Assembly (NCBI GenBank): GCA_964247055.1
Contig: OZ176054.1
Coordinates: forward strand, 10,230,001 to 10,294,000
Source: Paragordius varius
Lineage: Eukaryota; Animalia; Nematomorpha
Length of the DNA stretch: 64,000 nt
Reading direction: 5' to 3'
This document shows positions 1 to 64,000 of this stretch, piece after piece. The stretch's first letter is position 1. Each line of letters begins with the position of its first letter. The position numbers and the translations under genes were made by a program. The notes beneath the pieces were generated by a model. That model was not told the origin of the DNA and searched no databases. It saw only the letters and a list, made by a program, of their open reading frames with translations.

Positions 1-3000
1 CTATTCTCCCTTCCATTGTATTTAGCTTTATTTAAAACAAATCAATATTGAGAATTATCAACCATAAAATATAAATAAATATATTTACGCGGCTTCGGTG
101 GTTTAATGTGTTTATCCTTTCTTCTGTTTTTTGAGCCCTGTTTGTTATCTACATATTCATATTACGTCCGTCAATAAAAGTGATAATTTATATTTAGATA
201 TTTGTAAAAAAATACCCTCTTCCTTAAGAACGTTTTCATTAGGTTGATTTTCCGAAATTTTAACTAATAAATAAAAATAAAATTAAATTGTACTCAAAAA
301 TATTATAAGCGACTTCTATGACCGCCAAAATATTAACGATTAAACTTTTTTGAAGTTATTGCATAAAATGAGAATATATTATTCACAGAATTCTCCTGTT
401 GCGTTTGGCAAATGTTTCTATAACCATTTTAATAACTTAATAAAAACTGTAAAAACGTTCACAATGCTCACGGTGGGTTTAAAATAAACGCATATTCTAA
501 TAGAAAACATATCGAAATTCTCAAATTTTGGAGTTTGCGAGTTGAAGATTGAGATTTCCTTTTTTAATAATTCCTGTGTATCATATAAACTAGCTCACAT
601 TAAAAATTAATTTTGATGGAGTCAAATGCTTTATTCATAAAACAAAAATTATAAAATTAATTTAAAAATATCCTCATTTTTGATTGTGGGCTCCCAAACT
701 TTTACTTTTAAAATTTCCTAAAACACGTTACTTTTATTAATAATGTCCGAAATGTCTAGAAGAATTTTGTATTAATTTTTTACATCGTAGTATTATACCC
801 CAGAGGCATAAATTAGAATATCATATTTTAAGTAATGAGCCAAATTCAAAAACATGCTTTCTTTGGCCTTTTGCAACTAAAATATTTAAAAATAAAAAAA
901 TGTTCGCAAGCTTGTGACCGTTATTTCTTTTGGATTTTTAAGCTTCTTTGGTCTGGAAAATGAATGTATATTATGGTTAAAAATGTTAATATGTAACTTT
1001 GGAAAGCTATAATATTCTAACACTGAATTTTTGATGATAAATTTTAATATATGCTGTTTGCTTTAATCGTGTTTTTACGCTGTCCGAAAAATCCGGGACT
1101 ATAGAAGTCAATAAACTTTAAAAATTTTAGGCTTTTATTACGAAATATAAGAAAAGAGGGTATGACAATTATATTTTGATTATAAATTTCCAACAAATCG
1201 TTAACGACTTAGAGTTTCAGCATAGAAAACTCTCTTTTTTAAATGTACACGAATATAAAAATGTAATGAAGTGTTAAAACAAAATTTTTTGCCATCTGTT
1301 ATAAATTTCTTTTTTAAATAATTTGAAGAGCAATTAAGACGCTTATAATTAATGTTAGATCCTTTTTTAATTAAATACTTATACTTAAAGGCTAACAAAT
1401 CCCTTAATTAGTACTTAATTGTTAGAAATAGCCCATAATTATTAAAAGTTTCCAACATCGTTTCCATCATGTTACCATTAAATACGCTTCAAAAAAGCGC
1501 AATTTACAAAAAATTATAATGTCATGGATCCAGTATACAATTCAAAATTCTTATCCTCATACTCTGCCCGTGTGTCATCATTTTTAAAAACAACTATTTT
1601 TGCGGCGTCCAAAAAGGTGATATTTAAAAAGACCGTCTTTTTTTAAATAAATGTAAATACTTTTTTTTAATTACTTTATCATATGTATTATTTTTTGTTT
1701 TAAAGCCTCAACTCTTTTATGATACATGTAGTCTTTGCAATTTTACGATATGGAAATACCATTAAAGTGGATTGATAATGTCTAAAATAATAAGAGCTAT
1801 GAAATTACTACATTAAACTTAAATAAAAGTATATTTTCATTTGAATTGATTTACTTCGTTTTTCATCAGGCTCCTCATCAGAAGAATCAGGGTCGGGATG
1901 TGGTCGTCTATCTCGATTAGATGGTCCTAAATTTTTTAATGCAAAATCTACCAGCCTCCTCTTCAGGGTTCGTACTTTCTGCTTCTATTTCAGACACTTC
2001 TCTATCATTGACTACATCAGGCATAAGGTCTAAATCTATTTTAACATTGTTAATACTATTCGTATAAATAAAGTATACAAAACCGATTAAAGATGTTAGA
2101 TATATATAACAATGTAATTAATATATATAAATTTTAATAATATATTATATTAAACCATATATACATTATATAATATTAAAAATATTTTGGTGTTTATGAT
2201 AATAAATCATTTAAACCGAGAGTTGACAGTTCTATCAAAGGTTTTTTAGGAAATGCTAGTTTCTATAGACCAGCGGTGGCCAATACGCGGCTGCCCGTCG
2301 TATGCGGTTTTACTCTATGCCCATGAGAAATTTTTTATAGACAAAATCTTACGAATTTAAGTATTGATTTTTAAACAAATTTTCGAACAATTATCCGAAT
2401 GTCGGCAATGAACTATCAAAAATAGTAAAAAAATTGTGGTTGTTACAGTCTTTAATGTAAAAATGATGCATATATATTTCGCGAATTCAGGCCGGGAAGC
2501 CATTTGTATTGGACACCCCTGGTTTAGACATTTTATTTAATCAGGGCTTCAAAAATATAACCAACATCATCTTTTACCTCTGATATAGCACTTCAATAGC
2601 TTAATATATTAGTCAAAAGCACTCTTTTTTAACTATATTAAGTTTTATTGAAATAAATTGTAGGAATGGATTGTTATAGATTAACCATATACTGAAATTT
2701 TTCTTGTAAAGTTATGAGAGATATGATTAAATTACATTATTTTTGGTCAGTAATATAATTAAAATCAATCGGTCTAAATTTTATAATTATATTGAAAGCT
2801 TTTTAACATATGTGTACGATATTGAGAAAAAATATTTATATTAGTTATTTACCAATTTCTTCAACGGCTAAAAAGAGATATTAAAAAATATAGATAAAAT
2901 GGGAAACAATTATTACAATTAATTCTAATTTTAATTTTGAGCTAATGATGATAACAGTATCCCTAAAGCACAATGATGCTTTATAATTGGAACCGCGCAT

Positions 3001-3326
3001 TTATAATTTTGTTATTTATATATATAGACACGATTGAGTCAAATTATTAGATGTTGTTGTTAAAAATATATTCACACTCATTTATTTGCGTTATTTATAT
3101 GATTATAAATATCTTATGCAAAACAATCAGAAATTAAAATAATGGAATTTAGATTCCCTAACCACAAAGGTTTCTTAATTTGTGTGCTACTCAATAACGA
3201 TCTTATATTAAGTTTAATCGGTAATTGTATATTTTTAAAGCCAATTATGTAAATAGTAAATGCCATAAATAAAATGCAAAAAAAGTATTATGATGTAATT
3301 TTAGCTGCCTACTACTATTTTTATAT

Positions 3327-3368
<42 letters not shown>

Positions 3369-6300
3369 CCTGTCTTATATTCCTCGGGGGCTATGCCTAA
3401 AATATTTGTTTAAGGTAAGGATTAACTTGTATCGCTATTGAGCCAGGCTTCAAGCTCCTCTAATTATAATATATTTAAATACCGTTGGGGTTGACCGCAT
3501 TCAAAATTTCTAAATTAATATAAAATATTTTTATTAGCAAAAAAAATAATTAATTATTTATAATAATAATATGTATTCAATTAGATAAAAGAATTAAATT
3601 GTTTTTTTGTTAGTTTTTGCATATAATATATTTATAATACCCACAAACTAATTAATTTGTAAGAAGGGGTTCTAACTTTGAACGAATATAAAATTAAAAA
3701 ATAGAGCGCAATGATCGGCATGAGCTAATTAATCTATAAACACCGCTTATTTTATAATGTTTATTATTAGGCAGGGTGATCTGATTGTTAAACGGTAATA
3801 AAACTTATACTTTTTTTATTTTATTAGTTTTATTTTTCTTTAAAACAATTTTTTAAGGGATAATATTTCTAAATTACAATTTTTTTATTAGAATTTAACG
3901 TTTGTTTGTTTATTAACATTGTTAAAAAACATTGGATAAATTTCCTCTTCTATCATCTTTTATTCATAAATGTGAAGTGCAAATTATAAAAAATTATTTT
4001 TTAGTGACACGGATGATGTAGACACACGACAGTTTTAGGGTCTGGCACACCACCGACACACACATTGTTAGAGTCAAATGCTCTATTCATTATATCATCT
4101 CTCCTTTTTACGAAACCATACATTATAGTGTTTTTTAAGATTGAAATTTTAAGGAGACATGAAGGCTTTAAAGCTCGCCTTATCTGGTAACAGCGATAAT
4201 AGAAAAAAAACAAATTTCAGGATTAAATTGGTTCCCTACGCATTGAACCATTACTTAATACTATACTTATATTTTGGGCATTCTATATGAAGAAAATATA
4301 TATAAACAGAAATAGAAAGGACACATTGTCCCCATTAGGTTACCTTCGTTTTGGTTTACTTGATCTAAAATATAAAAAATTTTACAAAGATTATAATACA
4401 ATATTAAAATGTTGACTAAACTTATTTGCTTTTATTGAAGTTTTTAAATATGGTATTTTTAAATATGTTCCCGGCATAAAAAATCCTTTTGAAAATTAAA
4501 TTATCTGTAAAATGCGACCACTACTCCAAAGAACTCATGAAAGGCGTGGCTTGAAGCCAAAGTCAATTTTTAGCAGTCATTTTAATTTATAAAATATTAA
4601 AAATTATATGCCTTTTAAAGAACTATTCCTTATTTATCTGCGCTAAAAAACTTGGTTTTTTAAGTTATTTTTATAAAATTAATTAGCTTAATGTTACGCA
4701 TCATTATATAAAAAATATGTGTACACCTTTGGATTTTGTTTAATAGTTTTAATTATGACAGATATACTCAGAGATATAGCATATTGAAAATATACCCTAC
4801 AAAACTCTAAAGAAGACGTTTTTAATATAGTTAATATAATTATATAAGTGGCAAATCTTTTAAATGTCGGCCATATATAAAATCCATTTACTCCATTCCG
4901 CTGGTGGATTTCCTAAGGCATCAATTATTTCGGGAATGGGAGATATGGGATGCTGTGCAGCGGCATTCGTCAAGTCTGCCAATATTTCATCAATCATAGC
5001 CAGCATCGCAGCGGGATCATTAACACCTTGTATGACTGGGGAAATATATTAGTATAATCCAATAAAAACAAATGGCTGTTTTTAAAAATCAATAATTACC
5101 GATTTGCCGTCAAAATATAACATTATATTCATAACTTATTTTTTAGTGATTTTGTTTCTGATAACTTTGATGATTATTTTATACAGATTTATATTCTAAA
5201 AAATTAATGACACGACACAAAAAGATTTTTCATATTTTTTTGTCTAAAAATATATATATTTAACACGATTAAAGAAAGTTAACAATTTAGATTAATGAAT
5301 GATTTCCATATAAATTAAATTTTAATTGTTACACCAAAAAAATTATATAAACATAATAATTACTTAACGTAGGATTGTTGTCCACAATCGGTGGGTCAAA
5401 GAAGTTTTCTATTTTTAATCATACACGACATTAAATATTTATTATAAATACTTTGTTGTACGGTAATGGCAATTAAATAAAAGGAAGATATTTAGAATCC
5501 GTAAAAACAAATCAACGCACTAAGCCAAAACCCAAATTTTTTTCCTTTTATTAAATGGAAGGGGCAAAAGATTTATAAGGGGCATTCCTACACCCCTACG
5601 TCACAACCCGATTGATTTTTTTGCAGTATGAAATAAAAGATCTCATGAAAACGAAAACAAATTTAACACGTTGTATATATGAAAAATCCTAAAAAATGAT
5701 TCAAATCTTTTTAATAATTTTTTTGAAATTTGTAAATTAATATTTAGGTATTATGTAAATGCATGAAAAGTGGGATGTTTTCAAACAGCCTCGATATTGA
5801 TCTAAATGCAAATGTGATTTTTAATACTAAACTTAGTTATAAGGGGTTCTAGAAGCCGTGAAATAAAAAAGTATAATTTTTTAGATGTCTTTTGACACTA
5901 ACTTTTATCTTAAAATAAAAACACCTGCCTGTAGGGTAATCAAGATGGATTAGGTTTTTTATTAATATATTAATTGTAGTCATAAATATTATAGTTTTAA
6001 CTAAAAACATCAATGAAATGTAGGAAGACGATCGATTTGACGAGACCCCATTTTGTTTATCTAATATTAAACACAAAAGCTCAAGAATCCGTCAAAAAGT
6101 TATGTTTTTATCATTCGGTTGTGCCAATTAGGTGATTTAAGGTAAGTTTTTCTTATCTATCAGAAAAAAAAGCTGCTTATCGTTTTCTGGTGGACACATA
6201 TGGGGAAATATGATTATGAATTAAAAAGTGGTGATTTTATTGTGAAAGAGAGTGAACGCTCTAGTTGGCCAACAAAATTATTGAATAATGACTCAACTCA

Positions 6301-9300
6301 AACTTAACAGCGATTACCAGAATTACATGTATCACAAAAGCCATCAGTAGATGTTTACGAGCAATGAAGACAATTAAGGCAGTAAATGGATTTTATTCAA
6401 TGAATATAAAATCGAAAATCGCAAAGTCTATCGTTAGATCCTGCTTCAGCGTCTCGACAAGAAATCATTTTTTGCTTCAAATTATGACATGATGAAAAGT
6501 GGTTTTTTGTTCTTAGCGGAAGAAATAGTGGATTACCTTAGGAAAGTGGTCTATCAGAAGCAGCGCCTAACATTGTGTTCACAGAAAAATAATCTGATGA
6601 AATATTTATCTTCTGATAGGAAAACGTAACAGGATTGTTATGCTTTTGATTTTGGCCCTTGCGAGTGATTTAAGAAAGTTATTTACAATTTTATGCTAAG
6701 TGTTTCGTATCGGAAAATGACAAATTTGGCCACATTTCTCATATAAAATTGTTTTGGTGAAAGCTAATTGCTTCATTCCAAAAAATATCACAAAAATATA
6801 CCATATACTACATATAAAAACAAAAAATATTTTTTAAAAAAAATTTTTAAATGTGGGTTAAAGGTATTTTTTAAAAAGCGAAAATGTCGAGATTGCGTCG
6901 TGAATTCTAAATATAACTAAATTTGGATATCAACTAAAAATATTTATAAAAAAAGTTTTTCAAAAATGTATTTAGTTTATATCAAATTATCGCGCAATCG
7001 ACATTTTTGCATTAATTTTGAAAACTAGCCCTTAGACGAGTGAAATTTGAGACTTTCAAAGTCTACATCTAGAAATTATTTTTTAAAAGTATTACTTTGC
7101 TTTTTAATATGTAGTTTTTATATTTTAGTGATATTTCTTGTATTGAACCATTTAGCTTTGACCTAAACATTTTAATTTAAAAGGTGTGCGATTTTTCCAT
7201 TATATGGATGACTTAACTCAAAATGTAATAACTTTCTTAAATCAATCGTAGGGCTAAAACCAAAAGCATTATGCTGATCTTGATACATTTTCCCATCTAA
7301 ATATATATTTTATCAGGTTTTTTTATACCCCCCCAGGCTTCAACAAGGAGACCAAAATATGTCTCTGTTTAAACCAGAGTGGTATTGTGTATTATAAACT
7401 TGAAGCCCGGTTAAACCGTAAGTACACAACGCTCTCATCAGCAAATGATTATTTACACCATGCACTTTAATCAAAAACGTCCGAAATGGGCCAGAAGACT
7501 TGATAAAGTGATTTCGCTGTATAAATATGCACCGTTTAACACAGCAACAACAAAAAGTCCCTTAAATCTTATGTATTAAATATTTCCACATCTGCAATAC
7601 TATGGCCTTACGCTATCAATTACTTTTCAGGAATGCAGCACATACGAGCAGGGCAACACTTTAATAATTTTGAAGCCGTTGAAAAACGGCTTCAATGGTT
7701 TACGGGAAAAGACAATCAGGCTTTTGCATGTCTTTCGTATATATTACCTGAGTTATGGGCGAAACTTTATGAATATTTATAAACCCTTACTAAATCTCAA
7801 TAACAATTCTTTTTAATATTTTAATAATTACATGATTTTATATCAAATCTAATTATAAGACTGCAAAAACACGGAATTCTTTTTAGATAAATACTTATAT
7901 ACAATGTGACCCCAATATTGTTTTTATGTTATGATGCCTTTCTATATAATAATATCTAGTTATCAAATTATGGCATTTCGCCCTCTTTCGAAATCCCAAA
8001 ACTCATTTTGTATATGGGCTTAGAAAGAGTACTTTTTAATCAGATTCCAAATAAGTTAAAAAAGATCCTGAAAAATTATATATTACAATATTATCTCTAA
8101 ATCTTATTGCTAAAAATATGTTAAAATTATCATTATTATTAATTTTGAATTTTACACAAATTTTTATTTATTTATATTATCATAACCATTGCAAATGGCA
8201 TGTAATGTCCGTTAAAATCTTATCACAAAAATTATTAAAATTATGCAAAATTATGTTTGATTTTTTGAAATCGCATCAAAAAGTTATACTTTTGCGTGAT
8301 TAAAAATAATAATTAAAAATTTCATCTAATCAAAAAACAGCTATGTACGAGAAAATCAATAAATATATCTTTTATTTTTTTATATGGACCGTGACTCTTT
8401 TTGGATATTTCAAAAGATTGTTTTCCAATTTTTGACAAAAAATACTATAAACCAAAACATGACATTATATATAATATTAATAATTAGATTACTGTTTATA
8501 TTACGTTAACATGCAACTTACCCAAAGCTAAATGATAAAAGTTTAAAATTTATAAACGATTGATACCATATCGTGAGGGTCCCCTGAAACCTGTTAAAAG
8601 GTGTATAATTATTATTACTTAAAATTAATATATAAACAGAGTACACAAAAAATATCCTGTGGATGATAGATAAATGTATCAAAATTCTCCTGTTGCTTCT
8701 GAATTTGGATCTCACAAGCGATATAAAAAAGTTATTGCCACTTTTGTGGTGACTGCTTGATATCAGATGGAAAATTTTGTGCACATTGTACTAAAAAAAA
8801 AATTCATTGGTGAAAGCAAACGCTTTATTCCAAAAATCGCCAAAATATATCAATGCTAAATTAAAAGGAAACTATAATTTAAAATCAAAGTTCAAATCTG
8901 GGCTCCGACAGTTTCAAATTTTTGGATCCTCCTAAAATGGGAATGTTTTCTTAAATTAAATGCAAAAATGCTGATACAAGATATAAATTCTTGAATTTTT
9001 AAATTTTCAAAAAGTTTTCTCATAAAAATAAAATTTTCTAAAGAGTTTAATTTAAAAGAAAGTTTTGGTGAAGTATGGTAATTTAAAGTATGATGAAAAC
9101 GGTATAATGGGACTTTAAAATCTCAATGATGCCGGAATCTATCACTTCAGAATCTTTATTAAAAGATTCCTTTGTTTACAAAAATAATTTATGTATAAGT
9201 TATGAACTAATGAGTTTAAAAGTTCAATCAAATACATTTTAAATCAAAAATCTGAGGTGACAGATATGTTCAGTATCATCGAATTTAAGAAAAAATCTTT

Positions 9301-12300
9301 TTCACGGGAAGTAATATTTAATCATATACCATTAACACTACAAATCACCCTTGAACAATATAAATCCCCTTAAACAATTCAAATTCACCCTAGAACAATT
9401 CCTTCTTCCTAAATTAATTATGTGTTTATTAAGAGTAAAAATACCTGTATTTTTTTATCTTTAAAAAAGAAATTTTGTTTAAAATTAAAATTCTGCTGAA
9501 AAATGAATAAACTAAGCCAATTAGATATATTTCTTATTAATAATAAGTTATGTTAGCTCGAAAACACAATTTATTTTTAGGGTGAATTTGAATTGTTTGA
9601 GGGTGAATATGAATTGTTTGAGGGTGAAATTGAATTGTTCAAGGGTGAATTAGAATTGTAAATGGTATATATTGATATCAAAAAGCTTCAAGATAATATA
9701 TATCAAAAATAAATGCAAAAGATATCTAGAAAAAAAGTTATTTTAATTTTTTTATAGCCAAAATCTAAAAATCGCATTCTTGTCGCACATTAGGTCGAAT
9801 AAAATTAAATACAGCGGAGAGCGTAAGCGAAATCATATTTGATAATATATACCATAAGGTATTGCTAAGCGCAAGAAAAAAAATTTGCAATTTGCACCAA
9901 AGCAAGACTATAATTATTACAAAACACATATTAATATATAAATACCTTCCTATAATAATGGAAAAAAAAAACTATCGACTCATTTTTTTGATTTGAGAAG
10001 TTTTTATGCCTCGTGATCAAACATTTTATAGCCATCTATTTCCCGGCTTTAAGGCATTAATCTCTCAAGTTTAATAAAATGAACCGATAGACATTTTTTT
10101 CTCGGTCAAATTTTTTTTATAAGCCTTAAATTTTTTGAACGCGATATTTGGGTAAACTCTAAATAGATGTGAATGTATGATAATTAAAATAGAATTTATA
10201 ATATTTTACCGCACAATAACAAGTTTATTGGATTCAAATTTGACGCCAAAATGCAAATAGCATTAATTCCTGTAAGTTCAAACCCAATCGATAATATATT
10301 TAGCGTTTATAAATATTCTTATGGTATATAATCAAATAAAATTTTTGATTCGTTTTTCTCCGTTGTAATTATTTTTATCGACTGACTAATATGGGACGAA
10401 AATGCAATTTTTTATCCTAATAGCAGAAAAAAATATCTTTGTTAACCGCATTTTTAATCTTCATTATCCTGATACTATTAGCTATCAATGATATATTATT
10501 TATAATTAGCGCATTTCTGATACCCATTTTTCGCGTACAGTGTTTCTTTTTGCTTAGAAATCCCTAAAACTTGTTTTACCAAAATTTTGCCATCATATAT
10601 ATTTATAAGCAAAATATCCATTTTTCGGAAAAAAACTTTTTTTGATATAAAAGTTTTTAAATTATCCCGCAGTATCGGTATCTCTGCGTTTATTTTATTT
10701 CCCAATTTCAAAGGGGCGGAAAATTTGAAACTTATGAAGTACACATCTAAAAAAAAATTTTATTGTTTATGATATATTTAAATAGAGTAATTGAAATTAT
10801 ACGATCAAAACGTGAATGTAGAAAGACAAATATTTTTATCTAAAAATCATAATATGTCAATCAAGATTTATATCAATATACATTGTTTTAAATGGCAGAG
10901 TGTGAAATAGAGATATATAATATTACACAATCAATTCTATAATGTACAAAGTAGCTTATATGGGAAACATTAAGGTTTTAACAACTATGGTTGTCTTTTA
11001 GATAAAAATATTTGTCTATATTTTCACGTTTTGTCCGTATAATTTCAATTTTTACTGTAATATTTTTTTGGAGTAAAGCATTTAGCTTTCATCGAAAAAA
11101 AATTATTTAGCAAAATTTGTACAAATTTTGTTGTTTTCTTATGCAGAGCAGTTACCACAAAAGTGGTAATAACTTTCATATGTATTAAGGGCAATACTAA
11201 AAGTACCTTAGATTTAAGATACATTCTATCAGAATATAGATCTTAATTTTAAAACCCTTGATTTTTTCACAGTGTATATGCATGTCTATATTAATTTAAC
11301 GGTCACTTTTTCATTAAGATGTTTTGTAACAGATATTAATGATAATTATAGTATTTCATATTCAAAAGGTATAAGGTGCCCAACAATCCTTCAATGATGT
11401 TTTGTGCGGCCAATGTCAAAAAAATAAAAATTATTATTCCAATTTATGAAAATTTAAATAATAATCTATTTTCTGATACGAATTCAAAATAAAAATGAGA
11501 CCAAAATTATGGATGTAGCCGGCGACTTTATCCTTGCTAATTAGAGATATTTTTCATAATACGATAATAAGATTATTATCAATGGTAGATATCCAAGGTT
11601 TAACAATCAATTATATCAAAATGTAACGCTTTTTAGCATATTTAATACGACAAATTTATGTAACAAAATATATATAAAAAATCATTTGAACCCTGAAAAA
11701 AAATATTTTTACCTGTTATATCAGCTAAAATCATGAAATGAAATATGTTACATTATAATATATTATTTGCATTACACTATTATTTTAATTTAAATTAAAT
11801 ACCTCTTTTGGTGCGACGATTCCTTTTTGGCTTAAATTTCAATCGATAAAAGGAATTTGGTTTGTTCCTTGTTTTAGTTCCCACCATATATACCGTATTG
11901 TTGGGATATAAAGAGGAAATTACGATTCCTGCATGGATTTTGTTAATTTTTTGATATTCTATTTATAAATTTTTACATAAAAATTAATAAATCAAAAAGG
12001 AAAATTTAACATTTGTTAAGTGGTATAAAAATCAGGGCTTCTAATCTTCAGCTGGGCCCGCGGTTTCATTGAATTGGAATCAATCACGTTCTTGTTACAC
12101 TTCTTCAGAACCGCACCAGTTCCCGGTTCAAAATTTCAGAAACTGTCCCGGTTCCATTTTTACAATTCGGTTCCACCTCCAAAATAGGTGGTTTCCATAT
12201 CATTATATTAAATGGAAAAAAATGAGCCACACTATATATACCATTTACAGTTCTATTCTAATTCACCCTTGAACATTTCAAATTCACCCTAAAATAAAAT

Positions 12301-15300
12301 ACGTGTTTTTTAAAATTAGATATTACCTATATTTTTATATTTTTAAAAAATGGAATTTTGTTTGTAATTGAAATAATAATAAAAAATAATAAACTAAGCC
12401 AAAAAATATAATTCGTATTAAAATTAAGTTATATTTGTCCGAAAACAGTTAATTTATTTTTAGGGTGAATATGAATTGTTCAAGGGTCAATTTAATTTTC
12501 TAGGGGGAATTTGAATTGTTCAAGGGTGAATTCGAATTGTAAATGTATCAGTGGTACTCAATTTTATATTAAAATTTTATCATGTGAGCTTACAATTGCA
12601 CATATAACGGCTACAATATAAAACTTTTACGCGCTGAAATAAATTTTTACAAATGTGAGAAGTAGTCTGTAAGAATTGTTGGTAAAGTGAAATAAAGAGT
12701 TCTTCCATATATGCGAGAATCAATACAAATATATTTATTACCTACCTTTGTACTTTTTACTATCTAATATTTATTTCAAATCAATTATGTTTTGAATTGA
12801 TTTTTGGTTTTATTATATAATATAAATGTTGTAGTAATATCATTTAATGAAAAGTCAAAAACCTAAATAACGCCGTTAAATATTTTTTAAAACCAACCAT
12901 CAGGTTTTGGTTTCACTTGCTCAGGAAGCAGTTCCTGTTTCAAAATTTCAGGAAACACCGCCCCAGTTCCATTTTTAATTTCTTACAAACCAGACCTTTT
13001 CAAACCGGTTCGAAACCGTGGTAAAAATAAAAATTAAAATAGTTTATAAAATATATTTTTTTTAGTTTATTTAAGCATCAAATAAATAGACAAATTTATC
13101 GATTGGACCCCGAGGCCATTTGTATTAGCCACCTCTGATTTAAAGACGTTACATAAACAAAAGTTAATGATTAATCATATACTTGGATCATATATTGTTG
13201 ACACGTAATTTGTCCCAGTATTTCTCCGTTTTACTTGGTAAGATATTAAAGGAGCCGTCAAATTTTCTGTACATTTGTAAAATATTTAAATTTAAGGAGA
13301 TAGGTTTATATTAAAATCAATATTTCTACCTTTTATTAAAAAGGCCTTGCATATAGATCGTACGTTTCTAGCATTTTGTTCGATATCTATGATTTTATTA
13401 ACATAAGAATGATAGTAAGTCAATTAAAAAGGAGAAAAAGTTAATTATTAAAATTGGACCTAAAAGATTATTTAACCGGCTTACTTTAATCCTAATATAA
13501 ATCATTTTGTGCATGGTTACACTTGGACAAGTTGAATAAAGGGAATAAAAAAAATTAAATAATCAAATTTTTTGAAATGTTATAGAATACCATTGATTAA
13601 TAATAGAAAAAACGAGTATGATAGGTTTATATTTAAAGATAAAATTGTTATAATGTTTTACTTTCTAGATTAGGGTAAGTTTTATCAATCGTAGATGTGA
13701 AGTTCTTTCCATTTTTGTACAAATATGCTGTAATTCCGTATCTAATAGCTATATATATATAGGTATGAAAAATGTAGATGAATTAGAAAAAAATAGGTTT
13801 TTTGTTATTAATCTGTTTGACTGGTCGCCTACATACTTTTAATAGATACAGCCATACTTTGTCAAACTTTTTATTTTCTATTTAATTTTTATGATTAATC
13901 GTAAAATATCCAAATAAATTGCGGTACCAATTTCCATCTCTTCCTAATATTCAATTCAAAACGATAAATAGTATCTTAAAACAAGGTAAATATCTAGTTG
14001 TCGTTTTTAAAAAATATTTGTTTAGTTTATGTGTCTGATAACAATTACTGTAATTTATTATTTTCATTCATGTTGTGATATGAAGACTATACTACTGAAC
14101 AGATTAAGATGGAATAAAGTAGCCATATGATATTATTCATAAAACTTAACAAAGGAACATACTATAATAACAGATGGTGATGAATGGAATAAAAGAGATA
14201 TTATATGGAAAATAGGTTATTAATATCAAACTAAACACTATTACTAAAGCACTGTGCAGAAAAAATGGGGTATAAAAAATAAAGGTTAATGAATCATATA
14301 TCATTCGATAGCTAAAAGCTTTAGGATAATGAATATCGAAATGATATACGCGGTTAAAATAGCAAAAAAAAGTTTTTCAATTTTTCTACTATTAGCCAAA
14401 ATAATCGCATTTTCGCTATTAGGTCTAATAAAATTAAATATACCATTACTTCAATAGTGTCCTTGAACACTCCAAGTTTCCTTGGACATGTCAAGTTAGT
14501 CCATGAACACTTCAATTTGGTCCTTTGACATTTTTGTTTTGTTTTTATTTTTATCAATCAATTCGTAAATCATTCATCTATTTTATTGTTTTTAACCTAT
14601 TTTCTATTATTTTCATAAATTTTAAATTAATATCAACTTTTAATCATGGAGAAACCGTATATAATTATTAATTTTCATCAAATTTTGAATATTTATAAGA
14701 TTTTAACATGTAATTAAAAAGTATATAAGTTTTCTGGGTTAATATTTATTTTTTATTGAAACATTTAAAAGTTAATAATTTTGTAAAATTGGAAAACAAT
14801 TAGTTTGAAACAAAAAATGGTTTTTGTATAGAAATTTTAATTTTAAATTGAATAATAATAAATAAAGAAAATTACGTGAAAAAATAATAAAATAAAAAAA
14901 TACATGCAAAAATCATGATTAAATCAATAGTTAAAAATTTTAAGGATGAACCTGAAGTGTTCAAGGACCAACTTGAAGTGTTCAAGGACACTCTTGAAGT
15001 GGAAATGGTATATATATGAGAACGAGTCAACTAAATTTTATTTGTCATAGCATAAGCATAATTCTCGCAAAATGATATCAACAAAAAGATTTTACATTTT
15101 TTCGGAGGGTCCACAAACATTTTTTAGAACATCAGCTAAAAAGCGCACTTTGTCGTCAAATTTAAATCGTAAAATCTTACTAATATACGGTAAAATATTT
15201 TAATATTTATTAAAAGAATCATATATTAATGTGGAAATCGTCGTAAAATGACGTGAAAATAAAATATAATTGATTAATTCTTAAATTTTCGCCATAGGCA

Positions 15301-16693
15301 TCATCAGGAGATACAGTTAAGAATTATGTATATAAAATATAAGAAAAATTAATTAAAAAATTATAAAATTATGATTAATACTACTTTTATAGAAAAAAAT
15401 AAGAGAAAAATAACAAAGAAACCGTTGTGATATTAAAAACCAAATGTGCATTTTTAAAATTAATTATATTGCTATTTCATGTTAAAACAATACAGTAGCG
15501 TATGCAGTAAAAGATTATTAGTTCAAAATAATCTTAATGAACACAAAACAGGGGGATATTATGGATAGTGTAGACAAAATCAGGGGACAATCTTGGTATA
15601 TGAAATGCGCATTTGGTTTTTGTAAAATTGCGATGAAAAATTGTAAAAATATTAGTGAAACATTATTTCCCAGATTTCTTATATAAAAATGTTAATTCAT
15701 TTCATGTAGAACATTCCTGATTTGAATTATGGATCTGTATACAAATACAATTAGAAATTGTGCAATACTATTTAAATTATTACTTGCTTTTCTCGATCTA
15801 TTTAAAACTGAATAAGCGTGAGGTGAAAAATTAAAATATTTTTGAAATTTAGGGTTTTTTGTTAAAAATAAATTACATAAGTTTACTTGTTAAATGCATT
15901 GCTTATATTATTTATTAACCTCTTATTAACTGCTAAACTTTTAGATTCCTTAATTTTTTGTAGTTTTCATAACATCTAATCTTCTAGTAACGTTATCTAA
16001 ATTGGATTCCTGTAATACATTTCTAGAAGTTTGTTGAATATTTAGTATTGTGGCTTCATTTTCCTCTGATTCATAAACATTTAATAAATTTTCAATAAAA
16101 AACATCATAAATATTTCTCACAAAAATTTTATGTATTAGCTTTTCAATACCAAATGTGCCGACCAAATGTCCTCAATTTTCATAAATTAATTATCATTCA
16201 GTCCTATTTTAAACATATCCATAATATCCCCCTGTTTTGTGTTCATTAAGATTATTTAGCACTAACAATCTTATACTGCATACGCTGTAAATTAAAAATA
16301 ATATAAAATTATTAAATTTGATTAATATCTACACTGTAAATCAGTTTGTGATTGAATTATGTGATTTTCTATATAAGTAGTATCAATCATGATTTTGTTC
16401 TTTAATTAATTTTTATTGTCATATATATTTCTAAACTGTATCTCCTGGATACCTATGGTAAAAAATTTGAGACCCAATAAATTATATTTTATTTTCTCGT
16501 TATTTTACGAAGATTTCCACATCATTTACATTACAACCCCTCGTCGTTACCACTCAATTAAATCATATATTAACTTTATATATAGATATTACCCAATATA
16601 TCGCCTTCATAAAAATCTAAGCCTTATATAAAAAAGAAAATGTTCGATAATTTGTACCCAGGCAGAAGCTGCGTGTAATATTTATAAAGCATC

Positions 16694-16739
<46 letters not shown>

Positions 16740-19533
16740 ATATAAATACCCTTTCCATACAATTCGATGCAGAAAAGATCTATCATCTCAGATTTTTATA
16801 TTAGGGATTTTTTACCCGAAAATCTTAATTATATATTTTTGGCGCCATTTTTGGCTTTTAATACCAGCTTTAGGGCATAAAATTCCCCAAATTAAAAAAC
16901 TGAGTCGATAAATCTTTTTTTCTGCATCGATTTGCAGGAAAAAGTATTTATATTATATATATTGGAAGTTTTGCAAAACTAAGCAACTTTGGTGCATTAT
17001 CAAAAAAACTTTTTTTATATATAGAATTTTTAAAGGCGATATAATGGGTAATTATATAGCGTTATATGATTGATTTAATAAGAATTAAAATCTTTTACCG
17101 CATATTAATAAATTTTTTATAATTCAAATTTAATGGCAAAGTGCGATTTTTAGCTAATATTCTTGAAAATCTTTCTGGGACCCGATAAAATTTAATATCT
17201 TTGTTGATAATATTTTGTATTTAAAATTATCCGTATGCTATATTAAAACAAATAATTAGATGACACGTTTTCATCTATTGTATATTATTTGACCTAAGAT
17301 GTGATAAAAATGCGATTTTTGATTTTGACTAATAACAGAAAAATTAAAATAACATATTATTTAGTATTTAAACCGCCTATATCATTTTAATATTCATTAT
17401 CTTGAAGCTTGTAGCTCTCTAATGATGTATGAATCAATTTATTGTTGAGCACCGTGCAGTAAGAACAAGCATCATAAATGGTTAAAAAAACATTTCAATT
17501 GGTTAATAGCGAAGCTAATTTGTTTGCGTAAAGTGACATGGAAAAATAATATTAAAGTCAATTACTATATCATAATATAATGTTCATTTTTAGTTTTGTC
17601 ACAAGTCTAACCCTAAACCGTCCTATAGCTCTTTTTTTCATTAGCTAATACCATAATTAAATTAAATACTTTCTTGATCAATTTTCATTGGTACTATTTT
17701 CAGAGCCAAAGGTACATGTGAGTATAATTTTTTATTAATAATGTCGTTTACAGTAAATTTTGCACTGCGCCAGATAATAGTGTAGGTTTTCTGGTAATAG
17801 GGTCCATAAGTTAAATGATCCAGATTATAAATGGGACTATCCACGACAAACAAGCCTAAAAAATGTATATATTATTTGCACTTCAAGTGTCCTTGAACAC
17901 TTTAAGTTGGTCCTTGAACATTTCGAGCTGGTCCTTGACACTTCAAGTTGGTCCTTTGACTTTTTTGTTACATAAATTTTAAATCAATATTAATTTTTAA
18001 TCATTGAGAAACCGTATATCTTTATTAATTTCTTAAAATTATTTTTAATATTTATATGATTTTAACACCTAATTAAAAAATATATTAATTTTCTGGGTTA
18101 TTATTTACAATTTTTCATTGAAAAATAAAAGTTAATATTTTTAAATTGGGAAAAAATCAGTTTGAAATAAAAAAATGATTTTTGAATAAAAAATTTTGTT
18201 TTTAAATGAATAAATATATAATAAATTTAGAAAATTAGGTGAAAAAATAATAAGATAAAAAAATACATAATTATGGTTAAATCAAAATTTAAAAATTTTG
18301 GACCAATTTGAAGTGTTCAAGGACCAACTTGAAATGTTCAAGGACCAATTTGAAGTGTTCAAGGGCAGTCTTGAAGCAAATGGTATAATATATATATATA
18401 TATATGATCATTAAACTTTATCAATAAACGATATTTAAATCAGCTCATAAATGCCAAGTGTTATAAACTGAAATGATATAATTAAACATAATTTATGTTA
18501 ATTGGGCTACAATTCAATAGATATCAATAAATTTCATTTAAAAATGCGTGGTAACTAAGGAAGGCTCTTATCACGATTTTTCTGGCATTTAAAATTATTT
18601 TAGTCCTTTCAGCACATATTATATGTCACACACTCAATACATAAAAGAATTCCGACCTTTAATTACATTATGAGATAGGGAGTTAAATTTTAAACCAAAG
18701 GAACTTAATGAGTTATCATTCATCCTTTAAGTTCAGATCATAAGTAAATTTTGGGCACGACCAATATTAAAAACCTTGGTTTAAAAAAAACAAGGCCTCG
18801 TGGCATTTTAAACTTTTTAAGTATAGCATTTACAGTTCGGAATCACTCTTGAAAATTCACCCTTAGACAATTCAAATTCATCCTCAAAAAATTCAAATTC
18901 CCATCGAACAATACAAATTAACCCTAAAATAAATGAGTGATTTTTTTAGATTTAAAATTATTTATATTTTTAAAATTAAATTTAATTAAAATAATACTGC
19001 AAAAATAATAAACTATGACATTAAGATATATTTCATATTAATAATCAGTTATTAGCCCGAAAACACAATTTATTTTTAGGGTGAATTTGAATGTTCAAGG
19101 GTGAATTTGAATTGTTTAAGAGTGAATTTGAATTGTAAATGGTATATTATCAAAAATTGGCTAAACGTTTTTTCTGGTTTACACAATTTTTCATTATTTA
19201 AAATATTATTTTTATAATACGCCTAACAACCATAGGTATATTTTTTAATTATACCCAATATATAATAGTCAAATTATTACAGAAATCACCTTTAAAAAAT
19301 TACCTCATATTTTCGTATTTCGGCCTAAAATAATCTGAAGACGCAAGCTTTAAAAGAAGTGCTTTGAATGTTAAATTTAATTCAGGTTTTTTCCACATAC
19401 AAAATATATGTAATTTTATTTTAAGTTAAGATTAATATATACAACTTTGTAGCATTTTTTCTAAATGCTATCTTTCAAAACACAAATTACCTTTGACGGA
19501 AAATATAAGAGCCAAGTATAAGAATAATATCAT
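1..19533 (-). CDS. Paralog 1 of a multi-exon secreted FN3-like / micro-exon protein family (3'-partial, continues past the left edge)
   Basis: Hand-spliced GT-AG exons in transcript order: 19491-19533 (MILFLYLALIFSVK), 17670-17855, 13662-13748, 13330-13386, 13183-13266, 11803-11958 (ends RRTKR), 8567-8590, 5364-5408, 4892-5035, 4344-4364, 3483-3509, 3427-3459, 3370-3396, 1952-2035, 1855-1926, 216-263, 89-148, <1-25. The frame is open throughout. Each exon matches a gene 2 exon in order, phase and usually length (e.g. EILNAVNPN identical; ELEAWL; SSDEEPDEKR; DNKQGS). Confidence 0.88.
2271..2521. mobile_element. hAT-type MITE; related copies at about 25399-25681, 37506-37754, 20240-20540 and 34590-34945
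   Basis: CAGCGGTGGCCAA...TTGGACACCCCTG termini; flanks CTATAGAC / GTTTAGAC (degenerate 8-bp TSD); GGGCCGC motifs shared with the related copies. Confidence 0.65.
3331..3362. repeat. (TA)n microsatellite; others at about 16697-16733, 47240-47285, 61222-61244 and 62282-62301
   Basis: Directly visible dinucleotide runs. Confidence 0.95.
6150..7790 (+). mobile_element. Degenerate Mos1-like mariner transposase relic, split by an inserted non-autonomous element at about 6590-7350
   Basis: Broken translations AAYRFLVDTYGE, KSGDFIVKESERS, NDSTQT, SQKAISRCLRAM, (D)EKW, then after the insert NQSGIVYY, KPG, QKRPKWARRLDKVI, QHFNNFEAVEK, LPELWAK. These are colinear with the Mos1/SETMAR-type mariner motifs LVDTYGE, KSGDF, GDEKW, DQSGVIYY, KRPEY and LPERW. 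Many stops and frameshifts. Lies in gene 1 intron. Confidence 0.75.
9327..9667. mobile_element. TACC-family MITE type A
   Basis: TACCATT...AAATGGTA termini, outer TA, inverted arrays of the ~21-bp unit TTCAAATTCACCCTTGAACAA. Confidence 0.8.
12239..12547. mobile_element. TACC-family MITE type A
   Basis: TACCATTTACAGTTC start; ...GGGTGAATTCGAATTGTAAATGTA end; same internal sequence as the other type A copies. Confidence 0.8.
14441..15010. mobile_element. TACC-family MITE type B, nested in the large foldback
   Basis: TACCATTACTTCAA...TTGAAGTGGAAATGGTA; 21-bp unit CACTTCAAGTTGGTCCTTGAA in inverted arrays. Confidence 0.8.
16742..16951. mobile_element. About 210-bp palindromic MITE; relatives at about 9940-10140 and 33760-33820
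   Basis: ATAAATAC..TCGATGCAGAAAAGAT vs ATCTTTTTTCTGCATCGA..GTATTTAT; next to a (TA)n tract. Confidence 0.6.
17870..18385. mobile_element. TACC-family MITE type B
   Basis: Same arrays and internal sequence as 14441-15010; ends AAATGGTA; sits 14 nt from a gene 1 splice acceptor. Confidence 0.8.
18824..19144. mobile_element. TACC-family MITE type A
   Basis: TAGCATTTACAGTTC...GAATTGTAAATGGTA with 21-bp inverted arrays; in the first intron of gene 1. Confidence 0.8.
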
Positions 19534-22041
19534 TGCGTGAAATAAAAATTTAATGATTTATTTTACCGAGTTCCATAGGCTCTATATCGCTATTTTCGTC
19601 GATCAATATTTGCTTTAAAAGATGAAAAAAATTACTGTTTAAGCAAAATATTTGCATTTGGGAGTGTGGCAATCTTTTGACCTTCGTTTGATTATATATA
19701 GAAATCTTCCATGTAAGTTTACATCATATTTATGCCTTGCATATAGTAAAAATAGATATTATGTCAATATTATGCCAATATTATTTTAAGAATTTTTTTT
19801 ATTCATGCGCTATCAAACATATAAAAAAATTTAGTATATAACGCTTGAGCTTTATTTACACAATAAACATATCGATGGAGCTAATTTTAGGAAAATTTAA
19901 TATTTCTTAGTTAAATAACTAGCAATTGTCATAAAATCCAAAAAACAGATTTTCAGAAATCAGCCGTTGTTACAAAATTTACGTCGTAACCATTAATAAT
20001 TAAAATATGGCTTCGAACCAGGGCAAAAAAATAGAGTGGGAACCGGCCTGATTTCTAAGAATTTAAAAATGCCTTTAAAATTCTTTAACTGGAACCAAGT
20101 GGTTTTTGAGCATGCAGAACCGAAACCAAATCCTTCCAAAATCTCAGACACCGGGCTTGTTTTCGCATGGTTCCGGTTTAAAACCGTAGAATAACATTAA
20201 ATAGAAGGTAGCAAATAAATAGATAAGAGTAATTTAAATCTCGGGCGCTTAACACAAATGGCATCGTGGGCCGCATTTCAACTATATATATCTACATTGT
20301 TAAATATTTTACTATAGAATTAGAACAAAAGACTGTAATTGCCATCATATAACATTTTTTGTCCAATTTTTGCCAATTGGATGGAATTAGTAAAAAACTT
20401 TAGAAAATATAAATTTTACCAAGATTTTGGGAGCATATTTTTGCATATGATGGATTTCAAATTTCACGGACCGCATAAATCTGTGAGGGTCATGTCTCAT
20501 GTTGATGGTATGGTTTTTTATATTGCACCTATAAAAAAATAAAAAGATTTTATATTTTTCACTACTTTTTATTATTAACAGAATTGTAAATTGTTCATAA
20601 GACTAGAGGAAATCAATATTGATTTTCTCTAATAAAAACTAGAAATTAAGTGTAATATCCCTTGGTCAACCGATCCTATGGGAAATGCGCCACATAGTCC
20701 TCTCTCTGCAATAGTATGCCGGAAAACAACCCCAGAATTAAGCTATTCATTAAAAACTTTTGCATCTAATTTTCGGATTGTCCATCCAAAATATCTTTTA
20801 TTTGAATAGAGTATTACCCCATAATAAACTGGATTTTGGGAATATGGTTGCATCATGAACCCTTTTAAAAAATATATATAATATGATATTTTAAAAAAAA
20901 TAAAAATGGATATTAACATTTTTTAATTACCTAACTTGATGATAATAATTTTCTAAGATATATATATTAAAAAAATGATTAAATTTAATATTTTAATTAT
21001 TTTTGGCTTATTATGAGAGGTCTACACGCAACTCAAAAGTTTAAGGAAAGGTTTACTCAACTTTAAACGATTATTACTTAAAAACTAGAACCAAAATTTA
21101 AATTCGGATAAGTGAATGAATAGCATAAAACTGTTGATTAAAGATTTTTATCTTGGTTTTTGATATTGTGAAAATTTATATCGCGTTTGGACAGTTCCAA
21201 TATGCGACAAAATTCTCATTGTGCTTTTGATTTTAGGTCTTATGAGTGGTGTCAGAGGGGTATCTACTTTTTTGTTCACTCCTTTATATTACAAAATGGT
21301 AAAATTTGCGATTTTGCTAAATTAAATATTTTTGTTGAAAGCTAAATGTTTCATTCCAAAAATATCACATTTATATAAAAAAAGCACAATATTTTTAATA
21401 ATATTAAATTTTGGTTGTAAAAGTACCCATCTAAAATGGGTAAGTTTTTAAACTAAACACAAAAGTACCGATGATGCGGTATGGAAATTTTAAAAGTGTT
21501 CCAATTTTAACACAAAATAACTTTCCCGAAAAAATGGATATTTTTTCTAAAATTAAATTTAAATGAAGACGAGTTTTAATTGGTTTTGATGGGTTATGGA
21601 AACAAGATTATGTTATTGGGTAAAACATTTTGATTATTGGAAATATTATATTGTTGAAAATATATGATTTATTGTTGGAACTAAATGTTATTGAGAAATA
21701 TATTTTGATTGTTGAATCTAAATGTTATTGGGTAATATATTTTGATTGTTGGAAATTTAATTTGATTGTTGATATTATATGATTGATTGTTGGAAATACT
21801 TAAATATTATTGAGTAATATATTTTGATGATTGGAAAAATCATTTGATTTTTGAAATTATATGATTGATTGTTGGAAATACAAAATTTTAATTATTGGGA
21901 ATTAATTTGGTTGTTAAAAATATATTAATGATTGTTGAAAATATTATTAAGTAATATATTTTGATTGTTGATATAATTTGATTGTTGAAAATATATGATT
22001 GATTGTTGGAAATACAAAAATATTATTATATTATATATTTT

Positions 22042-24283
22042 GGTAGACTGTTTTCGAGGTTCGTTTGTGAATTTGCTAAGATAACCGTGTCGTCTGCGTA
22101 GTGGAGAGTCGTCAGAGTGTGACCCCTTACTTTTATTCCTGGCAGATTTAGATCCCTCATGATACATTCCAAATATATGTTAAACAACATGGGGGATAAA
22201 ATGCAGCCTTGACGCAGACCTATGTTCATTGGACTCCAAGAGGTCGGGCCATGCGGGGTGTTAAGTGATAGGTAGGAGTTGGATTATATGGAATTAATTA
22301 GTTTGATTTAGTTATCGGAAACTCCTATTTGTTTAAGAGCCTTCCAGAGAATGTCCATGTCTTAGGGCTGTCGGAGACTCATATGCAACATAACTCACAC
22401 AAAATATACGACAATTCCTCGTTTTATAACTCAGGCGGTGAGCTCAAACGAAGTGGATGCTGTTTATTAATATCGAATTATCTCGCTGATATAAAAAAGG
22501 ATATATATATTTATTTAGTATAACAACAAAACCGAATAATGTATAATGATCTGCGTGTCACAATGATTCCTTATATATATTATGAAATTTGGTTATTGCA
22601 TTCACAAGGATAAAGTTGTCTGATTTAAACGTTGTTAAAGATAATAAGTATAAATAAAATAATTTGCATTCACAACCAAGGTAATATATATTTTTAACGT
22701 AAAGGACAAAAGTGTATTATGCACTAAAAAAGAGAAGGATAATTTGCGTATGAATAATAACCCTTTTACAACTCGCCAAACCCGATGATCGAATTATATC
22801 CCTAGGAATTAACACCTAACCCCTGGCTATAACAATATATCAAGTATATGCTCCCACGAGTGTCTCACCCGAAGACGAATGCGAAAAGTTCTCTGAGTTA
22901 CAAATGGTTCTCAGAAACATCCAAAAAAGACATAACTTTCATCAACGGCGATTTTAACGCTATCATAGCTAACGATAAAACAGACAAGGTCACTGGTGGA
23001 AAATACCTTGGTAAAGTCAAAAAACCCCGCGGTAAAAGGATAATTGATTTTTGCCAGCAACACAATCTTTTTATAGTGAATTCGTTTTTCAAACATCCTA
23101 ACAGACGGCTCTACACCTGGATCTCACCGTGCCGTAAATACAGGAATCAAATCTATTATATATTGGGCATGCGAAAATACAAAAATTCATTCCAAAACAT
23201 TCGATGCTACGCTAACGCAGACTGCAACTCAGATCATACCTCTTAATGGCCAAAATAAAAATTAAGCTACAACTTCCACAGCCACAAAAAAGTTTTTCCA
23301 AAACCAAATTGAACTACAAACTTTTACCTGACCCCAATCCTTAACAATAAATTTGTATCCTTAAATTACGAAACATTGAACACTAATGACCTTTGATCAC
23401 CTATTCACAAAATTACCACCGAAACAGCCAAAGAAAATATACCGCCTGCCCCAACTAATAAAAAATGTACCATATCACAACAAAGCATCGACTTAATCGT
23501 ACAGAGAAGAATAGCAATATCCAAAAACACTCCCCTTGAGTACAAAAATATTAATAATGAACTACGAAAAAGCATTAGATCCGACAAAGAGTCTCATTAT
23601 AATACAATCTGCGCTAACCTAAAGCAAGCTGCTAAACTTAATCACAACTATTTCTCTTACATTAAAGTTCAACCGCGCAAAAAACAAATGTACAAAAGTC
23701 CCATGTCTCATTCAAACGGAAAACATCTAACCGATAAGAAAGAAGTAATTAAACTTTGGGAAGAATACATGCAAAATTTATTCACAAAACACTCAAAAAT
23801 CGCTATGAATCTTGAACAAACTAATGACCCACCAATACTAAAAAAAGAAATCGAATTGGCCCTGAGGCACTCATCAACCGGCAAAGCAGCTGGATACAAT
23901 GACATCCTTACAGAGCTACAAAGGCACATTCCCATAAAACTAATTCATTCATTATTCCAAAAAATCTTCAGTGGAGTAACATTCCCGGCGGACTGGAACA
24001 AATCACTAGTGGTCCCGATATTCAAAAATCATTCTAAATTATGTGAAAACTACCGCACAATAGCATAATCAATCAAATCTTAAAGGTGTTATTAAAAATA
24101 ATACAAAATTGTCTACAAACATATGCTAACCCGGAAATCTCAATGACACAGGCAGACTTTAGAGAAAAAGAGGATGCCGAGACATGATCTCAAACATTAG
24201 GTGGATAATGGAAAAAAGTGTGAATTCCAAATGAGCTACACCTATGTTTTGTGGATTTCTCTAAAGCTTTCGATATCGTTCAT
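22042..24283. mobile_element. RTE-clade (BovB-like) non-LTR retrotransposon relic, rearranged: APE and RT N-part on plus (about 22355-24283), RT C-part on minus (about 22355-22042)
   Basis: Plus: VLGLSET, YQVYAPT, GDFNA, LYTWISP..RNQIYYI, ADCNSDH, WNKSLVVPIFK..CENYRTIA, RDMISNIRWIMEK, VDFSKAFDIVH. Minus: LWKALKQ, GLRQGCILSPMLFNIY, LHYADD. These match AP-endonuclease and RT motifs of RTE/BovB elements. Stops and frameshifts throughout; an unrelated insert of about 260 bp at about 22500-22760. Confidence 0.9.
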
Positions 24284-24899
24284 TATTAGGATATATTTAA
24301 TCTTTGGAAATATATTTGATTGTTGAAAATATATGATTGATTGTTGGGAATACTGAAATATAATAATTGTTGAAAATATATGATTGTTGTTGAGAATACA
24401 AAAATATTATTAGTTTATATATTTTGATTGTTGGAATTATTTGATTGTTGAAAATATATATTTGATAGTTGAAAACACATAAATATTATTGAGTAATATA
24501 TTTTGATTGTTGGAAATGTTTTTTGTTTGTTGAAACTAAATGAATGATTGTTGGAAATACTATAATATTATAGGGCAATAATAATTATTGGAAATATAAT
24601 TTAATTGTTGAAAATTTATGATTGATTGTTGTGAAAACTAAAACATTATTGGGTTATATATTTTGATTGTTGGAAATTTTATTTGATTGTTGAAAATATA
24701 TTATTGATTGTTCAAAATAATATTAGGTAATATATTTTGATTGTTGGAAATATTATTTGAATGTTGAAACTATATGATTGATTGTTGGTAATACTGAAAT
24801 GTTATTAAATATATGTTGGAAATATAATTTGATTGTTGAAAATTTATATTGTTGGAAGTCCTAAAATATTATTACATATTTTGAATGTCGGAAATATTA

Positions 24900-26203
24900 T
24901 ACCATTTCCCAGTCTAAACGTTTTCCCAGTCAATCGAAACGTTTTCCCAGTCAATCGAAACGTTTTCCCAGTCAATCGAAACGTCGTCCAAGTCAATCGA
25001 AACATTTTCCCAGTCAATAAAAACATTTTCCCAATCAATAAAAACGTTTTCGTCAATAAAAACGGTTTTATTTTTGATAAATATCAAAACAAGACATAAA
25101 ATTAACTTTTAACCATTATCAGCGTAATATAGGATATTATTTTTCATGAAAAAACAATTATTGAATGACAATTCCAACTATATTCGAGTGGACAATTATT
25201 AATGACTTATTCTTTAAAAGTTATATTTTTTGTAATTTGAGATGTTTTAAAGATAATATTTTTTATTTTATTGATGGTTCGCATTAATATTTGCCGAACG
25301 TTTCCAAACAGTTTTTAAATATGTCAGGTTTTTCCATAAAAATACTGTTGGAAAAAATATCTAATTTTAAAAATATTTAATAAGATATTTTACTAAAACA
25401 GGAGTGTCCAACCAAATGGCTTCGCGGGCCGCATTACTCAAAAAGCACGGTGTTCCGCATTTGATATATTTCATAAATAATTTTTCGATTAGTTATAAGA
25501 CTGTAAAATACAAAAATTTAACAATTTTTTTAATTTGTTACCAATTTAATAGACTCATTCAGAGTAATTGAGTAAGAAATATGAATATTACTAATTTTGT
25601 GGGCATATTTTTGCATATGGATTTCTAAATTTTTAGTGGGCCGCACAAAGATACTCGGCACTCCGCGTTGGGCACCCGATGAATCAAATGATAAATATTA
25701 TAAAATTAGGGTAAAATTTATGTTTAAGATCCAACATGAAGTGTTAAATGACCTTTGAGATAAAAATGGTATATTATTTTTATTTTTAATATTTCATCCG
25801 TAACTATAGATTTTGTAAGTGCCGCAAATAATGCGAACCATCAATAAAATAAAAAATATTATCTTAAAAACATCTCAAATTTCAAAAATATAATTTTAAA
25901 AGAATAAGTCATTAATGATTGTCCACTGGATTATACTTGGAAATAATATTACGCTGATAATGGTTAAGTTATTTTTATATCTTGTTTTGATATTTATCAT
26001 CAAAAATGAAACGTTTTTATTGACTGGGAAAACGTTTTTATTGATTGGGAAAATGTTTTTATTGACTGGGAAAATGTTTTAATTGATTGGGAAACGTTTC
26101 GATTGACTGGGAAAACGTTTCAATTGACTGGGAAAACGTTTCGATTGATTGGGAAAATGTTTCGATTGACTGGGAAAACGTTTATTTAGACTGGGAAATG
26201 GTA
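24900..26203. mobile_element. TACC-family foldback element type G (about 400-bp arms)
   Basis: TACCATTTCCCAGTCTAAA...TTTAGACTGGGAAATGGTA; arrays of the 21-bp unit TTTTCCCAGTCAATCGAAACG, then further inverted homology (about 25130-25300 vs 25815-25975); inserted into the satellite. Confidence 0.85.
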
Positions 26204-28344
26204 TATTTGATTGTTGAAAATATATTATTGATTGTTTAAAATATTATTTGGTAATATATTTTGATTGTTGGAATATTATTTGACTTGAAACTATATGATT
26301 GATTGTTGGAAACACTGAAATGTTATTAAATATATGTTGGAAATATAATTTGATTGTTGAAAATTTATCATGATTGTTGGAAGTCCTAAAATATTATTGG
26401 GTAATACATTTTGATTGTTGTAATTATTATTTGTTGTTGAAATTATATGGTTGATTATTGATAATACTAAAATATTATTGGGTTATATATTTTGATTGTT
26501 AGAAAGATTATTAGATTGTTGAAAATATATTATTGAATGTTGAAAACATTATTGGGTAATATATTTTGATTGTTAGAAATATAATTTGATTGTTAAAAAT
26601 ATAATTGATTGTTGAAAATACTGAAATGTTATTGGGAAATATACGTTGGAAATATAATTTGATTGTTGAAAATTTATGATTGATTGTTGTGACTACTAAT
26701 ATTGGGTTATATATTTTGATTATTGGAAATATTATTTGATTGTTGAAAATATTATTGGGTAATATATTTTGATTTTTGGAAATATTATTTGAATGTTGAA
26801 ATTATATGATTGATTGTTGGAAATACTAAAATATTATTAGATAATATATTTTTATAATTGGAAATATAATTTGATTGTTGAAAATATATGATTGATTTTT
26901 GGGAATACTGAAATATTATTGGGTAATATATTTTGATTGTTCGAAATATAATTTGATAAAAATATATGATTGATTGTTTTGAATACAAAAATTTTATTAG
27001 GTTATACATTTTGTTTGTTGGAATTATTTGATTGTTGAAAATATATAATTCATTGTTGGAAACACGCAAATATTATTGGGTTACATATTTTGATTGTTGG
27101 AAATATTATTTAAATGTAGAAACTATATGATTGATTGTTGGAAATATGTTATTAAATTTATGTTGGAAATATAATTTGATTGATGAAAATTTATGTTGGA
27201 AGTCCTAAAATATTATTGGGTTACATATTTTGATTGTTGAAAATATATTATTGATTGTTGAAAATATTATTAGGTAATATATTTTGATTGTTGGAAATAT
27301 TATTTGAATGTTGAAATTATATGATTGATTGTTGGAAATACTGAGATGTTATTAAATATATGTTGGAAATATAATTTGATTGTTGAAAAATTATGATTAA
27401 TTGTTGTGAATACTAAAATATTATTGGGTTAATTATATTGATTGTTGGCAATATTATTTGGTTGTTGAAAATATATTATTGATTGTTTTATCATTAGGTT
27501 ATATTTTGATAGTTGAAAATATAATTTATTTGTTGAAAATATATAATTGATTGCTGGGAACACTAAAATATTATTAGGTAAATTTTTATATTGGAAATAT
27601 AATTTGTTTGTTAAAAATTTATTGTTTGTTGGAATTACTAAATTATTATTAGATATATTTTTATTATAATATAATTTGATTGTTGAAAATATATGAGTGA
27701 TTGTTGGGAATACTCAAATAATATTGGGTAATATATTTTTATTGTTGGAAATATAATTAAATTGTTGAAAATATATGATTGATTGTTAAGAATACAAAAA
27801 TATTTTTAGATTATATATTTAGTTGGAAATATAATTCGATTGTTGAAATTATATGATTGATTGTTGAAAATACTAAATATTTGGGTTATTATAGTTATTG
27901 GAAATATAATTGGATTGAAAATATATCATTGATTGTTAAAAATACTAAAATGTTATTGGAAAATATATTATTGATTGTTGATATTATTTGATTGTTGAAA
28001 ATCTATGATTGATTATTAAAAATACTAAAATATCATAAAACAAATAATAAATTAAATCATGAAAATTTCATTTTATATGCTTGTTCAATTAACGGAGAAA
28101 GGCATATTAAGATGAAAATTAAAAACATTATCAGATGATTATATATAAATCATAAACTGATATGAAAATTAATAATAAAAAGTTTAAGGAAATATGTTTT
28201 TTTAAAGATGCTTAAAACAATAAAAACTATTATTTTTTCGCCTCAAACTTGTAAACAAATTAAATAATAAAATAGATGAAAATAAGGAACGCGTTTAATT
28301 ATTTAAGCGAACGCGAATCAATCAAAAATCAAAATATCTTATTC

Positions 28345-28600
28345 TGTAAAATTTTGTGTTTTCAAAAATCAATCATATTATTTCAACAATAAAAATATTA
28401 AACCATAACATTTTAGTATTCATAAACGATCAACGAAAATATTCAACAAACAAATAATTATCCACACAATTAAAATATATTACCTAATAACATTTTAGTA
28501 TTTCCAACAATCAACCAAATATTTTCAATAATCAAATAATATATTCTAGAATCATATTACCCAATTATATTTTAGAAGTTATAACAATCCGCAAATTTTT
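28345..28600 (-). repeat. Inverted block of the same satellite
   Basis: AAAATATATTACCTAATAACATTTTAGTATTTCCAACAATCAA is the reverse complement of the unit. Confidence 0.75.
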
Positions 28601-28685
28601 CAAGCAAAAGCAACAATTTTTCTAAAAATTATAGACAAATTTTTTTTATGACAATTGGTATTAAGTATTCATTGAATTTTATTAA

Positions 28686-30405
28686 CACTTGGATTCAACA
28701 CATTCATTTTAGTCCTTCGATTCAAATTGGGGTAGTTGGATACCCCAGGCCTTTGTAAAGCAAATAATTTACTAAACACCTATTGTTTATAAGTTCTATC
28801 GCTTATTTTATATTTATTAATGTCTAATTAACTAAATACAACAGGAAATTTACATTTTAATTCAAGTCTCTACATGCTTCAGACAATCGATTTACTATGT
28901 TTAGCATCGCCATAACAGAAAGAAAAAATCTTTAAAAGTAAGTTTTTCTAATTTATAGGCTTATGGAGACATATACTTGAATATCCTTATGTAAGATATT
29001 GGACAGTTATTGAATCTCGAGAAGCACCTATAAAATTAGTCTGATAAATTTTGTAAAGAGATTTGCTTAAATTGAAAACATTCCACGTACTTTCTGAAGT
29101 AAATTTTACATTTAGATTTACTATAAAATAGTATTAATATCATGAAAGAAACAGAATCATATACACCAAGATGGTTTTGTCAACAGGTCATCAATATTTA
29201 TATAAATCTTGATCTCCAGAATAGTTCTACCGAATAATCTTATATTTGATGCTTTATATCTAATCATTGTATTTTTTTTATTCTATCTCAAAATAAATCA
29301 AAACTTGCTTTTTTTCTAGAAGTAAATCGTTTATTATTAGATCAGTGAAACCCGCGGCCAGGGCACCTCTATTTTCCAATTATTAGATTATTTTTTTGTG
29401 ATTGTTTAAAAAATAATGCTAATTTCTTATTTTTAAAACCCTTTAAAATTTATCTGGTATAAGTATTTCGTTAATTCCGATCCAAATATTTAATTTCCTA
29501 AAGCGATTTTGTTGTTTTGTCTCAGCTTGCATCAAGAAATCTTATTTCCAAATAATTTATTTAGATTATTTTCATAGTTTGTGCAAACATTATAAGAGGA
29601 TCGCAATAAATGATTGTTTTTCTGTTGACATGCTTGGCAAAGTATTACAGATTTTTACAGATCTTCGACGCAAATAGCACCTTGTAGAATGTATAAGTAT
29701 ATATACCCTTTTGGCATATTAATATAATTGCAAACCGTTCTAAAGCCGATAAAGATTATTTAAAGGACCAAGTATGATTTGCGCAAGCCCATAGCAATCA
29801 GGATACCTAAATTTATATATAGATAGTATACCTAAAAAGGCATCAAATTCTTCTATGATCAAATTAATCTAGTTTTCCGATTTTCATAATCAAATTTTTT
29901 ACGTCATAGGTTATGATAGAATTAAATGTTGTAAGTGGGTCCAGGATTATTGATTTGAGCCCGGGGATAAAACGAAGGATTGCAAGATTTTCCATTATAT
30001 TAAAATCTAGATAAAATAATTTTATACCTGACTTCAAAGATTAGGAGTCATCCACATTATAATCTCTGCTACTATCAAAATTATCTGAAAAATCTCCATA
30101 ACAACAAATATATGCTTTGTAACGGAATATAATTTAAATGATATGTTTACAGGATTTGGGATTGTGCAATCTTGAAAAATAATATGTGTTCTGGTACAAA
30201 AATATAAAAAATAATTCTGGCGTCAACCAATTCGAGATGAGAATTTTTTTTCAAATCTAAATTTCACTAAGTTTTGGTTTAATTATATAATTTTTATAAA
30301 GATAGAAGCATAAACTTAAATTAGGGCCATTCTATTGGGTAGTTTTTAGAGAATACTAATTTGAAAAAGGTCTGGGGTTTAGATACCCCAATTTAAATCG
30401 AAGTG
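28686..30405 (-). mobile_element. piggyBac-like element with decayed transposase
   Basis: TTAA on both sides (28682-85, 30406-09); termini CACTT...AAGTG; inverted subterminal TTCGATTCAAATTGGGGTA..TACCCCAG. Minus-strand fragments DPLTTFNSIITYD, IEEFDAFLGIL, LGILIAMGL and LERFAIIL resemble the piggyBac N-terminal catalytic-region motifs (E..AF.G.LI.MG; M.R.RF..I). Confidence 0.7.
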
Positions 30406-31508
30406 TTAAATGATTAGTTAAATTTTAGGGTTTAATTATGATTAATATTATTTTATCATCAATATTTCATGGTAATATGTTTTTAAACATTTTATTTTTG
30501 CTCATAATTTCATTGTATTATTTAATTATATTATATAATCTATTTTGTTAAGATCAACATTTTCATTATAAACAATCTATTTTTCAAATATTCAATTTTT
30601 ATATTAAAGAATTCCATAAAAATATTTATATTTTAAATATTAAATGTTATATTTTTGTTATATAGATGTAAAATATTAAAAAAACTAATATTAGAAATTA
30701 TAATGTTTATAGATGAAATAAAGTGGATCTCAAAAAATAGTGTAAAACAATTAAATAATAAATTAAGTTATTATTGCAATCATATAACTAAATTTGAATG
30801 AATTTATTAAAGTAAATTTTCGAGTACTACAAGTAATCTCTTAACGTAAAAAAATCAAATTAAAATCAGTATAAATTAAAAATATTTAATGAGAAATGAA
30901 ACTAAAAAAACATGTCTGTTATGATATTAAGGAAAAAAGTTTGCAATGTTATTTATATTGTTGAGATCTCTCTTTATGTTCATTATATTTTCTTCTTTGT
31001 TTATATTTAAACTTCCTTTTATTTATCTACAACTTCGGCATCCCAGTTTATTTTATGTTTGTATTTAAAGGTATGATATGCCAAAGCCCAATCATATGTT
31101 TTATTCTTTTTAACTGCCGTTTTATTTATTTTATCCGAACATCTAGCCCCCCTTTTGTCTGTCCTATGTGCACACTGTCGCAGTCATGGGCAAAATTAAA
31201 ATGTTTGAAAATTTACCATCAATAAAAAATATTATTCAAGGCTATAATTTAACTAATCCTTACCTTAAAATACGATACTTATAAATGTCAAAAAATAAAT
31301 AAAATTATCTTTAAAAAAATTGCTTTGAAAAAATATTGTCTTGGTTGAAAATATGGGTTGAAAAAATGTTGGCTTGGCTTGAATAAAATTTTTTAGTTGA
31401 ATAATGTTGTTTTTAACTTAAAATACATATGAACTGTGAGAAAATATATTTAAGTTTGAAAGCCGACATATTTATTTATGTTTTAAGGTTTTAGAAATCT
31501 TCAATACA

Positions 31509-32353
31509 AACCATTCACAATACGAATTCACCCTTGAACAATTCGAATTCACATAAACAATTCAAATATATTCTGAAATAAAGTATGTGTTTTCGGGCTA
31601 ATAAAACTCATTATTAAAATGAAATATATCTTTATGGCTTAGTTTATTATTTTGTTAAAATCATAATTAAAATTTCTTTTTTAAAAATATATTATAGGTT
31701 TTTTAATCTTTGAAAAATAAATAATTTATTTTTTGATTTGAATTGTTTAACACTTGGATACAACACACTCATGGTAGTTAAATACCCCAGGCCTGTTTAA
31801 AATCAAATACTTTAAAAAGTATGGAAGGAATCGAAACCATGGCAAAATTTTGCACTTATATAACATTAATAAACCGAAAAATATAAAAAATTTTATTCAA
31901 AAATATTTGGTATTACTTATTTTAAGCTGAAACCGAAAGGTAAAAATTTCGTCAACGTGACATGTGTGAAATTATAAAATCGAAAAATAATACAAAATAA
32001 ACCACTCTTTCTAATTCTATCAATGTTAGATGTAATTTAAATAAAAAATTAGCTTTAATTTTACCCTTAAAATTAAATGAAGACGATTTGCAAAAATTTT
32101 GTAAAATAAAAATGGTGTCGAAGTAGTTTGACATGGAACTTTTTTTTCAAAACAAAATTTTATTAAGTTTCGGCATATTTATATAATTTTTATTAGGATA
32201 GAGGCATAAATTTAAATTGGGACCGTTTCCTTCAATAGTTTTTTAAAAATATTAATTTAAATTTAGTCTGGGGTATTTAGATACCCCAATTTGAATCGAG
32301 GTGTTACGGTTGAATTTTAATTGTTCCAGGGTGAATTTGAAGAGTAAATGGTA
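31509..32353. mobile_element. TACC-family MITE type A interrupted by the piggyBac MITE
   Basis: Left arm from 31509; the right arm is split at a TTAA (AATTGTTTAA|insert|TTACGGTTGAAT...AAATGGTA). Confidence 0.75.
31751..32303. mobile_element. piggyBac-derived MITE, internal deletion derivative of 28686-30405
   Basis: Same left end CACTTGGAT(T/A)CAACAC and right end CTGGGGT..AGATACCCCAATTT.AATCGA.GTG; flanked by TTAA (31747-50) and TTAC (32304-07). Confidence 0.75.
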
Positions 32354-33493
32354 GGGAAAAGTGTTTATATAATATTCTACATTGTTTTTATAGCATATCC
32401 ACCATACTTCATAAATCATATATAGTTTAATCTGTTTCCCAAAATTTAAGTTTTTAAAGCAAAGTATGCTATTTTAAGTTTTTTTATGCAATAATCTAGC
32501 AATATATTTAAATTTTCGGACATTTTGAATATACTTGACAATTTTAACAAGTCCGAAAAATGTGCGACAATTAAGATTTGAATAACAGAATAAATTATGC
32601 ATTTTATAAAATAAAAGATTAATTTGGGTTGACTGACGCATAAACTTCTATCAAAAAAATATTATTAAACATAGATTTATAGGACTCCTGTTCCCAAAAC
32701 AACGCATCATAAGAATTCTGGCATATTTACTAATAGACTATATTTGGTTCATCAGGGTATATTTTTATGTGGGACGTGTAATACATTTTTAAAATAATTT
32801 TTTTAGTTTCCATAATTTTTGATAATACTTTTTTTAAAAAGTGAAAATTTGGTTTAACATTAAATTAAAATACTTTGTATTTTATTATATTTTAGCAACC
32901 GAAAATGCTATTTCATATTTAAAATAATGACAAAAATTAGGTATGGAATTTTAATTCCAAGAAATAGATATATTGAATTTTTGGGCCAATTTATATGTAT
33001 ATATGTATAATGCGTTTATGTGGCGGTTTTATTGAAAAAGCTAAACATTACCAATAATAATTTTTTCCCTATGTATCAATTGCAAATAAAAAATATACTG
33101 TAAAAAATTAACCCGTTTAGGGTTATATAGGGAAACTAAATAAAGATCAAACCTATATCGTACATAGCGGATTGGTAAATATTGAAATTAACAGCTAATA
33201 ACATATTTGTTACGGCAATAAAACGATCGATTTAGGGCGAAGGTCAAAATACCGGCTATATTAATAGGCGCAAACACAGTTAAAATTATATATATATATA
33301 TAACATATAACACAAATATAATTGATAAAAAATATTTTTTCATCGCTTAAAACAAATATTGATTTAATTATAGCGAGGAAAGACATAGAGCCGTATATAG
33401 TTCGTTAATATTTATAACTAATAAATACCTCCTTCGTATCTCTAAAATAATCATAAAAGGTTGATTTCCGCATACCAATTTTTTTCTACAAAA

Positions 33494-36400
33494 ATGATCC
33501 TTATATTCTTAGCACTGATATTTTCGGTTAAAGGTAATTTTTACTCAATTATCAAAGTTTTTTATCTAAATATGTAGTTTACTTGACCTTTGTTCCTGCT
33601 TGTATTAAAATTGATAAATATCATATATACACATTTTTAAAAATATTTTTAAATCACTTCAGTGCGGGCTATGCGAAATTGAATTTAACATACAAAGTTA
33701 CAATATTTTTAAGCGTATTACTTAAAGATAGCGCCAAACTATTGAATAACTTATACTCTGTAAATTAAAAAATTGAGTCGATCGATTTTTTCCCAATTGC
33801 ATATAAAATTATATATATTTACAAGAGGTTCTGTAACATACTCTTGGATAAACTTTATGTTAGCAAACATATGGTAGTTGAAAAATGTATTTTACCGCAT
33901 AATAGCATCATTTTTCATACAAATTTACCGTAATTTTAACTTTTTTTAACTCTGAAAAAATGTAATACGTGATTATTACTATTTTTTACTAACTTTATGA
34001 TGCATATAATATCAAAAAACAAAATTTATTTAACGGGTTTTTTCTTTGTTTATAATTCTATTCGACTGACCCCTAGTGTGCGATAAATATGCTATTTTTA
34101 AATCTTATATAGGTTTGTTTGTTGTGGAACGACCCCATTACTTTCATGACCATTTGACTTTTGGCCCTTATTACCAGAAAACATACGCTATTTTGTGGCG
34201 AGATCCAATGGTTACTGTAAACGAAGTTATACACAAAAAATTGTATTCACATGTGGCCCTGGCGCTCAAAATAGTTCCAATGAAAATTGCCCCAGAAAGT
34301 ATGGATTTTAATATCGTAAAGTTCTGAGGCGTTTTTAAAAACCTATTATATATATATATTGCTGCAAAATAGTAAAAACCCTCCATATATAAATTTTGAG
34401 TGATTAAACCCTATTTACCTATTTTTTGTAATTATGTGACTTTTTTGGCAAACTCGGGTTGTAACCGGTTAAAAATGCATTTATAAATACATTTATGGCC
34501 GTGACTGTAATGTCCGCTTATAAAAGTAACCGATATTAAACATATTACTTAAAATAAATATAAAATGGTATAAAATATATTTATGCGTGTGGATAGTAGG
34601 TAGGGCTCCGGACTCTTAGAATGGTGTTTAGTGCCAGAGTTTAAAGTTAAAATTGGGCGATTTTTCCATCATAACTCAGTCCTGTGTATGCGAGTATTAA
34701 AGTTTTCACAATTCCTGATACAATTTATTTCCTTACTCTTTAGGGTAAAATGGCCAGAAAAAAATTTTGAAGGACCAAAATTAATATTTTTCTTGTCCAA
34801 GGGTCGTGAGAATACCAATAAATATTTCATAGTTCTTTGTCCCATTTCCAGATATATCTATACTCCAAATAAGTATGTTAAAAAATAAATAATAAATCAG
34901 GGCCATAAAAAGCACATTTAGGGCCGCGGTTTGAGTACCACAGTTTAAACCGAATTATTTTTATATCATATTCTATTAATTAATGGCTGAGATCGATTAA
35001 TAGTATAAAAATTGTGTTTTAATTGAATTGAAATTTGATTTTTTGCACTCGTATTATAAATTAATATGTCATGTCACAAATTTAATACCACACATCAAAA
35101 ATATATTGTAATTTACAAACACCATTGACCTATTTGTATGCTTTAATCAAAAAGTTGATAAATTTTATTATAACATTTCATTAAAGTCAAAGGTTTTATT
35201 TTTTATATTAATTAACACATAATAACATTAGTTTTTGACTGGTTCTTGTTAAAAGCGGTGAGGGTCTCGGTTATGAACGCATAAATGTTAAGCCCGAACC
35301 TTATATGTTACATTGTTTTTTTGTATTGTTATTATTTTTTAAAATTAAAATTGTGAAAAATATTAAATTTACAACATATTAAAAATGTGTAACTTCTAAC
35401 TTTTACGTAAAATTTAACCAATTTATCCCATGATAATATCAAGTAACCCTTAAAACCTAATTTAAAGCACAGTCGAATTTTTATATTCTTATTAGCCCAA
35501 AATCAAAAACAGCTTAAATAATCGGATGCGTTATTTTAAATAATTTTTCATTAGTGTATCAATTATCTGTCCAAGGTCAAGCAGATTTTAATATACTAAG
35601 TAGACATTTGTTATCTTATCGATTTTAATTATGTCATAAATAATGTAAACATGTACTATATTTAATTTTTTATATTTCGTCTTTTTATCAATAGACATGT
35701 CCCTTTTCTAAGTAATAATTTGTCAAATTAGAGGTGCGAAAATTGGTTATAACATTGTGGATGTGTAATTTTTTGCACTAATTTTAGATATATTTTTGTT
35801 TCTAAAGATTTCTGGTTTAAAAATTATTAGACACAAGCATAATTTATTAGAATAAGTACTTATTATTAATAACAGTAAGAGAAATAGGAAAGATATTTTA
35901 TATAGTAGATATTTTGTGAAATTTAAGCAAAAAAATATAAATTTTTACTGCATACGTTTTTGTTGCTCGAATATTTTCGAAACCTAAAATAAAAAAAATG
36001 AGCCGGCTTATTCACATGGGCAAATATGAGTTTGCTTAACGGCCATTCACATGACTTATAATGTTGCTTGTCAACACTAAAAAGGTTTGCTCGTTTCAAC
36101 AACAATAATAATTAAATATAGATTATCAAAATTATATTTTTTGCATAATTTTTGGCTACTTATTTGCAAAACTTAAAAAATAATATATTTCTTTACCGAA
36201 ATTTGGTTTTGAAACTATATATTTCCTTAATATTCAGTATTAACCACCCTAATACTCTATCAAGAATCCCATTATTTTTCTATTGCATTTAATTAATTTT
36301 TAACGTTATTAATTTTATATATATTATAGCCATTAGATATGGAATCACAGCCTATGTATACAAACACAAAAAGGGTTTTAGATCTACAATTGATAAAACC

Positions 36401-39400
36401 TACCATAACCTAGAAAGTAGTATATTATTACAGTGTTAATCAATTTTATACTCTCTTAATTTAAATATTTTAATATTATTTGTTTTTATAAAATATAACA
36501 TTTTTTATACCTAGTTATAAAATGGATAAAAGTTTATTTGGATAATTTTTTATCATGGTGTCTCAAGTTTTCAGAAAAAATGATTGTTCTTGTTTTAACC
36601 AATGGTTTTGATATTACATTAATTTAAATTTACAGATATTTTAGTAATTTTTAGGATGAGAATAATACGGTAAAAAGCCTAAGCCTATATGCCATAAATT
36701 TTTACTTAAATATTCTTTTCAAAAATTGATTCATACAAAAATATTAATTATATAAGGTTGGTATTGTCTTTAAAATAAATAAATGAAAAATGAAGTTAAC
36801 TCTTTAAAACCGTCATAAACTGCGGTTTTCCTCGAAAAAATGAGGTTTTTTGGTTCCGAAACGGTTACAAAATGGTTGGTTCCAATGTTAATTCCTGCCT
36901 AAAACCCTAATATTTTAACCCTTAGCAAAGCATTAACCATATACAATTGATATAAAATGCTTATTCGCCTTTAAAGTCTTATATATTTAATAAAATGATT
37001 TTAATATTTTTAGCTTTATCAATTTCAAATTAATATTACATTTCTTAAATAACCCGATAGATATCGATCAAAATGCCAGAAATGTAAGAAGTATATGCAA
37101 GGCCTTTCTCATTAGAGGTAACATAACACCATACATTTTTTTATTTTAATTATAATTTATTTTTTAATCCTATAAATCAACAGAAAATTTAACGGCACCC
37201 TTGATATCTTACCGAGTCAAACGCAGAAATACTGGCACAAATTATGTTTTAAGAATTTATGATCCAAGTATATTCTTTATATCACATAAAAATCAATATT
37301 ACAAAGACAAAACATTAAAAGTATTAGCCAAATATTTTTTGTAAAGAAACCGATATTTTATAATCTTTCATTTTTCTATATAGCATAATGATTACAATGC
37401 AAATATAAAATTTAGTTTGGTACCAATCAATTCTAAATGGTTATTTTGCAACCCAAAACAACATATTTTCAAATTTATGGGTTAAAAAAATAGTTTCCTT
37501 TTGTCCAGGGGTGTCCAACCGCAAAATTAGCCCAAAGGTTTCCATGGACCACAGTCAAAATATATATGGGCATTCATAAAAATTTTTTTAGATCTCAAAA
37601 AGAATACAAAATGTAACAATTTTTCTCGTCGTTCTTGCTATTTGGATAAACTTATTTGTAACTTGTCTAAGGAATATTATTTTAATCAAGATTTAGCGAA
37701 CATGCTTTTACAAATTATACATATTTTTGGCGGGCCGCGTGTTGACCACCCCTTAGTCTTTAACTTTTCAGTTTTGTCTTGATATTTTTTTCCTTATTGT
37801 ATATTTCATTATTTTATTCCTTAAATATATAATTTTTTTTGTTCATTTAAAAAATTATAGAATACCAAAAAATTAATAAGATTCATGCCGGAATCGCAAT
37901 CACCTCTCTATATCCCAATAACTCGGTATACGTAGTTGGAACTAAAACGAGAAATAAACCAAACACTTTTTATCAGATTGTGATGAAATCTAAAACACAC
38001 CATCGCTCTAAAAGAGGTATATATAAAACTACATTTCTGAAAAATGATGATAATTAAACCTATCGAAATATATATATATGTTTTTATTATATACTTTAGG
38101 TGATATCACAGGTATAATATTAACCAATATATAATTTTTATTTTGGCTTATCATATTGATTTTTTAGGGTAAAAAAGTATAAATAGTCTTAAATTAATTT
38201 CTCGTTTTCTAAAATATTTATACATTCTAAAATATAAAATATAAATATTTTATCATTTTATATTTTTTGTTGTTGGAAAAGAGCTCTATTATTGGTAAAA
38301 GAGGTTTTTTAATTGACTCATAGACAAGAAATTTATCTAATTAGGATTTTGTTCATATGCTTCCTTTAAAGTATAAAAAAGCTTAGTATAAATCTATCCA
38401 TGCACGCCTGTACTTATAATAAATCTTTCATACACTTCATACATTAAAAAGCACTATTTTAGGCCATATCTGTATTTTAAATGGTTAAATGGTATCTAGT
38501 TTACATGTCTGTTGCCATAGATGTTAATTTTTTCACAAATGTAACTAATAAATACGAAAAATCTCATATATGGCTACTGACATGCAAATTAAAACTCACT
38601 TTTAGCCATTTTAATAGAATTTTTTTAATTATCATGTATTATGAGCATGTACCAAGAATGAAAATTTTTTTTACGTAATTGCATACTTTGTACAAAATTG
38701 TAATAAAATCTTAATATTTAAACAGGTTTATTCAAAGGACCCTCGAAACGTGGTATTAATTTATTGATTATATTTAATATTAATATTTTAGAATTGGGTA
38801 AGTGTTATACTTATAAATATTATATATACATAAAATATATAACTGTATGCACTTTATTGTCGGCCAATCTCACATACAGTATCAATAAATTAAATTACAT
38901 TCTCCATAATTAAGTATAATTTGAAGAATATAAAAAATTGTACCGTCCATTTGTTTTTTTACCCATACGCCACTGTATTACAAAAAGTGGCCATGACCAA
39001 ATATACGTTTGAGCATACTATACTTAAATTACGTATACCATTAAGAGTGTCCTTGAACACTTCAAGTTGGTCCTTGAACATTTCAAGTTGGTCTTCAAGT
39101 TGGTCCACTTTTTTGTTTTTAACTTTTACCAATCAAATCGTTAATAATTCATCTATTATATTGTTTTTAACTTATATTTCTATTATTTAACATTTAATCA
39201 ACTTTAATCTTTGAGAAACCGTATACTTGATTAATTTCTTAAAATAATTTTGGATATTTATAAGATTGTAACACTAAATAAAAAAATATGTAAGTTTTCT
39301 GATTAATTACAATTTTTAAAAACATATAAAAGTTAACAATTTTGTTGAAAAATAGTTTGGAACAAAAATGTGGTTTTTCAATAAATTTTTTTTTTTTAAA

Positions 39401-42400
39401 TGAATAAATATATTATAAATAAAGGAAATTAGATTAATAAATAATAAAATAAAAAAATAAATGCAAAAATTATGGTTAAATGAAATCTTAAAAATTTTAA
39501 GGACCATTTTGAAGTGTTCAAGGACCACTTGAATAAGGACCAACTTGAACTGTTCAAGGACTTTCTTGAAGTGTAAATGGGATATTATATTTCCAAATAA
39601 TGCCTATCAACAAAGAAATTCACAACAATTTAAAAAAATGTTTTAAAATAATAAGACTAATTTTTATATACAGTATGAGTAAATATATATTGCTAGAAAG
39701 TTATATTGCCAAATAGGATATGCAGCAAAGAGATTATTATTGGCTAATAATATTAAAAAGTAAAAAAAAATAATTATAATTTAATAATACTGCCCTTTGT
39801 ATATGCTATTTGGCAATAAATAATAACGTTCTAGCAATGTATACTTATACTTGCTGGCAAATTTTGTTAAAAAAGCTTAAAATATTTACGAGTAAATTAG
39901 GTGCGAAGACTTATAATTGGGTAAGTAAATCAAATTATGAAAAATTTTGTAAAAATAAAATTTTTCTATATTTTTTCCCAATTACTAAAATATCAGCAAA
40001 ATAAAATTATTTTTATAGGTAATTTTAAAAAAATATTAGAGTTCACAGCATGCCAATTTTAAATTAAAAAGTTAAATATACCAATTTTGTAGATTTGCTC
40101 TTTTCTGCATTTCGATTTCCTTAAATAATAGATAGACTAATATAATTGGCTAAAATATTTATTTTGCTAATATAGAAAAACTTTACAAATCTAATATCTT
40201 TTTTCATATTTAAGTAATAATTATATTATAAGCAAAATATCGACATGGGTTATATTAAAATTATTTTTCTACAGCCTTACTACATCATCAACCAATATTT
40301 ATTAAATTTAATAATATGATATGATATACAGATGAGTTTTTCAACGACGACCCAGTAGAAGAGGGAGAAAACGTTTTAGGTAACTTTTTTATATTTTTCA
40401 AAACAATAAGTTATACGGATATTTTGAACAATATAATTCTTTTAATCTGCTTGACATTACTTAATAGGGTTAGTATTTCATGCGAAAGCAATAGATTATT
40501 CTTTTGCCAAAATCTTGTTAAAAAACATAACGCTTAAAAATTACTGCTAGTTTAAATATATATTATGGCCAAATTCAGCAAAAATGTAATTTTAAATTAA
40601 ATTGGGTATGTCGAATTTAGAATCCGAATGTAGAAGTTACCTCAGATAAATATTAAAAATATTTTTTTTAATTTTATTTATTCAATAAATATAAATGGCT
40701 AAATCTATTTCATTTAGTTTTGTAATAAGAAATTTAGCTTTGTGTTTTAATGAGCTACGTTAGGAAGTGAATAAAATGCAAAAATATATTTATGTTAAAA
40801 TCAATAGTAATAGATTTAATTTTGTAGTTCTGAAAATTTTACTAAATTTGATTTGATTTTAAAAATGCATTTTTGCACACACGCTTTTTTATTTAAAACA
40901 GCTGATTGACCCGTTCAATACCTAACACGAAAAAACAATAATTTTATGATTAATTCAACCCAATCAACATTACAATAATATTTTTTTTAAAATATAAAGC
41001 AATTTAAACTATAGAAGTAACAGTGTAACTCACTATATTTTTAAATAAACGCTTTTTCTTCATTATAGGTACTAAAACATGTTTAAAAACATAAAGTCAA
41101 TGAGCTAGTTCACAAAAGCTTTTAATACTGATATTTAATACTTTTTTGAAAATCCCATATACACTTTTTTCCGAGTTTTATGCAATACTTTTGATTTTAT
41201 TATAAAAATTTTATTTAGTTTAGACCCTTTACTTTATAAATGTAGAATCTTAATAAATCTTATTAATTAAGTAATATTTTTATTATATATTTGTTTGATT
41301 CAAATTGAATGCTTAAAATCAGTTTTTTGGTTTAACATGCCAAAATTATTTTCGCTTAACGCTGGTAATTTAAAATTAGGTAAACTACATTTTTGGCGCT
41401 AAATTTGGTTTACTATAAATATAATATATATATTACTAAAGTATTATATATTTAAATCATCACTATAATCTTGGGACAAAAAACACTATACGTTACTTAT
41501 AAAAAAATTATTTAAAACTTTTAAGGCGGAATGAATTATACAGACCTTTCAAATGATGATGATGCTGATATATATCAATATGTAGATTACTTCATTGTCC
41601 AATATAATTTAACGTAGATTTGAATTTTTCCTTCGCATACTTTATTATCATATTGTGATCGTTGTAATTGACAAATTAAAAAAATTATTTTCCTACAGTT
41701 ATAGAAAATGTCCAGAATGCAGATGTGATGATGGATAATATTGAAAAAATGTTAGAGGAATTTATGCATCCGGCTTTACACCATCCATTGTCTCCCATAC
41801 CTGAATTAGACGAGGCTCTTGATAGTCCGCCTGCTGAATGGAGTACATTTTTAATTGTTTTTTTTCTATTTTTATAAAGTTGACGTTGGGTGTGTTTTTA
41901 CATAGCGACTTGAGATGCCAGTATCAAAAGATAGTTTCCAAAAAAATATGTTAAATATAAAGCGCATGGCCAAATTTTTGTTAAATATTAATTGATTCAT
42001 GTTTGTTTTCAGTATAATATCAATTATTTTTACTGCCTTGGTTGTTTATTTATATATAATATTTTAGATCAAGTCAACGAAAACGAAGGTAAGTTTTTAC
42101 AAAAATTAAAAATCATTGTTAATTATAAAAAAATAACCAGTTTAGCTCTAATTTTTTAAGGATAAGGATTGATTTTATAAATTATGAAAGCTTTAACATT
42201 CGCTTGTCCAGAGATGTGATGATAAATTTTTTTTTAAAGTTTTAACTCTGCACACACTAAAGCTAAGCATGACACCTTAATTATTGCTTTTATTATTTGA
42301 TAAGCATTATACTTAAATTCCCAATGATTTTTATTTTTTTGGAATATTACAGTTTAACAAAATTTAATAAACATACCATGTAAGATTGTAAAACTTGACT

Positions 42401-45400
42401 TTGTTTATGAAAATATATTTTATAAATTTTTATTTAGAAATTTTGAATGCAGTGAATCCGAATGGTACTTAAATAAAAATAATATATAGCGGAACTTGAA
42501 GCATGGCTGAGTGATGTATCAAGTATATATACTTCATATTTCATAAATGACATTAATATTTGTAGTCATAGAGGCATATCACAAAATAGATTAAAAATTT
42601 ATATAGTTTACCATATTTTGCCTTAATTTTAGATAATGTTTTTTAGGTGGCAAAATAAAGAATATATATTTTAATAAAACATTCAATTATATATTTAACA
42701 ATTGTATACATTTTATGTAGAAAAAATTATGGATTAAAAGATATTATTTCTCAAAAGATGTCTTTTTACTATATAGGCATTGCATCAGAAGATTTCAATG
42801 CAGGTATGTATAAATATTTATTATTTTTAATTAAACAGATTATTAACCAATTTAACACTTAAATTATCGAGGATGAAAAAAGGAACGACCATTTTTGTAG
42901 AGAATTTTTTCTGACACCATCATCAAATATAACACTGTGCGCAAACAAAATTTTTTATGAATTATAACCAGCATTCTTTTGCCGGATTTTATTTGTTGAC
43001 GACTTTGTTTGTAAAATAATTATGTAATTTTTAAGGATCAAAAGGTTATTTAAAAATATAATTATAACACTTGAATTATTAATAAAATTATCACATTTTA
43101 TTGCATATAAATAGTTTAGAATCTTATAGCTAGGGTTTAAAGTTTTAGCAAAAAAAGTTTTTTTCTTAACATAAATACATAATTCAAATTTTATTATGAA
43201 ATATAAAATATTTTTTTTCATTATTAGCTTAACCACTATTAAATCATAACATTGAGTGTATAATAAATTTAGGGTATTTTAAAATCTTACATAAGCAATA
43301 TATGAATCAATACAAAATAGGATTTACAAGTAAATATCAACAGGTTCGTATGAATCCCAGTAAAATTATTATCTTGTTATACAAACTTGTAACTGGGATT
43401 TGTAAGATTATTGGTTGATATTCCACAACTTGTAAATCCTGTTTATTTATTTATACTTTGAAATTTCGGCTCATATCAGACACCATAATAAATCACTAAA
43501 TTAATTTGACTCACAAACCAGATGATGATAATAATTATTATGTAATGATTTTTCATTAATATATAAGTTTTTTAAATGAATAAAATATGATTTAATATTG
43601 AGCTCTCTAGTAAATAATAAAATAATATTTAAATGAAGTTATATAACATTTAAATTATGTATTAAGTATAAAGAAGCATGATATTTAATCAGAGTTTTAT
43701 AAAACCCCAACTATAGATTTTAGACTACTATTATAAATATGTGATAATATGATAATAAATTTTAGTCTACTAAGTTTTATAGTTATTTAAATCATCCTTA
43801 TTTTTTACTTTTTGCCCAATTTTAATTTTCTCACAATATTTTTAAAACTAGGTCGTCAACAATGTTTGGGGTAAATGAATTCGCTGGTTATTACCCCGTG
43901 AAAAAATTTTGTTAAAATAAATTGACCCTCTTTTTTGCCAGTGTAATATGTCGATCATATCTTTTCAAGAGGATAGCGTCTTCTGTCTTTCAGAGGTTGT
44001 GTTCGACTCACAAACTGCATCTGTAATTTCCTCAAGTATTGTCTCAACCGACTTCTTTAATTGATTCGTGTGTTTTAGATGAGTTTTATTACCATCCTTT
44101 GTATTGTAGGATAACAAATGTCCCCTTAATCACTTTCCATTATGTATAAATAAGTATAAGACATTATGTCAAAAAATATAATTGGCATTGATCAAGCATT
44201 ATTATATTATAAAGTTAAGTATATGGTAGTATAAAAAATTTATATAGGGATATCTCCCGATCACATTAAAATGGCAATAAATAAAAAAAATGATTTTTTA
44301 TATAATTATTGCAATTTAATTTATTCGGGACAGATTTAATATATTTTTAATTAATTTTATCATTTTTGGCTAGTACCATACATTTTCAATATAAGATTGG
44401 CTGCCTTTAATTTACTAGAATATTTTATAGAATGTAAATCTTTTTAATAATTTATATACAATTAAGGTTATTAGTTCTAACCCAAACAAACCCCTTAAAA
44501 TATATATTAACCCATTGCACACCCTTTATAATGATCACGATTAAGAAAAAATACATGGTGATATATCCATCATAACCATTTTATCCGATTTGTTAACATT
44601 AAATCATTCATTATCTTCAGTTTTAGTTAATCTGAAATATTAAATTGTATTTAAAAAAAGAAAAAACTGGGAGGGTGTACCCAACTTTTTGCCATAATCA
44701 TATTTAAAAATCGGAAAATGCAATTTAATTAGCAAAGGCTAGTTAATTAAATAGCACTTTTTAATTTTATAACTACTAACGCGCTATATTTAGGGTAATG
44801 AATGTTTAATTTTCTTATTTATGGATGGTCAAAAATTTTTATTATAAAAGTTTTATTTTAATTTAAAATGGAAAAACTTTTCAATATCATATATAATATA
44901 AACATTTATTTAACTTTGTAATTGAAGTTTATAAAGCCATGTGATTTTTTTAATATTTGTATTAGAGTTTTGCGCTCTACCTTCTTAGCCTTTAGAAAAC
45001 ATGTGATATTTCGGTAATTGAGAGGGAATTGAGATTACTTTAAAATTATATATGCGAGCTTATATTTATTTATCTATATCACGTTCCATAATTGACTACA
45101 TGATATAAATGTATATTCGCAATTTATCAATATCACAATTTAGCTATTGAAGGACTACAATTTGGTAAATATTTAATGACTAACATTTAACTTACCGTAA
45201 TTAGCTTCGGTATGAAACAACTAAACAATTAATAATAAAAAATGAAAAATAATTTAAAAAATTCACATAACATTATGGACACAATTTTTTAAGTAATAAA
45301 AATAAGCGAATGTTTCCATTATTATACCGCCTTTAATTATAATCCTAAAATTATTATTAAATTAAAATTTAGCTTATATTATGAAAACCCCAATGATAGC

Positions 45401-47239
45401 CTAATGTTAGTATTCCATAGCAGATTTAATATATGCAAGTTTGAAATGAGTGAAAACAATAAAAATGCGATAGACTGAATTATTAGAAATTATAAAAAAA
45501 TATTATTATGCATAAACCACAATATACCATTTACTGTTATAATTCACTTTTAAACAATTCAAATTCACCCTTGAGCAATTCAAATTCACCCTTGAACAAT
45601 TCAAATTCACCCTCAAACAATTAATTCACCCTAAAAATTATTTATGAAACTTCGGTCTAATATAACTTATCATTAAAACTAAATATATTTTTATGGCAAA
45701 GTTTATTATTTTTTCAGTATTATTTTGATTACATACAAAATTTCTTTTTTTATAAATATAAAAAATATAGTTAATATATAATCTTAAAAAACACATAATT
45801 TATTTTAGGGTGAATTTAAATTGTTCGAAGGTGAATTTGAATTGTTTAAGGGTGAATTCGAACTGTAAATGGTATACAATTGTTTTAACTTAACGCGCAA
45901 CGAATTAATACTACTATAAGTCTTTATTAAATATGATATGCTTAGCCGTTATTAAAAATGGGATGAAAACATGAAATGAGGTGGAATGGCGACTTTTAAA
46001 AAAAACAAATAATAATTTATATGTATTAAAATTGAGATATAAAATATTAAACTAGTTAAATGATAGTATTATTTTATTTTTTATACATTCTCTAAAATGT
46101 GATTGATTAAATAAGATTTGGAGCTTATGGCTGATGTTTTAAGCGATAGTGAAGAATCCGAGATGGAAGCAGAAAGTTTGATTCCAGAAGAAGATGAAGC
46201 TGGTATGTTTCAAACTGTTAAATATTTAGGTCCATCCGATCCAAATAGAAATAGACCACGTCCAGAGGACACCTCTTCTGATGAGGAGCCTGATGAAAAG
46301 AGACGTATTCTTTCTACAAATAATATATATAAAATTATTCATTCACATCAATCGATTCCTAATAGAATAAAAATAAACCTAAAGATAGATATATTGTTTA
46401 AGATTCATTTTCTTGGAAAACCTGAAAATCCATAACTAAGAGTAAACATAAGTGACATTATCTTTTATTTTAATCCCGTCCCCCGTATACCATGATTAAA
46501 AAATTAGATGTAAAAGTTGTGGATAATATAGCGGTATATAAATTTTTTATTATATTAGCTAAAGTATCGGATAAACAACCCAATGAAAACGTTCCTAAAG
46601 AAGAAGGTATATTATAATATTAAAAGTTTCTAATGAGTCTGATTATCTCATTTTATCAAATAATTGTCAATTAATCAATTTATTAGATAACAAACAGGGC
46701 TCAAATAAGAAAAAGGATAAGGGTATTAAACCGCCAAGACCTGGTAATAAAATTTATTTCCAATTTATGCTTTAAATATTATTTTAAAATATTTTTTTGT
46801 TCTGAATATAGGTAGAAATAATGGCAGAAATAATGGGAGAAGCAATGGTAGAGAAACAAGATTAGATGGTAGAAATTCAGGTAATGTATTCTATGAGATA
46901 GGAAACTTATATCAAAAAATATATTAATTTTGATTCCAAAATATAATTATAAAAAGATATGGTATCATCATGAGGGTCTCACTTTTTATCCTAATTACTT
47001 TAAAATTGGTAATGCCTTGTCCAGCGAATTATGATTGAATAATTTTATTTAGTACCGAAATCGATTCCCAAAATTCCAACTGGTGTTCAAAGTTCCCTTT
47101 TAGGAGCCTTAAGTGGTAAAATATAATATTTAATGAAATTGAATTCGACGACTATTATACAACATATATTTTAATGATATTTAGCAAAATTGGCTTTTGG
47201 TATGACATAAAATTATATATCGTGAGATTGATTATAATG

Positions 47240-47272
<33 letters not shown>

Positions 47273-50200
47273 TATATATACATATATAAATTTATATTAA
47301 TTTTATAGTTGGCAAAGGTAAAAGTATACATTATTTTATAAAAAAATTTTTTTTAACCAAACACATACATATAGGCGGACTCTTGGCTGGAGGTTTTATT
47401 TTTATTGTAATTTTAATTATTTAGGATTTTTAGCAACTACAATCGGAGGTATATGAAACAGTATAGTTTAAGGTTTAATTGGAGGTCTCGTTGGATCAAA
47501 AGGATTATCTTTCTCAAGTGAGAATATATTATTTGACAGTTTTTGGTTGTTAAATGGTCATTTGTTTCACTAAAAAATCATGATAAATTTTTTGCCCCTT
47601 TAATATAAACGTTTTCAATTGCTTTAAGTTGACACGTTGAAACTATCGGTTTTTATAATGTAATTTTTATAAAATTCGAATTTTAAGACACATTTGATTG
47701 CCATATGTAGAATATCGAATTACACTGCTTTTGAAATAATGTATAGTCAGCTAATGCTTTCTTTTATGTAGACAACAACCAAGATGTATCAATTTCCAAC
47801 ACAGAAAGTATGTATTTACATGCACCTTATGTAATTATATTACTTTTATATGCCAAAACTAATTTTTGTGCTGCATGAATATAGCAACCAATAATGGTAA
47901 AATGTATCATAAAATTTTTAGTAACTAGTTTTATCATAAAAGTTCCCTTAAACTCATCCTTCCAAGCAGGTAAAACTTTTCATGTAACTTAATATGTTAA
48001 TAGGTACGACAGTTGAGCCATATGACGGTAAAATAATATGTGATAAAAAATAGATACTGAAGAAAATATATACTTTTCTGATTCCAACGTAACTTCAACC
48101 ATCATCTCACAAACTGATGATTGTCTCTCGATCAAAATTGATGTACCCAATACGGGTTAATACATTTATCTTTTTATTATTAATATTATAAAATATTTTT
48201 ACTGAATCGATTATATTTGGGTAACGATACTATCCATATATATCCCATTAAAATTTTGAAATGAATGGAAATAATCATGTTACATTGGTTGGCTTTCATG
48301 CCAGAAAGTATTAATTGTTACTTGAAATTTAAATGTATATTTTACAAGCATTATATTAATTATTTTTTATATAGTGGTATTAACCAGGGATTGGAACCGG
48401 AACCGTTTTTGGTTCCAGTCCAAGATCACTTTTTTTGCTTATGATTCCGGAAGAAAAATTCATTTACTCAATTATATATAAAGCGAGACATATATGGCTT
48501 GAGTATTATGCCGGATTTTTTTGTTTGCCCGCTTAAAACCCATTTATAATTAGAACAGGAAAAGACCTGGGTTTTTATCGCCTAAAAATGTCAATTTTTC
48601 CAAAATTTGGGGTTATTTTAAAGGTAAAAGTACCCAAAATCTATTATTTAAAATAAAAAAAATAAAATTTATATATCCCAAAAACAGTACGGAACACACC
48701 CGAGTTGCGAAATCGTAAAGTAAAAAATTTCCATGCGAAAAACAGCTTATCTAAACACATTACATTAAATTATATTAAATACAATATCTGTAAGTATTAA
48801 TTCACAAACTTCATAAAATCGTTAATGTTTTGATAATGCAACTTTTCCCTAAAAATTATATAAATCAGTTTACTTTCATTTTAAATATGTGTTAGGAAAA
48901 CTAACAAATAACGTTTTACATATGTATAATTGTATAAATAGTTGAAAAAAATAAAAAATATGATTTAAAAGATGGGAATTGTAAAAAAATTGTTAAAAAA
49001 GAAAAATGAAACCGTTTTCGGAAAAATAGATGTTTTTAAAACGGTGCCGAAAAAAAGCAAATGATTCTGGTTCCACAAAAACGGTTCCGGTTCTAATCCC
49101 TGGTATTGACCCATTTAGCTAAAATTAAAAATGTATGCGTAATTTAAGTTATATTACTGTTAATTCGTACTTTTACCAATATTTTGAAAAAAATACTGTA
49201 ATTTCCCTTTTTCCAAGCTGCGTGCTCTTAATGTAAGAAGTGATAGTAACTAAAAAAATAACTAATGGATCTTACAAAGGTTATTTATGATGTCAATTTG
49301 AATGACCTGCTGGAAATCTAAAAATATATGCACCTTAAATTTTTTTAGTAAAATATTTATATTCTATGACAATATGCCCATAATTTGGTGCAACTAAAAA
49401 AACACAGGCATAAAGTATGTTATATTTTTAAAAAATTGAGACGTATATTAGTAAGCAAAGTTATTTTATCAATTATTAAAATATTTATTACTATATACAT
49501 ATACAGTGTTGGAGAAAAGAAACTGCTTTGACCGAAAAGCATCCATTTATGGGATTCAAGGTTATGATATGTGGATTGAGGATGGGGAAAATGGAGCAAA
49601 TTATATTTTTGAATATGAATTATCGCTAGTACCAGATCAGAATGGCAGGGTTGTTTTCAACATGTATGGTAAGAAGAGGATAACACGAATGAATTATTTG
49701 GTATGCAGATATTTTGTAATAACATCCTTTTATAGTAAAATAATTATCTTATAACAGGCAAGCATTATAATGCTTGCCTGTTATAAGATAAATTAATAAG
49801 GCTGTAATTTAGCGCGTTGTGAAATTTTTTTTTTGTTCGGTAGATGTTGTTGTAATCTAACATTAAAATATTCAACCCGACATTAAATACACCTCTATAA
49901 TATTTTGCAAAATATCGATAACTGCATTCTAAATTTTATTTGCGGAAAGTTAAATATTTTATCACTCTTTTGTGCCACTATAAAAATATTAATAATATAC
50001 AGAATAGGTAAGTATACACTGCTAGTTTTCAATTATATAAAATATATATTATTGGCTAAAATAAAGAGCAAACTATAAACAAATAATATTGCTCTTTTAA
50101 CGCTATCTGGCTATAATTAATAAGTAGTGATTAACCCATAATGTAGAAAAATGAAAGACACATACAAGAGTACTATTACAAATTGATACCTGAAAATACG

Positions 50201-53023
50201 CAGTTTTCTAAGTACATATTTTATATTTATTTTAAAAAATTTTGAGTTTCCCCAATTTATTAGGTTTATAATTTTGTTGAGATATAATTATTTACAAATA
50301 ATCAAATAGAATGACACAAGATTTGTGGTTGAAAACATAGAACCCGGGAATTACTCTATTATGTTACAAACAGCATATGGCAGAGAAAGGGACATATCTC
50401 GTCAAATAGTGACAGATTTTTACTGTAAGTCAATTCGTTTTATAATTATATTCTTTAAATCTTTTAGTTTAAACCATGGGCAATGCAAAACCCTCGGCTG
50501 TTTTCAGGCAGCCCGTGAAAATATCCGAATAATACTAAATAAAAACGATTGTATAATTCTTTAAATTCTATATATTTAATCTTATTGAAAAAAATACTAC
50601 AATAATATCGAATTTCCCTTAATATGTATTAAAATTAGATGATATTATTTTCTTATACATCTATTGTCAGCATTTAAAAAGCTTTTTAGGTGCTTCATCA
50701 AAAATATTATATAATATTTAATTTTAGACGACGGCGAGACACTTACTGGTAAATTTTATAAATTATATGCAAACTTTACTGCGCTTAATAATATTTTGCG
50801 GTTTACGCAACCAAACAATTGAATTCAATCTAAAAATGAACTAAAAAACAGAGTTTAAAAACTCTATTGATATACCATATTATTATTGGTTAAAATTTTT
50901 AAATGGTAATTAACGAATCATAAGCAATATAGGCCTTATTATTTTCGATATGTGGAAAATTTTGATAAATGGTTTAAAAAAGATATATTATTTGTTAAAA
51001 AGCTTAAACTTCAAAATTCGCATCATTGATATGTTTCATTCGGATCTCAAAGTCAACTATGCAGAAAAATGACAAAAATTTTTTAATAGAGGTGGTTGTA
51101 TCGCACAATTACATATAAATAGAGCATGATATGTTTCATCTTCACCCTATACCGCAGTTTAATTTTTGTTAGTTAGTTGAAATTAGATTAAAAAAATATT
51201 TAATTAAAATTATAAAATTAAACATTTTTCATAAGACAATAAATACAATTATGATTTGATCGACCATATTTATGGCCATTAATTCCATATTAAAGTATAC
51301 TTTTTTGTTTTATCTTTGATAAATAAACACACAGAGCTCTTAATCCAAAAACTCACTTAAAATTTGTCAGGTTTTTATATTTTAAATGTTTCACTGTTGG
51401 ATTATCGACGTTATAATTTATCCATATAATTATTAAACCAATCTAACTATGTGTAAAAATCATTCATATCAACAGCTGAGATATTGGGTTTTCTCGCTCT
51501 AAATGCTACTTAACGCTTTATAACCTTAATTATATATAATAATATTCAAAAATAAAAGGTATTTCGATAAAATATTTGTCTCTCTCTATATATATTATAA
51601 ACATTTTAATGGTTTACGGTCTAATTTATATCTCTTAATCCAATTATAATATACCATTTGCACTTCAAGAGTGTCTATGAACACTTCAAGTTGGTCCTTA
51701 AACACTTTAAGTTGATTTTTAAACACTACCAAATTTTTAAGTTTTAATTTAACCATAATTTTTGCATTTATTTTTTATTTTATTATATTTTTTTTAATTT
51801 TTATTATAATCTTTATTCAAAAACCACTTTTTTGTTCTAATGTTTGTCCAATTTAACAAAATTAATAACTTTTAAATATTTTCAATGAAAAATTATAATT
51901 AATAACCCAGAAAACTTACATTATTATTAATTATTTTTAAAATCTCAATGTAATTAAAAAAAAAATTGAGAAATTAATACAGATGTACGATTTTGAATGA
52001 TTAAAAGTATATTGATTTAAAATATCTGTTAAAAATTATAAAATAGATGAATGATACACGACATGATTGATAAAAGTTAAAAAAATAAGTCAAAGGACCA
52101 ACTTGTGGTGTTCAAGAACACTCTTGAAGTGCAAATGGTATAGCTGATCTTAAAATGAAATTTAATGTCAAAACAACATTATTACATTTAAAGTCAATTA
52201 ATTGTGAACTATAATCATATAATTATTTTTCTATGCCAGTATTTTATCCATTTAACGAAAAATCAAGAATTAATTTTTAACGAGTACGAGATGAGGATTA
52301 TTTATATATTAATTTAGATTATTTTTTTAATGATGCGCAAAAACCATCGATTGCATAATTTTGCCCAAATTCAAAAGTGTCTTTTCAGTTATTTAAATTT
52401 CACACTCACTCCGGGGTAGTACCACAAAAGAAGACGTGTTATTAATTATGTTTTAAAGGTGATTTATTGAAAATAACCCAAAAATATTTAGAACCTGCTC
52501 TTTTCATTTGGATTATAAGATAATGTTATCAAAAAGCTTAGTCCAAATTTTCTGAATATCCTAAATAATTGTTTCATAAATTGTATTGGTAATATAGAAA
52601 GCGAAAATATACTTAAGGATGATTATGGTTGTATCAATAAAAATATCTTGCAAGTATGTACAAAATATTTGGAATTGAACCCAACCAACCAATATCACAT
52701 ATTTTTGGAGTCAAAAAGTAAAACTTTATTGGATACGCTTACTGATGTCACTAAGTATTTTTAGTTAAAATATTACAATCATATTTTTTCTTGTAAATAA
52801 ACCGAAAGCGAAAAAGATATCAATAGAAATTAGTCCAAATATACTTATATGTGATGACATAAATTTAGTATAAATATGTTTATCTTAGGATGGTAATTGT
52901 TTCAATATGAATTTGAATGGAATAATTTTTGATGATGATGAATATTTTTTGGTGTATAAACCCAAACCCAACTTTAACAATTTTTATGGGAAATTGGCTT
53001 TCTCGGTTGTTGGATCTATATGA
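33494..53023 (+). CDS. Paralog 2, apparently complete: signal peptide, 2 FN3-like modules, RSKR, acidic micro-exon region, basic region, Gly-rich hydrophobic segment, FN3-like module(s)
   Basis: Exons: 33494-33533 (MILIFLALIFSVK), 34113-34298, 36330-36416, 37061-37117, 37184-37267, 37861-38016, 38726-38752, 40332-40379, 41699-41842, 42068-42088, 42438-42464, 42490-42522, 42777-42803, 46116-46202, 46230-46304, 46559-46606, 46687-46743, 46812-46880, 47053-47115, 47309-47317, 47375-47392, 47425-47448, 47473-47517, 47772-47807, 48004-48027, 48054-48155, 49507-49700, 50310-50424, 50728-50748. Tentative last exons: 52520-52717, 52827-52867, 52889-53023 (TGA). All junctions are GT-AG and phase-compatible. 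The first 18 exons are confirmed by paralogy with gene 1; exons after 46880 have no paralog in the window and the last three are less certain. Confidence 0.85.
39036..39582. mobile_element. TACC-family MITE type B
   Basis: TACCATTAAGAGTGTCCTTGAACAC...TTGAAGTGTAAATGGGA; in gene 2 intron. Confidence 0.8.
42933..43943. mobile_element. Foldback-type element with CACTG...CAGTG termini
   Basis: Inverted arms share ATAACCAGC..TTC and TTGTTGACGAC; related to 62302-63003; in gene 2 intron. Confidence 0.65.
43965..44130 (-). mobile_element. Possible Gypsy/Mag-type integrase C-terminal fragment
   Basis: Minus translation GHLLSYNTKDGNKTHLKHTNQLKK resembles the G..SY.V...G...RH.NQL(K/R) motif at the C-terminus of K02A2.6-like LTR integrases; no LTR seen. 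Confidence 0.35.
45525..45874. mobile_element. TACC-family MITE type A
   Basis: TACCATTTACTG...GAACTGTAAATGGTA; well-preserved inverted 21-bp arrays; in gene 2 intron. Confidence 0.85.
48385..49102. mobile_element. hAT-type non-autonomous element
   Basis: TIR CAGGGATTGGAACCGGAACCG / CGGTTCCGGTTCTAATCCCTG; 8-bp TSD GTATTAAC / GTATTGAC (7/8); in gene 2 intron. Confidence 0.85.
51652..52140. mobile_element. TACC-family MITE type B, opposite orientation to the other copies
   Basis: TACCATTTGCACTTCAAGAGTGTC...ACACTCTTGAAGTGCAAATGGTA near-perfect TIR; internal sequence is the reverse complement of the other copies. Confidence 0.85.
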
Positions 53024-53064
53024 CATATTTGAATGTAATTTGTAATTTGTTATGCATTATAACC

Positions 53065-53070
53065 AATAAA
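53065..53070 (+). terminator. Candidate polyadenylation signal of gene 2
   Basis: AATAAA about 40 nt after the tentative TGA at 53021-53023; weak evidence in DNA this AT-rich. Confidence 0.3.
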
Positions 53071-54522
53071 TGATTTTAACTTTTATACTTATTTATAATT
53101 ATTTTATACTGACAAACTATAGTGTCTATTTAATAACCCCTTGTCTTTAATCTATAATATTAATTCGAAACTGTTTAAATATAATGGCTTAAAATTCAAT
53201 TTTTGCCTATATAATATCACATCAGCTCAATTTTTTTTAAATATTATGCTTTTAACAAACTTCTATTACAAGTCAAATATATTAAATGGATACAATTTTT
53301 TGTATATTATAATATATTATAAACAATATTCCATAGCAATTCAATATCTATATTAAACGTCTTGATTATGTGTGTCGCCAAAGATATACAGTACTTCTAT
53401 ATATTGGCTTAGTTTTCTTAAAATAAAAGCTAAAAAGATTACTCGACCAAATATTTTAAAGCACGCTAATTTACACCACACATTAGTTCTGATAAATTAT
53501 GGAATTTTGAAAAAAATGGGATTCTCATGGTGCTTTTGCGTTTCAAATAAAAATTTAGGTGAAATCGAAAACGCTAACTAATTTTCCTAAACTTGCAAAA
53601 GTGGTAAGATAGCGCGAAATCCGTTTTTATATTGTATGCTGCAGTATTATTTAAATAGTATATTTTTTAAAAAAGTACATTAGGTTTAAAATTCATTTGG
53701 CAAACTTTTAGCGTATTTTATGGTATTTTGAAGCATGTCGGAAACGGTAAAATAACACGTTGAGATATAATAAAAACACTCAAAAAAACAATGGAGTATA
53801 CATTTTTAACATCCGGGTAAGATATGGAAACAATTATATTTAAAAAATATATTAAATTTGCGTTGTATATATATATTTTTTATGTAGATAATATTTGCAT
53901 GTTTTAATCAAGGTAAAACAACGTATGAATCTTTAATACAGAGGTGATACAATACTAGATTTATCTATGAACTAAAGTTACATATAGGTATTCAAATTAT
54001 CTAACTTAATATTATAATATCTTTAAGTATTATTTTAAATGTGACCTAATCATCTAATATAAATGTTTATCAACAAATTATGTAAAAAAGTGGTTTTATA
54101 AAATCTTAAAAAATTTAATACCGTCTCAACCATGTTTTAAAATACTCTAAAATACGCTGAAATAAAATTATGCCTATTTTTATTTTTTAAGTTTGTGTTT
54201 TTTAAATGTTACATTTTTGATATCATCAAAATCTTATCGCATCTCGCTTTTTTTGAATTTAATAAAATAGCCCATTTTAGAGGAGCCAAAAAATTGGTTG
54301 TTTGAGGCCTACATCTAAAAAATATATAAACACTGTTGTGAAAAGTTTGATATCTTTTGATATTTTTAGCATAACAAAATATTTGACTTCATGGATCTTA
54401 ATTCTGCGGTTTTGGCATGAAGCCATTACGACAAAGTAAAACTTTCTGCACCGTACGATCCAACCATGATAATCCCAAGATATTTGTCTACAAGAATGTA
54501 TTATATATTATATCCAATTACA

Positions 54523-55536
54523 CAGTGTATACAAAAAAATATTAGGAAAATATATATATTCCGATAGAAAAATGTAACAGGAATCTGTGATGCTGGTAGT
54601 TTTAAGCTTACGAGTGATATAAAAAAGTTATTTACATTTTTGTGGTAGGTTATCCAAATTTGACCACATTTTTTGTAATAATTTTTTTTTTGATGAAAGC
54701 TAAATGCTTTATTCCAAAAAATATAACTAAATTATATCAAAAAACTACTTAAAAAAAGCAAAACAATATTTTTATAATATTTTAATTTTTAGATGTGGTC
54801 TAGTCCCATTTTTGCTCTTCTTAAACGGGCTAGTTCTTATAAAACGCAAAAATACCGTAGAAAAATTCATTTTTTTGCAAAACTTTGTAGAAGCGAACTT
54901 CATCCTTTTTTTAGGCATGATGAAAATTTTATAAAAACTTTTTTAGATATTGTTAAAACACTTATTCCAAAATTAATGATTTTGAACATTTCTATCACCT
55001 CAAAGTTTTGATTAAAATATACTTTTGCCTTCAAATTCATGCAAAAAATTGTATTTTTATATAAAATTCACCAGAATTTGAAAGACCATTAATTAAAATT
55101 CTAAAGCTTTATAAATGTTCAGCATCATCATATGGAGATATGCATTTTTTATAAAATATTTTTTTGGTGTCCAAATTTAGCATACATTTAAAATTTTATT
55201 GCGAAATTTTGGCATTTTTGCGTTTTTTTAAAGAAACCTAGCCAGTTTTAAAAGAACAAAAAACTTTGAAACTTTCGGCACATAATAAAATTTATATATC
55301 ATAAAAATATTTTTTTGCTTTTTAAAAGTAGCTTATAATGTTTAGTTATATTTTTGGAAAGAAGCATTAAGCTTTCATTGCCATTTTTTATATGGAGCAT
55401 TTAGGACAAAAGTGTAATAACTTTCTTATATCACTCGTAAAGGCAAAACTAAAAGCAAGATGATATGATATATTTTACTATCAAAATATATTTATTTCAT
55501 CCAGATATTTTTCATCACCCCTAATTTTGTACACTG
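54523..55536. mobile_element. About 1-kb non-autonomous TIR element (CAGTG...CACTG ends); partial copies at about 385-1090, 6590-7350, 8637-9110, 10990-11273, 21170-21580 and 63470-63960
   Basis: Ends CAGTGTATACAAAAAAATATTAGG / CCCTAATTTTGTACACTG-TA, long imperfect inverted arms; the motif GAAAGCTAAATGCTT(T/C)ATTCCAAAAA recurs in the other copies. Superfamily (Tc1-like vs CACTA-like) not resolved. Confidence 0.65.
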
Positions 55537-55989
55537 TATATATATATATATTTCATAAGAATATTTTATATACCCTTCGATTTAGTGATCAATGTAATTA
55601 CAGTGTCGAGTGTAATGACGCATTTTTTGATTTTTAATACATTACCAGAAAGTTTTTTGCGATTATGATGTAAGTATTTTATCAGTTTTAGGTGATGATA
55701 TGCAAACAAAAAAATGCAAACCTACTACGTAACTGATTCGTAAATATCATAAAGTGTAACATTTACTAATGTATTTGATACGGCAATGAAAGTATTGGCC
55801 TAAGGTAAAAATACTGGTTATGTTTTTAGTCAAATTCAGCCAAAAATATATATAACACGGTAAAATTATCCGTTAAAATAAATATTGATTTTAGGATCGT
55901 TAATAATTAAAACTAATCGATACCGTGGTATCTATAATTATAAAAAGTCGATTTTCGCGATTGATATCATAATTATTTTTTCTAACAAA

Positions 55990-58900
55990 ATGATCCTTAT
56001 ATACTTGTCCCTGATATTTTCGGTTAAAGGTAATTTTTTTATATAATTGTTTTTTATCAAATAATATATAGTTAACTATAATTTTAACAGTATTGTCAGT
56101 AATTGATGGAAATGATCCATATTTTTAATAATTTTTTTAAAGAGCGTAACACTTTTCCAATGCGTTTGGCTAGGAAACTGAATTTAATATAGCCTGAAAA
56201 ACAAGCTAAACAATTATATATTTTATATTGTAAACTATAATTTAACTGTTATGTCAGTTATCGAGTCTGTGAAAAGTTAAATATCTGAAATAGACTATAA
56301 TTGAAAACACGCCCAAAAAGTGCGATTTAATTAAATATTGTGAATTATTTTTTTCATTTTTGCACTTGCCTACCAATATTAAATTTATACAATATTAAGT
56401 AATTAATAAAGAAGTCTTGTAAAAAGGGTCAATAATTTGGCTCTTTGTAAAAAATGATTTACCATTGCCAAGAAAAATTCATTTTCAAAGTTCTGTATGG
56501 ATTTGAATATAGAACCAGCACAGGCTTTGCAAATCTTTTATAATCCTATATTTGAAGGATAGATTATCAGAGTAAAATGAAATTAAGCGAAAATCATATA
56601 GAAGATTGAAATTAAAATAATATAGGCAAGTAACCAATGATTTGGATACGTAACAAATATTGTTAAGCCATATTTTTAAATATATGATCTAAAGATATTC
56701 ATTATAGTAATATTAATTTATATTTATACATCTTAATTAGAAAGTTTTTCTAGACACTCCATTTAATTTGCAAGCAAGTTGTCAAATAATTAATACATAT
56801 TACACAACGTTTGTTTTATGAAATATATTTTAATATCCTTTAAAAATACTGATGGTAAACCAAAGTGGCACAAAATGTTTTTCTATCATATAATAATAAT
56901 TTATTCTGATTAAAATTTCAGCCAAAAGGTGCTGAAAAATATTTTTTTTGTGATCAAACGCTAAAAATCCATATAGCTTTGTCGGTTGTGGAGCCCACTT
57001 ACTTTCATGATCATTTGATGTACGGCCCTTATAACCAGCAAACATACGTTATTTTGTGGCGAAATTCAAAATATACTGCAAACGAGATTCTTCGCAATAA
57101 ATTGTATTCACGTGTACCCCTGGCGCTAAAAATAGTGCCACTGAAAATTGTCAATGAAAGTATGGAATATATATTTTTGCTATACGCCAAGAAACCCATA
57201 ATTTTTTAAGCGGTAGAGAAAACTCATAATTTGGATTTTATAAAAAGTCAAACCTCCATTTATAAAAACGCTTGTGTAATTTAACTCTTTTACCCCTTTT
57301 GGTTTTAGTATTTTTTTAGGCAAATTAGGGGTGGACCGCTAATGCATTCATAATTGTATTTATCGTGACTGTATCGCTAGAATACTAACAATAAAATCAA
57401 ACATATGTTCATTGCTTGATTTTTAATAATTATAAAACATAAACTTGTATTGCAGTGAAAAATAAAATTATAAAAGGTAAAAACCAAGATAAATATTTTT
57501 TAAACTCCAACAATATATTTTTAAACCTTGATATTATTAAAAATAATTTAATTGATAGTGAAATATATCATTGATTCTGTTACCAATTTGCAAATTAATA
57601 TTTATTTCCCTAAACGAAAGATTATAATTAATATCAAGATTAAAAAAATGTGGCTGTCTTATAAAAATATATGTCTTTTAATTAGGTTTTGCCTTTATAT
57701 TTAATTTTCACTGAAATGGAAAAATTGTTATTTATTTGCCATCACAATGTTTTGAACCCTCCTAAAAACAAATTTTGATAGGGTGATTTTGTTTTTTATG
57801 TCTAATTATATCATATATTGAATTACGGTTGATGTCCATAAATATCTTCTGTTGAAAACAGTCGGACCAGTAATTAATTTTGACCGTCAATGCTACATAC
57901 AAATTTACTATAAATATAAAAAAAAGTTTATAATATATTTTCTCTTAAATTGGTTTATAAAATTGAATTTTTTCTTTTTATGAAACTCATAATTAATCAG
58001 AACTATGATTAAATTTGATCTCATATGGTCAAAAGTCTATTATTAAAGGCAAAAATATATTGTACATATATAAAGTAATGTTTCATATTTTTTGCATGAA
58101 CTCTAGGTGTTTTACCATTTATATTTTTTGTTACCTGATATCATTGTTTTTGATTTATTTTAAAGCGGTCACAATCACGCTGTGAAACATTTATATCCGT
58201 TTGATGTGAACAAAGCTACATTATTTTACATACATTATGTCTAATAACTAAACCGCCTTTTTAAAAAATGATTCAGGATATTATAATATGTGTAACTTTT
58301 CGATTCCAACTAGTCAAACCAATTTCCTAAGCCTTAACTCTACTAAAAGGGATAACAGTTGATATAATTCAATTTTTTCGTAACCAAAAACTATACCTTA
58401 CATTATTTATTACCTTTGCTATAATATATTCATCAGATTATTTACTATCTGCCAAAGACAAGCTTAACATTACGTATACTAAGTAAACATTTGTTACCTT
58501 GTCGTTGTAAATTATGTCATATAAAATTGTACGTATGTATATATGATTACGTATTTCACACTTTTAACGAAAGATAGGCATCCTTTTTCTCCGCTAAAGA
58601 TATTCCAATCTATTTTTATTTGTTAACAGTGTGATAAACATTATTTTGGTGACTATTTGTGTAACCAAAAAAAATATATTTTATCCTAGGGTAATGAACC
58701 TTGAGCTAGACACTGATGGTTAATGAGCCGGCTTAAGTGACACATATCAAAATCTAAAATCTCTTATTGCTTAAGAGTTGAGATAGGAAAATTTCCTGTC
58801 ACCATTTTGGGGCTAAATAACATATAAAACAATTCTACAAATTTTATTTAAGCCTGTGCATTTTTTATATTGCTTAATTAACATATATATAATATAATTA

Positions 58901-61900
58901 TTTATAGCTATCAGATACCAAATTACAGCTTATCTATACCAAAGCAAAAAGGGGTTTAGATCTACGATCGAAAAAACCTACCATAATTTGGAAAGTAATT
59001 TATTTCAATGACAATGTTCATTAAAGTTATTTCCTCTCTTGAATATATAGTTTGCATTTTTCATGTTTTATAAAAAATTAGATAAATCTATATATTTAAA
59101 AAAATGGAAAATTCTGGCTTTGTGTCTGTTTCCGGAAAACCGGTAAACCCATTCAAATCCAAATATAAAAAAATATAATCATTAATGAATGCCCCGACAA
59201 TAGTTTCGCCCTTTTTTTGAATTAGGCCCCCATTTAAAGCCCACCCCGTGTAAAAAACGGGTTTTTTTTGAAAACAGAAGTCCACAAAAATCGTGTCGTT
59301 GAGAAAATTTCCGGAGAACCTGTTGAACCATTCAATTTAATATATAATTTTCGTTTAGTTATTTTCGATTGCGCCGAACATAGTCGTCTCGCTTTTTTAA
59401 TTTAGGCCCTCTTTTTACCCGCTCCCCCCGTAAAATGCGATTTTTTTCAAAAAACAAAGTCCACAAAAATAATTTTTTGAATCTATTTTTCGCCCAAGTA
59501 AACAATATATTAGTATGAATGCACCGTTTTGATATTCTTATGAGATCTTATTTAATAAATAATGTTTCGAAATATTTCACATATCTGGATCATTTTATTG
59601 TCCTTTTTTTCAAATAGCCCCCCTTCCTTGGGCTGCGTAGCAGCACGAGAACGCTAGTTATATATATACATATATTTCTCCCATTTATTACAAATGCTTT
59701 TACATACTACTTATACAATATATAAATTGTATTACCATGAGTAATTGTTACAATTCCTTTATATTGTCGCTGCTTTCGATTCCGTTGTCACACAATTTTT
59801 CCTAAATACTCCGTTTGTGACTTAATGGTTTTGGTTAGAAAAAAATACGGTTCTAGGTTCCAATATGGTTTGTTTTGGTTTTTGAATAATTTTTAAATTA
59901 ACAGAAATTTTGAATATTTGATAGAATGAGAACGAATAGCCGCCAGCGTTATTGGTTTTTTTTTGGTTGCAGTTATATAAACCGGTTAATATCTTAACCC
60001 ATTTATAGTTGTAATATTTTTCGAATCATTATAAATGCAAAATTGAAAAATATGTTTTAATAATGTTGAAAACATTTTCTTAAAAGTTTTTTTGAAGAAA
60101 AATATCGATTTCAGAAAATATGTTATGTTTTTACATATATTTTACCAATAAATTGCATGTACAATCCAATAGATATTAATCAAAACGCCAGAAATGTAAG
60201 AACTATCTGCAAAGCCTTCCTAATTAAAGGTAACACATGGCATAATTCAAAAATTTTTAGCAAAAAAATTTATTAATTTGTATTTTCGAATAGTGAAATC
60301 AGCTTTATGAATTGGGAAAAATATATGGGCATTAAATATATGGTAAATAAGCTAAAAATCTAAAATTTAGGCCGTCAGCTGTTTTTCTAAAATTTAAATT
60401 TTATTTTATAAATCAAAATCGACTTCGCAAATTAATAGACGATAGTAAAATATTTAAGACCTTGTGTTTTAATAAGCTATGACATTTCTAATGTTAAGTG
60501 TCAAAAATGCAAAAATTAGATTTTTCCTGGAATCACAAATCTTTCATCAAATTTCGTATGGGAATTTTAAAATGTGGACCAAGCATCAGTTTTATTTAAA
60601 AAAATGCTTAGTTTTAGCGCAAAATTACTTTTTATAACCAGAACATACACATCTTTGATGAAGAATAAATTGTTTTTTTATCAGGGCTTTGAACTGATTT
60701 AAAAAAATGGAACCGAAACCGGGGTATTGTTAAAATCTTACGAATCAAATTCCGAGACTATGTGGTTCCGTTCGAGCCCTGTTTTTTATCAATTAAATAA
60801 CTTTAAATTTTATTTTTATAAGGCTTATTGCTGCTAGATATTTAAAATTTTATGTTTTGTTCGTTCATCTTAGACCTAACGGGTTATTACATGTTTTTGT
60901 GTGCTGAAAACTAAGCATTTTTAACAAAGATGCATTAGTTTAATTTTTAACATCCAGGAATTTACCTAAATACGAATATATATGAAATATATTACTAATT
61001 TGTTTTATTAAAACAAAAGCTCTTTATTAATGTATTTTAAATCCCTATTTTGTTTGAAGCCATTTTGATTAAAAACAGAGAATCAAAACTATAAACAGGC
61101 CTCTAAATTCAATTTTTGAATTTATTTTCTTTATATGCAACTAACCTCATTTTTTGGATTCTGGAAGCTGGTAACATTATCCAAAAATACAATATATATT
61201 TGACCATAAATATACAACTATTATATATATATATATATATATATAATCAACAGAAAATTTAACAGCTCCTTTAATATCTTACCGGGTGGAACGCAGAAAT
61301 AATACCAAAAACTATGTGTTAAGAATTTACGATCCAAGTACATGATTGAATAATAACTTCTTCCATAAAATTAAAATTTTTATTTTTATTCTTTGAAATA
61401 TTTAGAATACGAGACTATAAACAAAATTCACGCAGGAATCGCAATCACCTCTCTATATCCCAATAATTCAGTATACTTGGTAGGAACTAAAACTAGAAAT
61501 AAACCAAAGACTATTTATCAGGTCTTGATGAAATCAAAAACACATCATCGCTCTAAAAGAGGTATACATCAATATTTTCCTGAATTTTATTATACTTTGA
61601 TCGAAATTTATATTTTATATTTTGGTGATCTTACAGGTAATTTAATTAATACCAATGAAATATCAAATTTTTATTTTGCTTATCTAATCGATTTTAAATA
61701 TAAAAATGTATTTTGGATATTTTATCGGAGATTTTGGTTAATTAATCACATTTAATTGTGTTATAAACTGCACATGTATACTCAATTTGTAAATGGTAAA
61801 ATCGATATGAAAAATTCTGATAAATTCAAATTTCCAGACTACTATATGCATAAAATTTCTTATGGTGCTGCTGGTTAAGCGAGTCATCTAACACTTTAAT

Positions 61901-62230
61901 ACTTTTGAATATTTATATGTATACATTTTGGGGTAAAATAATAGCATACTATAAGGTATGATTGAAATATCGAATAATATAAATAGTATTAAAATTTCCC
62001 ATAATCTCAATAATTATGGAACAATTAAAATTTGTCACTCCGTTTTTATTATGCAAATATTATTTGAATATCATGTGATATTACAGGGAAGATCAATTTT
62101 TTATTTCTTTGACTAAAAGTGCAGCCATCGGTGAAGAATAAATACCATAGTTTTTTACAATCATACAGACATTTAATAATATAATTATTTATATTTAAAA
62201 CAGGAATTTCACGACGACCTTCTCACATAG
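55990..62230 (+). CDS. Paralog 3 (3'-partial, presumably continues past the right edge)
   Basis: Exons 55990-56029 (MILIYLSLIFSVK), 56977-57159, 58908-58994, 60173-60229, 61254-61337, 61406-61561 (ends HHRSKR), 62204-62230 (GISRRPSHI). Same phases as gene 2. The 156-nt exon is 44/51 aa identical to gene 2 by manual count. Confidence 0.88.
59087..59657 (+). mobile_element. Non-autonomous Helitron
   Basis: A|TCTATATAT 5' end; GCTGC-GTA-GCAGC hairpin (59632-59644) 9 nt before CTAG|T 3' end; inserted between A and T without TSD; internal direct duplication of about 180 bp; in gene 3 intron. Confidence 0.75.
60682..60781. mobile_element. 100-bp hAT-type MITE
   Basis: CAGGGCT...AGCCCTG termini, GAACC subterminal motifs, perfect 8-bp TSD TTTTTTAT. 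Confidence 0.8.
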
Positions 62231-62301
62231 GTATAAATTTATTATTTATGCTTAATTATAATATTTTAAAATTCGGTAAGTTATATATATATATATATAT
62301 A

Positions 62302-63003
62302 CACTGTATGAAAAAAAGAGGGTTAATTATTTAACAAAAAATTTTTTTTATGAGATAGCTTATGACCAGCGAATTCCTTTTCCGCAATTTTTATTTGTTG
62401 ACGACCCTTTTGAAATATTGAAAGAAAATCGAAATCGGGCAAAAAGTGAAAATTAATGATATGAGATATTATGGTTTAATATCATTTTATGAGACATTTT
62501 CAATATATAAATAACCTAAAATCATATAGTTAGGGTTTCTATAAAATTTCAGCTCAAAAGATAGTTTTTTTTACTGAATAAAATATGAATGTTAAGATTT
62601 TAATAGTGAGTGTAGCTAGTAAATAATTATAAAAAATATTAATATAGTTTTTTAAAAAAAATTGTCTTTTAAATGTGTTAAAACGCCATCTGTTGAGCAC
62701 ATATTATATAGAAACCCTAATTATATGATAGGCTATCTATATATTGAAAATATCTCCTTAAATTATAATAAACCATAATATCTCAACTTTTCATCATTTT
62801 TTGAATTATCCTTAATTTTCACTTTTTGCCCGATTTCGATTTTCTCTCAATATTTCAAAAATTAGGTTGAAAACAAATAAAAATTTTCACTGCAAATGAA
62901 TAGTCTGGTCATAAGCTACCTCATGAAAAAAAATTATTTGGTTAAAAATTTTTTGCTATCAGATTATATGTATTTCAACGAGTTATATTTTGTGGACACT
63001 GTG
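62302..63003. mobile_element. Foldback-type element with about 260-300-bp inverted arms
   Basis: TA-CACTG start; arms 62302-62560 and 62690-63003 are reverse complements (e.g. GAAAATCGAAATCGGGCAAAAA vs TTTTTGCCCGATTTCGATTTTC); ends CTGTG-TA. Confidence 0.75.
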
Positions 63004-64000
63004 TATAGCAATCATTGGTTTAGTTTTTAACTAAAGGTAAATTTTGTTGGTGATTTTTTTTCTCAAAAAACATTTTGCCGAAAATTAAGATTGGGTGATA
63101 CTTAGCATAATTCCCTTAGACTTGTGTTATTGTATTTAGTAAATACAGCTAAAACCGATATTATTAGCTATAGAGGTATTTATTTAAAGAATAATAATGT
63201 TTTTTAAGCACAAATATCGAAAAGAGTAGCATAGCGAGCTATTGCGGCGCCCGGTGATACTGACTTTATCTTTCAGTTAATTTTGTCAAAAAAATAAACA
63301 ACTTGAGTTAAAGTATAAAAAAAATATTATTTCAGCAAAAATAATGACGCACGGGGCATAAGTATACCCCTTCATCCCACAACCTGGCGAAAAAATATAA
63401 TTTACATAAAAAGCATTTCTCACTAACTCACTGTATCGTCAACCTCTTAATAAATATTTGTTATACATATACACTTCTAAAATTGAGGGTAAAAAAATCT
63501 GATGAAATATATATATTGATAGAAAAATATAATTCAGGATTATCATTATGCTTTTAGTTTTGGCTCTTACGAGTGATATACGAAAGTTTGCACTTATGTC
63601 GTAAGTGATTCTTTATATTACAAAATGGCAAATTTAGATCATTTTGTTAAATAAATTTTGTTGAAAGTTAAATGCTTCATTTCAACAAAATCATTAAATA
63701 TATAAATCATATATAAAAAGTAAAACAAAATTTTATAGAATATGTTTAAGGTGTAAGCCCCTTACCCAATTTTTTTGCTTTCCTATGGGTAGTAGTCCTA
63801 TAAAAAATTTAATTTTTAGCAAAATATTGAAAGCGTACTTTATACTAGCGGCATGATAAAATCGTTATACAAATGTTATAAGATAATATAAAAAAAGTTT
63901 TCATATAATTCGATAATGCTAAACATTTCTATCACATCAGTATTTAAATTATAATATTTATTCATCTTTAAATTTATGTTAAATATAAAATATCATTTAT

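Follow-up and report, generated by a model that had tools for sequence, protein, structure and literature searches.

Symmetric phase-1 micro-exons in three paralogous genes for a probable secreted protein family of Paragordius varius

The micro-exon genes (MEGs) of schistosomes (PMC4350168, PMC10526429) are defined by having most of their coding region in very small symmetrical exons, and they show accelerated evolution, with raised dN/dS values near 1 (PMC4350168). The bicycle and megacycle effector genes of aphids encode secreted proteins through many small internal exons, all of them beginning at the second codon position, the equivalent of intron phase 1, and their gene structure is better conserved than the sequence (PMC9168663). 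A third point of comparison is the phase 1-1 proteins associated with exon shuffling (PMC8001218, PMC3632108, PMC1626468): phase-1 introns are found in excess where signal peptides are cleaved (PMC1626468), and symmetric exons tend to code for disordered regions (PMC3632108).

We analysed a stretch of 64,000 nucleotides from Paragordius varius (positions 10,230,001 to 10,294,000 of contig OZ176054.1, assembly GCA_964247055.1), referred to here as the window, whose first letter is position 1. It contains three paralogs: gene 1 on the minus strand (19533 to 1, cut by the window start), gene 2 on the plus strand (33494-53023) and gene 3 on the plus strand (55990-64000, cut by the window end). The tblastx matches of gene 2 to genes 1 and 3 are collinear, and a search for AG..GT-bounded, phase-1, stop-free segments equal in length to the gene 2 exons recovered counterparts for most of them in the other copies. 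Genes 1 and 3 have the same exons as gene 2, with the same AG/GT borders, and all three copies are free of stops across their own exons. By tblastx and the counterpart search, the gene 1 exons were placed at 19533-19491, 17855-17670, 13748-13662, 13386-13330, 13266-13183, 11958-11803, 11724-11713, 8590-8567, 8527-8522, 5408-5364, 5035-4892, 4364-4344, 3509-3483, 3459-3427, 3396-3370, 2035-1952, 1926-1855, 263-216 and 148-89. Those of gene 3, obtained in the same way, lie at 55990-56029, 56977-57159, 58908-58994, 60173-60229, 61254-61337, 61406-61561 and 62204-62230. Gene 1 also has a candidate extra 18-nt exon (12763-12746) without a counterpart in genes 2 and 3, and the introns of the genes are rich in transposable elements (TEs).

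The gene 2 model comprises 37 exons and a coding sequence (CDS) of 2256 nt that translates, free of stops, into 751 aa. After a 40-nt signal-peptide exon, each of exons 2-32 (n=31) is a multiple of 3 nt and in phase 1-1; 29 of the 31 are solid, and the other two (43994-44035 and 45144-45164) are doubtful, having moderate splice scores without paralog support. Since none of exons 2-32 ends in T, skips within this run cannot make a stop codon at a junction. Fifteen exons of the gene measure 6-36 nt, 19 of the 31 in the run measure 6-48 nt, and eight introns are as short as 24-39 nt; exons of up to 36 nt account for 14.1% of the CDS, and those of up to 51 nt for 26.1%. A preliminary description of this DNA had proposed a hidden family of three genes with a signal-peptide exon 1, which is supported here. 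It had further counted 25 consecutive phase 1-1 exons after exon 1, 13 of them of 9-48 nt: the run is real and now stands at 31, and the micro-exons are there in larger number than given (19 of 6-48 nt). Its remark on tiny introns agrees with those modelled in gene 2. Within the window, exons 16, 17, 24, 26, 28-31 and 33-37 were modelled from splice, ORF and coding scores alone, and the 3' end is uncertain in its last two or three exons (beyond 50748). We discarded an all-phase dynamic-programming model whose exon penalty was low, as it gave too many spurious small exons.

All parts of gene 2 lie on the plus strand. Exon 1 (33494-33533) carries the start codon and the predicted signal peptide in 13 codons plus one base and ends in phase 1; its donor is at the 99th percentile, and the exon is conserved in genes 1 and 3. 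Exons 2-6 (34113-34298, 36330-36416, 37061-37117, 37184-37267 and 37861-38016) encode a basic N-terminal domain of ~190 aa ending in RSKR; they have same-length counterparts with AG/GT kept in genes 1 and 3, with the exception of exon 2 in gene 3, which is 3 nt shorter. Exon 7 (38100-38111, 12 nt; splice scores at the 98th-99th percentile) has a counterpart in gene 1 at 11724-11713 that encodes the same peptide, DIT. Exon 8 (38726-38752, 27 nt) is followed by a 39-nt intron and by the 6-nt exon 9 (38792-38797). A three-way DNA alignment shows that genes 1 and 2 have kept the acceptor and donor sites of exons 8-9; the 6-nt exon of gene 3 has AA in place of the AG acceptor.

Exon 10 (40332-40379, 48 nt) has moderate support, with a weak gene 1 counterpart of 45 nt (5408-5364; 5/14 residues identical), and is followed by an acidic, helical-looking exon 11 (41699-41842, 144 nt) matched at the same length in gene 1 (5035-4892; 20/47 residues identical). 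Exons 12-15 (42068-42088, 42438-42464, 42490-42522 and 42777-42803, with a 25-nt intron at 42465-42489) have same-length gene 1 counterparts at 4364-4344, 3509-3483, 3459-3427 and 3396-3370. The two doubtful exons, 16 (43994-44035, 42 nt) and 17 (45144-45164, 21 nt), were placed by splice and ORF evidence only and lack gene 1 counterparts. The acidic, Ser/Asp/Glu-rich exons 18 and 19 (46116-46202 and 46230-46304) are separated by a 27-nt intron; their counterparts in gene 1 (2035-1952 and 1926-1855) have a 25-nt intron between them. A basic Lys/Arg/Asn-Gly cluster is encoded by exons 20-22 (46559-46606, 46687-46743 and 46812-46880), represented in gene 1 by 263-216, 148-89 and a tblastx match at 50-3.

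Exons 23-27 (47053-47115, 47309-47317, 47375-47392, 47425-47448 and 47473-47517) encode a hydrophobic glycine-zipper segment with, as read from the sequence, one motif per micro-exon. Splice, ORF and coding scores define exons 28-32 (47772-47807, 47885-47896, 47922-47969, 48004-48027 and 48054-48155), among which are introns of 25, 34 and 26 nt; the paralog sequence for this part falls outside the window. The symmetric run is closed by exon 33 (49507-49700, 194 nt, phase 1 to 0), identified by its ORF and a donor read from the sequence as TTG followed by gtatgc, and required for joining the phase-0 exon 34 (50310-50424, 115 nt, phase 0 to 1; acceptor at the 95th percentile). Exon 35 (50728-50748, 21 nt, phase 1-1) has splice scores at the 96th and 93rd percentile and 57% GC. 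Exon 36 (52598-52653, 56 nt, phase 1 to 0) is an uncertain connector, the best single one enumerated, with a terminal exon at 52598-52764 as its alternative. In the model, the terminal exon is 52889-53023, an ORF behind the acceptor ttatcttag that ends in the stop TGA (53021-53023).

The best phase-1 chain on the plus strand, under a scoring model trained partly on gene 2 exons, reached 161.8 with 24 exons; in 30 first-order Markov simulations the mean was 3.0 and the highest score 7.7, and the minus strand, at about 0, together with an intergenic control scored 3.6 at most. When the splice matrices were derived solely from genes 1 and 3, the majority of gene 2 sites remained above the 80th-90th percentile of regional AG/GT, and the splice sites of the micro-exons were strong (mostly 90th-100th percentile). 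Exon identity between the copies is 63-90%, versus ~37% in the 30-nt intron flanks, which is the random level. The paralog comparison puts dN/dS at 0.10-0.13 in the N-domain (exons 2-6) and at 0.19 in exons 7-21, and exons no longer than 51 nt come out at 0.11; these values are approximate, with dS saturated (0.8-1.4), and biased downward, the compared exons having been picked by similarity. The three copies are under purifying selection and have been kept intact. The tiny intron between exons 13 and 14 measures 25 nt in gene 2 versus 23 nt in gene 1, and that between exons 18 and 19 measures 27 nt versus 25 nt; because these lengths differ by 2 nt and are not multiples of 3, with the frame conserved, both introns must be removed, the second of them in gene 1.

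The predicted protein would run from a short signal peptide through a basic ~190-residue N-domain with R-x-K-R into a long acidic region, and then through a basic cluster and a glycine-zipper hydrophobic segment into a beta-looking C-terminal region of ~250 residues. On a heuristic reading, the N-terminus resembles a signal peptide, with 13-14 hydrophobic residues and V-K-G at -3 to -1; its KD19 of 2.36 is the highest in the 751-aa model, and it is conserved in 3/3 paralogs. The R-x-K-R at the end of exon 6 is invariant (RSKR, RTKR and RSKR in the three paralogs) and is a likely furin/proprotein-convertase cleavage site, the protein having at the sequence level what marks a convertase substrate, namely R-x-K/R-R in a predicted secretory protein. 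Two conserved sequons lie in the N-domain. The long acidic region has a pI of 4.1 and is probably disordered; the hydrophobic segment reaches a KD19 of 1.83 at residues 478-496 and contains GxxxG motifs; the C-terminal part carries five N-glycosylation sequons and four cysteines.

In homology searches, the profile of exon 2, the only exon searched in this way, retrieved 0 proteins at E <=0.001 among 1.84 billion representatives. Pfam searches with 15 single-exon translations gave nothing significant; for single exons 32-37, there was no FN3 or other Pfam domain except a sub-threshold match of exon 34, used as a single-exon query, to the Ig-like Y_Y_Y family (E=0.067, 13.5 bits, below the 26.6-bit cutoff). 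Shuffled domains such as EGF, Ig and FN3 were recognisable in no single exon. Sequence searches of the PDB with exon 33 and with profiles of exons 2 and 6 returned nothing significant, the ESM Atlas gave no credible relative for exons 2 and 33, and Rfam had no match in the whole window. In our view, the three intact, constrained paralogs probably encode a protein of ~750 residues that is orphan and lineage-specific and is routed into the secretory pathway.

The most likely explanation is a family of convertase-processed secreted or surface glycoproteins produced by ordinary constitutive splicing. The ~30 consecutive phase 1-1 exons would then be an exaggerated form of the general phase-1 rule for signal-peptide exons and for extracellular or disordered modules. 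As in the exon-shuffling phase 1-1 proteins, a phase-1 intron follows the signal peptide, the exons are symmetric 1-1, and symmetric exons encode acidic or disordered linkers; unlike that class, the locus is extremely fragmented, with exons of 6-24 nt and introns of 24-39 nt. All exons would be spliced constitutively, which is the default expectation given that the paralogs have kept the length and sequence of each micro-exon. Gene 2 shares with the aphid bicycle genes its many micro-exons, nearly all in one phase, but the 751-aa model has no C-Y-C motif, with five cysteines in other contexts, and the locus differs further in its organism, its large conserved domains and the well-conserved sequence of its paralogs. 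An MEG-like variation system, in which the symmetric micro-exons would be combinatorially skipped cassettes yielding a pool of secreted variants per gene, appears unlikely. Like the schistosome genes, gene 2 has a signal-peptide exon 1 (by heuristic reading), symmetric exons down to 6 nt between much longer TE-rich introns, and internal exons (2-32) whose skipping would keep the frame and make no stop; the paralogs are clustered, their sequence is orphan, with no homologues found outside the lineage, and single micro-exons are present or lost among them (the lost acceptor of the gene 3 6-nt exon and the candidate 18-nt exon of gene 1). However, the micro-exons of gene 2 are a minority of the CDS (14-26%), set between conventional exons for folded-looking domains, their splice sites are strong, and they are under purifying selection (dN/dS 0.11 for those of 51 nt or less), in contrast to the accelerated MEGs; across the paralogs, the approximate, downward-biased dN/dS is 0.13-0.19. 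The locus also departs from MEGs in its many ultra-short introns (24-39 nt), and the exon 2 profile, with 0 matches, shows no sequence relation to flatworm MEG families. MEG products are much smaller than ~750 aa. The nearest analogue in the MEG world is the composite VAL-6 gene, which joins a domain to an MEG-like part. Of the claims in the preliminary description, the failure to recognise the family agrees with the 0 matches among 1.84 billion proteins for the exon 2 profile, and the MEG analogy applies only to how one part of the gene is built and fails for micro-exon dominance and fast evolution. The FN3-like modules that it proposed received no significant support from the single-exon searches. 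A further reading, also unlikely, is that genes with conserved folded domains joined by fully skippable phase-1 micro-exons evolved here independently, outside flatworms and aphids, and that regulated or combinatorial skipping tunes linker length, charge and the number of glycine-zipper motifs, providing variant secreted or surface proteins at the parasite-host interface.

Other readings concern the topology, extent and reality of the gene. It is conceivable, though on balance doubtful, that gene 2 encodes a type I membrane protein whose glycine zipper (~476-498) forms a transmembrane helix, which would place the N-domain and acidic stalk on the outer side of the cell and the C-terminal 250 residues within it: a KD19 of 1.83 exceeds the usual transmembrane threshold of 1.6, and GxxxG is a packing motif. 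However, the five sequons and four cysteines C-terminal to the segment suggest that this part is luminal or extracellular, the basic cluster sits at its N-terminal (outside) flank, contrary to the positive-inside rule, and a lysine breaks the upstream hydrophobic stretch. Read-through of the exon 27 donor meets a stop after ~19 codons, as would be expected if the secreted protein ended after exon 27 and a separate downstream gene gave the beta-rich part, but exons 28-32 keep phase 1-1 and tiny introns and have neither their own start codon nor their own signal peptide, and such a split is very unlikely. Next to no words of the gene occur in RNA-labelled runs and the exon 2 profile has no homologue among 1.84 billion proteins, which would fit chance ORF fragments or decaying pseudogene copies; yet dN/dS is 0.1-0.2 (approximate and biased low) with dS above 0.8, none of the three copies has a stop in its exons, the chain score far exceeds the simulated null, and the introns are fully diverged with the exons conserved. 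This conservation pattern in effect refutes a non-functional locus, to which we assign almost no probability.

With three diverged paralogs (dS ~1) in one window, the locus is the best RNA-free evidence that exons as small as 6-12 nt and introns as small as 23-27 nt are really used in this genome. Genes of this kind escape standard gene finders and ORF scans altogether. The locus also gives a poorly annotated animal lineage an orphan, selection-constrained and predicted secreted protein family, and it shows MEG-like exon architecture without rapid evolution or micro-exon dominance; exon symmetry alone does not justify inferring a variation system. If exon skipping did prove true, micro-exon-based protein variation would have arisen independently for the third time in a parasite.

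Sampled words of gene 2 were next to absent from five RNA-labelled sequencing runs of the organism (share 0.00), and run X6 gave no contig at gene 2; the runs that did contain them, X1-X5, are DNA-like. The read contigs from X1, X3 and X5 align collinearly through the introns, which marks them as DNA. There is a second, related DNA contig (X1, X3), which matches, within the region of exons 20-22, only these exon islands; it matches 47042-47118, 47363-47395 and 47470-47533 and resumes at 48044. Its joints were rejected as splice junctions, this being a DNA contig that matches only at conserved exons.

A block upstream of gene 2, conserved with gene 3 (33400-33493, plus strand), contains the TATA-like ATAAAAG ~45 nt before the ATG and is, judging from its sequence, probably the core promoter and short 5' UTR of gene 2. 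Downstream of the terminal exon, AATAAA occurs at ~45 nt, which is weak evidence in AT-rich DNA. The ~100 nt before the start codon of gene 3 resemble those of gene 2.

The interval 33000–53500 gives only scraps in a bacterial-style ORF listing, as the preliminary description had said of its ORF track. Collinear tblastx matches in a single consistent order nevertheless link it both to the reverse complement of 1–20000 and to 55500–64000, which hold gene 1 (minus strand, from 19533 past the window start) and gene 3 (plus strand, from 55990 past the window end), the two proposed paralogs of gene 2 (33494–53023, plus strand). We enumerated all phase-1-open segments bordered by AG and GT and required similar segments of equal length in the other two copies, pairing exons one codon longer or shorter between copies by local peptide alignment. 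Matching segments of equal length across the three copies recovered the exons together with their borders, and a dynamic programme restricted to phase 1 returned chains that agree for all three genes. The best plus-strand phase-1 chain scored 161.8, compared with 3.0 on average and 7.7 at most in 30 Markov simulations, about 0 on the opposite strand and at most 3.6 in an intergenic control; phase-0 and phase-2 chains reached 39.7 and 21.7. When splice matrices were derived solely from genes 1 and 3, most splice sites of gene 2 ranked above the 80th–90th percentile of all AG and GT dinucleotides in the region. The proposed family of three paralogs is thus upheld by the collinear matches, by the AG/GT-bordered exons of the same length and by a chain score far above simulation: it is a real, hidden, orphan gene family.

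The gene 2 model comprises 37 exons and a CDS of 2256 nt (751 stop-free codons). Exon 1 (33494–33533, plus strand), whose end is in phase 1, supplies the start codon together with 13 hydrophobic codons. Every exon from 2 to 32 is a multiple of 3 in length and phase 1-1, measuring 186, 87, 57, 84, 156, 12, 27, 6, 48 and 144 nt (exons 2–11), 21, 27, 33, 27, 42, 21, 87, 75, 48, 57 and 69 nt (exons 12–22) and 63, 9, 18, 24, 45, 36, 12, 48, 24 and 102 nt (exons 23–32). Since exons 16 and 17 lack a counterpart in gene 1 and have only moderate splice scores, we regard 29 of these exons as solid, and the 25 consecutive phase 1-1 exons originally described prove to be a conservative subset of them. The symmetric run stops at exon 33 (49507–49700, plus strand), which passes from phase 1 to 0; exon 34 (50310–50424, plus strand, phase 0 to 1) and the 21-nt plus-strand exon 35 follow, and the last two exons (52598–52653 and 52889–53023, plus strand) are the best among several possible endings.

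Eight gene 2 introns are only 24–39 nt long. Two tiny introns are comparable between genes 2 and 1 and measure 25 versus 23 nt and 27 versus 25 nt, so that three of the four lengths are not divisible by three, and their removal is needed for the conserved downstream frame. These length differences are good indirect proof of splicing. The exception, the 27-nt intron of gene 2 (46203–46229), is in frame and stop-free, and its retention would add nine residues; retention of its 25-nt counterpart in gene 1 would be impossible without breaking the frame. Genes 1 and 2 both conserve the 6-nt exon 9 with its 39-nt intron. The gene 3 copy (62265–62275) is still similar in exon, donor and 39-nt intron, but its acceptor reads AA instead of AG, and this micro-exon was therefore probably lost specifically in that paralog. 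Gene 1 also has, in the stretch separating its exons 5 and 6, a candidate extra 18-nt phase-1 exon (12763–12746, minus strand). Its splice sites score well (4.7 and 6.1), neither gene 2 nor gene 3 has a counterpart, and it may represent either the gain of a micro-exon or a false positive.

Between genes 1 and 2, exons are 63–90% identical, whereas the 30-nt intron flanks on each side show about 37% ungapped identity, the random value for this base composition. Nei–Gojobori dN/dS was 0.10–0.13 in the N-terminal exons, 0.19 in exons 7–21 and 0.11 in exons of 51 nt or less taken alone; the ratios are rough, because dS between paralogs (0.8–2.3) is saturated and the exons were selected by similarity, but their direction is sound and strong purifying selection is clear. 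An exon 2 profile built from the three copies retrieved no protein at E ≤0.001 among 1.84 billion cluster representatives, in keeping with the initial failure to recognise the family. Pfam searches with 15 single-exon translations gave a sole, sub-threshold match (Y_Y_Y, Ig-like, exon 34, E=0.067), and neither PDB sequence searches (profiles of exons 2 and 6, and exon 33) nor the ESM Atlas (exons 2 and 33) returned anything credible. The FN3-like label given earlier to the modules is possible but unconfirmed.

The predicted product opens with a signal peptide (residues 1–13/14), followed by a basic domain (residues 14–203, pI 10.1) with two conserved N-glycosylation sequons, which is 65–86% identical between paralogs (per-exon values for exons 2 and 6) and ends in R-x-K-R, a putative convertase site invariant between them. 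An acidic region (residues 206–395, pI 4.1) contains 51 Asp+Glu, 16 Pro and Ser-Asp-Glu runs, and a Lys/Arg/Asn-Gly basic cluster (residues ~396–455) precedes a glycine-zipper hydrophobic segment (residues ~470–498, KD19 hydropathy 1.83), encoded by exons of 9, 18, 24 and 45 nt that each begin at a split Gly codon. Hydrophobicity alternates along the C-terminal region (residues ~500–751), which has five sequons and four cysteines. Since sequons and cysteines flank the hydrophobic segment on both sides, we favour a fully secreted or extracellular product and consider a type I membrane protein unlikely.

Variant generation was proposed by analogy with schistosome micro-exon genes (MEGs). The defining features of MEGs are a signal peptide and a coding region lying mostly in very small symmetrical exons; they show alternative splicing and raised dN/dS (PMC4350168); their exons span 6–81 nt, mostly 15 nt (PMC4350168, PMC10526429). 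Gene 2 resembles them in signal peptide, exon symmetry and minimum exon size, and to that extent the MEG-like description stands; it does not extend to the micro-exon share, which is 14–26%, or to the evolutionary rate, which is low rather than raised. Aphid bicycle genes have a single-phase micro-exon structure in common with gene 2 (PMC9168663), but their CYC motif is absent from its protein. Phase-1 introns are located at signal-peptide boundaries (PMC1626468), and symmetric exons encode disordered regions by preference and often originate by tandem duplication (PMC3632108), so the pattern can be explained without a variation system, and MEG-like variant generation by exon skipping appears quite improbable. 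On these comparisons and general rules, we class the locus as an extreme and lineage-specific form of the gene design in which secreted proteins are encoded by phase 1-1 exons, MEG-like in architecture only.

Among the sequencing runs, contigs from X1, X3 and X5 are collinear with the introns of the locus and hence represent DNA rather than RNA. One more contig, present in X1 and X3, aligns with gene 2 solely at 46554–46608, 46684–46873, 47042–47118, 47363–47395, 47470–47533 and from 48044 onward, exactly exons 20–23, 25, 27 and 32, with unalignable sequence in between; we read it as a further family member, or as the portion of gene 1 or of gene 3 that falls outside the window. In five RNA-labelled runs of the organism next to no sampled words matched, even when the words came from an 801-nt stretch with 42% exon sequence, and run X6 assembled no contig for the locus. 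X5 is labelled as a different organism from X1–X4, and its contigs are 99–100% identical to the locus at a low depth of about 3, which points to either one species under two labels or a sample in which host and parasite are mixed.

At a uniform 25% GC, the window resembles an animal genome rich in AT and in repeats. An AT-rich satellite, built of ~82-bp units with a 20/41-bp sub-repeat (TTGATTGTTGGAAATAT-like), occupies 21610–21880, 24307–24806 and 26205–28040; it has a strong G-over-C skew and, in the interval separating gene 1 from gene 2, borders a retroelement fragment on either side. ORFs of 132 and 126 aa at 22848–24068 (plus strand), within the sole GC-richer part of the window (35%), resemble non-LTR retroelement endonuclease and reverse-transcriptase fragments. 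Separate 21-bp arrays lie at 24916–25051 and, inverted, at 26009–26198. Intron 17 of gene 2 contains a very high-copy repeat (45452–46042) with many rearranged joints, whose contig depth sums to as much as 2.9 million in X1, compared with a few hundred in the flanks; its relatives lie in gene 1 introns and upstream (9670–9366, 12556–12255 and 19148–18853). Another gene 2 intron harbours a MITE-like element of ~490 nt (51650–52142), bounded by 72-nt terminal inverted repeats that are 79% complementary, and related arms, at 39018–39112, 18397–18301 and 15013–14939, recur elsewhere among the introns of genes 1 and 2.
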